Part shown: positions 1 through 64,000 of the stretch, in pieces | Numbering within the stretch: position 1 is the first letter of the stretch | Layout: the number at the start of each line of letters is the position of its first letter | Assembly: GCA_964390595.1 (NCBI GenBank) | Contig: CAYMIA010000004.1 | Span: 4,023 to 68,022 of the forward strand | DNA length: 64,000 bases | Source: an uncultured Gammaproteobacteria bacterium | GTDB lineage: Bacteria; Patescibacteriota; Microgenomatia; Daviesbacterales; UBA10151 | Direction: 5' to 3' | The notes under the pieces: model-generated | What the model saw: only the letters and a program-made list of their open reading frames with translations | Database searches by the model: none | Told to the model about the DNA's origin: nothing | Made by a program: the position numbers and the translations under genes

Positions 1-201
1 CATCAGAGATGATTGGATTTTGAACTGGCATTTTGTAAAAATCAAACCAAGGTGAATAGCTACTGATTAATAGATCCCCAGGAAATGGGATTTTACCAAA
101 TGCGAAAAGTTTATAGTAAAGGGTAATAATAACTAAAATCAACAGAACTGGGACAATAATTTTTTGATTTTGGAATAAAAATTTTTGTAATTGATTCATC
201 T
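1..201 (-). CDS. 5'-partial membrane protein (N-terminus only; YfhO-like polytopic membrane protein family suspected); continues beyond window start
   Basis: The reverse complement of 199-201 is ATG. It translates to MNQLQKFLFQNQKIIVPVLLILVIITLYYKLFAFGKIPFPGDLLISSYSPWFDF... with one clear N-terminal TM helix. The reading frame stays open to nt 1. It is not in the ORF track because it runs off the window edge. Confidence 0.4.
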
Positions 202-240
202 TGCCTTTTAAAGTAGCTTAAAATCTTGTAATATGTTTAT

Positions 241-1146
241 GTGCAAGGGAAAATTTCCGTTGTTATTAATACTATAAACGAAGAGAAATCGATTGAGCAA
301 GCGATCCGCTCAGTTTTGGGATTTGCCGATGAGATTTTGGTTTGTGATATGCATTCTCACGACAATACTGCAGTTATCGCTAAAAAACTTGGTGCAACGG
401 TTATTTTTCATAAACCACTAAGCTTTGTTGAGCCAGCCCGCAATTTTGCTATCTCCAAAGCCTCTCATGAGTGGATTTTAGTTTTGGATCCGGATGAAGA
501 AATTCCTGAGTCACTATCCAAAGAGTTAAAAAGTATGGTAGACAGGCCAGTTGTGTCAACTTTTGTGGAGCTACCCAGAAAAAATTTAATTTTTGGTAAG
601 TGGATGAAGGCGGCGATGTGGTGGCCAGATTATAATATCCGTTTTTTTAAAGCAGGGAGTGTAGTTTGGAGTGACCGGATTCATATTCCGCCAAAGACTG
701 AAGGTCAAGGAATTAGGTTGCCTGAAGATGAGCGGTTTGCAATCATCCATCATCACTACGATAGTATCTCCCAATATCTAAAAAGACTAGACCGGTATAC
801 AGATGCTCAGGCCAGTGAGTTGCACAAAGATGGAGTCCGTTTTAAATGGGAGGATTTAATCAGCAAGCCATTGTCCGAGTTTTTGAGTAGATATTTTGCC
901 AACAGAGGATTTGAGGATGGGTTACATGGACTCTCGCTTAGCCTTTTGCAGGCTTTTTCCTTTCTAATAGTCTATCTAAAGCTTTGGGAGAAGGGTGAGT
1001 TTAAGACAGAAAATGTCACTTTAGAAGAAGTAAAGCAAGAATTTGATAAAGGTGGTAGCGAGCTTGCTTATTGGTTTAAATACGGCAATCTTTCTAAAAA
1101 CCCTCTCAAAAGATTTTTGCAGAGAGCCAAGAATAAACTACCCTAA
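241..1146 (+). CDS. family 2 glycosyltransferase (GT-A fold)
   Basis: GTG start. The N-terminus ISVVINTINEEKSIEQAIRSVLGFADEILVCDMHSHDNT and a DPDE acidic motif are typical of GT2. It is a paralog of the GT2s at 2011, 15966 and 48998 (shared WILVLDPDE / FGKWM..WPD..IRFFK segments). Confidence 0.8.
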   Translation: MQGKISVVINTINEEKSIEQAIRSVLGFADEILVCDMHSHDNTAVIAKKLGATVIFHKPLSFVEPARNFAISKASHEWILVLDPDEEIPESLSKELKSMVDRPVVSTFVELPRKNLIFGKWMKAAMWWPDYNIRFFKAGSVVWSDRIHIPPKTEGQGIRLPEDERFAIIHHHYDSISQYLKRLDRYTDAQASELHKDGVRFKWEDLISKPLSEFLSRYFANRGFEDGLHGLSLSLLQAFSFLIVYLKLWEKGEFKTENVTLEEVKQEFDKGGSELAYWFKYGNLSKNPLKRFLQRAKNKLP

Positions 1147-1152
1147 CTCTTC

Positions 1153-2010
1153 ATGAAAAAAGTTGGAGTTGTCATTTTAAATTATAAGGTCAAGGATTTA
1201 GCGATTCGGGCGGTTAAATCAGTTCTAGATTCGACATATCCAGAGCTGAGTATTATTGTCGTGGACAACAATTCAAAGGATGGTTTAGGTGAAGAGCTTA
1301 CAAAAGATCGATCAGTTATCTTTATCCAAAATTCAGCGAATCTTGGTTTTACTGGTGGAAATAATGTGGGAATAAAAAAAGCTTTAAATATGGGAGCAGA
1401 GTTGGTATTTATGTTAAACCCAGACGCTTACGTTGAAAAGGATACCATAGAAAAATTGGTCACCGGTTTGGAAAGATATCATGCGGGAATTGTTAATCCC
1501 AAGATCTATTTTGATAACTCGAAAACGATTTGGTTTGCGGGGAAAAAGTTTGATTATAAAAATGTGTTAGCCTCCCATATTGGAGTTGATAAAGAAGATC
1601 ATGGTCAATTTGATGAAGAAAAGGAGCTGGAAGATGCAACAGGTGCGGCACTCTTGATATCCAAAGAAGTTTTGGAAAAAGTGGGGGATTTTGATGACAG
1701 ATATTTTCTATATTATGAAGAAAGTGATCTGGTTTACCGGGCTAAAAAAGCTGGTTTTAAAGCTTATTATATTCCGAGCGCAGTGGTTTATCATAAGAAT
1801 GCTCAGTCAACTGGGGTGGGTTCACCGTTGCAGGATTATTTTATAACTAGAAACCGGATGCTTTTTGCATCAAAGTTTTTGCCCTTCCGAACTAGATTTG
1901 CGCTTTTCCGTGAGGCGTTAAGGCATCTCGGAAATCCTAACCGGAGACTGGCTCTGTTTGATTTTTTAACTGGTAAATTTGGTCAAGGAAGTTTTAAAAT
2001 GGATAGATAG
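1153..2010 (+). CDS. family 2 glycosyltransferase (rhamnosyltransferase-like subgroup)
   Basis: VGVVILNYK...IIVVDNNSKDG, NLGFTGGNN, a DAY motif and ATGAALLISKEVLEKVGDFDDRYFLYYEESDLVYR are all typical of GT2_2-type enzymes. Confidence 0.8.
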   Translation: MKKVGVVILNYKVKDLAIRAVKSVLDSTYPELSIIVVDNNSKDGLGEELTKDRSVIFIQNSANLGFTGGNNVGIKKALNMGAELVFMLNPDAYVEKDTIEKLVTGLERYHAGIVNPKIYFDNSKTIWFAGKKFDYKNVLASHIGVDKEDHGQFDEEKELEDATGAALLISKEVLEKVGDFDDRYFLYYEESDLVYRAKKAGFKAYYIPSAVVYHKNAQSTGVGSPLQDYFITRNRMLFASKFLPFRTRFALFREALRHLGNPNRRLALFDFLTGKFGQGSFKMDR

Positions 2011-2817
2011 ATGTTAAGTGTGATTGTTTTAACCCATAATGAAGAAGACCGGATTAAGGCTTGCCTGGAGTCTGTAAAGTGGGCTGATGAATTGATTGTC
2101 ATTGATGAAAAATCAACTGATCAAACTTTGGAGATCTCCAAAAAATATACTCCGAATGTTTTTTCCTTAAATACCACTGATTTTTCTGCTCGGCGGAATT
2201 TGGGGATGGAGAAATCAAAAGGTGATTGGGTTGTTTACATTGATGCTGACGAAAGGGTTCTGCAGCCGTTAAAGGAGGAGATTATCAAAATCACCGGTGA
2301 TGATAAAGCTAAATCAGCGTATGCGCTTGGTCGGGTAAATGTAATATTTGGTCAAGAAGTCTCTTACGGTCCATATAAAAACGATTGGATGATCCGAATG
2401 TTCAAAAGATCCGATTTTAAAACTTGGGTTGGTGAGGTTCATGAGCATGGGGAATTTTCTGGAGAGTTGGGTTATGCCAAAAATAAATTATTGCATTTAA
2501 CTCACCGGAACTTAGATCAATTTATGACCAAAGCATTAAATTGGTCGAAGATAGATGCCAAGTTAAGATTAGATTCTGGACATCCGGTAATGACAAAGTG
2601 GCGATTTATTAGAATTCTGCTAACTGAAACTTATCAGCAAGGAATAAGAAGAAGAGGATTTTTTGGAGGAACGGTTGGTTTTATTGACTCAATGCTTCAA
2701 GTAGTATTTTTCTTCTTAACCTATGTCCGGCTTTGGGAGATGCAACAGCCGAAGTCTCTAGATCTGGCTTACGATGAGTTAGATAAAAAATTAATTGAGA
2801 ATGGGTTTAATTACTGA
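2011..2817 (+). CDS. family 2 glycosyltransferase
   Basis: MLSVIVLTHNEEDRIKACLESVKWADELIVIDEKSTDQT and a YIDADE motif. It is a paralog of the 241 and 15966 genes. The start follows directly on the upstream stop. Confidence 0.8.
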   Translation: MLSVIVLTHNEEDRIKACLESVKWADELIVIDEKSTDQTLEISKKYTPNVFSLNTTDFSARRNLGMEKSKGDWVVYIDADERVLQPLKEEIIKITGDDKAKSAYALGRVNVIFGQEVSYGPYKNDWMIRMFKRSDFKTWVGEVHEHGEFSGELGYAKNKLLHLTHRNLDQFMTKALNWSKIDAKLRLDSGHPVMTKWRFIRILLTETYQQGIRRRGFFGGTVGFIDSMLQVVFFFLTYVRLWEMQQPKSLDLAYDELDKKLIENGFNY

Positions 2818-3893
2818 TGAGGTTTGCAGTTTATTCACCTTATTTAGATACCTTTGGAGGTGGCGAAAAGTATCTTTTAACGATCGCTGAGGCTTTAACT
2901 AAATTGGGGGAGGTGGATCTGTTAATTGATACAAATTTAGCTAAAAAAAATCCTAGAAAATTAAAAGAGGTGTTGGCGGACCGTTTTGCGCTGGATCTTG
3001 ATCAAGTCAATTTAGTTAATGCGCCTTTGGGGGCAGGAACCAATTTAGTTTCCAGGGCACTTTTTTTAAAGAAGTATCAGCTGCTTTTTTCTTTCACAGA
3101 TGGGAGTATTTTTTATGCTAGCGCTAAAAAAAATATCCTTCATATTCAAACTCCGCTTGCTAATATTAATTCAAAAAATATTTGGGGGAAAATTAAACTG
3201 AACAGTTGGGATTTAGTAGTTTATAATTCCCAATTTACCAAAAAAAATTCACAGAAAAATTGGTCAATTCCTGGGGAGGTAGTTTACCCGCCAGTTGATG
3301 TGGAAAAAATTGCTCCTTTGGAAAAGAAGAACTATATTTTAAATGTAGGTAGATTTTTTGGTTATCTAAAGATCAAAAAACATGAGTTAATGATTGAAGT
3401 TTTTAAAGAGTTAATTGATACGGGAGAATTAAAAGGATGGGAGTTATATTTAGTGGGGGCGGCAACTGAGGGAGACTTAGAGTATGTTGATGAGTTGAAA
3501 AAAATGGCTAAAGGCTACCCTGTTATATTTGAGGTGAATGCTTCATATGAGCAGTTAGTGAAGCTTTATGGAGAATCAAAAATTTATTGGCATGCGATGG
3601 GCTATGGTGAAGATGATCCAACTAAGATGGAGCATTTTGGAATATCCACAGTTGAGGCGATGTCTGGTGGATGTGTGCCGGTAGTGATTAATAAAGGAGG
3701 GCAACCGGAAATTGTTGAGGATAGAGTATCTGGTTTTTTGTGGGACGAGACCAATCATTTAAAAAAACAAACTTTAACTCTAGTTAAAGACAAAGATATT
3801 TGGAGAAAGTTATCGGTAGAGGCCAGAGTCCGGTCTAGGCAGTTTGGAAAAGAGCATTTTGTTAAAAAAATCTGGGAGCTAGCCAGGAAATGA
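2817..3893 (+). CDS. family 4 glycosyltransferase (GT-B fold)
   Basis: The C-terminal EHFGISTVEAMSGGCVPVVINKGGQPEIVED segment carries the E-x7-E motif of retaining GT4 enzymes. The ATG overlaps the upstream stop (TGATG). Confidence 0.8.
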   Translation: MRFAVYSPYLDTFGGGEKYLLTIAEALTKLGEVDLLIDTNLAKKNPRKLKEVLADRFALDLDQVNLVNAPLGAGTNLVSRALFLKKYQLLFSFTDGSIFYASAKKNILHIQTPLANINSKNIWGKIKLNSWDLVVYNSQFTKKNSQKNWSIPGEVVYPPVDVEKIAPLEKKNYILNVGRFFGYLKIKKHELMIEVFKELIDTGELKGWELYLVGAATEGDLEYVDELKKMAKGYPVIFEVNASYEQLVKLYGESKIYWHAMGYGEDDPTKMEHFGISTVEAMSGGCVPVVINKGGQPEIVEDRVSGFLWDETNHLKKQTLTLVKDKDIWRKLSVEARVRSRQFGKEHFVKKIWELARK

Positions 3894-5572
3894 TTAAAAA
3901 AAATTGGTTAGTCTTGGGTTTAGTGGGAATTTTTATTGCCGCCTTTGTAGTGCGGGTCTACCAGCTAAACTTAGTGCCAATTGAACTTTTTGGGGATGAA
4001 ATTGATGTTGGTTTGCAAGCCAATTCAATTTTAAAGACTGGTAATGATTATTTGGGAAATACTTTTCCGGTCATGTTTCACTCATTTGCTGAGTATCGCT
4101 TGCCCCTTTTTATCTATAGCGATGTACCTTTTGTTGCTTTATTCGGGTTAAATGAATGGGGGGTCAGGTTCTCGGGAGTTTTTTGGGGGATGCTGGGCGT
4201 TTTGGGGATGTATCTGCTTTCAAATAAATTATTGGGGCGAAAAGTTGCTCTGATATCAACGGGTCTGCTAGCTTTTTCGGCTTGGCATATTCAGCTATCA
4301 AGACAAGGTGGAGTTGAGGCGATTATGTTGCTCACTTTTCTAATTTTTGGAGTTTGGAGTTTTTTAAAAGGATTGGATAAATTTAGTTGGCTTATTATCA
4401 GCGTAGTCATCTTTGGACTGTCTTTTTATACTTATGCAATAGCCGATGTTTTAACACCACTTTTTATACTGATGCTTTTAGGTTTGTACCCAAAAAAACT
4501 AAGAGCTTTTGGACTTAGAAAAGCGGCTGTTTTACTGGTTGTTTTGGTGGTAGTTCTTTTACCTTTTATTAATATTACTTTGCAACAGAAATCAACAAAC
4601 CGTTTCTCAAATATATCTATTCTTCATGACTCTAAAATAATACAAAAGGACATCGATGATAGAAGAAAACAAGAAAATCTTTCGTTTGGTTCAGCGGTTT
4701 GGCATAATAAAGTGCTGTCTTTCACAGATTCCTTTTTGCATAATTATTTAGAAAGTTTTTCAAGCGAATTTTTGATTATCAGGGGTGATCCCAATTTACG
4801 CCAATCAGTGGCTGACCGTGGGCAGCTTTATATATTTGAGGTCATAATTTTACTTTTGGGAGTGTATTTTTTTATTGTCAACAAAAAGTTCCCGAAGCTT
4901 TTAATCGGCTGGCTGATTTTGAGTCCAATTCCTGCCGGTTTAACAATTGGTGGGGGAAATCATGCTTCAAGGTTGCTACCAATGTTAATTCCACTCGAGA
5001 TTATAGCTGCTGTTGGGTTATCTTTTTTGTTTGAGCGCAAGAGACTTAAATCTTTTCAAGTTGTCATAGCAGTTGTGGCAGTTCTAGCTTTAATTAACAT
5101 CTCCAGTTACCTTTACCGGTATTACTATGATTGGTCAAAAGATAGTTGGAAATTTTGGCAGTATGGTTATAAGCAGGCGGTAACTTATATCAAGGCCCAT
5201 GACAGCGAATACTCAAAAATTTATTTTAATAACTCATATGAGCCGGCCTTGCCCCGTTTCCTTTTTTGGTATGGATATGATCCAGCTTTATTCCAGCAGC
5301 AGTTTAAAACAGACAAACCAACAGATAACTTAGCTGATGGATTTTCTGGTTTTTCTTTAGGGGATAAATATTTCTTCGGAACTATCACAGATGCAGACAG
5401 AAGAAGAGGTTTGTCAGTCTTGCTGAAACAAAATGAACTGTATATGGTCAGCAGTAAGGATGAAGCTTTTGAGCTAAATTGGGCAAATGAGCTTCCAGTA
5501 GGTTTGCATACTCTTAAAACTGTCTTTAGTCCTTTTAACGATCCTATTTTTTATATAGTAGCAAAGCGGTAG
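3890..5572 (+). CDS. ArnT/PMT-family (GT-C, GT39/GT83-like) polyprenyl-phosphate-sugar dependent membrane glycosyltransferase
   Basis: About 12 predicted TM helices. The N-terminal loop LFGDEIDVGLQANSILKTGNDYLGNTFPVMFHSFAEYRLPLFIY matches the conserved first periplasmic loop of the ArnT/PMT family. It is a paralog of the 11049, 12625 and 14331 genes. Confidence 0.7.
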   Translation: MIKKNWLVLGLVGIFIAAFVVRVYQLNLVPIELFGDEIDVGLQANSILKTGNDYLGNTFPVMFHSFAEYRLPLFIYSDVPFVALFGLNEWGVRFSGVFWGMLGVLGMYLLSNKLLGRKVALISTGLLAFSAWHIQLSRQGGVEAIMLLTFLIFGVWSFLKGLDKFSWLIISVVIFGLSFYTYAIADVLTPLFILMLLGLYPKKLRAFGLRKAAVLLVVLVVVLLPFINITLQQKSTNRFSNISILHDSKIIQKDIDDRRKQENLSFGSAVWHNKVLSFTDSFLHNYLESFSSEFLIIRGDPNLRQSVADRGQLYIFEVIILLLGVYFFIVNKKFPKLLIGWLILSPIPAGLTIGGGNHASRLLPMLIPLEIIAAVGLSFLFERKRLKSFQVVIAVVAVLALINISSYLYRYYYDWSKDSWKFWQYGYKQAVTYIKAHDSEYSKIYFNNSYEPALPRFLFWYGYDPALFQQQFKTDKPTDNLADGFSGFSLGDKYFFGTITDADRRRGLSVLLKQNELYMVSSKDEAFELNWANELPVGLHTLKTVFSPFNDPIFYIVAKR

Positions 5573-5581
5573 AATTGATCT

Positions 5582-6853
5582 ATGAGCAAAGCATTTATAT
5601 CAGTCCTAGTTATTGGAGTTTTAATCAGACTGCTATTTTCTTTCAGCACTTTTCATACAGACATCCGGGCATTCGATTTAGGAGGGCAGATTGTCTCCCG
5701 CGGTCACATCTGGGATTTATATGATTATTTGGCTACCCTAGATCCAAAAGATCCATTGGTTGAGGTCTATAAGTCGGATTTGTTTATCTATCCGCCAGCG
5801 ATTTATCTATTACATGGAATCTTTAGCTCAGTTTTTTCTTCGTTTTTGCCTGCTCCGCTACTGCGCCAATTTTTAGTGGATTATAGTTTGACCTTTGGAA
5901 ATATTTTAATTAACTTGCATCTGCTGTTTTTAAAGCTACCTTATTTAATATTTGATATTGGTTGTGCTTTTTTACTAGCCAAGTTATTTACTGAGAAAAA
6001 ACAACAATTGCAAGCATTTAGTTTGTGGATGTTTAATCCAGTGACTATTTACGCTAGTTTTATGATGGGTCAGTTTGATGTCATACCAACTTTTTTTGTA
6101 ATACTGTCTTTGGTAGTTTTAAAAAAAAGGTGGTTGTTTTTAAGACTCGAGCCACTTTTTGTTAGTGCAATTTGTTTGGGGGTGGGGGCAGCTTTTAAAA
6201 TTTATCCATTGTTTTTGCTGATACCTTTAGCGAGTCTAACTACAGGTTGGAAAAAAAGATTTCTGATCTTACTTTTGGGAAGCTTGCCTTATTTTTTAAG
6301 CGTTTTTCCGTATTTATTTTCAGCTGGATACAGGTCTTCGGCTTTAGTGGCGGGACAGATACTAAAAAGTTTTTACGCAGTCGTTCCGATTTCGGCTGGG
6401 GAGAGTATTATTCTGTTCATGGGAGCGATGATTTTTTTGTTTTTACTCTTTTTGATAAAGAATTTGCCTAGTTCGCCGTCTCTTGTGGAAATGGCCTGGC
6501 GGAGATTTTTTACTATTTTACTGATCTTCTTTATCTTTACCCACTTCCATCCACAATGGTTTGTGTGGATAACGCCTTTTTTGATCATTGACCTGATTGA
6601 AAGCCGGTTCAAACATTGGTTGCTTGTTGTGGGAAGTCTGACCAGCTTTATAGGGATGCTTTTTTTCTTTGACCCTTCTTTGACCGTAGGGCTTTTTAGC
6701 CCAATTTGGAGTCAGTTAGGGCAAATGCCTAGTATTTGGCAGATATTAGGTAGATCGGTTGATTACAATTTGGCGAGAAGTTTGTTGCAGACAGGTTTAG
6801 TTGGTTGTGCTCTTTATTATATTTACGGGGTGTTAACCAAAGAAAAAATCTGA
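5582..6853 (+). CDS. polytopic membrane protein, GT87/DUF2029-like putative mannosyltransferase
   Basis: A multi-TM protein. The N-terminal loop DLYDYLATLDPKDPLVEVYKSDLFIYPPAIYLLHGIF resembles the DUF2029/GT87 signature (D..Y..a......Y......YPP). Confidence 0.5.
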   Translation: MSKAFISVLVIGVLIRLLFSFSTFHTDIRAFDLGGQIVSRGHIWDLYDYLATLDPKDPLVEVYKSDLFIYPPAIYLLHGIFSSVFSSFLPAPLLRQFLVDYSLTFGNILINLHLLFLKLPYLIFDIGCAFLLAKLFTEKKQQLQAFSLWMFNPVTIYASFMMGQFDVIPTFFVILSLVVLKKRWLFLRLEPLFVSAICLGVGAAFKIYPLFLLIPLASLTTGWKKRFLILLLGSLPYFLSVFPYLFSAGYRSSALVAGQILKSFYAVVPISAGESIILFMGAMIFLFLLFLIKNLPSSPSLVEMAWRRFFTILLIFFIFTHFHPQWFVWITPFLIIDLIESRFKHWLLVVGSLTSFIGMLFFFDPSLTVGLFSPIWSQLGQMPSIWQILGRSVDYNLARSLLQTGLVGCALYYIYGVLTKEKI

Positions 6854-9393
6854 TGAAACTTTCAGTAATTACAGTCACCTTTAACAATGAAGAAACAATT
6901 AGTGATCACCTGAAGTCTTTGCAAAAAACTTTGCCAGACCAGAGTGAGATTATTATTGTAGATAATGCTTCGTCGGATAGCACAGTTGAGATAGTTAAAA
7001 GTTTTAAAAGAGTTGAGTTAGTTTCTAACTCAGAGAATCTAGGTTTTTCTAAGGCTAATAATCAAGCTGCTAGAGTGGCCCGGGGTGAATTTTTATTTTT
7101 TATTAATCCTGATGTTCAAATTGAAGGTTCAATTAAGACCATGCTGGATTATATTGAAAGTAACCCTGAGGTGGGGATTTTAGCGCCAAAATTAATTGAC
7201 TCAACAGGTAAAACTCAGGAGTCGGTCTCCAAATTCCCAACTCTTTGGGGAGCGGTTAAGGAGTACCTACTGGATCAAAAAAACTCATACGATGAGTACG
7301 CGCCAAAAACAGACCAGCCAGTTGAAGTAGAGGTAGTATACGGCGCAGCGATGCTGCTACCCGCTCAAGTTTTTAAAAAAATTGGTGGATTCAATCAGAA
7401 ATATTTTCTTTTTTATGAAGATATTGATCTTTGTAAAAAAGTTCACCAACTAAGCTTGAAAGTGATTTATTTTCCTTCAGTTGTATTTAAACATTGGAAA
7501 GGGGTCAGTATGAAAGAGGCGGAAAGAATGCCTGTTGGAATCCGAACACTGTCTTGGTTTATACCGCTTCGAGCCAGTGGGAGTAGGTACTATATGATTA
7601 AAAGTACTCAACTTTATCATGGAGTAACTGTGGCAACTCTGATCCGGATTTTGATGTATTTGAGAACAAAAATAGAGCGGGTGAAATTGAATACTTTGGC
7701 TTGTCTTTTAATTATTTTAATTCTTAGTTTTCCTGCGGTTGCTCATTTAACTAAACCAGGTTTTTTTTCAATGCATGATGACATTCAGGTGATGCGGCTC
7801 TTTGAGATGAATAAGTGTTTGACTGATGGCCAGATTCCCTGCCGTTGGGTACCAGATATGGGAGCGGGTTTTGGACACCCACTTTTCAACTACCATCCGG
7901 TTTTGGGTTATTATACTGGAGCTTTAATTCACAGCTTGGGTTTTTCATATATTGATAGTGTCAAATTACTTTTTGCCCTGACGCTTGTTTTATCCGGTTT
8001 TTTTATGTTTTTTCTTACCCGGGAGTTTTTTGGCAAGTTAGCTGGAGTGGTGGCGGCAGTCTTCTTTGTTTATGCGCCGTATCATGCAGTGGATACATAC
8101 GTCAGAGGGGCGTTAACTGAAGATTTGGGGATACTGTTTTTACCGGTTATTTTTTTCTTTCTGTATAAGTATATTAAAAAACAGCACTTGGGGTTTTTTC
8201 TCGGGAGTATCCTATCTTTGTCAGCGCTTTTGTTAGCTCATAATATTACGGCGCTAATTTTTGTGCCAATAGCTTTAGTTTGGTCTTTGGTCTGGTTGGT
8301 TTATGAGCATAAATTGAAACTGCTTTGGTCTTTGGCGATGATTTTTGGTCTTTCGTTAGGGCTCTCGGCTTTTTTTGTTTTACCCTCAATTTTAGAGTTA
8401 AACCAGATTAATGTTTTGCAAAACTCTGGTTACTATAATTTCCATGATCATTTTGTATCTTTGGGCCAGCTGTTTCTTAAGAGAGAATTTGGTTATGGTG
8501 GTTCGCAGATTGGAAATGATGATTCATTGTCTTTTCAGATCGGTTGGCCACATTGGTGGATTTTGCTTTCATCGATAATTTTAGCAGTCATTTTGGCGAT
8601 AAAAAAGAAAAAATACCCAGTTGAGGTGATTTTTCTGATTTTGCTGACTGTAGGGGCGATTTTTATGACTCATTCTAAGTCAGTGGTGGTTTGGAACTTC
8701 TTTTCTTTTTTGACTTTTGTGCAATTTCCTTGGCGGTTTTTGGGAATTGTAATTTTTGGCTGTGCTTTTTTAGCGGCTTTTTTTATCAGTTTTTGGAGCA
8801 GGGGGGTAAAGTTTTTACTGACAGTGACATTAATTTTAATGGCAATTGTATTAAATGGTTATTATTTTCAGCCAGAGAAACACTTTTATGACCTAACCGA
8901 TCAGCAGATGTTAAGTGGAGAGAACTTTAAAAGACAGTCAATGACAACTTTGCTAGATTATGTTCCCAAAGATGTTAAAAAAGTTCCAGATCAGTTAGCT
9001 CCCAGCCGGCCTTATTCGAGTTTTCCTGAAGTGGAAAGTGGTGAGATGCAAAAAGGTTCTAACACCTGGAATTTTTTAGTCCAAAATCAGACTTCAATGC
9101 CTATTCTATTGCACATTCCAGTGTTTAATTACCCGCGGTGGAGAGTTTTAATAGATGGTAAAGACACCGTTGTTAGCAGTCAAGACCAAACGGGTGTTAT
9201 TGATATAATGGTGCCGGCTGGACAACATTTTGTCTTAGGCACGCTGACTAATACTTTTTGGCGAAGTTTTGGGAACAACTTATCGGTTGTAACTTTACTA
9301 GCCTTGATCCTTTTGGTTTTGACCCGCACCAAAGCATTGGGTACAATAGATTTAAGTGCTTGGATTAAAAATGCTCGCAAATCAACTGTTTAA
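6853..9393 (+). CDS. bifunctional fusion: N-terminal GT2 glycosyltransferase + C-terminal GT-C-like polytopic membrane domain
   Basis: The most likely real start is the ATG at 6853, overlapping the upstream TGA; the ORF track extends it to 6805. Residues 1-~250 are a GT2 (MKLSVITVTFNNEETI...IIIVDNASSDST...NLGFSKANN...FYEDIDLCKK). They are followed by about 600 aa with more than 10 TM helices. The segment FSMHDDIQVMRLFEMNKCLTDGQIPCRWVPDMGAGFGHPLFNYHP is collinear with the N-terminus of the next gene, and both share a QFPWRFLG motif. Confidence 0.65.
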   Translation: MKLSVITVTFNNEETISDHLKSLQKTLPDQSEIIIVDNASSDSTVEIVKSFKRVELVSNSENLGFSKANNQAARVARGEFLFFINPDVQIEGSIKTMLDYIESNPEVGILAPKLIDSTGKTQESVSKFPTLWGAVKEYLLDQKNSYDEYAPKTDQPVEVEVVYGAAMLLPAQVFKKIGGFNQKYFLFYEDIDLCKKVHQLSLKVIYFPSVVFKHWKGVSMKEAERMPVGIRTLSWFIPLRASGSRYYMIKSTQLYHGVTVATLIRILMYLRTKIERVKLNTLACLLIILILSFPAVAHLTKPGFFSMHDDIQVMRLFEMNKCLTDGQIPCRWVPDMGAGFGHPLFNYHPVLGYYTGALIHSLGFSYIDSVKLLFALTLVLSGFFMFFLTREFFGKLAGVVAAVFFVYAPYHAVDTYVRGALTEDLGILFLPVIFFFLYKYIKKQHLGFFLGSILSLSALLLAHNITALIFVPIALVWSLVWLVYEHKLKLLWSLAMIFGLSLGLSAFFVLPSILELNQINVLQNSGYYNFHDHFVSLGQLFLKREFGYGGSQIGNDDSLSFQIGWPHWWILLSSIILAVILAIKKKKYPVEVIFLILLTVGAIFMTHSKSVVVWNFFSFLTFVQFPWRFLGIVIFGCAFLAAFFISFWSRGVKFLLTVTLILMAIVLNGYYFQPEKHFYDLTDQQMLSGENFKRQSMTTLLDYVPKDVKKVPDQLAPSRPYSSFPEVESGEMQKGSNTWNFLVQNQTSMPILLHIPVFNYPRWRVLIDGKDTVVSSQDQTGVIDIMVPAGQHFVLGTLTNTFWRSFGNNLSVVTLLALILLVLTRTKALGTIDLSAWIKNARKSTV

Positions 9394-11071
9394 GCGGAAA
9401 AATTTAGTAATTCTGATAGCCTTAGTAATTTTAATCATTCCGACTTTTTGGAGGATGCTTCGTCCAGGAATATTTTCCATGCAGGACTTTCACATCTTTC
9501 GGCTTTTTGAGTACCACAAATGTGTACTGGATTTGCAAATTCCTTGCCGGTTTAGTCCAGATGCTTCGTTTGAATATGGTCAGCCGATCTTTAATTTTTA
9601 TGGGCAGCTCAGTTATGCTTTTGGAGAGGTCTTTCTTTTTCTGGGAGCTTCCCACATTGATACTTTAAAAATTTTATTTGCCCTTTCCTTGATATTATCT
9701 GGCCTGTCAATGTTTCTGCTTTCAAAGCAGATGTGGAAGAGTAATTTGGCGGCACTGGTTAGCGCTTTGGTTTATGTTTACGCGCCTTACCGGGCTGTTG
9801 ATGTGTATGTTCGGGGAGCCTTGCCTGAAGCATTTGCTTTTATTTTCTTTCCTTTAATCATTTATTTTTTGAACCGCTTTATTTCGAATCAAAGACAGCG
9901 TGATTTGGTATTTTTTTCTTTAACTTTGGCTGGTTTGATTTTGACACATAACATCTCAGCGTTAATGTTTACCATCTTCCTAGTTATATGGGGAGTGTTT
10001 GTAATCGTTAAAAATCGAGCTTGGAAAGTAATTCCTAAGCTTTTAGTTTCCTGTCTGTTAATCCTTGGTTTGGTGAGCTTTTACATCCTGCCGGTAATTG
10101 GAGAAAGTTCTTATACATCTTTGAATGCGACCACTCAAGGTTATTTTCAATACATCAATCATTATGTCACTCTAAATCAGCTGCTGTTTTCACGGTTTTG
10201 GGGTTATGGAGGGTCAGGCTTTGGAGATCAGGATGGGTTGAGTTTGTCAGTTGGACACTTGCAGTGGATCCTGCCTATTATTGGAGTTTTATTGCTGCTG
10301 GTTTTGCGTAAATGGAGAGAATATAGTGGAGCTCTAGTTTTGTTTGGATTGGGTTGGTTGTTTTTATTTTTGACTCATAATAAATCAACGCCGATCTGGC
10401 AGCTTATTTCACCATTTCATTACATTCAGTTTCCTTGGCGGTTTTTAGGGATGGCTGTTTTTAGTTTCGCGCTTGGTAGTGGAGTGATCATTACATTGAT
10501 CCGCCAGAATTTCTGGCAGAAAATGGCAGTAATTATTATTTGTGTAATGGTCATTGGTTTGAATTTTGGATTTTTCTTTGAAGATCTGTGGTTTAAGATC
10601 GATGATAGGGCTCAATTTAGCGGTAAGAATTATGAACAATTAATTAGCGCCTCGATTGAAGATTACTGGCCAAGATATGGGGCACATGTACCAAGCAAAA
10701 TAGCGCCAAAAGATCCATTGGTGACAGAGGGGGTTGGTTCATCCAAACCAGTTAGTAAATCCACCAATCAGGCTAAATATAATGTGGATATTAGGTCAAA
10801 ACAGGCCTTAGTGACTATTCCGGTAGTTTATTTTCCAGGTTGGGTGGGGTTTGTTGACGGTAAACCCACTAGTATTTTTCCTGAACCAGATTTGGGAGCG
10901 ATCACTTTTCAAGTTCCTCAGGGATTTCATACTGTTTCAGTTAAATTTACTGACACTCCAGTTCGGGTTATTGGCAATCTAATCTCCTTTTTAACTATTT
11001 TTTTATTCTGCCTGATCTTTTTTAAATATGAACTGATTAAAAAATACTATGAAAAAGTTTTTAAGAGATAA
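9356..11071 (+). CDS. polytopic membrane protein, standalone paralog of the C-terminal membrane domain of the preceding GT2 fusion (GT-C-like)
   Basis: FSMQDFHIFRLFEYHKCVLDLQIPCRFSPDASFEYGQPIFNFYGQ and YIQFPWRFLGM match the upstream fusion protein. The C-terminal VYFPGWVGFVDGKP motif resembles the C-terminal beta-domain of YfhO/AftD-like proteins. The start could be 9356 or the ATG at 9371. Confidence 0.55.
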   Translation: MLGLKMLANQLFKRKNLVILIALVILIIPTFWRMLRPGIFSMQDFHIFRLFEYHKCVLDLQIPCRFSPDASFEYGQPIFNFYGQLSYAFGEVFLFLGASHIDTLKILFALSLILSGLSMFLLSKQMWKSNLAALVSALVYVYAPYRAVDVYVRGALPEAFAFIFFPLIIYFLNRFISNQRQRDLVFFSLTLAGLILTHNISALMFTIFLVIWGVFVIVKNRAWKVIPKLLVSCLLILGLVSFYILPVIGESSYTSLNATTQGYFQYINHYVTLNQLLFSRFWGYGGSGFGDQDGLSLSVGHLQWILPIIGVLLLLVLRKWREYSGALVLFGLGWLFLFLTHNKSTPIWQLISPFHYIQFPWRFLGMAVFSFALGSGVIITLIRQNFWQKMAVIIICVMVIGLNFGFFFEDLWFKIDDRAQFSGKNYEQLISASIEDYWPRYGAHVPSKIAPKDPLVTEGVGSSKPVSKSTNQAKYNVDIRSKQALVTIPVVYFPGWVGFVDGKPTSIFPEPDLGAITFQVPQGFHTVSVKFTDTPVRVIGNLISFLTIFLFCLIFFKYELIKKYYEKVFKR

Positions 11072-12659
11072 CCTAGCTTTAATTCTGATACTGATTTTGG
11101 GAGGGTTCTTGATATTCTGGGGGAGTGTGCCTCCCTCTCTGAATTGGGATGAGGCTTCCTTGGGGTATAATGCCTATTCAATTTTAAAAACTGGCCGGGA
11201 TGAATGGGGCAGGGTAATGCCGCTGAGCTTTGAAGCCTTTGGAGATTACAAGCTACCAGGTTATATCTATACTTTAGTTCACTTTGAAGCGATCTTTGGA
11301 TTGCATCCTTGGGTGGTGAGACTCCCATCACAGCTAGCTGGACTTATTTCAATTGGTTTACTGTATTTAATCATTTGGAAAATGACTAAAAATAAAAGAT
11401 GGGCAGTTGCAGCAGGTTTACTTCTGGCTATTTCCCCCTGGCATAGTTTAGTTTCTAGAGTGGCCTTAGAAGCTAATTTGGCTTTGAGTTTTTTTCTGGC
11501 TGCCTTATATTTTGGTATCTTAGGTTTTAAGAAAAGAAGGTTTTGGCTCTTTGCCAGTGTTTTGCTGGGACTCTCTTTATTTACCTATAATTCAGCCAGA
11601 CTTTTTATTCCACTTTTTTTAATTTCTGCTGTAATAATTTACTGGAAAAAGATAATTCAACTAAAACGGTCGCTGGTTTTACCAGGGTTGATACTTTTAC
11701 CTTTTTTTCTGGGGGCGGTTTATCTAGCTGTTTTTGTAGATAGCAGTTCTAGATACTACTGGATAAGTATTGTTGATCAAGGTGCAATTAATTATTTAAA
11801 TGAGTCGAGAGCTCAAAGCCAGTGGCCAGAGGCTGTGACTAAATTGGTTTTTAACAGATTTACCTATTTTGGCTTTAAAGCTGGGGGGAATTACTTGAGC
11901 TATTTTTCCCCGCAATATCTGTTTTTTTCAGGTGGATCAAACTATCAATTTTCAACGCCTGGTTATGGAGAACTTTATCTGATAGAGTTTCCTTTTTTGA
12001 TTTTTGGATTATTTCAGTTGTTAAAAAAAAGATACCGCTTCGGTATATTACTGGCTTGGTTTTTAATTGCTCCAATTTCAGCTTCAATAACTAGAGAAGC
12101 ACCACATGTTTTAAGATCACTGTTTTTTCTGGCTGTTTTACCAATCATCTCTGGTTTAGGGTTGTTGTCACTCATTGATCTATTTAAAAGAAACACATAT
12201 AGAAAAATAGCTGTTGGATTTGTATCTTTGTTTTTTTTGTTAAGCGCCGGTCTATATTTTTACAATTACTTTAAAGTTTATCCAGTGAAATATTCTCAGT
12301 CTTTTCAATATGGGATGAAACAAGTAGTTGAGTATGTTAATACCCATCCTGGGAAGGTCATTTATATATCTAAACATTCAGGTGAACCGCATATTTTTTA
12401 TCTTTTTTTCAGCCAATACGATCCAGCTAGATACCAAAACAATCCAACTTTGATTAGATACGCAAAGAGTAACTGGAGATGGGTGGATAGAATTGATAAT
12501 ATATATTTTGTGAATGATTGGGAAGTTAAGAATAAGTTAAAAAATCAAGTTGGGGTGATTTTAATCACCTCTCCTGGAAATTATCCTAATGGGTGGAAAG
12601 TCCAAGAATCAATTTATTACTTAGATGGTACCAAAGCTTTTGATGTTGTTTCGGCCTAA
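11049..12659 (+). CDS. ArnT/PMT-family GT-C membrane glycosyltransferase (paralog 2)
   Basis: NWDEASLGYNAYSILKTGRDEWGRVMPLSFEAFGDYKLPGYIYTLV is the conserved family loop. It is multi-TM and overlaps the upstream gene by 23 nt. Confidence 0.7.
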   Translation: MKKFLRDNLALILILILGGFLIFWGSVPPSLNWDEASLGYNAYSILKTGRDEWGRVMPLSFEAFGDYKLPGYIYTLVHFEAIFGLHPWVVRLPSQLAGLISIGLLYLIIWKMTKNKRWAVAAGLLLAISPWHSLVSRVALEANLALSFFLAALYFGILGFKKRRFWLFASVLLGLSLFTYNSARLFIPLFLISAVIIYWKKIIQLKRSLVLPGLILLPFFLGAVYLAVFVDSSSRYYWISIVDQGAINYLNESRAQSQWPEAVTKLVFNRFTYFGFKAGGNYLSYFSPQYLFFSGGSNYQFSTPGYGELYLIEFPFLIFGLFQLLKKRYRFGILLAWFLIAPISASITREAPHVLRSLFFLAVLPIISGLGLLSLIDLFKRNTYRKIAVGFVSLFFLLSAGLYFYNYFKVYPVKYSQSFQYGMKQVVEYVNTHPGKVIYISKHSGEPHIFYLFFSQYDPARYQNNPTLIRYAKSNWRWVDRIDNIYFVNDWEVKNKLKNQVGVILITSPGNYPNGWKVQESIYYLDGTKAFDVVSA

Positions 12660-14334
12660 TATAATTTTGAGCGGGCTGGTTTTAATCCTTTTACTAGGTG
12701 GACTGCTTAGAGCTTATCAGATTGGTAGTAATCCACCAGGTTTAACTTGGGATGAGGCCTCCTTTGGTTATAACGCCTATTCAATTTTAAAAACAGGTAA
12801 AGATGAATACGGCAATTTTTTGCCATTACAACTTAAATCTTTTGGTGACTATAAACCAGCAGTTTATACTTACCTCTCGATTCCATTTATAGCCACCTTA
12901 GGTTTAACTGAAACCGCTGTTAGGTTGCCAAATGTTATATTGGGGACTTTAACAATATTGATGGTTTATCTTTTGGTTAACTTACTTTTTAAGAATAAGT
13001 TTCTGGCTTTGGCCTGCGCCTTGATGATGGCGATTTCGCCTTACGCGATTCAATTTTCGCGTCCAGCTTATGAGGTTAGTACAGCTTTGTTTTTTAATAT
13101 TTCAGCGGCTTATTTTTTTGTCCGGGGGTTAAAAAAACCGCAATTTTTTATATTGTCGGCTTTATTTTTTGGATTATCACTTTTTACCTATCAAGCCTCC
13201 AGGCTGTTTGTGCCATTGATAGTTTTGGCTTTAGTTATTACCAATATAAAAGAACTGAAGCTATCCAAGTTTTTGGTGGCATCTGGGGTAACGCTGGCAG
13301 TTTTTATGGCTTTGGCTGGTTTGCTGATTATACTTTTCCATCAGTCTAATCGAATTGCTGCAACCAGCTATTTTAAATATGCTGATAACAGGGCTACCAT
13401 TTCCCTGGCTAAACAAGAGAGCCCGAATGGTTATTCGAATTTAGGATTTCAGATCTTGCATGGAGATTGGTTTTACAACATTAGGGGGCTTGGGGAGCAT
13501 TATTTGATCTATTTTTCCCCATCAATTTTATTTGTTAATGGTGATTATGATCTGAGACACAAAGTTCCAGACTTGGGAGTTTTGTATTATATATCAGCAG
13601 TATTGATACCCCTTGGACTGGTTTTGGCCTTCAAAAAAAAGGAATCAAAGATTATTCTACTCTGGCTTTTGATTGCTCCACTGCCTGCAGTGCTTTCCAG
13701 GGATTTAATTAATTTTCAGCGGGCTTTTAATTTAAGTTTACCTCTATCTGTGCTGGAGGGGTTTGGGTTATATTTTCTGGTCAAGTACCTACTAACTTTA
13801 CCAAAAGTTAAATCCAGTATCCTTCTTTCTATAGTTAGTTTGGTAATTTTGGGAAATTTTTTAATCTATCTGGACCGGTATTTTGTTCATGGTCCAAAGG
13901 AACTTTCCAGAGGTTGGTTGTATGGTTACAAAGAAGTAATGTTGGGTTTAGCGCCTGAGAAGTACCAGCAAGTTATTATGACAGATTTTTATAAACAACC
14001 ATATATTTTCTATCTATTTTATAAACAGTATCCGCCTGAAAAGTTCCAAAAACAGGCAGTTTTGGATCAGCCAACTGCAGATGTAGGAGAGATTAAAAGG
14101 ATTGATAATATTGAGTTTAGACATGTTTATTTTCCTGATGATAGAAATCTGAAGAATACCTTGCTGATTGGGATAGAAGATGAGTTGCCAGATAATGATG
14201 TTAAGGGAGCGCAGGGTAGTCAGTTAATTGGTCAAATTAACTTTTTAGATCAGACACCAGCTTTTAGAATAGTGGAGAATGAATCTTCACGAGCAGGTAC
14301 TCGCAGCTTTTCTTCTGGAGAAAAAAATAGATGA
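12625..14334 (+). CDS. ArnT/PMT-family GT-C membrane glycosyltransferase (paralog 3)
   Basis: LTWDEASFGYNAYSILKTGKDEYGNFLPLQLKSFGDYKPAVYTYL. It is multi-TM. The alternative start at ATG 12643 is also possible. Confidence 0.7.
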   Translation: MVPKLLMLFRPNIILSGLVLILLLGGLLRAYQIGSNPPGLTWDEASFGYNAYSILKTGKDEYGNFLPLQLKSFGDYKPAVYTYLSIPFIATLGLTETAVRLPNVILGTLTILMVYLLVNLLFKNKFLALACALMMAISPYAIQFSRPAYEVSTALFFNISAAYFFVRGLKKPQFFILSALFFGLSLFTYQASRLFVPLIVLALVITNIKELKLSKFLVASGVTLAVFMALAGLLIILFHQSNRIAATSYFKYADNRATISLAKQESPNGYSNLGFQILHGDWFYNIRGLGEHYLIYFSPSILFVNGDYDLRHKVPDLGVLYYISAVLIPLGLVLAFKKKESKIILLWLLIAPLPAVLSRDLINFQRAFNLSLPLSVLEGFGLYFLVKYLLTLPKVKSSILLSIVSLVILGNFLIYLDRYFVHGPKELSRGWLYGYKEVMLGLAPEKYQQVIMTDFYKQPYIFYLFYKQYPPEKFQKQAVLDQPTADVGEIKRIDNIEFRHVYFPDDRNLKNTLLIGIEDELPDNDVKGAQGSQLIGQINFLDQTPAFRIVENESSRAGTRSFSSGEKNR

Positions 14335-15962
14335 AATTATTCTGGCAAAAATATTGGATCAGTTTGATATTGGTGGCCATTTTGGGGTTGGGACTTTTTT
14401 TGCGGACAGCTTGGTTAAGTAGCTTCCCAGCTGGGTTTAACGCTGATGAAGCGGCAATTGGCTACAATGCTTACTCTTTACTCCAAACAGGTAAGGATGA
14501 ATATGGAACAGCGTTTCCACTGGCCTTTAAATCATTCGGGGATTTTAAACCGGGACTTTATTTTTATTTTGTCTTACCTTTTGTGGCTATTTTTGGATTA
14601 ACTGAGTTAGCAGTGCGTTTACCCTCAGCTCTTTTTGGGGTGGGGACTATCTTTTTGATTTTTCTGCTTTCAAATGAGGTCTTTAAAGACCGGAGAATTG
14701 GACTAATCAGTGCTTTTTTGCTTTCAATTACTCCTTGGCATATTCATTTTAGTAGAGGTGGATGGGAGACTAATGTTGCCACTTTTTTTATAACTTTAGG
14801 CGTTTTTCTTTTTATAAAGGGCTTGCGGTCAAATTGGGTGATGTTTTGGAGTCTATTTTCTTTTCTGATCTCGATGTATCTTTACCAATCACCCCGGTTG
14901 GTAGTGCCAGTTTTGGTTTTAGGTTTAGGATTATTTTTTAGGAAGCAGCTTAAAGTTAACTTTAAAGCCAAAATTAAATATCTAATTGTCCTTTTGGTTT
15001 TAACGGTTCCACTAGTTTTACAATTTACCTCTGGTGGTGGAAGCTCACGCTTTTCAGGTCTGTCTTTTTTGTCTGATGCTGGGCCTAAGTCCCGGGTGGA
15101 GCAGCTGCGGGGTGAGCATGATAGCAAATTAATTGCCACTCTTTTACATAATAAAGTGACAGGTTATGGAACTAATTTTTTAGGACATTATTTGGATCAT
15201 TTTAGTTTAGATTTCTTATTTATTAATGGGGATCCATTGATCCGCAATAAAGTTCCAGAGGTTGGTCAGTTTTATCTAATTGAGGCTTTGTTTTTGGTGG
15301 TTGGATTTTGGGGGTTGGTTAAACAGAAAATTAAATTAGGGCTTTTATTAATTCTTTGGATATTGATCTCGCCGCTTGCCTCTTCACTGACTTACCAAAC
15401 GCCAAGTGCGCTTAGAGCATTAAGTATGGTTGTGCCGTTAACTATGATCATGGGGTTTGGATTGTGGAGCTTGCTAACCTCGGTTAAAAAATTACCTTGG
15501 CGGTTTTTAGCAGTTGGTTTAATTGGAGTAATTTTAATTTTTGAAACAGCCCACTACCTGGATGCTTATTTTATTCATTACCCAAAACGATACCCGCTAT
15601 CATGGGAGTATGGATTTAATCAAATGGTTGATAAGTTGCAACAATATCAGAGTCAATATAAAAGAGTGGTTATAACTGACCGTTATGATCAACCCTACAT
15701 TCTGGTTTTGTTTTATGAAAAATATGACCCTAAAAAATATCAGCCCCAAGCTAAGTTAACTGACCGGGACAAATTTAATTTTGGGACTGTCAGGAGTTTT
15801 GATAAATATGAATTTCACAGTATTACTACCAAAGAGTTTAAGGGAGCTAAGGACACACTTTTTATTGGAACAGAAAGTGAGATAGAAGACAAGGCCCGGA
15901 TATTTGATAGAATTAAATTTCCAAACGGAGAAGACGTCTTTGTATTTGCCAAGAGTGATTAA
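14331..15962 (+). CDS. ArnT/PMT-family GT-C membrane glycosyltransferase (paralog 4)
   Basis: FNADEAAIGYNAYSLLQTGKDEYGTAFPLAFKSFGDFKPGLYFY. It is multi-TM and the start overlaps the upstream stop (ATGA). Confidence 0.7.
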   Translation: MKLFWQKYWISLILVAILGLGLFLRTAWLSSFPAGFNADEAAIGYNAYSLLQTGKDEYGTAFPLAFKSFGDFKPGLYFYFVLPFVAIFGLTELAVRLPSALFGVGTIFLIFLLSNEVFKDRRIGLISAFLLSITPWHIHFSRGGWETNVATFFITLGVFLFIKGLRSNWVMFWSLFSFLISMYLYQSPRLVVPVLVLGLGLFFRKQLKVNFKAKIKYLIVLLVLTVPLVLQFTSGGGSSRFSGLSFLSDAGPKSRVEQLRGEHDSKLIATLLHNKVTGYGTNFLGHYLDHFSLDFLFINGDPLIRNKVPEVGQFYLIEALFLVVGFWGLVKQKIKLGLLLILWILISPLASSLTYQTPSALRALSMVVPLTMIMGFGLWSLLTSVKKLPWRFLAVGLIGVILIFETAHYLDAYFIHYPKRYPLSWEYGFNQMVDKLQQYQSQYKRVVITDRYDQPYILVLFYEKYDPKKYQPQAKLTDRDKFNFGTVRSFDKYEFHSITTKEFKGAKDTLFIGTESEIEDKARIFDRIKFPNGEDVFVFAKSD

Positions 15963-15965
15963 ATT

Positions 15966-16826
15966 ATGTCAATAAAAATATCGGCAGCAATAGCGACATT
16001 TAATGAAGAAGATAATATTAGAGATTGTTTAAATTCAATCAAAGAAATTGTCGATGAGATCGTCATTGTTGACGGGACTTCAACTGACAGAACAGTTGAG
16101 ATAGCTAAAGAATTTGGTGCCAAAGTTATTATCAAAGATAACCCAGCTAATTTTCATATTAATAAACAGCGATCGTTTGAGGAGTGTAGTGGCGAGTGGA
16201 TTTTGTATCTGGATGCAGATGAGCGGGTTTCTAAAAAATTGGCTAATGAGATAGTCAGTGTAACTCAGATGGATCAAGAAGAACTGGCCAAATATCAAAT
16301 GAAACTACCACACAGAAAACTTTTTTTAAGACATCAGAAGTTAGTAGAGCGACGTGATGGAAATGTCGGAACAGGGGAGGGAGATTATGTAGCTTTTTTC
16401 TTTCCTAGGTTGAACTTTTTTTTGGGGAAATATTTGAGGTATGGTGGAGTTTATCCTGATGGGGTGATTAGGTTCTTTAAAAGAGGCCGAGCCTATTTGC
16501 CAGCCAAAGATGTGCATGAGCAGATGGTGGTTGAGGGGAAAGTCGGTTGGCTTGAACATGACCTACTTCATATTGATTCTCCGACCTTTGGCCGCTATTT
16601 AAAGAGAAATACCCGTTATGTCCAACTTTTAGCGGACCAATTAGCTGATGAAAAAGTTGGAAAAAATTTCCAACAGTTGGTAAATTATATGCTCATCAAA
16701 CCAATACTTTGGTTTTTAATGACTCAAATCCGTCACAAAGGGATTCTGGATGGAATCCCTGGGATTATCTTTTCTTTTTTCTCTGCTCTTAGATTTCCTA
16801 GAGCATATATCTTATACTTAAGATAA
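15966..16826 (+). CDS. family 2 glycosyltransferase
   Basis: ISAAIATFNEEDNIRDCLNSIKEIVDEIVIVDGTSTDRT and a YLDADE motif. It is a paralog of the 241 and 2011 genes. Confidence 0.8.
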   Translation: MSIKISAAIATFNEEDNIRDCLNSIKEIVDEIVIVDGTSTDRTVEIAKEFGAKVIIKDNPANFHINKQRSFEECSGEWILYLDADERVSKKLANEIVSVTQMDQEELAKYQMKLPHRKLFLRHQKLVERRDGNVGTGEGDYVAFFFPRLNFFLGKYLRYGGVYPDGVIRFFKRGRAYLPAKDVHEQMVVEGKVGWLEHDLLHIDSPTFGRYLKRNTRYVQLLADQLADEKVGKNFQQLVNYMLIKPILWFLMTQIRHKGILDGIPGIIFSFFSALRFPRAYILYLR

Positions 16827-16830
16827 GTTT

Positions 16831-17871
16831 ATGAAAATAGGAATTTATTCTCCAGTAGAGCCTTTGGGCCATAGTGGCAGAGGAATTGGTAATTATATTG
16901 TCAATTTAATAGAGGCACTCTCTAGGCGGCATGATTTAGAGGTAGTTGAGTTTAAAAATTCAGCAAAATTACCCGAAGTTGATTTAATTCATTATCCTTT
17001 TTTTGATTTTTTTGACCGGACGCTACCCTTGATAAAGTCTCTTCCGACTGTGGTGACCATTCATGATGTGACACCACTTTTATTTCCTGAACATTATCCG
17101 CCAGGAATCCGGGGTAGAATTAACTTGGCATTTCAAAAGCAATCTTTGAAAAGTGTTGGTGCAATTATAACTGATTCAAAGGTCTCTAAAAAGGATATTA
17201 CATCAGTTTTAAAAGTTTCCGAAGAAAAGATCTTCGTGACTTATTTATCGGCCGCCAAAGATTTTAAAGTGATTGAGGATAAAAAAGTTTTAACAGACAT
17301 AAAAACCAAATATAACTTACCTGAGAAATTTGGACTTTTTATAGGTAATGTCAACTGGAATAAGAATATCCTTAATCTGGCAAGAGCTTGTGCGCAGGCC
17401 CACTTGCCGCTGGTTTTAGTGGGTAAGAGCTTTGAGCAAAGAGATAACTTAAAACACCCGGAGATGAGAAGTTTTACCCAATTTTTGAAGGAATTTAAGG
17501 GTAACCCTTTGGTTTTGATGCTAGGCTTTGTGCCAACAGCAGATTTGGTGGGGATTTTGAATTTAGCCTCAGTTTTTTTATTTCCATCTTTTTATGAAGG
17601 ATTTGGGATGCCTGTTCTGGAGGCGCAAGCCTGTAGGGTACCCGTTATTACTTCAAACAGAGCCTCATTACCTGAGGTGGCAGGGGGAGGAGCTTTGTTT
17701 GTTGATCCATATTCAGTTGAGGAGATCGCCCGGATGATAACCAAGCTGCTATCAGATCAAGCACTGCAAAAAGATTTGATCAAAAAAGGAGTGGAAAATT
17801 TTCATAAGTTTTCTTGGGAGAAAACAGCTGAGGAGACTGTCTTGGCCTACCGGTTTGTACTTAGGATTTGA
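16831..17871 (+). CDS. family 4 glycosyltransferase
   Basis: The C-terminal FPSFYEGFGMPVLEAQACRVPVITSNRASLPEV is the GT4 EX7E region. Confidence 0.75.
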   Translation: MKIGIYSPVEPLGHSGRGIGNYIVNLIEALSRRHDLEVVEFKNSAKLPEVDLIHYPFFDFFDRTLPLIKSLPTVVTIHDVTPLLFPEHYPPGIRGRINLAFQKQSLKSVGAIITDSKVSKKDITSVLKVSEEKIFVTYLSAAKDFKVIEDKKVLTDIKTKYNLPEKFGLFIGNVNWNKNILNLARACAQAHLPLVLVGKSFEQRDNLKHPEMRSFTQFLKEFKGNPLVLMLGFVPTADLVGILNLASVFLFPSFYEGFGMPVLEAQACRVPVITSNRASLPEVAGGGALFVDPYSVEEIARMITKLLSDQALQKDLIKKGVENFHKFSWEKTAEETVLAYRFVLRI

Positions 17872-17874
17872 GGG

Positions 17875-17891
17875 ATGAGGCAAAGCCTCTT
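17875..17891 (+). terminator. short GC hairpin motif ATGAGGCAAAGCCTCTT (GAGGC-AAA-GCCTC + TT), copy 1
   Basis: A 5-bp stem with a 3-nt loop, directly after the stop of the 16831-17871 GT4 gene. It lies in the 57-nt gap before the Wzx gene. The same 17-mer recurs at 56023. Confidence 0.3.
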
Positions 17892-17928
17892 GTAAGCGGA
17901 GCTTGATGCTACGCATTAGAATGCCACA

Positions 17929-19182
17929 ATGAAAAAAAAGATTCAATTACTGCTAAATAATCAGCTGCTTGGTAACAGCGTCTTAATGATAATTGGTTTT
18001 AACGGTGGGAATGCGATCAATTATCTATACCACTTGATTATGGCTAGAATTTTAGGGCCGGCTCATTACGGAGAGTTAGCCACCTTAATAAATGTGATTG
18101 GGATTGTTAGCATGATACCAGCTTCGCTGTCTTTGGTAATTGTTAAGTTTGTATCGTCGGCTAAGTCGGCTGATCAGATTAGCGGGTTACTTAATTGGTT
18201 CGTCAAAAAAACTTATATCGCATCCGGTGTTGTTTCATTGGTTTTTTTAATTCTTAGTCCAGTTTTAGCTAAGTTTTTAAATATTGATAATGTATCACTG
18301 CTAGTGATTCTAGCTTTGACGTTTTTATTTATTTTACCAGCGCTTTTTTATCGTTCAGTTTTGCAGGGACTTTTAAAATTTAAAGAATATGTTATCTCGG
18401 TTTTATCTGAGAATACAATTAAATTAGTCTTTGGAATAGGGTTTGTTTTAGCTGGTTTTTCTGTTTTTGGAGCGATGATTGGATTTGTAGCTGCCACTTG
18501 TTTGGGGTTTTTTCTGAGCAGACACTTTATTAGGATACACCGTAGCCGGGATGTTCAGCCACCCAATTTAGGGAGTCTCTTTAGCTACTCGTTGCCAGTG
18601 CTGATTCAGTCAGTGGCGGTTACATCTTTACTATCAGTTGATGTCATTTTAGTGAAACATTTTTTTGATTCTTACCAAACCGGAATTTATGCAGCTTTTT
18701 CATCTTTAGGAAAGATTATCTTTTATGGTGCCGGACCGATCAGCGCGGTGATGTTTCCTCTGGCTTCGGCCAAAGCTGCCCGCGGCGAAAGTTCGTCAAG
18801 GGTATTTTTATATAGCGTTGGCGCAACTGCGCTACTTGTTTTTGGGGTGGTGTTGATTTATCTATTCTTTCCGAGACTCGCTATTAATATTCCTTTTGGG
18901 AGCTCATATCTGCAGTATTCACAACTGCTAGTTTATTTTGGTTTGTTTATGGGAATGTTTACAATTGGCTATTTATTTACCAACTACTTTTTATCAATCT
19001 CTAAGACTAAAGCGATTGTTTTACCAGTAATAGCTGCTCTAGTTCAGGTAGTTGGGATATTTATTTTTCATAAAAGTTTGCAGTCGGTCATATTAGTTTC
19101 ACTTTTTGCTGGGTTTTTACTGCTTGTTTCATCAGTTGGCTATTTCTTATATCTCTTGCAAACTGACAAAAAAATAGGCTAA
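17929..19182 (+). CDS. Wzx-like oligosaccharide flippase (MOP/polysaccharide biosynthesis protein family)
   Basis: About 12 TM helices at 417 aa. The N-terminal LGNSVLMIIGFNGGNAINYLYHLIMARILGPAHYGELATL matches the Polysacc_synt N-terminal signature. Confidence 0.7.
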   Translation: MKKKIQLLLNNQLLGNSVLMIIGFNGGNAINYLYHLIMARILGPAHYGELATLINVIGIVSMIPASLSLVIVKFVSSAKSADQISGLLNWFVKKTYIASGVVSLVFLILSPVLAKFLNIDNVSLLVILALTFLFILPALFYRSVLQGLLKFKEYVISVLSENTIKLVFGIGFVLAGFSVFGAMIGFVAATCLGFFLSRHFIRIHRSRDVQPPNLGSLFSYSLPVLIQSVAVTSLLSVDVILVKHFFDSYQTGIYAAFSSLGKIIFYGAGPISAVMFPLASAKAARGESSSRVFLYSVGATALLVFGVVLIYLFFPRLAINIPFGSSYLQYSQLLVYFGLFMGMFTIGYLFTNYFLSISKTKAIVLPVIAALVQVVGIFIFHKSLQSVILVSLFAGFLLLVSSVGYFLYLLQTDKKIG

Positions 19183-19191
19183 GCTTGGCGT

Positions 19192-20004
19192 ATGGATTCT
19201 ATCCGGTTGATTTCGGTGATTGTTCCTTCATACAAACAGGAACAAACTATTCTACAGAATTTAAAAAGAATTAAATTGGTTTTAGATCAATTGCGCTATC
19301 CTACTGAGTTAATTTGCGTGGTGGATGGAACAAATGTCGATCAAACTTTTGAAAAGGCGCTTAAGTTTGCTAAATTGCAAAAAAACGTTAAAGTGGTGGG
19401 ATATGAACACAACAAAGGTAAGGGGTATGCAGTCCGCTTTGGGATGGCAGAAAGTAAAGGGGACATCATTGCTTTTATTGATGCTGGGACTGATTTAGAT
19501 CCGAATGGGTTGTCGATGCTTCTGGAACATTTTGAATGGTATAAAGCCGATATTGTGATTGGTTCAAAAAGACACCCCGCTTCTAAAGTTAACTATCCTT
19601 GGCAAAGAAAGATCTTGTCTTTTGGTTATCAAATTTTAGTCCGATTACTTTTTGGTTTGACAGTTAAAGATACTCAGGTGGGGATGAAGTTTTATAGGCG
19701 GGAAGTTTTAGAAAAAGTTTTGCCACGTCTTTTAGTCAAAGCTTTTGCTTTTGATATTGAAATTTTGGCAGTGGCTAATTATTTGGGGTATAAAAGGATC
19801 TTTGAAGCACCAGTGGAGATTAAATTGGACTTTGGAGGAACTTCAACTGTGACCAGCCGGAAGTTTATAAGAACAGTATTATTAATGGTTCAGGATACTT
19901 TAGCTGTTTTTTACAGACTGAGGATAACTAAATATTACTCGGATAAAAATCAACGCAAATGGCGCTTTGATCCTGAGTTGAATTTCCGGGTTAATGTAGG
20001 TTAA
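19192..20004 (+). CDS. polyprenyl-phosphate sugar synthase (DPM1/GtrB/ArnC-like GT2)
   Basis: ISVIVPSYKQEQTI..., IDAGTDLDP, and the C-terminal TQVGMKFYRREVLEKVLPRLLVKAFAFDIEILAVANYLGYK are typical of dolichyl/undecaprenyl-phosphate mannose/glucose synthases. Confidence 0.75.
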   Translation: MDSIRLISVIVPSYKQEQTILQNLKRIKLVLDQLRYPTELICVVDGTNVDQTFEKALKFAKLQKNVKVVGYEHNKGKGYAVRFGMAESKGDIIAFIDAGTDLDPNGLSMLLEHFEWYKADIVIGSKRHPASKVNYPWQRKILSFGYQILVRLLFGLTVKDTQVGMKFYRREVLEKVLPRLLVKAFAFDIEILAVANYLGYKRIFEAPVEIKLDFGGTSTVTSRKFIRTVLLMVQDTLAVFYRLRITKYYSDKNQRKWRFDPELNFRVNVG

Positions 20005-20016
20005 AATACTGGGGTT

Positions 20017-21015
20017 ATGCCAGAAAAACTCGATTTAGTTCCACCTAAACCACCCGCGATTATAGTTCCGAGTCCAATTCCTATGGAAATAATTCCTGGA
20101 GCGACACTTACGTCTGGCAAAGAATTGGAAAGACAGAGTAAATGGATGGTGGCAGCCTCGTATTTCTATACAGTCTATCAAACCTCTGATGATTTGGTAG
20201 CGGCGGGAGAAGGTTTGACCAATTGGGCGCAAATGGATATTAATTTGGGTAATTTGAATGAGGCTGCCAAAACTTTAAATCATGATCAAGACCCCAAGTT
20301 TGCTGGTTTGAAAAATATCGATTGGCAGTATCTCCAAGCTGATATAGCTTTTAGAAGAGCTTGGATTGCTGATGAGTTGGGAGATTTTAGAGAAGCATTG
20401 AGTCAAGTTAAGGCGGCTAGAGTTTTGGTAGATCAGGTGCTTGAGAAAGAGCGCACAGCCAGAGTTTGGGATTTGGATCAATCGGTTAGTCATTTTGAGG
20501 CTAGAGCTTTTTTTGGATCAGGGGTGCAAGGGATAAATAGAGATCATTTAGAGACCGCTGAGAATTTATTTGCTAATGAGTTAATGAGGTACAAAGCCTT
20601 AAGAAGAGAAGGCGAACCTTATCCGGCTAATGAAGGGTTTCAGCAACTCTGGTTGGCTAGGATTTACTTAGTGACTGGGGAACTGGAGAGAGCTGAAGGG
20701 AGAGCAGAAGCAGCTAGAGAATTGTTTAGTGAATATTCTAGGGAGGTACCAACTAGTGGAATTAGTGCTCATTACGATCGAATGATAGGTAGTATTGCTT
20801 TGCGTAAAGGGTTAATTGAAGAAGCCAAGAGATCATTTGTGTTCGCGTTTTCAGTTAACACTGAATTTGAAAAATACCCCAAAGGCGCTGGCGAGGCAGC
20901 TTGGGGTTTAGCTAAAGCTTTTGCAATGGAGGGGAAAGGTGAGAGAGCGGTTGGATGGAGTAATTATGCTGTATCAGTCTATCCTCAAATTTTGCTGCGG
21001 GGCTTCATTGAGTAA
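20017..21015 (+). CDS. hypothetical soluble alpha-helical protein (TPR-like?), compositionally atypical
   Basis: A 332-aa ORF with an ATG start. It has no TM helices. It is Ala/Glu/Arg/Gly-rich, and its local GC is visibly higher than in its neighbours. No recognisable catalytic motif. Confidence 0.5.
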   Translation: MPEKLDLVPPKPPAIIVPSPIPMEIIPGATLTSGKELERQSKWMVAASYFYTVYQTSDDLVAAGEGLTNWAQMDINLGNLNEAAKTLNHDQDPKFAGLKNIDWQYLQADIAFRRAWIADELGDFREALSQVKAARVLVDQVLEKERTARVWDLDQSVSHFEARAFFGSGVQGINRDHLETAENLFANELMRYKALRREGEPYPANEGFQQLWLARIYLVTGELERAEGRAEAARELFSEYSREVPTSGISAHYDRMIGSIALRKGLIEEAKRSFVFAFSVNTEFEKYPKGAGEAAWGLAKAFAMEGKGERAVGWSNYAVSVYPQILLRGFIE

Positions 21016-21040
21016 TTAACTTTATGATACTATTTTCTTT

Positions 21041-24118
<3,078 letters not shown>

Positions 24119-24150
24119 TGCTTGCCAGTATAGCAAAGCCTTCAAAGCTA

Positions 24151-24178
24151 TTGCAAAACTTTAATTGATTTGTATAAT
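24151..24178 (+). promoter_or_regulatory. candidate sigma70-like promoter in divergent intergenic region (TTGCAA-16nt-TATAAT)
   Basis: TTGCAA at 24151-24156, a 16-nt spacer, then TATAAT at 24173-24178. It sits immediately upstream of the ATG at 24189, implying a very short leader or a leaderless transcript. Confidence 0.35.
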
Positions 24179-24188
24179 CCAGTTAAGC

Positions 24189-25580
24189 ATGGACCAAGTA
24201 AAATCTTTAATAAAAAGTGAGATATCGGAGTGGAGAAAATATTACAACCAGAATATTTTTTACCACCAAGATCTGCAAAGACTGGCAATAAATTTAATTC
24301 CTCAGGACGCATCGGTAATTGAATTTGGTTGTAGGGGAGGAGAGTTACTAGGTAAACTGCCGAATAAAATAAGAGTTGGGGTTGATGATAATCGATCAAT
24401 TTTAGAGTACGCTAGAAAAAGAAATCCTAAGATAAAATTTGTTGATAGTGGACATCTTCCAAAAATAAAATTTGATTATATTCTACTCTCTCACAATTTA
24501 ATGAACGAAGATGATATTCAAGGGTTTATTAGGTCACTTAGAAAAATCAGCCAAACTGATACCAGAATTGTTGTAACTTATTTTAATTACACCTGGAAGC
24601 CTTTTTTTGATGTGGCTTCTAAATTGGGACTGATGTTTCCTTTAAGGAGTGAGCCAAATTGGTTGACTTCTTCGGATGTTAGTAATTTCTTTTACTTAGA
24701 GGGATATGAAAACATAAAAGATGGCAGGCGGTTTATCTGGCCCTATAATTTTTTAAAGATAGGGTACCTTTTCAATAAATATATCTCACCTTTGCCGATT
24801 ATTAATGCTTTTTGTCTAATTAATTATGCGGTTTACCGTTCTAGACCTATCCCCAAAGATTATTCAGTTTCAGTGATCATTCCGGCTAGAAATGAGTCAG
24901 GTAATATGAAAGGGGTTTTGGCAAAAATTCCTAAGATGGGTCGAGGAGTGGAGGTGATTTTTGTTGAAGGGCACTCCAAAGATGATACTTATGATGTTAT
25001 CAAAAAGGAAATTGCAGATTACAAAGGTCGTATGAGACTTCAATTATTTAAACAAAAAGGGGTTGGTAAGGGGGATGCGGTTAGACTTGGGTTTACAAAA
25101 GCCAAAAATGATATTCTGATGATTTTGGATGCTGACTTAACTGTAGCTCCAAAAGATTTGCCAAAGTTTTATAAGATTGCTGCCTCTGGTAGAGGGGATT
25201 TTGTAATGGGTTCCAGACTGGTTTATCCAATGGAAAAACTGGCGATGAGAACCTTGAATATCTTGGGTAATAAGTTTTTTAGCTTAGCATTTTCATTTCT
25301 TTTGGGGCAAAAAATTAAGGATACATTGGCTGGAACAAAGGTTTTGACCAAGGAGAATTATAGAAAGATTGAAAAAAATAGAAAGTTTTTTGGAGATTTT
25401 GATCCTTTTGGAGATTTTGACTTAATATTTGGTGCTGCCAAGTTAAATCTAAAAATTGTTGAGATACCAATTAGATATAAACAGAGAACTTATGGAACTA
25501 CTAATATTAGCCGGTTCAGACATGGTGTGCTCCTCTTGAGGATGGTATTGTTTGCTGCCTTGAAGATTAAATTTATTTAA
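24189..25580 (+). CDS. fusion protein: N-terminal SAM-dependent methyltransferase-like domain + C-terminal DPM1/GtrB-like GT2 domain
   Basis: The start is taken at ATG 24189 (MDQVKSL...). The N-terminal half carries VIEFGCRGGELLG, a class I MTase motif I-like segment. The C-terminal half carries SVSVIIPARNESGNM, MILDADLTV and the AGTKVLTKENYRKI segment shared with DPM1-like enzymes. Confidence 0.65.
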   Translation: MDQVKSLIKSEISEWRKYYNQNIFYHQDLQRLAINLIPQDASVIEFGCRGGELLGKLPNKIRVGVDDNRSILEYARKRNPKIKFVDSGHLPKIKFDYILLSHNLMNEDDIQGFIRSLRKISQTDTRIVVTYFNYTWKPFFDVASKLGLMFPLRSEPNWLTSSDVSNFFYLEGYENIKDGRRFIWPYNFLKIGYLFNKYISPLPIINAFCLINYAVYRSRPIPKDYSVSVIIPARNESGNMKGVLAKIPKMGRGVEVIFVEGHSKDDTYDVIKKEIADYKGRMRLQLFKQKGVGKGDAVRLGFTKAKNDILMILDADLTVAPKDLPKFYKIAASGRGDFVMGSRLVYPMEKLAMRTLNILGNKFFSLAFSFLLGQKIKDTLAGTKVLTKENYRKIEKNRKFFGDFDPFGDFDLIFGAAKLNLKIVEIPIRYKQRTYGTTNISRFRHGVLLLRMVLFAALKIKFI

Positions 25581-26475
25581 GTTTTTTTGGTTTGTAGCCC
25601 ATTGAGGTGGTGTGAATGCCGAAGATCCTAATTGGATCAAAACCATCAAGCAAGGTAGCTAAAGCGATAAACGGTTTAATCATTAAATTATTCCAAATTG
25701 TTAAAATAGTTTTTGAGCCAAATTTCCAGTTGATAAATAGGTCACCATAGCGGATTAGATGAGGAAACATTAGCATGCCGGTTGTTTTAACTTTTTCAAA
25801 ACCCACATTTTTAAGCCAGCCCCGCTGCTCCCAAGGGAAATATGATGGTTCATAACTGGTAATATCTTTAAAGACCCGGTTGGTGGCCTCGTTGACAAGA
25901 TAGGATCCCCACAGATCTAGTTTGTTGTTGATGCCAGTTATAAAAAATCCACCTGGTTTTAAAACTCTAAAAGCTTCAGCGCATGACTTCTCATTTTCTC
26001 TGATGTGCTCAATCGTTCCAAAGCTAAAAACCACATCAAAACTGTTACTTTTAAAAGGTAATTTTCTGATATCACCTACTTTGAAATGACCGGTGTTAAT
26101 AATTTTAGTGAAATTTTTCTTGGCTAGTCTGACTACTTCTTTGGAGATATCAACTCCGTAAAGATCGTAGCCCTGTTTGAGTAACCAATGAGAGATTTCC
26201 GCAGTACCAGTGGCTTCATTGTAGAGATCGTATTTTAAAAGTTTAGCCCCTTTTTTTCTAGGTAGAAATTGTTTTAGTTGACGGGTAATTCCTTGAATAA
26301 AATATTCATCTGTGAGTGTTTTTCCAACTAATTCTTTATGGGGACTATTTTTTACCACACTGTCCCAGCGTTCTCCAAGATTTTTATTAACCTTTTCCCA
26401 ATTCTGATAAAAATCTTTTTTGTCATAAGTTTTTAACTTGGAATTTTTACTAAAATTAAATGTTCGGTCGCTCAT
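25573..26475 (-). CDS. class I SAM-dependent methyltransferase
   Basis: The likely ATG start is at 26475 (MSDRTF...); the ORF track extends it to a TTG at 26493. It carries DLYGVDISKEVV, FDVVFSFGTIEHI and LKPGGFFITG (motifs I, II and post-I). Confidence 0.65.
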   Translation of the reverse strand: MSDRTFNFSKNSKLKTYDKKDFYQNWEKVNKNLGERWDSVVKNSPHKELVGKTLTDEYFIQGITRQLKQFLPRKKGAKLLKYDLYNEATGTAEISHWLLKQGYDLYGVDISKEVVRLAKKNFTKIINTGHFKVGDIRKLPFKSNSFDVVFSFGTIEHIRENEKSCAEAFRVLKPGGFFITGINNKLDLWGSYLVNEATNRVFKDITSYEPSYFPWEQRGWLKNVGFEKVKTTGMLMFPHLIRYGDLFINWKFGSKTILTIWNNLMIKPFIALATLLDGFDPIRIFGIHTTSMGYKPKKLK

Positions 26476-26499
26476 ATCTTTGAGATGGTACAAAAAAGA

Positions 26500-27483
26500 T
26501 TATCGTTTCGCAAGTGTTTTTTGAATACCTTGCTGGTAATCGACTTTGGGATTGTAGCCTAATTCTTTTTTGGCTTTATTGATATTATAGTGCCAGTTAT
26601 CAGCAACTGTGATTACCTTTTGGACTGTCAAGGGTGGTTCATTCCTGAAAATTTGTGGAGAGATTTGATAACCTAATTTATAGAGAGTTTCAAAAACAAA
26701 GGCTGCACTTTGCAGCGGGAATTTGGGAATAGTTTTAGACTTTGAAAAGATCTTTAGATTTTTCTTAACTAAATTTACTAGATCAATTAATTTAATTGGT
26801 TTGCTTGACGCGATGAGATATGTTTGGTTTTGTCCGCCTTTTTTAATTGCTTTGATGTAGGCTTCCGTTAGGTCATCGATATAGACTAAATGTAGCAGAT
26901 TATTACCGCTACCGATTATTGGAAATTTGTTTTTTTTGATTAACTCCACCATTTTAGTAACCATGCCGAGTTCAGTATCGTTTGGACCGTAGACAATAGC
27001 GGGACGGATTACAGTGTAGGGGATGCCGTATTTTAAGCAAACTTCTTGCAAGTTATTTTCAGCGATTATTTTGCTTTTTCCGTAAATATCTTTAGCGAGC
27101 AGTGGACTGTTTTCATCGGTTGGGTGATCTTTCAGCCGGCCATAAACATAGACTGAGCTAGTGTCGATAATATGTTTAAGTTGGCTGTTTGGAGTGATCA
27201 ATTTCTTTAAAACATGAGCGTTAACTTCTAAAAAATTACTGGGGATGTTCCAATTGGCGCGGATAGCGGCTAAGTGGATAAAAACATCATTGCTATTTAG
27301 TTCTTTTGTAAAAGTCTCTGGTTTGAGCAGATCTCCAATGACTGTTTTGACGCCCTGTTTTTTAAGTAGTTCAGCCTTTGATTTATCTCGGGCTAAAGCG
27401 GTGATCTGATACTTTTCTTTTTTTAGTTTCTTAATCAGTTCTCGACCGATGAAACCGGTTGCACCTGTAATAAATATCTTCAT
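26500..27483 (-). CDS. NAD-dependent epimerase/dehydratase (extended SDR, UDP-sugar 4-epimerase-like)
   Basis: MKIFITGATGFIGREL and the catalytic YGKSK. About 327 aa. Confidence 0.75.
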   Translation of the reverse strand: MKIFITGATGFIGRELIKKLKKEKYQITALARDKSKAELLKKQGVKTVIGDLLKPETFTKELNSNDVFIHLAAIRANWNIPSNFLEVNAHVLKKLITPNSQLKHIIDTSSVYVYGRLKDHPTDENSPLLAKDIYGKSKIIAENNLQEVCLKYGIPYTVIRPAIVYGPNDTELGMVTKMVELIKKNKFPIIGSGNNLLHLVYIDDLTEAYIKAIKKGGQNQTYLIASSKPIKLIDLVNLVKKNLKIFSKSKTIPKFPLQSAAFVFETLYKLGYQISPQIFRNEPPLTVQKVITVADNWHYNINKAKKELGYNPKVDYQQGIQKTLAKR

Positions 27484-29234
27484 AGTCCTTTCAATTTAAT
27501 GCGCGTTTGATCGGTTGTGTCAACGAGCTCATTTTGATCGTTAATCCGGTAGCTGTAAATATTTTCAATTGGAACAGGTTTAACCGGATTATTAAATCTG
27601 GCGATAGATTGACCGTTTTGATAAGCGGAAACGATTTCTAGCCAATTATCAGTATAGACTAAGGTGGGGTCAAATTTAAGATGTTGTTCAATAGCGACAA
27701 AGGCGGGGAAACCAAAGAGGATATTTTGATAAAGAATTTTGTAATCGCTACCTTCGAAGTAAAAAACTAGTGGCGAGTTGTGGGTTTTAAGTTGGGAGAT
27801 TTTAGGGAATGAACGATGAATTTTAGTGGCTATTGCGGTGTCGCGATTGTAACGAAGATCCATTAAATAATTAAACGAGGCAATTCCCTGAATTAGTATG
27901 AGGGCGCAGATAACTGAGCTTAGAATAAGTTGTTTTTTTCTAGTTTCACCTAAACTAACTGTTGTTCCGAAAAGTATTGCGATAGCTACAGCTGTAACGA
28001 TCAGATAGCGCTGAGTGGTAATTTGAACGGTCAAAGGAAACCTCATCCAAGCTAGCAAAAAAGAGCAAAAGAGCCAACTAAAGGAGGTAAAAAGGGCAAT
28101 TCCAGCTTTTTCATTTCGATAATAAAAAATAACCTCAAGTAGCATAATAAGAGTGAAGCCGCCGATTAATGACCAATGTACTCCGGCGACATTTTGATAA
28201 GAACCGAGACCTAAAGTGGCAAGTAGGATTTTAACAGCTATGATCCAAATAAATGTCAAAAAGGCGGTGAGAATTAGAAATTTGTTATCTAGTTTGGAGA
28301 CGCATTTTTTAAGGAGCCAGCTGATGAGTAATGCAACCACCCAGATTTTGAGAATATTCAGATCTGAATATTCTGGGTGGACTAACTCAAGAGCGTGGGG
28401 AATCATTGAATCGGGTAATAGAACTGACCCAATTTGAATGATAGGATTGATAATAATCTGATATTGCCCACTAGAGATTAATTTGGAAGGAGTAGCTGTG
28501 CCTCCATTTAGGGTATTTCCCCATGTGCTGTTAATTCTTTCAAAAAGATTGTGGCCATTTCCGATGCTGTTGCCAATGGATAGAATTAAAATAAAAGTTA
28601 AGGAGATACCAATCAGCTGAAAGAGACTCCAGCGGATGTCGGTAAATTTATGATGGAAGATCAGCCAAAAAATTTCGATTAACACTAAAAAAATCGGTAG
28701 GCCGGTCATCCGGATCGGTTGGGTGACTATGGTTAAGAAAAAAAGTAAGAATGACAGAAATAGAAATTTAGTGCTCGTTAACTCTTTAGATTTAAAATAG
28801 GTAGTTATAAAAAGATTCAAGAAAAAAATTGAAATATAACTGGCCATATTAAAAGCCCAATTACTAGTTTCTAAACCAGCAGTTGTTAAAGCAAAAAAAA
28901 GCATCGAGATAAAAATTGCTAGTTTGTTTTTAGTGAAATAATTTAGGAGAGGATAGAAAGAAAAAACTGCCAAGGTGCGCAGAACAAAAGAGAGTAGATA
29001 AAAGTAGACCGATTTTAGTCCAATTGACTGATAGAGGATACCAACAATGGTGTCAGCCATGCCATAGGGGGAGAGTAGAAATTTCCAACTAATTAGATGA
29101 GCACCTGGATCTTGAGCTAGTGCAAAAAGATAATCATTAATTGCTAAATAATCATCTCCGGATAGCCCAATATGAAAAGTTGGCCGGAGAATTAGCAGAT
29201 GAGCTATTAAAATGACAAAAAATATGATTACCAT
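27480..29234 (-). CDS. polytopic membrane protein, putative GT-C-type glycosyltransferase / YfhO-like
   Basis: At 584 aa with more than 12 predicted TM helices. It has an N-terminal GDDY acidic motif in its first loop and a C-terminal non-membrane domain. Confidence 0.5.
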   Translation of the reverse strand: MVIIFFVILIAHLLILRPTFHIGLSGDDYLAINDYLFALAQDPGAHLISWKFLLSPYGMADTIVGILYQSIGLKSVYFYLLSFVLRTLAVFSFYPLLNYFTKNKLAIFISMLFFALTTAGLETSNWAFNMASYISIFFLNLFITTYFKSKELTSTKFLFLSFLLFFLTIVTQPIRMTGLPIFLVLIEIFWLIFHHKFTDIRWSLFQLIGISLTFILILSIGNSIGNGHNLFERINSTWGNTLNGGTATPSKLISSGQYQIIINPIIQIGSVLLPDSMIPHALELVHPEYSDLNILKIWVVALLISWLLKKCVSKLDNKFLILTAFLTFIWIIAVKILLATLGLGSYQNVAGVHWSLIGGFTLIMLLEVIFYYRNEKAGIALFTSFSWLFCSFLLAWMRFPLTVQITTQRYLIVTAVAIAILFGTTVSLGETRKKQLILSSVICALILIQGIASFNYLMDLRYNRDTAIATKIHRSFPKISQLKTHNSPLVFYFEGSDYKILYQNILFGFPAFVAIEQHLKFDPTLVYTDNWLEIVSAYQNGQSIARFNNPVKPVPIENIYSYRINDQNELVDTTDQTRIKLKGL

Positions 29235-29289
29235 GTTTACAGCCTGAGTTGGTTTAATAGTATAATACTACAGAGAATTTACCGGGCCT

Positions 29290-30108
29290 ATGGTTTCCAT
29301 CATTATTACTACCAGAAATGAAGAGCAAGTTCTAGAGCGGCTTTTAAAAAGTATTGCCAAACAGACCTACAAAAAAATTGAAACGATTGTTGTGGATAAT
29401 AAATCGGCCGATAAAACTGTTTCCATTGCTAAAAAATATACCAAAAATGTTTATGATTTTGGACCAGAGAGATCAGCCCAAAGAAATTATGGAGCCAAGA
29501 AAGCTAAAGGTGAGTATCTATTAGTTTTGGATGCAGACATGGAGTTGACTCCAACTGTTGTTGAGCAATGCTTGATGGTGATTGAGAAAGATCAAAAGAT
29601 CGGGGCAGTGGCAATTCCTGAAATATCAGTTGCCAAGACTTTTTGGGAAAGGGTTAAAGCTTACGAAAGGTCTTTTTATAATAAGGAAGGTGATTCAACG
29701 ACAGATGCAGCTCGTTTTTTTAGAAGAGAAGCCTTTGAAAAAGTTGGCGGTTATGATGAAACGATTACTGGTCCTGAAGATTGGGATCTACCAGAGAATA
29801 TTAAAAAAAGAGGCTACAAGACCACCCGGATTACCGCCTCAATTAATCATTATGAAAGAGTTCCTTCTCCAGTTAAATTAGCCCAAAAAAAATATTATTA
29901 TGCCCTAACATCGCATAGATATCTTAAGAAGCATGATATTCCAGTCGTTTCAGCCAAAACAATCTATTTTTTAAGGCCAGTTTTCTATAAAAATTGGCCA
30001 AGGCTAGTATTCCATCCAGTGATGGCTGTAGCCCTTTTTTGGATGTTTACTCTAGAGCTTTTTGGGGGAGGGCTGGGGTATTTAGTTGGTAGATTCAAAA
30101 AGCTATGA
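29290..30108 (+). CDS. family 2 glycosyltransferase
   Basis: MVSIIITTRNEEQVLERLL...IVVDNKSADKT, GPERSAQRNYG and a VLDADME motif. It is a close paralog of the 37560 gene. Confidence 0.8.
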   Translation: MVSIIITTRNEEQVLERLLKSIAKQTYKKIETIVVDNKSADKTVSIAKKYTKNVYDFGPERSAQRNYGAKKAKGEYLLVLDADMELTPTVVEQCLMVIEKDQKIGAVAIPEISVAKTFWERVKAYERSFYNKEGDSTTDAARFFRREAFEKVGGYDETITGPEDWDLPENIKKRGYKTTRITASINHYERVPSPVKLAQKKYYYALTSHRYLKKHDIPVVSAKTIYFLRPVFYKNWPRLVFHPVMAVALFWMFTLELFGGGLGYLVGRFKKL

Positions 30109-31247
30109 AGGTTTTGCAGCTGACAGTCCATTTTTCTCCTAATGTTGGTGGTGTTGAAACTCACTTGTCTGATCTGGTAGCGGGTTTAATTAAGAGAAAT
30201 TTTAAAGTCTTTGTTTTGGCCTACCGCCCATTGATGATTAAGGCCCCTTGGCAGGTGTTGGAAAAATCCAAGAATTTAACTATCTTGAGATTGCCCTGGT
30301 TGCCTGGTTTTTTTTACAAGTTAGTTGGTCAGCCGGCTTTGGAATTTCTCTATCTAACACCTGGGCTTTTTTTGGTTGCGCCTTTTGTTTTAATCAAAGA
30401 GCGGCCTAATGTGATTCACGCCCACGGGTTAATCGCCGGATTTGTAGGAGTTTTTTGGGGAAAGATCTTTGGTATTAGAACAGTTGTATCAACGCATTCG
30501 ATTTATGATTTCCCTAAATCAGGAATGTACTACCTGCTAGCTAAATTTATTTTTGGTAACGCAAGTAAGACAATTTGTTTATCGAACCAATCAGTTAAGG
30601 AAATTCAGCGGCTAGGAGTAAGTGATGAAAAGATAGGTAGGTTTACCTACTGGATAGATCTGGATATTTTTTCTAGAGTGGTTAAGGCCAGAGATAGCTT
30701 GGGGTGGAAAGATGGTTTTATTGTTTTTTTTGTTGGCCGGTTGGTTGAAATCAAAGGTGTCCGGGAGTTATTGGAGGCTAGTAAATTGTTTAATAAATCA
30801 ATAAAGTTGGTCATTGCTGGAGATGGACCACTTAGAGATGAAGTTCAGTCTTTTGCAAATTCCTCTTCTGGTCGGGTGTTGTTTTTAAACCGAATTGATA
30901 ATACGAAGCTACCAACATACTATAGTGGAGCTGATGTTTTAATCGTTCCTTCGACTCATGAAGAAGGTTTTGGGAGGGTGATTTTGGAGGCATTAGCTTG
31001 TGGCACGCCTGTGATTGGGTCTAGAAGAGGAGCGATACCCGAGGCGATGGATGAAAGTGTAGGTAGATTGATTGATGTGACGCCAGAAAATATTGCTCAA
31101 GTCATCAATGAATTGCCAAAAAAACCGAAGCTGATTAAGTCTTGGGGTACTCAGGCGAGAAAATTGGCTGTGAGCAGATTTAGTGAAAAAAATATCGATG
31201 AAATTATTAACAGCTATATAGTGTCAAATGACAGTTCGACTGAATAA
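30105..31247 (+). CDS. family 4 glycosyltransferase
   Basis: VPSTHEEGFGRVILEALACGTPVIGSRRGAIPEAM is the EX7E region. Confidence 0.75.
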   Translation: MKVLQLTVHFSPNVGGVETHLSDLVAGLIKRNFKVFVLAYRPLMIKAPWQVLEKSKNLTILRLPWLPGFFYKLVGQPALEFLYLTPGLFLVAPFVLIKERPNVIHAHGLIAGFVGVFWGKIFGIRTVVSTHSIYDFPKSGMYYLLAKFIFGNASKTICLSNQSVKEIQRLGVSDEKIGRFTYWIDLDIFSRVVKARDSLGWKDGFIVFFVGRLVEIKGVRELLEASKLFNKSIKLVIAGDGPLRDEVQSFANSSSGRVLFLNRIDNTKLPTYYSGADVLIVPSTHEEGFGRVILEALACGTPVIGSRRGAIPEAMDESVGRLIDVTPENIAQVINELPKKPKLIKSWGTQARKLAVSRFSEKNIDEIINSYIVSNDSSTE

Positions 31248-33229
31248 CTGCCTGGTTGCTTAACATACCAAGCATTAGCATAACCATTAACCCGGAAGTG
31301 TGGTGAAATTGGTTGATTGTCAACTTTTGCTTGCCAAGATTGATTGAAGCTCGTTGATAAAATAATAAAGAAGGGTGTCGTAGCATTATTAATGGACATA
31401 AGGTAATGTTCAGCATTTAACTTTTGAATTGCAAAGTGGGGGTTATTTAATAATTGACCGATACTACTGGGAAAATTTGAATCTTCGGTAAAGGCTTCTT
31501 TTGTAGGATTTAGCTGGCCGTTAATAATTAGATCTAAACCAGCTTTGGTTGAGGTAACCGGAAAAATTTTATTTGCCGTGTAACCCCAGTAAACAGGTTG
31601 AGTGTAGCGAAACAGCGATAAGGTATTAGATTGATAAGCTGGAGAGATGTCTCGCCATTTATTAATGATGTTTCGGGAATCTTGATAACTTTCAAAATAG
31701 CCAGCTTGACTGGAAATATCTTGATGGAGGATTACTTGGTTGATAGCAAAGAGAGGAAAAAGTTTGGAGAAATTAGGATTTTGAATGTATTGATAAAGTA
31801 AAGGATAAGGATCGCCTGGATTGTAATAAGTTCTCGAGAGAGCCGGTCTGACAAAAAAAAGTTCTGATTGTTCTTCACCTCTATAGCCCCAGGAGTAAGT
31901 TAGACTTGAGGTTAGCAAAAAAGGCATACTTAGAAGCCGCAAACTGTCCGATTTTTTTAAAATGTCATTAACTTGGTCATAAGAATTGGGGACTTGGTTA
32001 GCGTAGCCATCAAGTAATTCCCCATTCCACATTGGGAAAACTACGAATCCACAGATACTAATTAAACAAATAATTGAAAAAAATTTATTGTGGTTAGTGA
32101 TTTTAGCTAAACCTAGGCTCAAAAATAATGAATATGGTAGTAAAAAAACTAATCCAAATTTTTCATAAGGATTACGAAGAACCTGAGTTAGTTGGAAGTG
32201 ACTAAATAAAAACCCAAAAAACTCATTACCAAAAGGTGGGTTGGCTCCCTTGCTGACAAACCAGCCAACAGCTAGGATGCTGGCAAAAAGTTTGCCTGCG
32301 CTTCTCCTAACAGAGAAAATCAGACCAGCTAACATTATTCCGGTGATCAGCAAGAGTTCGTAGTTTTGATGAAGAAAGAAAGACCAATTTGGGTTGAGTG
32401 TAAAGTAATAATTTTGCTTTAGAAAAAGGACTGATAAATTGGGGAAAAAACGAGTGACCTCCTGAAGGGCGTTGAGATTTTTGTTTGGATCAAGTAACTG
32501 CGAATAATAATTATCTTTGACCAAGAGAAGCGGTCTGATCCACCAGATGTTGCTTAGCAGCCAAATGATTAATGTAGTTGCTCCAAGCAGACTAGTCTTG
32601 AGCCAGTTGGGCCGACCGATAATTATGAAATAAAGGCAAATAGCAGCTGCTGGAAGCCATAAAACAAATGATGCGGAGACAAAGCTGTACATTAGAGAAT
32701 AGATAAATGAACTTAAAGTTAAGGCCGCGAGGTAGCGAATCTTTCTGGATTTTAGAAATAGAGTAAATAAGAGTAAAAAAAGAGGTAAATATGACCATAA
32801 AAAAATTTGAGGAAATAAAAAACGGTACCAAACTTGAGACTCGGTATATAAATTAAAGGTGTAAAAAAAGGCGGCAATTTGAGCTTCGAATTGTTGTTTA
32901 GGCAGGAAAAGTTTAATTAGTAGGGGCATTGAAATTAATGGAACTAATATCAGAGCGAAAAAAATAACTTGCTGGATTAAGACCGGAGGAATATTTAAAT
33001 AACTGAGGGAGGAGATAAATAAGTAGAAGGGAATCCTTGGGACTGCTAGTGGATTGGCTAAACCGAGACCGCTATCTGTCCAAATGGTACTATATAACTG
33101 ATAGGTATGTATGGGCCGGTAAAAAATTGGTCCTTCCTCATTGGCCATTAAGGTAAGTCCTTTTCTAAACCAAACTAAACTTAAGAAAGCCGCGATAATT
33201 AAACATAAAAAGAGATACTTTTTCATCAA
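31214..33229 (-). CDS. large polytopic membrane protein, YfhO/AftD(DUF3367)-like putative glycosyltransferase
   Basis: At 671 aa. Its N-terminal membrane region is paralogous to the 44939 gene (..W.....GLG..N....). The C-terminal soluble domain ends in PHFRVNGYANAWYV, matching the GYANGW motif of the 39053 gene. Confidence 0.55.
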   Translation of the reverse strand: MMKKYLFLCLIIAAFLSLVWFRKGLTLMANEEGPIFYRPIHTYQLYSTIWTDSGLGLANPLAVPRIPFYLFISSLSYLNIPPVLIQQVIFFALILVPLISMPLLIKLFLPKQQFEAQIAAFFYTFNLYTESQVWYRFLFPQIFLWSYLPLFLLLFTLFLKSRKIRYLAALTLSSFIYSLMYSFVSASFVLWLPAAAICLYFIIIGRPNWLKTSLLGATTLIIWLLSNIWWIRPLLLVKDNYYSQLLDPNKNLNALQEVTRFFPNLSVLFLKQNYYFTLNPNWSFFLHQNYELLLITGIMLAGLIFSVRRSAGKLFASILAVGWFVSKGANPPFGNEFFGFLFSHFQLTQVLRNPYEKFGLVFLLPYSLFLSLGLAKITNHNKFFSIICLISICGFVVFPMWNGELLDGYANQVPNSYDQVNDILKKSDSLRLLSMPFLLTSSLTYSWGYRGEEQSELFFVRPALSRTYYNPGDPYPLLYQYIQNPNFSKLFPLFAINQVILHQDISSQAGYFESYQDSRNIINKWRDISPAYQSNTLSLFRYTQPVYWGYTANKIFPVTSTKAGLDLIINGQLNPTKEAFTEDSNFPSSIGQLLNNPHFAIQKLNAEHYLMSINNATTPFFIILSTSFNQSWQAKVDNQPISPHFRVNGYANAWYVKQPGSYSVELSFDTI

Positions 33230-33258
33230 ACTTTATTTGGCATATTGTACTATACACC

Positions 33259-33287
33259 TTGAAAGTTGAATTTCTTAAGAATAAAAT
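33259..33287 (+). promoter_or_regulatory. candidate sigma70-like promoter (TTGAAA-17nt-TAAAAT) upstream of GNAT gene
   Basis: TTGAAA at 33259-33264, a 17-nt spacer, then TAAAAT at 33282-33287. It lies in a 76-nt divergent intergenic region, 18 nt upstream of the ATG at 33306. Confidence 0.35.
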
Positions 33288-33305
33288 GCAAAAAAGTCTG
33301 AAATT

Positions 33306-33839
33306 ATGAAAGTTAATGTAATTGTAATTAGAAGATTGAGATGGGAGGACGTTGACCGACTGAATGATTTTGTTAACCGTCTTTCTAAGGAAGATACTTT
33401 TGTCATGTTGTCTGGAGAGACGGTTACTAGAGAAGATCAGATTAATTATGTAGTTAACTCACTTTTGCAAACTGAAAGGTTAAATAAAATTCACTTAATT
33501 GCAGTTCAAAATGGGCAGGTTTTAGGTAACGCTGAAGTCCGACCTTTTGAGAAGAGAAAAAAACATGTGGGAGTGGTGACTATCGCTATTGATCAATCTG
33601 CCCGGGGCCAAGGGTTGGGGACTAAATTGCTTAAGAGGCTAATTGAAGAAGCTAAAAGAACTCATTTTAGAATGCTGACTCTTTCCTCAATGGAAAACAA
33701 TGTAGCTGGTCGTGCAGTTTACAAAAAGTTAGGGTTTGTGCAAGTGGGAATTATTCCAGAGTCCTTTATTTACAAGGGCGAATATGTTGGTGAAGTTTTC
33801 TATTATCTACCTTTACGAAAAGTTCTTGGAAAAAGCTAA
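33306..33839 (+). CDS. GNAT-family N-acetyltransferase
   Basis: VGVVTIAIDQSARGQGLGTKLLKRLIEEAK is the Q/RxxGxG/A acetyl-CoA binding motif A. Confidence 0.7.
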   Translation: MKVNVIVIRRLRWEDVDRLNDFVNRLSKEDTFVMLSGETVTREDQINYVVNSLLQTERLNKIHLIAVQNGQVLGNAEVRPFEKRKKHVGVVTIAIDQSARGQGLGTKLLKRLIEEAKRTHFRMLTLSSMENNVAGRAVYKKLGFVQVGIIPESFIYKGEYVGEVFYYLPLRKVLGKS

Positions 33840-34334
33840 CTTTTTTTGTTTTGAAGAAAATCGATTCTTAATAAAGCGAGCTGGGATCCCCCCAACGATG
33901 GTATAGGGGGCGATATTTTTGGTGACTACCGCGTTTGATCCAACGATGGCGCCTTTGCCAATTCTGACGTTTGGCATTATCACAGCGTTTGCCCCAATCC
34001 AAACATCATCCTCTATACTGATTGGACCTCCATTAAAACCTTGTTTTTTAATTGGCAGATTGGGGCTTTCATACGAGTGATCTTCAGAGACGAGATTAAC
34101 GTTATAACTGAGCATGACGTAATTTCCAATTTTAACTCCACACTGCCCGCCAATTTTTGTATCTTTGTTAAGTAAGGTATGATGTCCAATTTCTACTTTA
34201 TGGGGACTCATAATGACAACCCCACTCATAATGTCGACGCTCCTGCCGAGTTTTTTTAAAAAGAATCTCCAGAAAAAGGATCTAATTTGGGAGATTGAAT
34301 GAATATATAATTTGAAAACAAGCTGTAATTTCAT
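33813..34334 (-). CDS. hexapeptide-repeat (LbH) sugar O-acetyltransferase
   Basis: DDVWIGANAVIMPNVRIGKGAIVGSNAVVTKNIAPYTIVGGIPARFIK carries classic [LIV]-G-x4 hexapeptide repeats. The start could be M1 or the internal MSGVV. Confidence 0.7.
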   Translation of the reverse strand: MKLQLVFKLYIHSISQIRSFFWRFFLKKLGRSVDIMSGVVIMSPHKVEIGHHTLLNKDTKIGGQCGVKIGNYVMLSYNVNLVSEDHSYESPNLPIKKQGFNGGPISIEDDVWIGANAVIMPNVRIGKGAIVGSNAVVTKNIAPYTIVGGIPARFIKNRFSSKQKKLAFSKNFS

Positions 34335-35453
34335 TTAGTTATTTTGCAGGTAATCAGCGATAATTCTAGAAGGCTTTTTTTTAGGAGTAATTCCCTTTTT
34401 CTGATAGATGGGATAATTTAATAGAAAATCTTTCATGATTGTTGTATCGCCTAGACTAATGACGACATTTTCTCCGATGCCTTCAGTTTGCTCAACTCTT
34501 TCTCTTAGAGCTAAATAGGGTTTGCCAAGGAGGTAGGATTCATATTGATTGGTTGCGCTATCAGAGGCGATATACTCAGCATTTCTCATTAAATTTAAGA
34601 AATCTGAGTAAGAAAGTAGCGGGAGAGTGACGATTCTTTTTCGGTTGTCTGGAGAAAGTGTGGGTTTGATTGAGGAAATGATTTGATTGGAGAGTGGATG
34701 ATCAAAGATGATGCATTTGAGTTTGGGATCGGAGTTTTTTAGGACAAATTTGAGAATTCTTTTTGTCCATTCCTTCCTGAAAAAGACATGCTCTTGGCGA
34801 TGCATGATTAATATGTAATATTTTCCAAAGTCCTTGATCAATTTTTGGATGTTTTGACTGGGCTTTTTTTTCAAAGAAAATTGAAAGACCTCGGTTTGAG
34901 TGTTGTAGTAAGTGTTGATTCTTTTTTTGGTTAACCCATGGACTTTGTTTAAATTATTCATTGCCCAATCACCTGGAGGGAAAAGGACATTGGCTAAGTG
35001 AATGTTAATATTCCGGCAGATCTCTTCTGGGAAGGGTTCTCTTAAATCAAAAGACAGATCACCTGATTCCAGATGAATTAAATTTAACCGATAGAACTTA
35101 GCTAAAATGGCGCCTATAGAGGTTGAGATTGGATCTCCAAAAATTATAAAGTGACAGTTTTTGATACTGAGGTCTTTAAATTCACCTCTTAACTTAAAAA
35201 GGGCAGTGAAGAAGACGTTAATACTCCAAAGGGCAAAGTGAAGTGCAGAGGATTTATCGCCCTTTTCCTTAAGGGTGATATCGATTTTGATTTCTCCAAC
35301 GTATTCTTTCAGTTGATCAGTATGAATTTTATTTTGACCAGAAGAGATTATTTTAAAAGGCATCCGCCTTTTTTTAAGCTCTTTTAAAATTGGCGAAATT
35401 CTCACCAACTCGGTAGTTGTCCCAATGAAAAAATAAATTCTTTTGTTTGGCAT
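34335..35453 (-). CDS. UDP-N-acetylglucosamine 2-epimerase-like protein (Epimerase_2 / GT-B-like fold)
   Basis: The likely start is the ATG at 35453 (MPNKRIYFFIGTTTELVRISP); the ORF track extends it to 35510. HLESGDLSF...PFPEEICRNINIHLANVLFPP and ILIMHRQE resemble the WecB/NeuC H(V/L)EAG...P(W/F)PEE and HR-E segments. The similarity is only moderate. Confidence 0.5.
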   Translation of the reverse strand: MPNKRIYFFIGTTTELVRISPILKELKKRRMPFKIISSGQNKIHTDQLKEYVGEIKIDITLKEKGDKSSALHFALWSINVFFTALFKLRGEFKDLSIKNCHFIIFGDPISTSIGAILAKFYRLNLIHLESGDLSFDLREPFPEEICRNINIHLANVLFPPGDWAMNNLNKVHGLTKKRINTYYNTQTEVFQFSLKKKPSQNIQKLIKDFGKYYILIMHRQEHVFFRKEWTKRILKFVLKNSDPKLKCIIFDHPLSNQIISSIKPTLSPDNRKRIVTLPLLSYSDFLNLMRNAEYIASDSATNQYESYLLGKPYLALRERVEQTEGIGENVVISLGDTTIMKDFLLNYPIYQKKGITPKKKPSRIIADYLQNN

Positions 35454-35542
35454 TCTTGACAAATGTATCTGTATTATATAGTAAGAATAGCCTAGAGGAT
35501 AGCTGGTCAAAGGTTAAATTCCATAGTATGATGGTTGAATAA

Positions 35543-36373
35543 ATGGCAGGTATTTTGGAAAAATTAAATCTCTTGCTAGCCAATACTGGCGATATGGCGC
35601 TAAAAAGAAGGGCGAAAGATTTAGTTTTGGCTCTAGAATTAACAGATGGGGATAAAGTTCTGGATATGGGTTGTGGAGATGGGTATTATGCTTATTTAAT
35701 GTCTAATTTAGGGTTAAAATTAAATATTACAGCTTCTGATTTTGATCCGGTTGGGCTTTTGAACGCCAAGAAAAATTTAAAGAGTTCAATTAAAGTTATT
35801 CAGTCTGATTTGATGCAAAAAACACCTTTTAAAAATTCCGAGTTTGATAAAATAGTTATGTCGGAGGTTGCAGAGCATTTACCAGATGATTTAAAGGGGT
35901 TAAAGGAGGTCTACAGAATTTTAAAACCAGATGGAATTTTGGCTTTAAGCGTACCGGATCACAACTATCCAATTTTATGGGACCCGGTCAATTGGATTTT
36001 GGAGCGAACTTTGGGGATACATGTTAAGAGTGGTTTTTTTGCAGGCATTTGGAATCAACATATTAGGCTTTATAAAAGGTCTCAGATAGTAAATGTTGTT
36101 GAAAGGGCTGGTTTTAAAGTGGAGGAAGCTAAAGCGATTACCTTATGGAGCTTGCCCTTTAATCATTATTTAGTGAATCTAGTTGCCAGGGCTTTACATG
36201 GAGGAGCTTTGTCAAAAGAAGCTGCCAGTGCGCTTAATAAATATGAGAAGTCTCCCAAGCGGCCAGGGGTAATCAATTTAGCTTTTGGTTTGGTAAATTT
36301 AGTCGATAAATTGAATGACTTATGTAGTTCTAAGGAAATTGGGGTATCTATATTTGTGAAGGCAAGAAAATGA
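35543..36373 (+). CDS. class I SAM-dependent methyltransferase
   Basis: VLDMGCGDGYYA (motif I), FDKIVMSEVAEHL and LKPDGILALSVP. Confidence 0.7.
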   Translation: MAGILEKLNLLLANTGDMALKRRAKDLVLALELTDGDKVLDMGCGDGYYAYLMSNLGLKLNITASDFDPVGLLNAKKNLKSSIKVIQSDLMQKTPFKNSEFDKIVMSEVAEHLPDDLKGLKEVYRILKPDGILALSVPDHNYPILWDPVNWILERTLGIHVKSGFFAGIWNQHIRLYKRSQIVNVVERAGFKVEEAKAITLWSLPFNHYLVNLVARALHGGALSKEAASALNKYEKSPKRPGVINLAFGLVNLVDKLNDLCSSKEIGVSIFVKARK

Positions 36374-37563
36374 AAAAAAAGATCCGCTTTTACTTTTTTG
36401 CTTTAGCTGCTTTGGGGAGTGGTATCTCAGGAAGTGACCGTATTTTTATTGAATTTGCTAAGCGTTGGTCTAAAGAAAATCCAATTGATATTTTTGTGTG
36501 GATGGAAGGTTACAAGATGTGTAAACGGTCGGATCTGTTGGGAGAAAATATTTTTTATCACGTTTCTCCAATGCAACCTTGGATAAAGTTGGGTTTTGTA
36601 ATTAACTATTTGGCTAGAATTATCGAGTCAGTCAGAGTGGCGCTGTTTTATAAGCTTCCGAAAGAGGAAGAAATTATTTGCTACTCGGCTTCTGACTTTT
36701 GGATGGATGTATTGCCTTGTTTGGTTTTGAGATTAAGGTCCAAAGATGTGGTTTGGGTTGCCAGTTGGTATCAAACTGCACCTTCACCTATCAATGGATT
36801 TAGTGAAGGGAGTAGAGAGCATACTTATCGGTTTAATGCGTTTTTATACTGGTTTATGCAACTGCCAATGAAGCCTTTGGTTGCTCATTTAGCTGATTTT
36901 ATTTTTATTAACAATGAAAGTGAGAGAAAACAGTTTAGACAAAAAAATAAATTAGTTGTAGTATTGGGTGCGGTAGATTTGGATAAAGCTGATGAATATC
37001 AGAGAACGCACAAAGCCGTGACCAAAAAGTATGAGGCTGTTTTTCAGGGCAGATTTCATCCTCAAAAGGGTGTAGTTGAATTGGTTAGTATTTGGGAGCG
37101 GGTTGTTCAAGTTTTTCCAAAAGCGAAATTGGCTATGATTGGCGACGGCGGATTGATGGGTGAGGTAAAATCAAAGATTGAGGAAAAAGGATTGGAAGAT
37201 AATATTGATTTATTTGGGGTGGTATTGGATGGTCCAAAAAAATATCAAATTTTTTCAGAGAGCAAAATGGTTGTTCATCCAGCATTTTATGACAGTGGAG
37301 GTATGGCCGCAGCTGAGGCGATGGCTTTTGGGCTTCCGGCTGTGGGCTTCGATCTACCTGCCTATAAATCGTATTATCCTCAAGGTATGGTGAAAGTGGA
37401 GATTGGTAATTTGGATCAGTTTGCCTCAACCATACTTGATTTAATACAAAACCCGGACAAGCGACAAAAAATTGGCAAGTTGGCTCAAGCTCAAGTTGTG
37501 GAGAACTTTGATTGGAATAAACGGGCTGACCAAATTTACTCACAAATAACAGCTAGAATATGA
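36370..37563 (+). CDS. family 4 glycosyltransferase
   Basis: HPAFYDSGGMAAAEAMAFGLPAVGFDLPAY is the EX7E-like region. The start overlaps the upstream stop (ATGA). Confidence 0.75.
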   Translation: MKKKIRFYFFALAALGSGISGSDRIFIEFAKRWSKENPIDIFVWMEGYKMCKRSDLLGENIFYHVSPMQPWIKLGFVINYLARIIESVRVALFYKLPKEEEIICYSASDFWMDVLPCLVLRLRSKDVVWVASWYQTAPSPINGFSEGSREHTYRFNAFLYWFMQLPMKPLVAHLADFIFINNESERKQFRQKNKLVVVLGAVDLDKADEYQRTHKAVTKKYEAVFQGRFHPQKGVVELVSIWERVVQVFPKAKLAMIGDGGLMGEVKSKIEEKGLEDNIDLFGVVLDGPKKYQIFSESKMVVHPAFYDSGGMAAAEAMAFGLPAVGFDLPAYKSYYPQGMVKVEIGNLDQFASTILDLIQNPDKRQKIGKLAQAQVVENFDWNKRADQIYSQITARI

Positions 37564-38375
37564 AAGATCCCAAGGTGTCAATTATTATCCCAACCAAAAA
37601 TTCAGGTCAGTTTATCGGAAACTGTTTAAAAAGTATTAAAAAACAGACTTATTTGAATATTGAAATAGTTATTGTGGATAATTTCTCTAGGGATAAGACT
37701 CCTGAGATCGCCAAAATTTATACTAAAAATTTTTATCAAATTGGACCGGAACGCTCAGCGCAAAGAAATTATGGTGCTAAGAAATCAACCGGTAAATATA
37801 TCTTTTTTGTTGATTCAGATATGGAGTTGTCACCTGAGGTTGTTGCTGCGGCGGTTAGAGTAATGGAAGCAGAAAAATTGGTTGGATTGGTTATACCGGA
37901 AGAATCATTTGGTGAAGGATTTTGGGCAGCTTGCAAAAAATTGGAGAGAAGTTTTTATGTCGGAATCGATTTTATGGAGGCATCAAGATTTTTTCGAAAA
38001 TCGGCTTTCGTTCAGGTGGGTGGCTACGATGAAGATTTGATTAGTGGGGAAGATTGGTATTTATCTCAGCGTTTGGAAAAGATTGGACAGACCCTGAATA
38101 TACCGAATTTGGTTTATCATAATGAGGGGCAGATTACTTTGTTATCAAGCATGAGAAAGAAATTCTATTATGCCAAACACTTTGCTAAATATATGAATTT
38201 AAAGGATAATGAGCACTTAAAAGATCAGATTAGTATAACTCGGCGTTACGCACTGTTTTTATCACACCCGATTAAGTTATTTAAAAATCCGATTTTAGGG
38301 CTTGGGATGTTACTTATGAAAACTAGCGAGTTTGCAGCTGGGGGGGTTGGATATTTGCTTTCACTTAGAGGGTAA
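37560..38375 (+). CDS. family 2 glycosyltransferase
   Basis: VSIIIPTKNSGQFIGNCL...IVIVDNFSRDKT, GPERSAQRNYG and a VDSDME motif. It is a paralog of the 29290 gene. Confidence 0.8.
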   Translation: MKDPKVSIIIPTKNSGQFIGNCLKSIKKQTYLNIEIVIVDNFSRDKTPEIAKIYTKNFYQIGPERSAQRNYGAKKSTGKYIFFVDSDMELSPEVVAAAVRVMEAEKLVGLVIPEESFGEGFWAACKKLERSFYVGIDFMEASRFFRKSAFVQVGGYDEDLISGEDWYLSQRLEKIGQTLNIPNLVYHNEGQITLLSSMRKKFYYAKHFAKYMNLKDNEHLKDQISITRRYALFLSHPIKLFKNPILGLGMLLMKTSEFAAGGVGYLLSLRG

Positions 38376-38377
38376 CT

Positions 38378-38971
38378 ATGAAGAATATATTTGATGAAGT
38401 TAAAAAAAGAGGTATTTGGGAATCTGTTTTTTTGGTGTTTTACCTATTAAATATTAAGATAAGATCAATGATTGCGGTACCCTGGTTTAGATTCCGAGGG
38501 TATGATATAGATTATTCAGCAACTCTTTACAAAAAAGTAATCTTGCGGATCTCTACTCCTGGTTCAATAAAGATTGGTCAAAATTGTGGAATTGGGGACT
38601 ACTCAAGAATTCGCTGTTTTGGCTTAGGTCAGATTAAAATTGGGAAAAATGTGTCAATTAATGAATATGCAATTATCCATTCAGGCCAAATGATTAAGAT
38701 TGGAGATAATGTGACTCTGGGAGCTTTTTGTTACATTAATGATACCAATCACTCTTTTGAAAAGAAAGACCGCCCAATTAATCTGCAGGAGTGGAAGGCT
38801 CAGGGAATTGAAATAGAAGATGATGTTTGGTTGGGAGCCAATGTGACTGTTTTAGATGGGGTTAAAATTGGGAAAGGAGCAGTGGTTGGGGCAGGGGCTG
38901 TAGTGACTAAAAATATTGACTCTTACTCTGTGGCGGTTGGTGTGCCTGCTAAAGCGATTTATTCGCGCTAG
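38378..38971 (+). CDS. hexapeptide-repeat (LbH) acetyltransferase (WcaF-like)
   Basis: DDVWLGANVTVLDGVKIGKGAVVGAGAVVTKNIDSYSVAVGVPAKAI. Confidence 0.75.
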   Translation: MKNIFDEVKKRGIWESVFLVFYLLNIKIRSMIAVPWFRFRGYDIDYSATLYKKVILRISTPGSIKIGQNCGIGDYSRIRCFGLGQIKIGKNVSINEYAIIHSGQMIKIGDNVTLGAFCYINDTNHSFEKKDRPINLQEWKAQGIEIEDDVWLGANVTVLDGVKIGKGAVVGAGAVVTKNIDSYSVAVGVPAKAIYSR

Positions 38972-39052
38972 AAGTTACTTTCTATTGATAATCTGAGGTC
39001 AATTATATATTGTATGTATGAATTAGCCGGGAGTCTCGGGCTTTTAGGTAAT

Positions 39053-42000
39053 ATGAAAAAAATTTTGTTCATTCTCTTTGTTTCACTGGTAGTTGTGATT
39101 AGTTGGAGGTTGATAGCTTATGTTCAGCAAGATATTAGCAAAAATGGTTTTTATACTATTGTTAGTAATGAGTATCGGAATGGTTTTTTCGCTCATGGAG
39201 GTGTTGTTGCTTGGCAGGGGGATAAGCTAATTGGGCAATTTAGCGCGCATGATGATAATTTGGGAATCATTCAAATTCCCACTAAATATCTGCCTCTAAG
39301 TTTGGCTGGTCAAACTGTTTTTAAATTAAAAAGCTTAAGTCAAAATGACTGGTCTTTTCAGGGGACATATGAAAATAAGGGGATACTAATTTATGATTCC
39401 TACCCGTTTGGCCTACCTTTAATTACTGATTCAAAGAAGCGGACTTATCAGTTTGAGATAACATCAACTAACATTGATTCAACTAAAAATCCAGATTTTA
39501 GCTCGAATCACTTGTTCACTGAAAAGTATGTTTTTCCTCATCAATCAACCAAGCAATATCCTTTGATTCTAATCAAAAAGATCTCTTCAGCTTTCTCTGA
39601 TGAAAGTTTTTGGCGCTGGGATTGTCTACTCGTGCCGACATTATTATTCGCATTTCTTTTGCTGGGAATTTTTACCAAGACAATTAGGGATAATTTAATT
39701 AAACCCTTTGTTTTAGAACTGCTTCCTTCATTGTTCAAAAAAAGACCTGTCTTGATTCTTATATCGGCGGTGGTTTTGTTTTTTTTCTATCTGTCAAATT
39801 TAAATTCTAATCTATTTTTTTTACTTTTCCTATTTACTTGGTCAACTTTAATCTTATGTTTTAAATTGAAACCTGATTTTTCATTTAAAGCAGCTATAAC
39901 TGTTCTTTTATTAATACCGGTTTTTATCTTTTTAGGCCATGACAAATTATCTGAAGAGATCGCAGTTTTTGTTTGGGCTTTTTTTATTATTGGGGTGGGA
40001 CATTATTTAGTAGATTACTATTTTTCAAAACAGGCTAAAATCCGTTCCTTAGAACGAGCTTGGGTTGAGTTATCCAAAAAGCAAAAATTCCTTATCGGAG
40101 CGGCAGTTGTACTGGGAATTTTTGGCATTTCGATTTTTTTTAAAAGTTACTATTTAGGTGGGGATGATACTAAATTTTATTATCTGTATCCGGATCTTTT
40201 TTATCAAAATTTTGTGTCCAAAATTGGTCCTGATACATCAGTTAGTAGCCTGCTGAGTTTGCTTCCCCCGACTAGCATTGCTCCCTTTATTTTGCCACTA
40301 GTTGCTATAAAATTTATCTTTAGAGCAGCGAACCTGCAATTTGTCTTGTATTCTTTAAATATATTCTTTGGAGTTTTTTTCTTCTATAAGTTTATCGACT
40401 ATTTAATTCCAAGGTCGGACATCTTTAGTAAGTGGGCTAAGTTTTTGGGAGCTTTACTTTATTGTTTTTCGATTTTTAATTTTTATTCGTACTTTAATTC
40501 TCAGCTTCTGGTGATGTACTTGCTGAGTACTTTTCCTTTAAGCATGCTTTTGTTTATTAAAGCTGTGAGAGAGCAAAAAATTCATTTGGTGGTGATTTGT
40601 GCATTGATCAGTACTATTTTTGGCTTTCTGTCAGTTTATATCCCATGGCTCTCAGCGCTATTCATTGTTTCTTTACCCCTTTATCTACTGTTTTTTTTGG
40701 AGCATAAAAAAAGGTTTTTAGCATACTCAGGCCTTTTGATTGGATTGTTGATTTTGCTCAACTGTCATTGGTTTGTTTATCTGACTTTCTCATCAGTTTT
40801 AAACCAGTCGTTTGGTTATACGGATCCCAGTATTACAACTGATGCATTTAGGAAGTTAAATGAGCAGGGAATTAAGATAGCTTCATCGATTAATTCACCC
40901 ATTTATCCGTTACTTAATTCTTATCATTATGATATCCAAAAGAATTTTAACTGGCCATTTTTGGCGATTTACGAGTCTTGGTATAAAAATTTGCTTTGGA
41001 TTAATATTTTCTTTATAGGGATTATTTTATGGGCGGTTTTTTTAAACAGCAAAGAAAAGGGTTCGAATTGGCCATTTGTTACAACTGTGTCAAGTTTGCT
41101 TATTGGAGTCTACTTTTTTACAGTCAATATTGGGGGATGGGGGCAGCCACTTTTTATCTGGTTAAATAATACTATTCCTGGTTTTGTAATGTTTAGAAAT
41201 ATGTATGATAAATTTGCTCCTGCCATGGCTTGGAGTTTTGCTTTAGCATTTAGTGCAAGTTTAATATCAATAATTTTAAGAATTCATTCAAAGCAGACAA
41301 AACAGATTTTGTTGGGATTTAGTCTGTTTTTAATTGCACTTAATGCGAAGCCTTTTTTGTTAAACGAGTTCAATAATGTGCCAATTTGGACAACTAAAGC
41401 TACTTACAATACTATTTCGGGTTTGAATCAAGATTACTTAAATCTCCTCGAGTTTGTTAGAAGTCAGGATACTTCGGCAAGGTATTTGGAATTACCTCTA
41501 AGCTATGGAAACATTTCACAAATCCAAGATCAAAGTTTATCTAATCACTACTATAACGGTTTGGCGCCGCTTTTAATATTAACTGGCAAAAATGATTATT
41601 CTGGGGCAATGAGCTTTGGTAGTTTTGGGCAGGAATTGATCGATGATATCCAAGAACACCGGTACCAAGAGTTTGGTTTATTACTTAGGCAGTTTAATGT
41701 AAAGTATGTGATTGTTAATAAGAGTCTCAATGATGAGTTAATTAATAGTTATATTTTTGGTGGTTTGTATCAAAAACAAAACGATGAGTTTAAGAGAGTT
41801 ATTTTGGGTCAGAAAATTAAAGATTTTGGTAGTAGATACTCGATGTATGAAATAAATCCCGAGTTTGCAGTTGACAAGATTTATCTGGCGGCGGATTTTA
41901 AACAATTACCAACGGTTAATGAACTTCAATTTAAAAAGCTTTCAAGTACTAAATATCAAATTAACATTCCCTCTATCCATCAAGATTCTGACCTGGTTTT

Positions 42001-42316
42001 GCTTGATCCATATTTGAAAGAGTGGGAGGTAACAAGCAGTGATGGAAAGCAGCCAATATTACAAGGTGATCATTTTAAACCGTTTGGATATGCTAATGGT
42101 TGGCATTTGAATTTAGAGGAGTTGATAAAAAAGCTACCGGCTAACTCATATAGCCGGAATCCGGATGGGACGCTTTCTCTAAACTTGCTTTTGCAATTTA
42201 AATTAATGGGTTTCCATTACTTGTTTTTATATATCTCTATTGCTACTTTTGGGCTCGCGGTTATGTATTTGGTAAAGATTTATTTAATAGATAATTGGAG
42301 AAAAAGTCATGTCTAA
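39053..42316 (+). CDS. very large polytopic membrane protein, YfhO/AftD-like putative glycosyltransferase with N-terminal extracytoplasmic domain
   Basis: The start is taken at ATG 39053 (MKKILFILFVSLVVVI, signal/TM). An extracytoplasmic domain of about 170 aa follows, then more than 12 TM helices and a C-terminal soluble domain of about 330 aa carrying the HFKPFGYANGWHLN motif. Confidence 0.55.
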   Translation: MKKILFILFVSLVVVISWRLIAYVQQDISKNGFYTIVSNEYRNGFFAHGGVVAWQGDKLIGQFSAHDDNLGIIQIPTKYLPLSLAGQTVFKLKSLSQNDWSFQGTYENKGILIYDSYPFGLPLITDSKKRTYQFEITSTNIDSTKNPDFSSNHLFTEKYVFPHQSTKQYPLILIKKISSAFSDESFWRWDCLLVPTLLFAFLLLGIFTKTIRDNLIKPFVLELLPSLFKKRPVLILISAVVLFFFYLSNLNSNLFFLLFLFTWSTLILCFKLKPDFSFKAAITVLLLIPVFIFLGHDKLSEEIAVFVWAFFIIGVGHYLVDYYFSKQAKIRSLERAWVELSKKQKFLIGAAVVLGIFGISIFFKSYYLGGDDTKFYYLYPDLFYQNFVSKIGPDTSVSSLLSLLPPTSIAPFILPLVAIKFIFRAANLQFVLYSLNIFFGVFFFYKFIDYLIPRSDIFSKWAKFLGALLYCFSIFNFYSYFNSQLLVMYLLSTFPLSMLLFIKAVREQKIHLVVICALISTIFGFLSVYIPWLSALFIVSLPLYLLFFLEHKKRFLAYSGLLIGLLILLNCHWFVYLTFSSVLNQSFGYTDPSITTDAFRKLNEQGIKIASSINSPIYPLLNSYHYDIQKNFNWPFLAIYESWYKNLLWINIFFIGIILWAVFLNSKEKGSNWPFVTTVSSLLIGVYFFTVNIGGWGQPLFIWLNNTIPGFVMFRNMYDKFAPAMAWSFALAFSASLISIILRIHSKQTKQILLGFSLFLIALNAKPFLLNEFNNVPIWTTKATYNTISGLNQDYLNLLEFVRSQDTSARYLELPLSYGNISQIQDQSLSNHYYNGLAPLLILTGKNDYSGAMSFGSFGQELIDDIQEHRYQEFGLLLRQFNVKYVIVNKSLNDELINSYIFGGLYQKQNDEFKRVILGQKIKDFGSRYSMYEINPEFAVDKIYLAADFKQLPTVNELQFKKLSSTKYQINIPSIHQDSDLVLLDPYLKEWEVTSSDGKQPILQGDHFKPFGYANGWHLNLEELIKKLPANSYSRNPDGTLSLNLLLQFKLMGFHYLFLYISIATFGLAVMYLVKIYLIDNWRKSHV

Positions 42317-43859
42317 GCTATCTTTAGTTTTGATTACTTTCACCATACTGAGTTTACTTGGTTTTATTTTTTACCACCCTCATTTTAATTTGGCCGATCA
42401 AAGTTTATTTGGACAGGCGGATTCCCGTTTTTCTTTAACTACGACTGATTGTAAGCTATTGGCTATCAATCCAGTTTATTTACCGCCAGTGACCCACAAT
42501 CCAGCTGATTCAAAGTATCGATTGATTACCTTTTTGGAATCTTATCAGCTAGCGACGAATCAGCACGACCGGCTTTTTTTTGCTGAAAAAAGAGTAGCCG
42601 AGATGCAAAATTGGAAGGATAGTTTGTTGGTTAGTTCAAACATTGATTTGAATAGAAGGTATGATTCATGGGACTTTGAGCTGGCGAGGTACTATTCGCT
42701 GATGAATGAGTCGATTAGTAGCGATTTGATGGTTAGAACGGGGGACATTCAAAGAAGCCTCTTTCAAAATAGAATTCTGATCGAGGAGGTAATTAAGTCG
42801 GCCAATATTTCGCCAGAAAATAGATTAAGGATCCTTGGTTTGTCCGGGTCAATCTTTGATGATTTATTTGCTAAGGCTGACTTGAAGTCATGTTTAAATG
42901 ATCAAGTGGGAACCTATTCCTTAAAAAAGATTCAGGACAATACCGATTTTGGTATTTACCAGGTATCATTTAGTCTGGATGATAAAAACTTGAGTCATAA
43001 TGCCTCGTCGTCCGCGACGCTAGAGGTGGGAGATAAAATATATACTCCCGAAGTTTCGGCAAAAAATCAGTTTCGGCGAGTTTTATTCGAGAACGTCGAA
43101 ATTAATTCGGGGGCCGATCTACTAAGATTAAATCTTGAGCCAATGAATCAGAATCAGCCAAATGCATTCCCCCGACTTTTAATGGAAAAGGTGGAAAATT
43201 TAAATAACTTTAGTGTTAATTTTAAATCTTTAGGGGGTGATAGTTACAAGGTAGTTTTAGATAATTTTTCAGCTGAACAAAAAAATATATTACTGAGCAG
43301 TGTTAATTTAGCGTTTCATCCGTCTTCGATGAAATATATTAGTGGTTCAAAGTTACAAATTGAATTTAAACCTTGGTTGAAGAATTTACTTTGGAGTTTG
43401 TTTTGCCTTTTTAGTATTCTCGCAATTCTAAGTTTACTTCTTAAAAAAATCAGAGGAGTTGGTGAAAAATTGCAAGTAAGAATATATAAATCCTCAGGCG
43501 GGATAGCAAGAGCTGCGAGATTTATTAGTAAATGGAGCGTTTTTATTGTGATAGTTGATGTGCTTCTCATCGGAGGTGATATTTTTCTCCTCAAGCTAAA
43601 TTTTGACTTAATCACCTTTTTGATATCGGTCACTTTGATAATGGTATTATTGTCTTCAGAAAAATATAACAAGTTGCTGTTGGCTTTAGTGACTTTGTTG
43701 TTAATACTTAGCTTGACTCTGGCTAGCACTAATCCAGTTATTTCTCATCCAATTATTTCTCACAAAGCGGCTGACTGGGTGTTTATTTTAATTTTAATTG
43801 GAATCGTTAAACTGGTTATAAAACAAACTTTGAGAAAGTTAAACAATGAAGAAAGTTAA
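42309..43859 (+). CDS. hypothetical membrane protein (N-terminal TM + ~340 aa extracytoplasmic domain + 3-4 C-terminal TM helices)
   Basis: A 516-aa ORF whose start overlaps the upstream stop. It has no recognisable enzymatic motif. Its topology recalls polysaccharide co-polymerase (Wzz-like) proteins, but sequence similarity is not evident. Confidence 0.45.
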   Translation: MSKLSLVLITFTILSLLGFIFYHPHFNLADQSLFGQADSRFSLTTTDCKLLAINPVYLPPVTHNPADSKYRLITFLESYQLATNQHDRLFFAEKRVAEMQNWKDSLLVSSNIDLNRRYDSWDFELARYYSLMNESISSDLMVRTGDIQRSLFQNRILIEEVIKSANISPENRLRILGLSGSIFDDLFAKADLKSCLNDQVGTYSLKKIQDNTDFGIYQVSFSLDDKNLSHNASSSATLEVGDKIYTPEVSAKNQFRRVLFENVEINSGADLLRLNLEPMNQNQPNAFPRLLMEKVENLNNFSVNFKSLGGDSYKVVLDNFSAEQKNILLSSVNLAFHPSSMKYISGSKLQIEFKPWLKNLLWSLFCLFSILAILSLLLKKIRGVGEKLQVRIYKSSGGIARAARFISKWSVFIVIVDVLLIGGDIFLLKLNFDLITFLISVTLIMVLLSSEKYNKLLLALVTLLLILSLTLASTNPVISHPIISHKAADWVFILILIGIVKLVIKQTLRKLNNEES

Positions 43860-44775
43860 ATGTTTGATTTGTGGGGGGGAGTTAAAATTTGTTTTTAATG
43901 GTTTTGATCTACTTTATAAAACAACCGAGAAAAATTTTCCAATCTATAGATGTCAAACATGTCTGCTAGAAATAATAAATCCGCTACCATCCCCAAGTCA
44001 GGAAAAAGTCTTTTATTCTAATAACTACTATTCCTATTATAAGCAAACTGATAAAAATTTCTTTCTAAAATTAAGGGAGAAAATAGTAGAAAATGCCTAT
44101 ACAAAAAATTCAAAAAAAGATTTGATGTATATTCTGGCGGTTCTGGCTAAGGCTCTATTTCAGGGTCTACCACTCAGGAGATTAGGTAAGGGCCGATTTT
44201 TGGATGTGGGCTGTGGAAACGATTACAACATTGAAATTCTTAAGAAATATGGTTGGCAAGCAAAGGGCTTTGAGGTTGGGGAGAGGAAGATAGTGGGGGA
44301 GGTCTTTTTTGATACGGACATTAAGAAGGTAAATTTTAGACAAAAATTTGATTACATTAGAGTTTGGCATGTATTAGAACATGTTAGAAATCCGGATCAA
44401 TTTTTAGACAAACTTTATTCGCTTCTTGAGGATCAAGGCCGAGTTGTATTTGGATTGCCAAACACTAAAAGCTTTTATGCCATGATATTTGGCAAATATT
44501 GGTACAATCGAGATATACCTAGACATCTGATTAATTATAATGTGGATAATTTAAAGATCATACTGAGTAGACATGGTTTTAATGTAGAGAAAGTGAAATA
44601 TCTTTCAACAGGTGGATTTGTTGGAAGTATTCAGCATCTAATAAATGACAAATTTGGATTAAAGATTAATTTAATTAATAGTTGGTTGTTAATTTTTTTG
44701 TTTTTACCATTGGATTTACTTTCTAATCTCTTTAAGAGGGCCGATGTAATTGTAGTTGAGGCGGCTAAAAAATGA
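43846..44775 (+). CDS. SAM-dependent methyltransferase with N-terminal Cys4 zinc-ribbon
   Basis: It carries CLICGG...CQTC (C-x2-C ... C-x2-C), LDVGCGNDYN (motif I), FDYIRVWHVLEHV and a GRVVFGLP segment. It resembles Methyltransf_23 / C-methyltransferase architecture. Confidence 0.65.
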   Translation: MKKVKCLICGGELKFVFNGFDLLYKTTEKNFPIYRCQTCLLEIINPLPSPSQEKVFYSNNYYSYYKQTDKNFFLKLREKIVENAYTKNSKKDLMYILAVLAKALFQGLPLRRLGKGRFLDVGCGNDYNIEILKKYGWQAKGFEVGERKIVGEVFFDTDIKKVNFRQKFDYIRVWHVLEHVRNPDQFLDKLYSLLEDQGRVVFGLPNTKSFYAMIFGKYWYNRDIPRHLINYNVDNLKIILSRHGFNVEKVKYLSTGGFVGSIQHLINDKFGLKINLINSWLLIFLFLPLDLLSNLFKRADVIVVEAAKK

Positions 44776-44942
44776 CTAGCTGGTTCTTGAGATTAATGGC
44801 TGTTGGGTTTTTAATCGATTTGTTTGGTTTGGTGGTTTTACTTTCAATTCATCGGCTGGCCCATATTCAGGAGCTATTAAATATTTTGCTAGTGATAATT
44901 ATTTTTTCATTAGTTTTATACCTACTTGATTTAAGAAAATGA
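44772..44942 (+). CDS. small (56 aa) two-TM membrane protein, translationally coupled micro-ORF
   Basis: The ATG at 44772 overlaps the TGA of the upstream MTase. Its TGA at 44940-44942 overlaps the ATG of the downstream gene at 44939. It translates to MTSWFLRLMAVGFLIDLFGLVVLLSIHRLAHIQELLNILLVIIIFSLVLYLLDLRK. It is absent from the ORF track because it is under 60 aa. Confidence 0.3.
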   Translation: MTSWFLRLMAVGFLIDLFGLVVLLSIHRLAHIQELLNILLVIIIFSLVLYLLDLRK

Positions 44943-47668
44943 AATCCAAAAGAATTTATCTACTGTTTCTGGCTGTATTAATTTTTGTTTTTTCTAACTT
45001 ATTACTATTTTCTCCGAGAGGCGCTAATGATTTTCCTTATATTTTTTCGGAGCAGCTTAAGACTGGGTTCTCGCTACCTTTGACCTGGATTACTAAATAC
45101 AGCGATGGTTTGGGGGCTGTTAATACTCCAATACTTTGGAGCTTTCCAATTGATTTTATTTATGGAATGCTGTCTTGGCTGGGTTTTGATTTTGCTGTTT
45201 TAGAACTAGTTGTGGGTATTTTACCGATTCTAGTAGTTGGACTTTTTAGCATCAATGCTTTTTTAAAACATTTTGAATTTTCTTTAAAAGCGCGGCTGGT
45301 CGCAACGCTATTTTTCCTGACAAATACTTATGTTTTGTCTTTGATTGATGGAGGTCAATTGCAGATTGCATTAGCATATAGTCTGTTTCCATTGGTTTTC
45401 TTAAAATCAATCCAATCAATCTCTGAGTCTTTTAAGTCAAAATTGGTGGCTAGCCTACTGATAGTTGGGTTGGGTTTTTGCGATATTAGGTTTGTGGTTA
45501 TTTTGGCGATTTTACTTTTGGTTTATTTTATCTTTAATTTAACCAGAAATTTTAAAGATCAGGCTTACCTTTGGAAATGGATTTATTTTGGTGTTATAGC
45601 TGGGATAGTGATTTTGTTAGCTAATTTTTATTGGATATTACCGCTGATTGCTCATGAAGTCGCCTTTTTACCAGCAACTTACTTGCGGGCTAGCCAGGTT
45701 GGTTTTTTAAGTTTTGCTAATTTGGGTCAGGCGTTTTTTGTTCAACAGCCGCACTGGTACCGAAATATATTTGGATTGACCACCCCACTTTTGCCAGCAT
45801 TTGCTGGAATTCCCCTAATTGCTTATTTGGCAATTTTTATAAAACGCAGGGATTTAAATGTAGTCTTTTGGGTAATTATTAGTTTGATGGGAGTGTTTTT
45901 GGTTAAGGGTGAAAATGCACCTTTAACTCAAGTCTATCCTTGGCTTTTTTCTCATATTCCGGGTTGGGTGCTCTTTCGTGATCCGACTAAGTTTTATGTA
46001 CTGATTTGTTTAGCTGATGCGTTTTTAATAGCGGTGACTTTGGACTGGATAGTCAAATATTTTAAGCGATTTTTGTGGCTTTCAACTATTTTGATTTCAC
46101 TGATCGTAGTGTATTTTGTATTGCTAATTTACCCGGTCTATACGGGGAAAATGACAGGGATGTTAAACACGCCAGTCTGGCGTGAGCAATACACTAAACT
46201 AGCGGATATCTTAAGAAGGGATGCTAGTTATTCACAAGTTCTTTGGTTGCCTACCAAGAGTCCACTTGGTTATTCCAGCCCCACTCATCCATCACTTGAG
46301 GGTTTAACCATATACCAAAAAAGGCCTTTTTTGATTGGAGTTGTTGGGAGTTATGAATTATTTAATTTTATTAGGGAGTCTAATTTTGTTTCACAGCTAA
46401 TGGATATATCATCTGTTGGTTATATTGCTTATCCACCTCTTGATCCGCGAAGAATCGATCAGCGCGATCAATATAGTCCTGATTTATACAAATATTACAA
46501 TCAATTTTTGGATCAACTAAGTCAGCTGCCATGGCTTTCCAGGGTTACTGATTCGCCGATCCCTTTATTTAAAACTAAGCATAATCAACCAAAGATATTT
46601 GTCGCTCAAAATTTATGGTGGGTGATTGGTTCAGATGATATTTATGAACAGGCCAGCCAAAGCGGAACATTAAAAAACAACGCTTTAGTTTTTGGGCAGC
46701 AAAATCCACAGGTTGGGGAAAGATTAACTGATTTTAGAAATGCCAAGGTTGTTTTACATCAAACTCATGAGTTAGATTTAGCAGCTAGTTTGATTGATCA
46801 GAAAGAGCTATTATTTCCAGCCTCAAAGCTGGCTTTTGATCCAGATTCAACTGGATGGTGGAAAAGAGAGAGTTCAGATCTACTAAATTGGCGGGATTTT
46901 CTGCAAACCAAGTATCAGCTAGATAACTTAGACTTTGATTTAGGTGGGGGTTTTGCAGTTGCTGAAGGGAGCAAGCAGTTGAATGTGGGAACAGGCCGGG
47001 ACTATAAAGGATCATTGCTTTTAGCTAGGGTAATGGAGAGTACCAGGAGTGGTCAACTGACATTTAGTCAAAAAGGTGAACAGATTGGTACCGCCACTAC
47101 CAAGAATGAGAGGCCAGATTTAGTCACTATTAAAATGACTGGCTATGGAAGAATACCTGATAAGATCTCAACTTTTGAAAAAACTCACTTCTACTGGAAG
47201 GAGATTGGAGTATTAACTCAAAACTCACCCATAACTATTGAGTCAATGGGCGACATTAATGTAGTTAATTCTTTGGCGGTTGTTCCTCAAGATATCTGGA
47301 AAGTAAAAAAGCAATTTGTTGCGGCACTGTCAAAAGAGGGTCGGATTGTTCCCTTTGAGCCGAGCAATGAAGATCTCTCAGCTGTTAGTTTTCAAGAGAT
47401 CAATCCGGCTAAATTTAAGGTTAACATAAGTGGTCTAACTCATCCGGTAATGTTAATTCTCGCTCAGAATTATGATTCAGGGTGGGTTATTGGGAAAACC
47501 TCATCCTTACCCATTTATAGTTTGTTAAACGGCTATAAGATTGAGGGTGATGGAGAGTTTATTCTTGAGTACTATCCGCAAAGATTTGTTGTTCCAGGTT
47601 TGGTGGTTTCAGGAGGGGCATTTCTGTTGATTTTATCTTTGCTTCTTTGGAAAGTAAGGAGAAATTAG
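44939..47668 (+). CDS. very large polytopic membrane protein, YfhO/AftD-like putative glycosyltransferase
   Basis: At 909 aa. The N-terminal TM core is paralogous to the 31214 gene. The C-terminal soluble domain ends in AQNYDSGWVIG...LNGYKIEGDGEFILEYYPQ. Confidence 0.55.
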   Translation: MKSKRIYLLFLAVLIFVFSNLLLFSPRGANDFPYIFSEQLKTGFSLPLTWITKYSDGLGAVNTPILWSFPIDFIYGMLSWLGFDFAVLELVVGILPILVVGLFSINAFLKHFEFSLKARLVATLFFLTNTYVLSLIDGGQLQIALAYSLFPLVFLKSIQSISESFKSKLVASLLIVGLGFCDIRFVVILAILLLVYFIFNLTRNFKDQAYLWKWIYFGVIAGIVILLANFYWILPLIAHEVAFLPATYLRASQVGFLSFANLGQAFFVQQPHWYRNIFGLTTPLLPAFAGIPLIAYLAIFIKRRDLNVVFWVIISLMGVFLVKGENAPLTQVYPWLFSHIPGWVLFRDPTKFYVLICLADAFLIAVTLDWIVKYFKRFLWLSTILISLIVVYFVLLIYPVYTGKMTGMLNTPVWREQYTKLADILRRDASYSQVLWLPTKSPLGYSSPTHPSLEGLTIYQKRPFLIGVVGSYELFNFIRESNFVSQLMDISSVGYIAYPPLDPRRIDQRDQYSPDLYKYYNQFLDQLSQLPWLSRVTDSPIPLFKTKHNQPKIFVAQNLWWVIGSDDIYEQASQSGTLKNNALVFGQQNPQVGERLTDFRNAKVVLHQTHELDLAASLIDQKELLFPASKLAFDPDSTGWWKRESSDLLNWRDFLQTKYQLDNLDFDLGGGFAVAEGSKQLNVGTGRDYKGSLLLARVMESTRSGQLTFSQKGEQIGTATTKNERPDLVTIKMTGYGRIPDKISTFEKTHFYWKEIGVLTQNSPITIESMGDINVVNSLAVVPQDIWKVKKQFVAALSKEGRIVPFEPSNEDLSAVSFQEINPAKFKVNISGLTHPVMLILAQNYDSGWVIGKTSSLPIYSLLNGYKIEGDGEFILEYYPQRFVVPGLVVSGGAFLLILSLLLWKVRRN

Positions 47669-47680
47669 TAGTATTAAGAC

Positions 47681-48955
47681 ATGTACCTAAAGCCAGTTAG
47701 ATTGATCCTAAAAACAAAAACACTGCAGCAGAGTTTGGTTACTGTTGGGGCGACACTTTTAAACGGAGCATTGGGGGCGGCTTTCTATATTAGTTTGGCC
47801 CGTTTTTTGGGTCCAGAAGATTTTGGAGTTGTAGTCATTGCAATCTCTTTAATGACAGTTATAGGAGATATCGCCGATTTTGGTATTAATAGCAGTTTGG
47901 TCCGATTTGTGCCAGCGGACCTGCGGGATAATCCTAAAAACGCATATAAACTTTTAAAAATTAGTTTGGAGATTAAACTAGTGGTGTGGTTGTTGATTTT
48001 TGGCTTGGGTTACTTTCTAGCTCCTATGCTAGCTGCTTATTTTGGAAGAGGTGAGTTAGTTTTACCGCTTAGATTAGTTTTATTTGGAGTTGGGGGGGCA
48101 ATCTTATTTTCATTTAGCGCGGCAGCTATTCAATCTTTTCAAAGATATTGGATTTGGTCAGCCCTTTTTGTAACAACTAATTTTTTAAGGTTGATTTTAA
48201 TAATAATCTTAATTTTGTTCGGTAGTTTGTCAATCACAACTGGGCTGATGAGCTTTATTCTCTTTCCATTTATTGGCTTTATTTTGGCTAGTTTTTTTCT
48301 GCCAGTCAGAGCAGTTTTAAAAGCCAAAAACGATAGACAAGTATTTAGTAATTTGTTTCAATATAGCCGCTTTGTGGCTTTGTCGGCCATCATTTATGCT
48401 CTCTATTCCCGGGTGGATATTTTTTTAAATGGGCATTTTACTTCTGTCTTCCAAACAGGTATTTATGGGGCAGCAAGTCAACTAGTTAACTTTGTTCCAC
48501 AGCTAATTGGAGCCTTAGGTGTGGTGGCAGCTCCTAAGTTTGCTAGTTTTACGAGTCATCAGCAAATGATGGAGTACTTGAAGAAGTTTCAACTACTGGT
48601 GCTATTTCTAGTGATAGTAGGTCTCTTGAGTTTGCCTTTGTTAGTTTACTTAATTCCACTGATATTTGGGTCAATTTATGCTCAGTCGGTAGTTGTTTTT
48701 GGAATATTACTAATGTCGACTTTGGTTTTACTTTTGGCGATTCCTTATCACGATGCGATCAGATACTATTTTAAGAATTCGCGGATCTTTGTTTGGATTA
48801 ATTTTTTCCAATTACTTTTGATGATTATACTCGGTAGTATTTTAGTGACGAGCTTTGGAATTGTGGGGACTGCCTTTGCAGTTTTACTTTCGACTATTTT
48901 TAATTTTGTTTTTTCCTTGTTATACTTCCTATATCTTTTAAAAAAAGTTAAATGA
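47681..48955 (+). CDS. Wzx-like flippase (MOP / polysaccharide biosynthesis protein family)
   Basis: At 424 aa with about 12-14 TM helices. The N-terminal LQQSLVTVGATLLNGALGAAFYISLARFLGPEDFGVVVIAISL matches the Polysacc_synt N-terminal signature. Confidence 0.7.
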   Translation: MYLKPVRLILKTKTLQQSLVTVGATLLNGALGAAFYISLARFLGPEDFGVVVIAISLMTVIGDIADFGINSSLVRFVPADLRDNPKNAYKLLKISLEIKLVVWLLIFGLGYFLAPMLAAYFGRGELVLPLRLVLFGVGGAILFSFSAAAIQSFQRYWIWSALFVTTNFLRLILIIILILFGSLSITTGLMSFILFPFIGFILASFFLPVRAVLKAKNDRQVFSNLFQYSRFVALSAIIYALYSRVDIFLNGHFTSVFQTGIYGAASQLVNFVPQLIGALGVVAAPKFASFTSHQQMMEYLKKFQLLVLFLVIVGLLSLPLLVYLIPLIFGSIYAQSVVVFGILLMSTLVLLLAIPYHDAIRYYFKNSRIFVWINFFQLLLMIILGSILVTSFGIVGTAFAVLLSTIFNFVFSLLYFLYLLKKVK

Positions 48956-48997
48956 GCTCTGATACATCATCAAAGATTTTGACTACAATTTAATCCA

Positions 48998-49768
48998 ATG
49001 ATCTCAGTGGTAATAGTAACTTTTAATGAAGCGGATAAATTAATTAGATGTTTAAAAAGCATTAAGGATTTTGTTCAGGAGATAGTAGTGGTTGATATTG
49101 GTTCAACTGATTCAACAGAGGAAGTTTTAAAAAAATTCAACGCGAGAGTTTTTAAACATAGATGGGTGCCTTACGCGGATCCAATTAGAAATTTCGCTTT
49201 GTCTAAAGCGTCGGGTGACTGGGTACTGATGTTGGATCCAGATGAGGTAGTTCCGGTAAAGTTAAAAAGATATTTGAAGGATTTTACTAAAATTGCTAAG
49301 GACCAAGATTTGGTGGCAATCAACATACCTTTTAAAAATGTTTTTTTTGGTCAATGGATCGCTCATACTAATTTTTGGCCAGATAAACATATTAGATTTT
49401 TCAAAAAGGGCCGGGTGGTTTGGCAGAGTCAGGTTCACTCTTACCCTCAGGTTTCAGGACAAATTTGGGAGGCCCCAAATGATTCAGACCTCGCGATTGT
49501 TCATCTTGGATATGAAACTTATCAGCAATTCATTATCAAGCAAAGAAAATATGCTTTGGCGGCGGCTCAAAATATCGTTTCCTCCGGAGGTGGATTTTCA
49601 TTTTTGAATTTGATTTGGATGCCAACAAGAGAGTTTTTAGCCCGTTTTATTAAACATCAAGGCTATAAAGATGGCAAACACGGGGTTTTTTTGGTTGGAG
49701 TATTGATGTGGTACCATCTGTTGATTCAGCTGAATATAATTAAGCTGAAAACTGGTAGAATAAAGTAA
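48998..49768 (+). CDS. family 2 glycosyltransferase
   Basis: MISVVIVTFNEADKLIRCLKSIKDFVQEIVVVDIGSTDST and a MLDPDE motif. It is a clear paralog of the 241 gene (FGQWIAHTNFWPDKHIRFFKKGRVVW). Confidence 0.8.
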   Translation: MISVVIVTFNEADKLIRCLKSIKDFVQEIVVVDIGSTDSTEEVLKKFNARVFKHRWVPYADPIRNFALSKASGDWVLMLDPDEVVPVKLKRYLKDFTKIAKDQDLVAINIPFKNVFFGQWIAHTNFWPDKHIRFFKKGRVVWQSQVHSYPQVSGQIWEAPNDSDLAIVHLGYETYQQFIIKQRKYALAAAQNIVSSGGGFSFLNLIWMPTREFLARFIKHQGYKDGKHGVFLVGVLMWYHLLIQLNIIKLKTGRIK

Positions 49769-50784
49769 TGAGGGTTGGTTTTGATATCTCCCAAGCAGCT
49801 CATGGTGGTGGCGTTTCTGTTTATACAAAAAATTTATCGAAAGAGTTAGAAAAAAACAGTGCTTTGAAAATGGTCTATTTTTATAGCTCACTGCGGCGTC
49901 CTTATCTGGGAGATCTGAGAAATGTTAAGCAATTTAGAATTCCCCCAACCTTGCTTGAGCCTTGGTTTAACAAAGTCCATAAAATTGAAATTGAAAGACT
50001 AATTGGTGAGCTGGATATATTCCATAGCTCTGATTGGACACAGCCTCCAACTAAGGCCAAAAAAATAACAACTTATCATGATGTAGTGCCACTCAAATAC
50101 CCGCAGTGGTCAGTATCTAAAGTTATTAATGTTCATAAAAGAAGATTGAAGTGGGTAGAAAAAGAGATTGATCAAGTAATCGCTGTATCAAATGCTACTA
50201 AACAAGATTTAATTAGTCTGTCAAAAATTCCGGCAGATAAAATAACTGTTGTGTACTCTGGTGTAGATCAAAAGGTTTTTTGCAAACAAGATGAAAAAGA
50301 TATCGAACAATTTAGAAAAAAGTATAACCTGCCTGAGAAATTCATTTTGGCTATTGGCGGAGTGGGGGTAAGAAGGAATTTGGATAGAGTTAAAGAGGCA
50401 GCTGGCGATATCCTGGTCGTTACATCTGGAATTAGTATTCCTTTTTTGCCTGAAAAAGAGATGCCGATTTTGTATGCCAGTTCGCAGATGTTGGTTTATC
50501 CGTCACTCTATGAGGGTTTTGGTTTTCCGATTTTAGAGGCAATGGCCTGTGGAGTACCAGTTATAACCTCAAATATCTCAGCTATGCCTGAGGTTGGTGG
50601 TGATGCGGCTTTATATGTGGATCCGATGAATGCAAATGATATTTCAGAAAAGATACAGGAGTTGTTATCTGATCAGAATTTAAGAAAAGATCTCATCTCC
50701 AAAGGTTTTAAACAGGCTGATAAATTTAGCTGGGAAGAAACTGCCAAACAGACTGCTCAGATTTATCATCAAGTCCTTAAATGA
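49768..50784 (+). CDS. family 4 glycosyltransferase
   Basis: [33 protein letters not shown]. Confidence 0.75.
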   Translation: MRVGFDISQAAHGGGVSVYTKNLSKELEKNSALKMVYFYSSLRRPYLGDLRNVKQFRIPPTLLEPWFNKVHKIEIERLIGELDIFHSSDWTQPPTKAKKITTYHDVVPLKYPQWSVSKVINVHKRRLKWVEKEIDQVIAVSNATKQDLISLSKIPADKITVVYSGVDQKVFCKQDEKDIEQFRKKYNLPEKFILAIGGVGVRRNLDRVKEAAGDILVVTSGISIPFLPEKEMPILYASSQMLVYPSLYEGFGFPILEAMACGVPVITSNISAMPEVGGDAALYVDPMNANDISEKIQELLSDQNLRKDLISKGFKQADKFSWEETAKQTAQIYHQVLK

Positions 50785-51623
50785 GAGCTTTGAATTTTTT
50801 CTTCTTAAAATTTAACGATAACTTATTAACTGATCAAGCTATTTTTAGATCTAGATCGCTAATTTTTTTTGAAAAATTACTCTTTGTAATCCGAAAATAT
50901 CTGACCATTATAACCAATCAGAATCAGATCATTTATTTCAATCATTCTTTTGGGTATGATAATCGATTCACGCCGGCCTTATTGGAATTATACCCTCAGG
51001 AGATTGAAAAGATCGATGAGGTAATCGGACTTAGAAATCAGGTTAACGTTTTGGATATTGGGGCGAACGTTGGACAATGGGGATATACACTGAAATCAAT
51101 TTATCCTAATTTAAATCTATATTCTTTTGAGCCAAATCAGAATATCTTCAAGTTATTAAAAGCCAATTCGAGTTACTTTGAGAATTGGCAGGTGTTTAAC
51201 TATGGAGTAGGTGATAAAAATTCCGCATCAGTACTTTTTTATCAACCAGACGCATCTGCAGAAGGAAGTATTTATGCAGAGGCTGCTTTAGCAGGTAGAT
51301 CACCCGATGGTTTACTAAAGATACCGATAAAATTAATTGGGTTAAATAAAAAAAACATCAGGGAGCTAGGACTTCCCCAAAAATTTGATGTAATAAAAAT
51401 TGATGTTGAAGGGGCAGAGGAGGAGGTATTAGAAATGATTAAATCTGTTCCTTGCCGCTATTTAATTATTGAAGTTTCAGTCAATCGGACTAAAGGGATG
51501 AGTGTTGAAGACGTTAAGCAATTTATTCAGAAAAAGTGGAAAAAACCAGCTAAGTTGTTATTTTGTCATCAGCTTCGTGATGATGCCCCGGCAGCTAATG
51601 CAATTTTCTCTTTTGATGATTAA
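50781..51623 (+). CDS. FkbM-family methyltransferase
   Basis: VLDIGANVGQWGYTL...LYSFEPNQNIFKLLKAN...NYGVGDKN is the Methyltransf_21 (FkbM) signature. Confidence 0.7.
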   Translation: MRALNFFFLKFNDNLLTDQAIFRSRSLIFFEKLLFVIRKYLTIITNQNQIIYFNHSFGYDNRFTPALLELYPQEIEKIDEVIGLRNQVNVLDIGANVGQWGYTLKSIYPNLNLYSFEPNQNIFKLLKANSSYFENWQVFNYGVGDKNSASVLFYQPDASAEGSIYAEAALAGRSPDGLLKIPIKLIGLNKKNIRELGLPQKFDVIKIDVEGAEEEVLEMIKSVPCRYLIIEVSVNRTKGMSVEDVKQFIQKKWKKPAKLLFCHQLRDDAPAANAIFSFDD

Positions 51624-51626
51624 AAA

Positions 51627-52769
51627 ATGAAAAAAATATGGCCCAAGTCAGTTATTCTAACGATTGTTTTAGTAGCTTTTGTGGTCGTACAGCAAGCAAT
51701 TGTATTCCAAAAAAATAGTGATGAAATTCTGAAGCCTTTCTACCCTTTAGTTTATAAAGAGTACAAGGACTTGTACGATCACTCACAGTATATTCAAGAA
51801 AAAAATCCAGTTATCATTCCAGATGAATTTGATTATGCATATGCAGGGTGGGAATATACCCATGGAAGTGATCCTCTGTTAATAAATGCTGAGCAACCTC
51901 CACTAGGAAAGTATATTATCGGTTTTTTGGAAATTGTTTTAAACAGTAGTCGGGTTTCAGGAATTCTATTTAATATCTTGTCGCTAGTTACCTTATTTTT
52001 TTTGAGCAAGTTACTTCTAAAAAATACCAATTGGTCACTTTTGGTGGTGATTTTTTTCCAACTGGAAAAAATCTTTATGGTTCAGGTCCAATATGCGCCA
52101 CTTTTAGATAATATCCAACTTTTGTTTATTTTAAGTAGTTTTGTTTTTTATTTGTTGGGACTTAGAAAAAAGATCTTTTTTATACCAGCCTTTATTTTTT
52201 TGGGACTCTCCATCGCAACTAAATTCTGGATAACTGGGGCGATCATTTTACTAGTCTGGATTTTGCATCAAATAATATTCCGGGGTAAAGTTTTTTTTCA
52301 ATTTTTAATTTTTGCACCAATTAGTTTGCTGGTTTTATTTTTGTCCTATTTAGCATTGCCATTTCACGGCTACCCGCTTTTAAAATTCTTGAGCGTTCAA
52401 AAATATATTTTTGCTTATTTTCACCAAACGATCCGCTTTAATTTTTTCTCTTTTCTAGATCTGGTTTTTTTAAATAGGTGGCATGCTGATGCTGAGCAGG
52501 TTATTAAACCTTCAGTTGACTTTCAAATTAGCTGGCCCGTAATTTTTACTATTTTATTAATCTTTGTAGTCTTCCACCTACGCAAAAAGGACTTTTCAAA
52601 AATGCTTAAGGAACCAATTGGGGTAATTGTAATCTGGGTTTTGGTTTACATTTTATTTTTGTCCTTTGGGTCGATACTAGCTAGGTATTTGTTACCAATT
52701 TTGCCATTTTTATATATACTGTCTTTGAAATTTATCAAAGATAGACTTGCTCAAATTTTTTCTACCTGA
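51627..52769 (+). CDS. PMT/ArnT-like (GT39-like) membrane glycosyltransferase, short form
   Basis: At 380 aa and multi-TM. Its first loop DEFDYAYAGWEY...AEQPPLGKYIIG matches the D-E ... (E/H)PPLGKY motif of polyprenyl-phosphate-mannose protein mannosyltransferases. Confidence 0.55.
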   Translation: MKKIWPKSVILTIVLVAFVVVQQAIVFQKNSDEILKPFYPLVYKEYKDLYDHSQYIQEKNPVIIPDEFDYAYAGWEYTHGSDPLLINAEQPPLGKYIIGFLEIVLNSSRVSGILFNILSLVTLFFLSKLLLKNTNWSLLVVIFFQLEKIFMVQVQYAPLLDNIQLLFILSSFVFYLLGLRKKIFFIPAFIFLGLSIATKFWITGAIILLVWILHQIIFRGKVFFQFLIFAPISLLVLFLSYLALPFHGYPLLKFLSVQKYIFAYFHQTIRFNFFSFLDLVFLNRWHADAEQVIKPSVDFQISWPVIFTILLIFVVFHLRKKDFSKMLKEPIGVIVIWVLVYILFLSFGSILARYLLPILPFLYILSLKFIKDRLAQIFST

Positions 52770-52786
52770 TACTCTTTTAACTACTT

Positions 52787-53905
52787 ATGAAAAAGATTTG
52801 GATTGATGGTTACGAAGCTAATGTGCCAGCGAGGCTGGGTTCAGGTCAGGTGGCCTTTGAGCTTTTAAAAAATATTGCCAAATTTGATCATCAAAATGAG
52901 TACACTATTCTACTGCCTTCTGAGCCGCTTGATGACATGCCAAAACAAAGGCCTGGTTTTTTATATAGAGTTTTACGTCCCAGCCAGTTATGGACTCGAA
53001 TCGCTTTGCCAGTTTCACTTTTTACAGCTAAACAAAAACCAGATGTGATTTTTTCTCCGACTCATTATATTCCGTTTCTCTCGCCTGTTAAAAGGGTAGT
53101 AACTATTTTTGATCTGTCTTATCTTTTTTTCCCAGAACTGTTTAAGAAAAAAGATTTATGGCAACTAACCAATTGGACTGCTACTTCAATTAAAAAAGCC
53201 GATCATATAATTACTATATCTCAAAAAACTAAAAAAGATATTATGACGCGCTACAATGTGAATGCTAGTCGTATTACCGTGGCTTACCCCGGTAAAGACG
53301 AGGAACACTATTTTCCAATTAAGGAAAAAGGGGAAGTTTTGAGGCTGGCTGAAAAATTTGGGATAACTAAGCCCTATCTGATTTTTGTGGGAACGATTCA
53401 ACCCAGAAAAAACTTAGCTAAATTAATTGAGGCGTTTGCCAAAATTGATAATTTACAATTGGTGATTGTGGGAAAGACCACAGGTGATGGGAGGCAGGGT
53501 TGGATGTTTGAGGAGGTGTTGGAGTTGCCTAAAACATTAGGAATTGAGGATCGGGTCATCTTCACTGGTTTTTTAAAAGCCACGGAGGTAAATTTATTGA
53601 TGAATGGGGCAATTTGTTTTTGTCTGCCTTCTTTGTACGAGGGTTTTGGTATTCCAGTAGTTGATGCTATGGCGACCGGTTTGCCTGTAATTGTTTCCAA
53701 CGTTTCTTCTCTGCCTGAAGTGGTTGGCAGATCGGGCTTGTTAGTTGATCCCAAGTCGGTTGATCAGATAGAGCAAGCAATTCGAATTATCAGTAGTGAT
53801 AAGAAGTTGAGGGTTAAGTTAGCTAAAAGAAGTTTAGAGCGGGCTAAGAAATTTTCTTGGGAGAAGATGGCCAGAGAAGTGATTGAGGTTTTGGAGAATA
53901 TATGA
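52787..53905 (+). CDS. family 4 glycosyltransferase
   Basis: [33 protein letters not shown]. Confidence 0.75.
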
Positions 53906-54780
53906 AATTAAGTGTGAGCATTGTCATTCCAAATTGGAATGGTGAGGAAAAATTAAGAAAAAACTTACCCAAAGTGCTAAAAACAAGAGGAGTTCAAGAA
54001 GTGATTGTGGTTGATGATGCTTCACCGGATAAAAGTGTCGAGGTTTTAAAGAATGAATTTTCTGAGGTAGTATTAATTGAAAAAAAGGTTAATACTAGGT
54101 TTGCGGATACTGTTAATTTAGGAGTTAAACGGGCTCGTGGAGAGTTAGTTTTTGTTCTAAATAATGATGCATCGACTAAAGAAGATACTGTTGAGAAAGC
54201 GATTCACCATTTTGAAAATCCGGAAGTTTTTAGCGTCAGTTGTAGCACTGGAGGGAACTGGAGTTGGGCTAAATTTAAAGGGGGCTTTTTTTGGCATTAT
54301 ATGAGTGATCAAAAAAGCGAGGAGGCCCATCAAACTCTTTGGGCATCAGGAGGGAGTGGCATTTTCAGAAGAGATTTATGGGAGAGATTAGGTGGATTTG
54401 ATACGTTATTCGCGCCTTTTTATGAGGAAGATACTGACTTAGGATATCGGGCAACTAAGCGGGGATTTATTAATATCTTCGAGCCAAAGTCAAAAGTTGA
54501 TCACTATAAAGAGGTTGGGGTAAATCAACAATATTTTTCAAAGCAGTTTGTTTCTAAAGTGGCAGAGCGCAATCAATTGTTATTTATTTGGAAAAATATT
54601 CATGATTTAGAGATGATTAGATCTCACATACTCGCTTTAGTAAAAATGTTACTGCTTCATCCAAAATACTGGGTGACTTTTATTTCAGCTTTAACTAAGC
54701 TTCCTAAAGTATTAAAAAAGCGGCAAATTGAAAGAAATTTTATAAAGGTTAGTGATAAGGAGATTCTGACCCATTTCTAG
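53902..54780 (+). CDS. family 2 glycosyltransferase
   Basis: LSVSIVIPNWNGEEKL...VIVVDDASPDKS, a NNDAS motif and FYEEDTDLGYRA. Confidence 0.75.
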   Translation: MKLSVSIVIPNWNGEEKLRKNLPKVLKTRGVQEVIVVDDASPDKSVEVLKNEFSEVVLIEKKVNTRFADTVNLGVKRARGELVFVLNNDASTKEDTVEKAIHHFENPEVFSVSCSTGGNWSWAKFKGGFFWHYMSDQKSEEAHQTLWASGGSGIFRRDLWERLGGFDTLFAPFYEEDTDLGYRATKRGFINIFEPKSKVDHYKEVGVNQQYFSKQFVSKVAERNQLLFIWKNIHDLEMIRSHILALVKMLLLHPKYWVTFISALTKLPKVLKKRQIERNFIKVSDKEILTHF

Positions 54781-54794
54781 TATATAATGAATGT

Positions 54795-55436
54795 ATGTTT
54801 TATCTAGAACACATCTCTTTTTCGGCGAGTAAAGGGTTGGTTTTGAAGGACAAGATGGGTCAATCACTAACATTATCTTCAGGCATTGGCAAAATTTTGA
54901 ACAGAGTTTATAATTATATTTTGGATTTGGAGCTTTTGGTTTTAAGAATTGTTAGCTTTTTTCCGTCTTTTTTAGTTCGGAGGTTTTTCTTTGGTTTAGG
55001 AGGAGTAGGGATTGGCAGAAGGGCCTTTATCCATATGGGCGTGGATTTTTTTAATCCCAGAGGAGTCAGAATTGGTGAGGGAAGTATTATTGGCCGGAAT
55101 GCTTTTTTAGATGGGCGGGCCAGGTTGACTATTGGCAAGCATGTCGATATTGCCTCGGATGTAATGATATATAACAGCGAGCATGATATTAACTCAGCTG
55201 ATTTTGTAGCAAATGTGGCTGAAGTTGAAATTGGCGACTTTGCTTTTATCGGACCTAGAGCAATTATCTTACCCGGAGTAAAAGTGGGTAAAGGGGCTGT
55301 TGTTGCAGCTGGGGCGGTGGTGACTCATGATGTGAATGATTTTCAGATAGTTGCTGGAGTGCCGGCTAAAGTGATTGGTGAAAGGGCAAAACAGGATCTC
55401 CATTATAAATTAGGTCGGGCTAGACTTTTTCAATGA
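54795..55436 (+). CDS. hexapeptide-repeat (LbH) acetyltransferase
   Basis: FAFIGPRAIILPGVKVGKGAVVAAGAVVTHDVNDFQIVAGVPAKVIG. It is a paralog of the 38378 gene. The start is uncertain; there is an internal MGQSL. Confidence 0.65.
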   Translation: MFYLEHISFSASKGLVLKDKMGQSLTLSSGIGKILNRVYNYILDLELLVLRIVSFFPSFLVRRFFFGLGGVGIGRRAFIHMGVDFFNPRGVRIGEGSIIGRNAFLDGRARLTIGKHVDIASDVMIYNSEHDINSADFVANVAEVEIGDFAFIGPRAIILPGVKVGKGAVVAAGAVVTHDVNDFQIVAGVPAKVIGERAKQDLHYKLGRARLFQ

Positions 55437-56026
55437 AGCGCATTATTGTTTGTGGAATTTTATTTGCCATAGGGCTGATCTATATTTTGCTTCCCGCTCC
55501 GAGTTCGATCCAGGAGATCCCTGGAGTTCCCGGATCGCTTAAATCAGATGAACCAGGTGATACTTGGCAGAATCCGAATATTGCTGGTTACTATACAAAC
55601 GCGAGGCGGGCTGAGGTAACCTCGTTTTACAGAGATTCTTTTTGGCAGTTGCATTGCTGTTTGGATTTTAATAATTTTTTGAACCGCATCTTTTTTTTAA
55701 TTCCACCAATTCGAATCAACCGTCCGCCTGAGGAGGCCTATACTTATATCCGGGATCAGCAAAGAAGTACCTACCTTGAGGAGTATTTATATCCTTTGCG
55801 TGAATCTTTGTTTGTTAATGGATATGAACCGTTTGATGAAAATGGTGTTGCCTTTAATAACAAGTCCTTTACAATGTTAATCGATGGAAAAGTTTATGAT
55901 AGTAAGGTGACAATTCGTTACTATCCATCAGCTTGGGGTTCTAGACTGCTAGTTTATTTAGGGATTTGGGCCGGTTTAATTGGTCTATTTATAGTACTGA
56001 GAAGGATTTTTAAGAAAAAATTATGA
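55433..56026 (+). CDS. hypothetical bitopic membrane protein (TM at both termini)
   Basis: At 197 aa. Its N-terminal TM is IVCGILFAIGLIYILL and its C-terminal TM is LVYLGIWAGLIGLFIVL. The middle domain has no recognisable motif. Its start overlaps the upstream stop. Confidence 0.4.
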   Translation: MKRIIVCGILFAIGLIYILLPAPSSIQEIPGVPGSLKSDEPGDTWQNPNIAGYYTNARRAEVTSFYRDSFWQLHCCLDFNNFLNRIFFLIPPIRINRPPEEAYTYIRDQQRSTYLEEYLYPLRESLFVNGYEPFDENGVAFNNKSFTMLIDGKVYDSKVTIRYYPSAWGSRLLVYLGIWAGLIGLFIVLRRIFKKKL

Positions 56027-56067
56027 GGCAAAGCCTCTTTCCTTCGAAAATGAGGCAAAGTTTTTTT
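56023..56067 (+). terminator. same hairpin motif ATGAGGCAAAGCCTCTT (copy 2) followed by partial third copy ATGAGGCAAAG + T7 run
   Basis: The motif at 56023-56039 overlaps the TGA of the 55433-56026 ORF. A second ATGAGGCAAAG at 56050-56060 is followed by TTTTTTT at 56061-56067, ahead of the GT2 start at 56082. Confidence 0.3.
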
Positions 56068-56081
56068 AAAAAGGTTAAAAA

Positions 56082-56960
56082 ATGAAAATAGCTGTTAGTA
56101 TTGTCAGTTTTAATACCAGAGATTTACTAAGAAATTGCTTGAGACAGGTGTTCCGGCAAGTGGGGGATTTTAGTTTAGATGTTTGGGTGATCGATAATGC
56201 TTCCTTAGATTTTTCAGCAGAAATGGTCGAGAAAGAGTTCTCTAAAGTTCATCTGATTACAAGTGATAAAAATAGTGGTTTTGCTCGTGGTCATAATCAA
56301 ATTTTAAAACAGATTAAGGCCGATTATGTATTAATACTCAATCCTGATACTAAAATTCCGGAAGACGCAATTACTAAAATGGTTGATTTTATGCAAAAAG
56401 AGAACTGTCAGATCGCTAGTTGCAAAATAATTGGTTTCGATAAAAAGCTCCACTCAAATGGGGGTGATCTACCATTTGGAATGGCTCTTTTTTCCTGGTT
56501 ATTTAATTTGGAAGGCTTGGGGGTAAAACCAAACTTTCACAGACAAGAGGGCGACTATTACCAAAAAGCTCGGGAAGTTGGATGGGTGGGGGGAACTTTT
56601 TTAATGGTTAAACAGGAAGTCTTTTCCAGGACCGGTTTTTTAAATGAGGATTATTTTATGTACTTTGAAGATGTGGATTTTTGTTTTAAGGCCAAGAAGG
56701 CTGGCCTGAAAGTGATGATAAATCCAGGAGTGGTAGTTGAACATGCCAGTGGGGCGAGTTCCTCAGATCCCAGACTTTTTCAATGGAAAAGTGAACTTTG
56801 GGGATTGATCCATTTTTACAAAAAAAACACTTCTGCTTTGGAGGCATTTTTGGTTAAAATTTTAGTATATAAGTCGATCATTTTAAGGATGATTGCTTTT
56901 GGTCTATTGGGGCGGCTCACGGTCGCTAAAACTTATGGAAAAGTTCTGGTCTCGATCTAA
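56082..56960 (+). CDS. family 2 glycosyltransferase (rhamnosyltransferase-like subgroup)
   Basis: MKIAVSIVSFNTRDLL, IDNASLD, GFARGHN and YFMYFEDVDFCFKAKKAG. It is a paralog of the 1153 and 59556 genes and of the GT2 half of the 6853 gene. Confidence 0.8.
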   Translation: MKIAVSIVSFNTRDLLRNCLRQVFRQVGDFSLDVWVIDNASLDFSAEMVEKEFSKVHLITSDKNSGFARGHNQILKQIKADYVLILNPDTKIPEDAITKMVDFMQKENCQIASCKIIGFDKKLHSNGGDLPFGMALFSWLFNLEGLGVKPNFHRQEGDYYQKAREVGWVGGTFLMVKQEVFSRTGFLNEDYFMYFEDVDFCFKAKKAGLKVMINPGVVVEHASGASSSDPRLFQWKSELWGLIHFYKKNTSALEAFLVKILVYKSIILRMIAFGLLGRLTVAKTYGKVLVSI

Positions 56961-58371
56961 TATCATTTTTTTTAGTTTGGTAGGGGTACTAATTTTTGTA
57001 ATTTTATACCCTAAGTTTCCGCTGATTAATATCTACGGAACATATGTAGCAGTCCGGGTTGAAGACTTGTTAATCGCCATACTTTTGTTGGCATGGTTTA
57101 TATTAAACTTGAAAAGTTTACCTAGGCTTTTAAAGCAGCCGGTCACTCAAGTGATCTTACTTTTTTGGTTTATAGGATTTTTATCGGTTGTATCGGGAAT
57201 TCTAGTGACTTTTTCAGTTACACCATCGTTAGGTTTCTTGCATTGGTTGCGCCGAATTGAGGTAATGTCTTTGTTTTTTGTAGCGGCCACTTCTTTAAAA
57301 AGTAAACAGCAACTGAAAATAGTTTTAATTAGTTTTGCCTTGGTCAGCGCGATTGTAGTTTTGTATGGGTTGGGACAAGTTTTTCTGCAATTTCCGGTGG
57401 TATCAACTAATAATAAGGAATTTTCTAAGGGGTTGATTTTAAAGTTGACTTCAGGTGCAAGGCCCAATTCGACCTTTGCTGGGCATTATGATCTGGCGGT
57501 TTTTTTGTCAATTGTGTTAATTTTTATGACCAGCTTGTTTTTTTTCATTAGAAAAATTTGGGTCAAAGCTTCGATGTTTATAGTTGGACTTTTGAGTCTC
57601 TTTTTATTAGGTCTAACAGCGGCTAGAATCTCATTTGCGGCAACGGTTTTTGGGATTGGGGGAATTTTTTGGTTGTCTGGTAAAAAGATGTTTATTATTG
57701 CGCTTTTGGCAGTGACAATTTTAACGGTTTTGACAATACCTCAATTGAGGAATAGGCTTCTAGCAACGATTACGATTAACGTTTTGCACAATACTGGTCC
57801 GACTTATCAACCAAAAGCGAGTGCCCCTTTGGTTGACCGGCGACAAATTACCTCAGAAGCGGAGTTATTAGATGTAATAAAAAAAGAGGCGACGTTGTCA
57901 GCAAGTAAAAGTGGAGTACCCGTGGATATAGTTCCGGGGGAGCCAACTAATTACAATGAGTTGGATGTGGCCAGATCTTTGAACATCCGAACTGAGGTGG
58001 AGTGGCCAAGGGCAATTGCCGCGTTTGAGAAAAATCCAGCTTTGGGGACTGGTTATTCGTCTTTAACGATTGCCACAGATAATGATATTTTAAGATCGTT
58101 TGGGGAAACAGGAGTTTTGGGGACGGTCTTTTTAGGGGCAGTTTTCCTAGTTATTTTAAGAGAGTTTTTGGGTTACTTGAAAAAGTTAAAAACTTTAAAG
58201 ATTGAGTCATCTAAATTAGAGAATGTTTATATAATTTCAGCGGTATCTGTCGTTGGGGCAGTTTTTATTACCGGGCTATTTATTGATGTTTTAGAGGCTT
58301 CGAAGATTGCGATTCTTTTTTGGATCATGCTTGGGTTTGGTTGGGCGATTGTTCGAGATTACCGGGATTAA
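56935..58371 (+). CDS. O-antigen ligase / Wzy-like polymerase family membrane protein
   Basis: The start is taken at ATG 56935 (MEKFWSRSNIIFF). About 10-12 TM helices precede a large late loop and the C-terminal NPALGTGYSSLTI...DNDILRSFGETGVLGTVFL. This is typical of Wzy_C / O-antigen ligase proteins. Confidence 0.55.
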   Translation: MEKFWSRSNIIFFSLVGVLIFVILYPKFPLINIYGTYVAVRVEDLLIAILLLAWFILNLKSLPRLLKQPVTQVILLFWFIGFLSVVSGILVTFSVTPSLGFLHWLRRIEVMSLFFVAATSLKSKQQLKIVLISFALVSAIVVLYGLGQVFLQFPVVSTNNKEFSKGLILKLTSGARPNSTFAGHYDLAVFLSIVLIFMTSLFFFIRKIWVKASMFIVGLLSLFLLGLTAARISFAATVFGIGGIFWLSGKKMFIIALLAVTILTVLTIPQLRNRLLATITINVLHNTGPTYQPKASAPLVDRRQITSEAELLDVIKKEATLSASKSGVPVDIVPGEPTNYNELDVARSLNIRTEVEWPRAIAAFEKNPALGTGYSSLTIATDNDILRSFGETGVLGTVFLGAVFLVILREFLGYLKKLKTLKIESSKLENVYIISAVSVVGAVFITGLFIDVLEASKIAILFWIMLGFGWAIVRDYRD

Positions 58372-58372
58372 T

Positions 58373-59563
58373 ATGAGAATTTTAATGTTAACTCCATATC
58401 TGCCTTATCCGCCTTCCTCGGGAGGGCAGATCCGCAGTTACAACCTGATCAAGCAACTGTCAGTTGATCACCAGATAACTCTTTGCTCACTGATAAAATC
58501 TGATGGTGACAAAAAGTATATTGATAAATTAAAACCTTTTTGCAAGGAGGTCTTTGTTTTTAAAAGAGCTGAAAAACCATGGACTTTAAAAAATATTTTA
58601 AAGACTGGCTTTTCTAGTTTCCCTTTTTTGGTGATTAGAAACTATTCTGATGAAGAAAAAAAAGCACTGCCGGAGATAATCGGCAGAGGTGATTTTGATA
58701 TTATTCATGCTGAAACTTTTTATGTGAGTCCCCATATTCCCAAGGTTGGTATTCCCGTTGTATTGGTTGACCAGACGATTGAATATGATGTTTACCGTCA
58801 TGTAGCCAAAAACTTTAAGTTTCCAGCTCTTAAGCCAATGCTTTGGGTGGATGTTTTAAAGATTAAGTATTGGGAGAGTTTTTATTGGAAGAAAGCTGCC
58901 CGGGTGGTGGCAGTTTCAGAACAAGATGCCAAGGTGATGAAAAAAATGGTACCGGGGTTAAAGGTAGCAGTTGTTCCGAATGGAGTTGGAGAAGATTTAT
59001 CTGCTGACTTGCCAAGTCATTTTAATAAGACCGCCTTGTTTATGGGCAACTATGCTTGGCTGCAAAATATTGAAGCGGCCAGAATTTTAGCTAAAGAAAT
59101 TTTCCCTCTAATTTTAAAAGAGGTACCAGATGCCAAATTGGTAATTGCTGGCCAAGATACTAACAAGATCGCTGGTTTGCAATCAGATCAAATTAACTTG
59201 TTGAATTTGTCAGCAGATGATGTAGAGGGTGTCAAGAGAGCTTACAGGGAGAGTGGGGTTTTAATTGCTCCTCTCTATGGGCCGGGGGGGACTAGACTAA
59301 AGATATTGGGGGCGATGGCTTCCCGGTTACCGGTAGTGACTACTACGGTTGGGATATCGGGGATAGATGCCATTAATGGTGAGTCAGTATTAGTAGCTGA
59401 TAAAAAAGAGGATATCGCCAAATTGGCAGTCAAACTGTTTAATGACCGGAAGCTTTATGAAAAAATTGAGAAAAATGCGAGGATGCTAGTTGATTCTAAA
59501 TATTCGTATGAGGCGATCGCCAAAAAGTTAAGTAGTGTTTATGCGGAGGTTACCCGTGGCTAA
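58373..59563 (+). CDS. family 4 glycosyltransferase
   Basis: The start is taken at ATG 58373 (MRILMLTPYLPYPPSSGGQIRSYNL), a GT4 N-terminal signature. The C-terminal GGTRLKILGAMASRLPVVTTTVGISG is an EX7E-variant region. Confidence 0.7.
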   Translation: MRILMLTPYLPYPPSSGGQIRSYNLIKQLSVDHQITLCSLIKSDGDKKYIDKLKPFCKEVFVFKRAEKPWTLKNILKTGFSSFPFLVIRNYSDEEKKALPEIIGRGDFDIIHAETFYVSPHIPKVGIPVVLVDQTIEYDVYRHVAKNFKFPALKPMLWVDVLKIKYWESFYWKKAARVVAVSEQDAKVMKKMVPGLKVAVVPNGVGEDLSADLPSHFNKTALFMGNYAWLQNIEAARILAKEIFPLILKEVPDAKLVIAGQDTNKIAGLQSDQINLLNLSADDVEGVKRAYRESGVLIAPLYGPGGTRLKILGAMASRLPVVTTTVGISGIDAINGESVLVADKKEDIAKLAVKLFNDRKLYEKIEKNARMLVDSKYSYEAIAKKLSSVYAEVTRG

Positions 59564-60425
59564 GCTGTCAATAATAGTTGTCAATTATAATGCGGGGGAT
59601 TATTTATTAGCTTGTTTGCGGTCAATTCAGCGGGTTTCAAAAGAGGTAGATCTAGTTACTTATGTTGTGGATAATGCATCAACGGATGATAGTATTGAAA
59701 AGATTAAAAAAAAGAATTTTAAAATACATTTGAAATTAAATGAGGAAAATTTGGGCTTTGGGAGAGCGAATAATCAAATTCTAAAGGAGATTACCTCGGG
59801 GTTTGTATTGTTACTGAATCCTGATACTGAGCTTGAGGAAGGAGTTTTACTAAAAATGATTCAGTTTATGGAAGAGAACGAGGATGTGGGAGCGGCCACT
59901 TGTAAAATTTTGTTAGCCAATGGCAAAGTTGATTTAACTGCTCATAGGGGATTTCCAACTCCCTGGGCGTCATTGCTTTATTTTTTAGGTGATGATAGTT
60001 TGTATCATTTATCCAAAAAAGATATGAGTCAACCTCACGAAGTTGATGCGATTTCTGGAGCTTTTTTTCTAGCTAGAACTGAAGTTTTAAAAAAAGTTAA
60101 ATACTTTGATGAAGATTACTTTATGTATGCTGAAGATATTGATCTTTGCTACAAAATTAAGCAAGCTGGTTTTAAAGTCATGTATATACCCTCAGTTAAG
60201 ATCTTGCATCATAAAGGAGTATCAAGTGGTTTAAAAAAGCAGACTCAAGAGGTTAGCTCGGCCAATTTTGAAACGAGAAGGCGTTCCTTAAATGCCTTTT
60301 ATTCAACCATGAAAATCTTTTACAAAAAGCACTACGCGGAAAAATATCCCTTCTTTGTTAATTGGCTGATTTATTTAGCGATTAACATCAAATGGTGGTT
60401 GGCTAAAAGAAAGTTAACAGTCTAG
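59556..60425 (+). CDS. family 2 glycosyltransferase (rhamnosyltransferase-like subgroup)
   Basis: A GTG start at 59556 (or the ATG at 59541) overlaps the upstream stop. KLSIIVVNYNAGDYL, VDNASTDDS, LGFGRANN and YFMYAEDIDLCYKIKQAG. Confidence 0.75.
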   Translation: MAKLSIIVVNYNAGDYLLACLRSIQRVSKEVDLVTYVVDNASTDDSIEKIKKKNFKIHLKLNEENLGFGRANNQILKEITSGFVLLLNPDTELEEGVLLKMIQFMEENEDVGAATCKILLANGKVDLTAHRGFPTPWASLLYFLGDDSLYHLSKKDMSQPHEVDAISGAFFLARTEVLKKVKYFDEDYFMYAEDIDLCYKIKQAGFKVMYIPSVKILHHKGVSSGLKKQTQEVSSANFETRRRSLNAFYSTMKIFYKKHYAEKYPFFVNWLIYLAINIKWWLAKRKLTV

Positions 60426-60426
60426 T

Positions 60427-61545
60427 ATGAGGATAGGGATTGATGCTAGATTTTGGGATGAGGCGGGGGTGGGGAGGTATATTAGGAATCTGATAGCAGA
60501 ACTCAGCAAAATTGATAGTCAAAATGAGTATGTGATCTTTTTTTTAAAAAAAAATCTTGGTCAGAATTTGCCAAAAAATTTTCAGGAAGTTGAGACCAAT
60601 TTTAAATGGTATGGACTTGCTGAACAGCTTAAGTTTCCCAGAGTACTTAGGTCACATAAACTAGATTTAGTTCATTTTCCCCATTTTAATACACCTGTTT
60701 TTTATAAAGGCAGATTTGTAGTAACGATTCATGATCTAATCCATCAAAGGTTTGCTATGAAGAGGTCGACTACTCATGGAGGTTTGATATACGCCATAAA
60801 ACAGCTGGGCTACAGATTTGGATTTGCTAGTTCTCTGAAAAAATCCAAAAAAATTATTACGATCTCAGACTATGTCAAAAATGACTTAGTGAGATATTGG
60901 CAGGTTCCAGATGATAAAATCATCATTACTAAAGAGGCGGCTGAGGAGGGAATAATTCAGCTGGCTAAAAAAATGGATCAATCGCAAATCAAAAAAGTGC
61001 TAAATAAGTTTAATGTTCAGCCGCCATTTATTTACTACATTGGTAATGCTCATCCACACAAAAACGTTGAAGGTTTAATTAAAGCTTTTTTAATTTTGAG
61101 AAAAAGATACCAATATTTGCAGCTAGTTTTATCAGGGCATGATCATTATTTTTGGCAGCGGGTTAAGGATGAGTTCAGGGAAAAAAATATTATCTATACA
61201 GGCTATGTTTCTGATGAGGAAGCAGTGGCTTTTAGAAAATCGGCCCAAGTTTATGTTCAACCTTCTTTTGAAGAGGGATTTGGGATTCCGCTGCTTGAGG
61301 CATTTGCTTGTCAGGTTCCCGTCGTTTCCTCAAACGCTGGATCGCTTCCAGAAGTGGGGGCAGATGCGGCGCTTTACTTTGATCCCAAAGATACAAATGA
61401 CATGGTAGAAAAATTAGCAATGGTTTTAAACAGTCATAAATTGGCCAGAGAGTTAGTGGAAAAAGGGTTAAAGAGATACAGGCAATTTAGTTGGAAAAAA
61501 TTGGCTGAGGAGACTTTAAAAGTTTATCAGGAAAGTGTAGATTAG
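60427..61545 (+). CDS. family 4 glycosyltransferase
   Basis: QPSFEEGFGIPLLEAFACQVPVVSSNAGSLPEV. Confidence 0.75.
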   Translation: MRIGIDARFWDEAGVGRYIRNLIAELSKIDSQNEYVIFFLKKNLGQNLPKNFQEVETNFKWYGLAEQLKFPRVLRSHKLDLVHFPHFNTPVFYKGRFVVTIHDLIHQRFAMKRSTTHGGLIYAIKQLGYRFGFASSLKKSKKIITISDYVKNDLVRYWQVPDDKIIITKEAAEEGIIQLAKKMDQSQIKKVLNKFNVQPPFIYYIGNAHPHKNVEGLIKAFLILRKRYQYLQLVLSGHDHYFWQRVKDEFREKNIIYTGYVSDEEAVAFRKSAQVYVQPSFEEGFGIPLLEAFACQVPVVSSNAGSLPEVGADAALYFDPKDTNDMVEKLAMVLNSHKLARELVEKGLKRYRQFSWKKLAEETLKVYQESVD

Positions 61546-61550
61546 AGACC

Positions 61551-62615
61551 ATGAAAGTGGCTTTAGTTCATGATGACTTGATGCAATGGGGTGGAGCGGA
61601 AAGAACGTTGCTGGCTATCTCTGAGGTTTTTCCAGAAGCACCAATTTATACCTCGATTTATGACTCTAAGAACCGGTTAATTAAGAAAAAATTTGCTGAT
61701 AAAAAAATTATCACTTCTTTTGTTCAAAACTTACCAGCTTGGCGAAAGTTATACCGGGCTTACCTGCCGCTTTACCCGATCGCTTTTGAGCAATTTGATC
61801 TGTCAGACTATGATTTGGTGATCTCTCAAACAACCCGCTTTGCTAAATCGGTTATTACCAAACCAGAAACCAGACATGTTTGTTATTGTCATACTCCCCC
61901 TAGGTTTTTATGGAACTATTCCGGTGAAAAAACTGCCAGCTGGTTAAATCCAGTGCTTAGTTTGCTGCGGGTGGTTGACTTGGTTAGTAGTTTTAGAGTG
62001 GATCGCTGGTTTTCAGGATCTAGGAATGCAGCTAAGAGGATGAAAAAGGTCTACAGAGTAAATTCAGAAGTTTTATATCCATTTGTTGATCTGGACAGCT
62101 TTAAAGATGTCAAAACAGTTGAAGGAGACTACTACGTAGTTATTGCCAGATTGAATCCATATAAACGAATTGATTTAGCAGTTGAGGCGTTCAATCAGTC
62201 TGGGAAAAAATTAAAGATAATTGGGGTGGGACCAATGTTAAGCGTGTTAAAGCTAAAAGCTAAAAAAAATATTCAATTTCTCGGATCGCTTGAAGAGAAA
62301 GAATTAATTGCAGTTTTAGCTGGAAGCAGGGGGCTCTTGGTTTGTGGTGAAGAGGACTTTGGACTGACCCCCCTTGAGGCACAGGCTTTGGGAAAAGGGG
62401 TGATTGCTTATGGGAAAGGTGGAGTGAGGGAAACAGTGGTAGAGGATAAAACGGGAGTTTTTTTTGATTCTCAAGACAGTAAATCTTTAAACGGCGCGAT
62501 TGATAGGTTTGAGAAACTTCGGATTGATCCAAAAAAATGCCTGGAAAATGCGGCTTTGTTTTCTAAAGAAAAATTTCAGAACAGACTGCTTGAATTACTA
62601 GATCAAACACAGTAA
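61551..62615 (+). CDS. family 4 glycosyltransferase
   Basis: MKVALVHDDLMQWGGAERTL is a GT4 N-terminal signature. CGEEDFGLTPLEAQALGKGVIAYGKGGVRETV is the EX7E-like region. Confidence 0.75.
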   Translation: MKVALVHDDLMQWGGAERTLLAISEVFPEAPIYTSIYDSKNRLIKKKFADKKIITSFVQNLPAWRKLYRAYLPLYPIAFEQFDLSDYDLVISQTTRFAKSVITKPETRHVCYCHTPPRFLWNYSGEKTASWLNPVLSLLRVVDLVSSFRVDRWFSGSRNAAKRMKKVYRVNSEVLYPFVDLDSFKDVKTVEGDYYVVIARLNPYKRIDLAVEAFNQSGKKLKIIGVGPMLSVLKLKAKKNIQFLGSLEEKELIAVLAGSRGLLVCGEEDFGLTPLEAQALGKGVIAYGKGGVRETVVEDKTGVFFDSQDSKSLNGAIDRFEKLRIDPKKCLENAALFSKEKFQNRLLELLDQTQ

Positions 62616-62625
62616 CCTATTTATT

Positions 62626-63261
62626 ATGCTTTATGATGGTTTGAAAAGATTGATTGATATAGCATGTAGTTTGATTGGAATAATTATTCTTTCTCCGGTG
62701 ATGATTGGGATCGCGATTGCGATAAAATTGAACTCGAAAGGGCCGGTGTTTGCTGATACTCCGAAGCGGGTTGGTAAAAACGGTAAGCTTTTTAATATGT
62801 TTAAGTTCCGCTCAATGGTGGTTGGTGCGTGGGATGTGTTGCAGCAAAATCCAGAATTGTTAAAAAAATACAAGCAAAATAGCTATAAGCTGGATATTCA
62901 TGAAGATCCGAGAATTACCAAGGTAGGAAGATTTATCCGCAAAACCTCAATTGATGAGCTACCTCAGCTGTTTAATATTTTTAGGGGAGAGATGAGTATT
63001 GTTGGGCCCCGGGCGTATTATCCTTTTGAACTGGAAGAGCAGCAAAAAAAGTTTATTAACTCCAAAGAGTTTGTTAGAATCATCTTATCCTCAAAGCCTG
63101 GGTTAACAGGAGTTTGGCAGGTTTCTGGGAGATCAGAGATTAACTTCGACAAAAGAGTGGAGATGGATGCTCAATATGTTCAAAGAAGATCGATAGTTTA
63201 TGATATTTGGATTATTTTAAAGACGGTACCAGCTGTTTTGCTTGGACGTGGGGCTGTCTGA
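62626..63261 (+). CDS. small monotopic phosphoglycosyl transferase (PglC/WbaP-C-terminal-like bacterial sugar transferase; polyprenyl-phosphate hexose-1-phosphate transferase)
   Basis: At 211 aa with a single N-terminal re-entrant helix (LIGIIILSPVMIGIAIAI). KGPVFADTPKRVGKNGKLFNMFKFRSM, DELPQL and MSIVGPR match the Bac_transf signature. Confidence 0.8.
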   Translation: MLYDGLKRLIDIACSLIGIIILSPVMIGIAIAIKLNSKGPVFADTPKRVGKNGKLFNMFKFRSMVVGAWDVLQQNPELLKKYKQNSYKLDIHEDPRITKVGRFIRKTSIDELPQLFNIFRGEMSIVGPRAYYPFELEEQQKKFINSKEFVRIILSSKPGLTGVWQVSGRSEINFDKRVEMDAQYVQRRSIVYDIWIILKTVPAVLLGRGAV

Positions 63262-63275
63262 TATACTTACTTAAT

Positions 63276-64000
63276 ATGTCTTTTGTTAATTTAAACCGCC
63301 GCCTAGATAATTCAAGACCGATTAGCCGTCCGCCTAGGAAAAGGAGTTACAAAAAGTTGCTTATCCGATTAGGAGTAATTATTTTAATCTTGATTGTGGT
63401 TATTTATTTACCTCTTCGCGGAGTCTATTCCTCAGTTAAAAAGATCATGGCGGATGGCCGTAGTGCTTCAGATGGGTTTAAGAATGCCAACTTAGATGTG
63501 ATTAGGTCAAATATTAAAGATATGAAATCTCAGGCGGGAAGTTTGAATACCTCGCTTAATTTTCTAATTTGGGTTCAATTTGTGCCTTATTTTGGCGGAT
63601 TCTATGCGGATATGAGGCATTTTGCCAGAGCAGCGGAGTCGGAATTGACAGCTGGTGAAATTATTGCTGATTCGCTTGACCCTTTTAAAAATGAATTGGG
63701 GTTTACCGGTCAGCCGACTCCTGGAACTGATAAAGTGGCCCAAATTACTAAAGTTTTAGATAAAGTTATTCCGAACCTGGATAAAATTGAGCCGGAACTG
63801 CATCAGGCTTCCGCGGAGGTTGCATCGATTGATGTGAACAAATATCCAGAGAAGTGGGGAAACCGGAATATCCGTTCTTTAATTGACACTGCTAAGAACT
63901 TCATAATGGGAGCGTCCTATGCGGTAACTGATGCTAGGCCAGCTTTAGAGATCGCTCCAAGTGCGCTGGGACAGCCGAACGCCAAGACTTATTTGATCAT
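63276..64000 (+). CDS. 3'-partial membrane-anchored protein of unknown function (basic N-terminus + single TM + large extracytoplasmic domain)
   Basis: The ATG at 63276 begins MSFVNLNRRLDNSRPISRPPRKRSYKKLLIRLGVIILILIVVIYL. The reading frame stays open to the window end. Its position next to the initiating sugar transferase suggests a glycan-associated role. Confidence 0.4.
   Translation, partial: MSFVNLNRRLDNSRPISRPPRKRSYKKLLIRLGVIILILIVVIYLPLRGVYSSVKKIMADGRSASDGFKNANLDVIRSNIKDMKSQAGSLNTSLNFLIWVQFVPYFGGFYADMRHFARAAESELTAGEIIADSLDPFKNELGFTGQPTPGTDKVAQITKVLDKVIPNLDKIEPELHQASAEVASIDVNKYPEKWGNRNIRSLIDTAKNFIMGASYAVTDARPALEIAPSALGQPNAKTYLI

Follow-up and report, generated by a model that had tools for sequence, protein, structure and literature searches.

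Polyprenyl-phosphate glycosyltransferases (PGTs), such as DPM1/PfDPMS, GtrB, ArnC and AglJ, combine a GT-A fold and its DXD motif with hydrophobic or amphipathic C-terminal helices, and their genes are linked to those of GT-C enzymes. C-terminal transmembrane (TM) helices are not universal among PGTs: human DPM1 has none. In three-component systems (GtrA/GtrB/GtrC-type; ArnC/ArnT), a cytoplasmic GT2 charges polyprenyl phosphate with the sugar that a GT-C enzyme then transfers on the outer side of the membrane; in pentofuranose systems, epimerase or SDR genes accompany the module (PMC11127046).

Methyltransferase domains that are fused to, or work with, glycan-assembly modules are known from chain terminators of the WsaE/WbdD type, which act on lipid-PP-linked polymers and operate in ABC-transporter pathways (PMC2943079, PMC11127046). 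WsaE, from the S-layer glycan system of Geobacillus stearothermophilus, unites an N-terminal methyltransferase domain with GT domains and forms a 2-O-methyl cap (PMC2943079). WbdD of E. coli O8/O9a contains no GT; its modules are a kinase and a coiled-coil.

Here we analyze a gene in which a methyltransferase-fold domain is joined to a PGT-like GT2, together with the 64,000-nucleotide stretch of DNA in which it lies (the window). Our search of the literature returned nothing relevant on a characterized methyltransferase::PGT fusion, and no biochemical data on any member of the fusion family, whose proteins RefSeq names merely "glycosyltransferase". The architecture itself is not unusual: at least 586 loci occur in species-representative genomes from more than 10 phyla, and the family spans hundreds of species.

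Results

A single gene for a two-domain protein

The fusion gene and the elements within it are as follows:

24189..25580, plus strand: methyltransferase-fold::GT2 fusion gene, a single intact ORF of 463 aa
24189..24854, plus strand: N-terminal class I methyltransferase-fold domain (residues 1-222), with a non-canonical cofactor site
24327..24341, plus strand: motif I, GCRGG (residues 47-51), with Arg49 in place of the central Gly of GxGxG
24855..25580, plus strand: GT2 (GT-A) domain of the DPM1/GtrB/ArnC/AglJ type (residues 223-463; PF00535)
25128..25136, plus strand: DXD motif, D314-A315-D316, aligned with the DAD of PfDPMS
25512..25577, plus strand: C-terminal hydrophobic helix, RFRHGVLLLRMVLFAALKIKFI (residues 442-463; AF2 helix at 442-461)

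The reading frame is open from a TTG codon (24165..25580, plus strand), and translation from the ATG at 24189 yields 463 residues, for which NCBI holds a 100%-identical protein of the same length. The protein has some 120 co-linear homologues, 441-484 aa long, whose alignments span 95-100% of its length, and hundreds of homologues from independent assemblies are full-length and co-linear. Because of the identical NCBI protein and these co-linear homologues, the fusion can be taken as one gene with no frameshift joint, as the original prediction of a single ORF uniting a SAM methyltransferase-like domain with a DPM1/GtrB-like GT2 had assumed. The AF2 model (pLDDT 89.6, pTM 0.89) contains two confident domains and no flexible linker, and in it the N-terminal domain appears rigidly packed on the GT domain.

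The GT2 domain

By both sequence and structure, the GT2 domain is closest to the PGTs. PF00535 matches residues 228-383 (E = 7.7e-21), and the best NCBIfam profile is that of AglJ (TIGR04182, E = 3.7e-32), with the dolichyl-phosphate hexose transferase also matched; these two profiles align over the entire domain, to residue 450. Scores lie far under the equivalog cut-offs (111.9 vs. 325 for AglJ, 57.5 vs. 375 for the Dol-P-hexose transferase and 38.6 vs. 529 for ArnC, itself among the best sequence matches), so that the enzyme is related to AglJ and ArnC without being their ortholog. The top PDB matches by phmmer are 5mlz (PfDPMS, E = 5e-11) and ArnC; for the GT2 domain, matches were obtained to ArnC (9bhc, E = 3.7e-13), PfDPMS (5mlz, 1.1e-12) and GtrB (9nyc, 3e-10). 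In Foldseek, ranks 1-11 for the fusion are all ArnC or DPMS, and GtrB is also among the best structural matches.

Both D314 and D316 are invariant across the fusion family. Beyond the catalytic core, the family conserves an IxEIPIxYxxRxYGxTNIS region that aligns with the EIPVHHAEREFGDS of ArnC (the shared pattern being E-I-P-x-x-Y-x-x-R-x-Y-G), and both the R-x-(Y/F)-G motif region and the hydrophobic helix at the C-terminus are conserved. That helix, with a mean Kyte-Doolittle value of 1.66 over the last 19 residues, is the sole strongly hydrophobic segment of the protein and is a probable membrane-interface or tail anchor. Unlike GtrB and ArnC (two TM helices) and PfDPMS (four), the fusion lacks a multi-helix TM anchor in its GT domain, and unlike all of the PGTs named above, it bears an extra N-terminal domain of 222 aa.

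The N-terminal domain and its cofactor site

The N-terminal domain is modeled as a seven-stranded, Rossmann-like class I methyltransferase fold, with a pLDDT above 90 across most of residues 11-140. Foldseek matched it to 2gs9 and 1vlm (both at TM 0.75) and to 3l8d (E = 1e-10), and phmmer recovered 2gs9 at E = 3e-5. The methyltransferase fold that had been predicted is therefore present. All Pfam methyltransferase matches nevertheless fall below the gathering cut-off, the best being PF13489 at 25.3 bits vs. 27 (residues 27-141), whereas canonical relatives of the fusion match 6-11 Pfam methyltransferase families each.

Motif I reads E-F-G-C-R-G-G in context and so departs from the expected E/D-x-G-x-G-x-G. 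Arg49 aligns with the central Gly of GxGxG in four solved methyltransferases (2gs9, 3cgg, 1vlm and 3i9f), and the window copy keeps G47, G51, E45 and D66, the last being the acidic residue that ends β2 and contacts the ribose. R49 is the sole hard defect in the SAM site of the window copy. Some active methyltransferase families accept a side chain at the central-Gly position (the FkbM type, for example, reads G-A-N-x-G), and since the four other residues are kept, the window copy may still bind SAM. As to the source of the domain, we considered local duplication of another methyltransferase of the window and rejected it, as BLAST comparison of the domain with these proteins gave no match at E up to 1.

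A subclade with a remodeled site

Canonical SAM motifs (LEIGCGTGDLL, GVGIDFS) are found in nearly all relatives of the fusion. In about 80 relatives belonging to other phyla, motif I is still Gly-rich, of the form G-x-(G/A/S)-x-G and mostly GxGxG, and the β2 aspartate is kept; in a first canonical set of 22 sequences all three motif I glycines (G1, G2 and G3) and D66 are invariant. Cultivable carriers of the canonical form include Leptolyngbya (WP_323353453.1), Thermophagus and Prosthecobacter. Judging from these sequences, the ancestor of the N-terminal domain was probably an active SAM methyltransferase, its canonical form persisting in most of the family, and the canonical majority is very probably bifunctional, acting as both methyltransferase and glycosyltransferase.

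In a tree of GT domains, the window copy falls in a pure Microgenomates-type subclade of 97 tips, in which K/R forms and deletion forms lie together. The central glycine (G2) is replaced by Arg in 40 and by Lys in 39 of 85 subclade sequences, as against Gly in 22/22 canonical ones; G1 is Gly in just 55/85, and the acid ending β2 is D/E in just 59/85, compared with Asp in 22/22. Nested within the subclade are about 10 members from whose N-terminal domains strands β1-β3 have been deleted. Of 35 positions of this domain that are conserved in canonical members, eight are lost in the subclade, with 12, 48, 49, 66 and 68 lying within or beside the SAM motifs and 168 and 216 elsewhere; positions retained include W136, N157, W158, D163, N166, P185, N196 and P203, and the C-terminal half of the domain is conserved in both clades. 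The GT domain has lost merely 5 of 115 conserved positions.

Because the central glycine has become Arg or Lys, the SAM-contact positions are relaxed, and β1-β3 are deleted in some members, all while the rest of the domain is conserved, the N-terminal domain of the window copy is most likely non-catalytic, and we infer that SAM binding has most likely been lost. That a basic residue is conserved in 79/85 sequences suggests that the site has acquired another role rather than simply decayed.

The neighborhood

The genes around the fusion, and others of the window that bear on its role, are:

23117..24145, minus strand: extended SDR, 342 aa, divergent from the fusion (PF01370/PF07993); syntenic partner
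25573..26475, minus strand: stand-alone class I methyltransferase, 300 aa, convergent with the fusion (PF08241, E = 9e-23)
26500..27483, minus strand: SDR epimerase/dehydratase-like protein, 327 aa (PF01370, E = 3e-38)
27480..29234, minus strand: polytopic membrane protein of GT-C fold, 584 aa, about 12 TM helices, no Pfam match
35543-36373: methyltransferase (PF13489, 6e-21)
43846-44775: methyltransferase (PF13489, 7e-23) with a Cys4 element, C6-x2-C9 ... C36-x2-C39
50781-51623: FkbM methyltransferase (PF05050, 1e-13)
17929-19182: Wzx-like MOP protein
47681-48955: Wzx-like MOP protein

The four stand-alone methyltransferases all score above their Pfam thresholds, and so the original description of a methyltransferase-rich glycan neighborhood, down to the Cys4 element of one enzyme, is borne out. 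The nearest of them overlaps the 3' end of the fusion by 8 nt at its own 3' end, and a stand-alone methyltransferase is the commonest +1 neighbor of the fusion across the family. The window also encodes a weak Wzy_C-like protein, a Bac_transf initiator, 13 GT2 and 10 GT4 enzymes, and at least six GT-C enzymes of the PMT_2/PTPS type. The 53 ORFs that reach 120 aa in length were scanned with Pfam, and among these 53 there was no match to an ABC transporter (ABC_tran, Wzt_C) or to a GtrA-type flippase (PF04138). As for which sugar is involved, NCBIfam searches with the neighboring SDRs returned generic sub-threshold matches alone, that for the SDR at 26500..27483 being an HpnA-like sugar epimerase.

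Synteny with a second locus, L003, embraces the SDR, the fusion and the 584-aa protein (587 aa in L003). The SDR at 23117..24145 is 53% identical to the SDR in the same position there, and the ortholog of the 584-aa protein (30% identity, E = 6e-65) directly adjoins the fusion, whereas two genes stand between them in the window. Sequence searches of the PDB with the 584-aa protein gave no match, even at E = 10; its AF2 model (pLDDT 83) has GT-C structures as all of its top 16 Foldseek matches (STT3, ArnT, DPY19, PglB), and a GDD at residues 26-28 is invariant or nearly so. On a broader scale, a polytopic protein (at least 400 aa, 6 TM) lies within two genes of the fusion on either side in 52/85 loci; the frequency is 0.21-0.23 at positions -2, -1, +2 and +3 and 0.14 at +1, and falls to 0.05-0.11 at ±5-7.

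Discussion

We favor, with about even confidence, the view that the fusion is a lipid-sugar (polyprenyl-phosphate) synthase with a remodeled, non-methylating N-terminal domain, which provides the donor for its GT-C-fold neighbor. The protein would be a peripheral or monotopic membrane PGT, whose GT-A domain would use a nucleotide sugar at the cytoplasmic face to form a polyprenyl-monophosphate sugar; this lipid-linked sugar would be flipped and would then serve as donor for the protein encoded at 27480-29234, which we propose to be its user, with other GT-C paralogues of the island as possible further users. On the outer side of the membrane, the GT-C proteins would use it to decorate a glycan or a protein, by the logic of three-component systems. 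The context (SDR, GT-C protein, Wzx/Wzy-type genes and no ABC transporter among the ORFs scanned) fits a donor pathway of this style, not a WsaE/WbdD-type one, and the presence of SDR genes recalls the pentofuranose systems. The window differs from described three-component systems in that no GtrA-type flippase was found among its 53 scanned ORFs, the GT-C partner belongs to a Pfam-less family, and the donor synthase bears a methyltransferase-fold domain.

Because the methyl-donor site is remodeled in the subclade, the fusion probably just loads sugar onto a lipid carrier and performs no methyl capping, and methylation of the glycan should be the job of the stand-alone methyltransferases of the locus. 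The proposal that the fusion generates a methylated lipid-linked donor survives in part: a lipid-linked donor agrees with the nearness of the GT2 to PGTs and with the GT-C neighbor, but its methylation does not agree with the remodeled cofactor site. The N-terminal domain may instead have been retained for a structural or regulatory role in the transferase, against which it packs rigidly. METTL14 (with METTL3) and DNMT3L are inactive methyltransferase-fold partners that have a degenerate cofactor site and a structural or allosteric role, and the N-terminal domain resembles them in keeping the fold, with a degenerate cofactor site, beside an active enzyme. Unlike these proteins, which belong to pairs of RNA or DNA methyltransferase paralogues, the presumably inactive domain has a glycosyltransferase as its partner, and in the same polypeptide. 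The subclade offers a natural experiment in which the cofactor site of one scaffold has been either remodeled or deleted, and a very common, unnamed family receives a testable role, that of a PGT with a methyltransferase module acting together with GT-C enzymes.

A rather unlikely alternative is that the window copy is itself bifunctional, the N-terminal domain binding SAM in a non-canonical manner and O-methylating either the nucleotide sugar or the polyprenyl-phosphate sugar to give a methylated lipid-linked donor. The methyltransferase fold is complete, confidently modeled and rigidly packed on the GT domain; G47, G51, E45 and D66 persist; the canonical majority very probably has both activities; and the C-terminal half conserved in both clades is the usual substrate-binding part of class I methyltransferases. 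Against this stand the basic residue in place of the central glycine in nearly all clade members, the relaxation of G1 and of the β2 acid, the nested members that have dispensed with β1-β3, and the sub-threshold Pfam matches. Arg49, the pure subclade that it marks, and the relaxed or deleted SAM-contact positions there also tell against the idea that sugar transfer is coupled to methyl capping.

We regard as doubtful a related scheme in which the family makes O-methylated polyprenyl-phosphate sugars for GT-C enzymes outside the membrane, the dead pocket of the Microgenomates forms, with its conserved Arg/Lys, having been put to use in sensing a ligand or in regulating donor synthesis through the binding of phosphate or lipid. 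If true, methylated lipid-linked donors would constitute a route of glycan methylation for which we found no description in the literature; and if canonical members methylate the lipid-linked sugar, this would be a new way of building methylated surface glycans.

It is similarly improbable that the fusion works as an ordinary cytoplasmic GT2, extending an Und-PP-linked repeat unit by one sugar, with the methyltransferase-like domain as a scaffold and the adjacency of GT-C genes a product of crowding in the island. With 13 GT2 and 10 GT4 genes in the window, adjacency alone is weak evidence; the fusion protein lacks TM helices, and the GT-A enzymes WrtF (6e-9) and GpgS (8e-9), which are not PGTs, are just 3-4 orders of magnitude behind the PGTs in Foldseek. 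However, the AglJ and Dol-P-hexose transferase profiles span the whole domain, the R-x-(Y/F)-G region and terminal hydrophobic helix are conserved, and the company of polytopic proteins is enriched across phyla, with the GT-C-fold synteny kept.

A WsaE/WbdD-type chain terminator, which would add a terminal sugar to a lipid-PP-linked polymer and a methyl cap recognized by an exporter, is very unlikely. WsaE likewise has its methyltransferase domain at the N-terminus, ahead of GT domains, and 12/85 loci of canonical relatives encode, at a distance of 4-7 genes, a Wzt ATPase that includes a Wzt_C carbohydrate-binding domain. But in the window, where this analogy had first been drawn, the scanned ORFs include no ABC transporter and instead encode two Wzx-like flippases, the weak Wzy_C-like protein and Bac_transf; the GT domain is nearest to transferases that load a single sugar onto polyprenyl phosphate, and the SAM motif is degenerate. 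Moreover, the AF2 model has no long coiled-coil, and WbdD appears neither among the 8 PDB sequence matches (E up to 0.01) nor among the best 50 of 865 Foldseek matches; a relationship to WbdD or WsaE was rejected for want of WbdD matches and of an ABC transporter in the window. Finally, a chance ORF, or two genes merged by a sequencing frameshift, can be set aside for all practical purposes, given the intact ORF, the hundreds of co-linear full-length homologues from independent assemblies and the confident, linker-free AF2 model.

The present analysis also identified the Pfam-less GT-C family of 27480-29234, which has 24 detectable homologues. A 576-aa protein by the Parcubacteria homologue of the fusion (locus L001) was considered as an ortholog of the 584-aa protein and rejected, as BLAST gave no match between the two; with its weak PMT_2 match, it represents a distinct GT-C-like family.

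Integrity and fold of the fusion protein

The gene at 24189-25580(+) encodes 463 aa from an ATG at 24189 (in the ORF listing of the window, a TTG start extends the frame to 24165..25580(+)), and a 100%-identical protein is present at NCBI on a 77-kb contig. Its 120 best homologues are 441-484 aa long, are 50-63% identical to it, and align over 95-100% of its length, which excludes a hidden frameshift: the original prediction of a methyltransferase-like domain and a GT2 domain in one ORF is borne out, and two separate genes are not indicated. Although Pfam methyltransferase families match the N-terminus only below threshold (PF13489 scores 25.3 bits where 27 is required; also PF13847 and PF13649), the predicted SAM-methyltransferase fold is recovered from the modelled structure. 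An AlphaFold2 model from a 60-sequence alignment is confident (pLDDT 89.6, pTM 0.89), and in it a seven-stranded α/β domain (residues ~1-218) leads directly into the first strand of the GT-A domain (residues 227-233), without a flexible linker. In Foldseek comparisons with the PDB, the N-terminal half matched class I SAM methyltransferases (2gs9 and 1vlm, TM 0.75; also 3l8d), and the C-terminal half matched ArnC (9bhc, E=3.7e-13), Pyrococcus DPMS (5mlz, 1.1e-12) and GtrB (9nyc and 5ekp).

Pfam places GT2 (PF00535) at residues 228-383 (E=7.7e-21). The best NCBIfam match of this domain is AglJ (TIGR04182, E=3.7e-32, aligned over residues 227-452), followed by the haloarchaeal dolichyl-phosphate hexose transferase and ArnC, all well under their equivalog cut-offs; the top PDB sequence match is PfDPMS. 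Both aspartates of the DXD motif (D314-A-D316) are invariant in the family, and a conserved tail, FGDFDPFGDFD...IVEIPIRYKxRTYGxTNISRFRHG, aligns with the E-I-P-V...R-E-F-G-D-S region of ArnC. The sole strongly hydrophobic segment is the C-terminal end, RFRHGVLLLRMVLFAALKIKFI; since there are no further TM helices, the protein resembles the TM-poor end of the spectrum of polyprenyl-phosphate glycosyltransferases (PGTs) more than it does GtrB or ArnC.

Fusions of this kind are not rare. With one genome taken per GTDB species, full-length relatives occur at no fewer than 586 loci at 45-51% identity, in Verrucomicrobiota, Bacteroidota, Chloroflexota (Anaerolineales), Cyanobacteria (Leptolyngbya), Omnitrophota, Desulfobacterota/"Deltaproteobacteria", Planctomycetota, Acidobacteriota, Elusimicrobiota, CPR and others, and the N-domain alone has 1164 matches at E<=1e-3 (511 at E<=1e-10) among 1.84 billion cluster representatives. 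RefSeq labels members from cultured organisms merely "glycosyltransferase", and our literature search found no paper describing a characterised member. The fusion is thus real, well folded, and part of a large uncharacterised family, whose significance lies in its size and in the natural series of cofactor-site losses that it contains.

An altered cofactor site in one lineage

The SAM motifs of about 80 relatives from other phyla are canonical. Motif I, mostly LEIGCGTGDLL, conforms to G-x-(G/A/S)-x-G in every case, the β2 acid falls within GVGIDFS, and β3 is followed by a DA.. motif. In the first set of canonical members (n=22), all three glycines and D66 were invariant. The window protein reads VIEFGCRGGELL across these motifs, and phmmer alignments to 2gs9, 3cgg, 1vlm and 3i9f place its Arg49 on the central Gly of GxGxG; G47, G51, E45 and D66 are still present. 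The change is a feature of the lineage: a non-canonical loop occurs in 85 of the 120 best homologues. In these, R (40) or K (39) mostly occupies the central position, with another residue in 6; the first Gly position has G (55), S (19) or E/D/N (11), and the β2 position has E (43), D (16) or a non-acidic residue (26).

In some ten further homologues of 405-413 aa, the β1-β3 segment is deleted, and these derive from independent sources (NCBI, ENA, JGI and Logan assemblies). These proteins (P0083-P0086, P0088, P0091, P0093, P0099, P0102 and P0111) retain the N-terminal helices, the C-terminal half of the methyltransferase-fold domain and the GT2 domain. In a neighbour-joining tree of the GT2 domain only, without bootstrap support, the deletion forms and those with a basic central residue (K/R-type) make up a pure 97-tip clade that contains no canonical member.

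The loss is specific to the cofactor site. In canonical members, 35 N-domain positions reach 85% conservation or more. Eight of these are lost in the K/R-type clade, among them 12, 48, 49, 66 and 68, which lie in or beside the SAM motifs, and 168 and 216, which lie elsewhere; in addition, position 47 is weakened. W136, N157, W158, D163, N166, P185, N196 and P203 are retained at 0.97 or above, and just 5 of 115 conserved positions are lost from the GT domain. Over motifs I-III, mean pairwise identity is lower in the K/R-type clade (0.39) than in canonical members (0.48), and for the GT domain it is equal (0.70 vs. 0.71).

On our reading of this pattern, an ancestral change from Gly to Lys/Arg disabled or altered SAM binding, after which the remaining cofactor contacts would have drifted and, in some lineages, been deleted; the rest of the N-domain would have been retained since it is integral to the transferase. 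This reading has its caveats: the window protein keeps G47, G51, E45 and D66, and conservation of the basic residue itself may point to a new role. A further caveat is that certain active methyltransferase families accept a side chain here, as in the FkbM-type G-A-N-x-G. When 143 diverse members of the N-domain family are compared, the central residue is G in 99, S/A in 19, K/R in 13 and E/D in 7, so non-small residues recur there.

Gene context and function

The window is a 64-kb glycan island with 13 GT2 and 10 GT4 genes, two Wzx-like MOP proteins, a weak Wzy_C-like protein, a Bac_transf initiating transferase, acetyltransferases and SDRs; at least six GT-C genes recognisable by Pfam stand in a row at 3890-15962.

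Genes flanking the fusion
23117-24145, - strand: SDR, divergent from the fusion
25573-26475, - strand: methyltransferase (strong PF08241 match), convergent with the fusion, 3' ends overlapping by 8 nt
26500-27483, - strand: SDR
27480-29234, - strand: 584-aa, ~12-TM protein with no Pfam or PDB sequence match; predicted GT-C fold

In a related Microgenomates-type genome (GCA_040959955.1, locus L003), an SDR 53% identical to the one at 23117-24145 is followed by the fusion and, immediately after it, by a protein orthologous to the 584-aa one (30% identity, E=6e-65). The window's 584-aa protein has just 24 detectable homologues among 5.8 billion clusters, with GDD conserved at residues 26-28. The 16 top Foldseek matches of its AF2 model (pLDDT 83, pTM 0.85) are exclusively GT-C (STT3/OST, ArnT 5f15, DPY19 and PglB; TM 0.34-0.42), and on this model it looks like an undescribed GT-C family confined to relatives of the source organism.

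Across the family, a polytopic protein (at least 400 aa and 6 TM) lies within two genes of the fusion in 52 of 85 loci, its frequency being 0.21-0.23 at -2, -1, +2 and +3, 0.14 at +1 and 0.05-0.11 at ±5-7; any Pfam matches are to PMT or PMT_2. At +1, the neighbour seen most often is a class I methyltransferase encoded on its own, which clustered families alone place at 35% of loci. The gene context bears the signature of a GT2 that charges polyprenyl phosphate on behalf of an extracytoplasmic GT-C, in line with the GT2-donor/GT-C logic of "three-component" glycosylation (reviewed in PMC11127046). A Pfam scan of window ORFs of at least 120 aa found no GtrA-type flippase.

Two functions had been proposed for the fusion. 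The first, chain-terminating methyl capping, was modelled on WbdD and on WsaE, whose N-terminal methyltransferase domain makes a 2-O-methyl cap that its partner, a Wzm/Wzt exporter, is predicted to recognise (PMC2943079). It is unlikely here, because the same scan found no ABC transporter in the window, the GT domain resembles those of PGTs and the SAM motif is degenerate. Elsewhere, in 12 of 85 loci, a canonical fusion has at a distance of 4-7 genes a Wzt-type ABC ATPase that bears a Wzt_C carbohydrate-binding domain. This hints that in those lineages the family operates alongside ABC-dependent export with cap recognition, and makes such a link possible there. Loci of this kind include Anaerolineales (L032, gene 3064-4356; L045) and Opitutaceae (L017).

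The second proposal, a methylated lipid-linked sugar donor, fares better in its lipid-linked half; methylation is plausible for canonical members, which may make methylated lipid-linked sugars and would gain added significance thereby, and is doubtful for the window's copy. The fusion is best read as a PGT whose N-terminal module has a methyltransferase fold and is probably non-catalytic in the K/R-type lineage, a composite reading that we consider about evenly balanced between right and wrong.

Other features of the window and related loci

The four other methyltransferases proposed for the window all exceed Pfam thresholds. That at 25573-26475 reads ...KYDLYNEATGTAE... where GxGxG is expected, and looks like a second non-canonical motif I at the fusion locus. 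That at 43846-44775(+) has the anticipated N-terminal CxxC...CxxC element (C6, C9, C36, C39), and its motif I, DVGCGND, has Asp at the third Gly position.

The 3890-15962(+) array comprises seven consecutive polytopic membrane proteins (423-862 aa, 8-10 TM each), six matching PMT_2, PMT or PTPS_related; such tandem GT-C paralogues suggest many distinct extracytoplasmic glycosyl transfers. One of 862 aa (6805-9393(+)) joins an N-terminal GT2 (PF00535, E=6e-23) to a ~10-TM GT-C-like domain with weak PTPS_related/PMT_2 matches, and may combine lipid-sugar synthase and GT-C user in one polypeptide. Large polytopic proteins with no Pfam match lie at 39014-42316 (1100 aa, ~18 TM), 44939-47668 (909 aa), 31214-33229 (671 aa), 42309-43859 (516 aa) and 51627-52769 (380 aa). 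The 671-aa protein is related (E=4e-38) to an 1132-aa protein of locus L004, whose positional counterpart in L005 matches PF11847 (GT-C_AftD).

Just upstream of the fusion, the loci of three close relatives of the window protein, L004 (4050-5813), L005 (3236-5005) and L006 (c18 cluster), carry a NodU/CmcH-type carbamoyltransferase (PF02543/PF16861), of which no homologue was detectable in the window, and an AftD-like giant GT-C. The closest relative in the genome collection, L006 (CAYSZS010000006.1), is 61% identical and has the K/R-type motif EIEPRGGELL. Its record carries the label 'uncultured Gammaproteobacteria bacterium', whereas every other K/R-type member with a source name belongs to Microgenomates or Patescibacteria; the contig looks mis-binned or mislabelled.

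No tRNA genes were found across the 64 kb. GC skew is positive in all 2-kb bins of window 1-64000, the cumulative skew climbing monotonically, and once nested antisense ORFs are set aside, the + strand carries 46 of the 53 ORFs that reach 120 aa or more.
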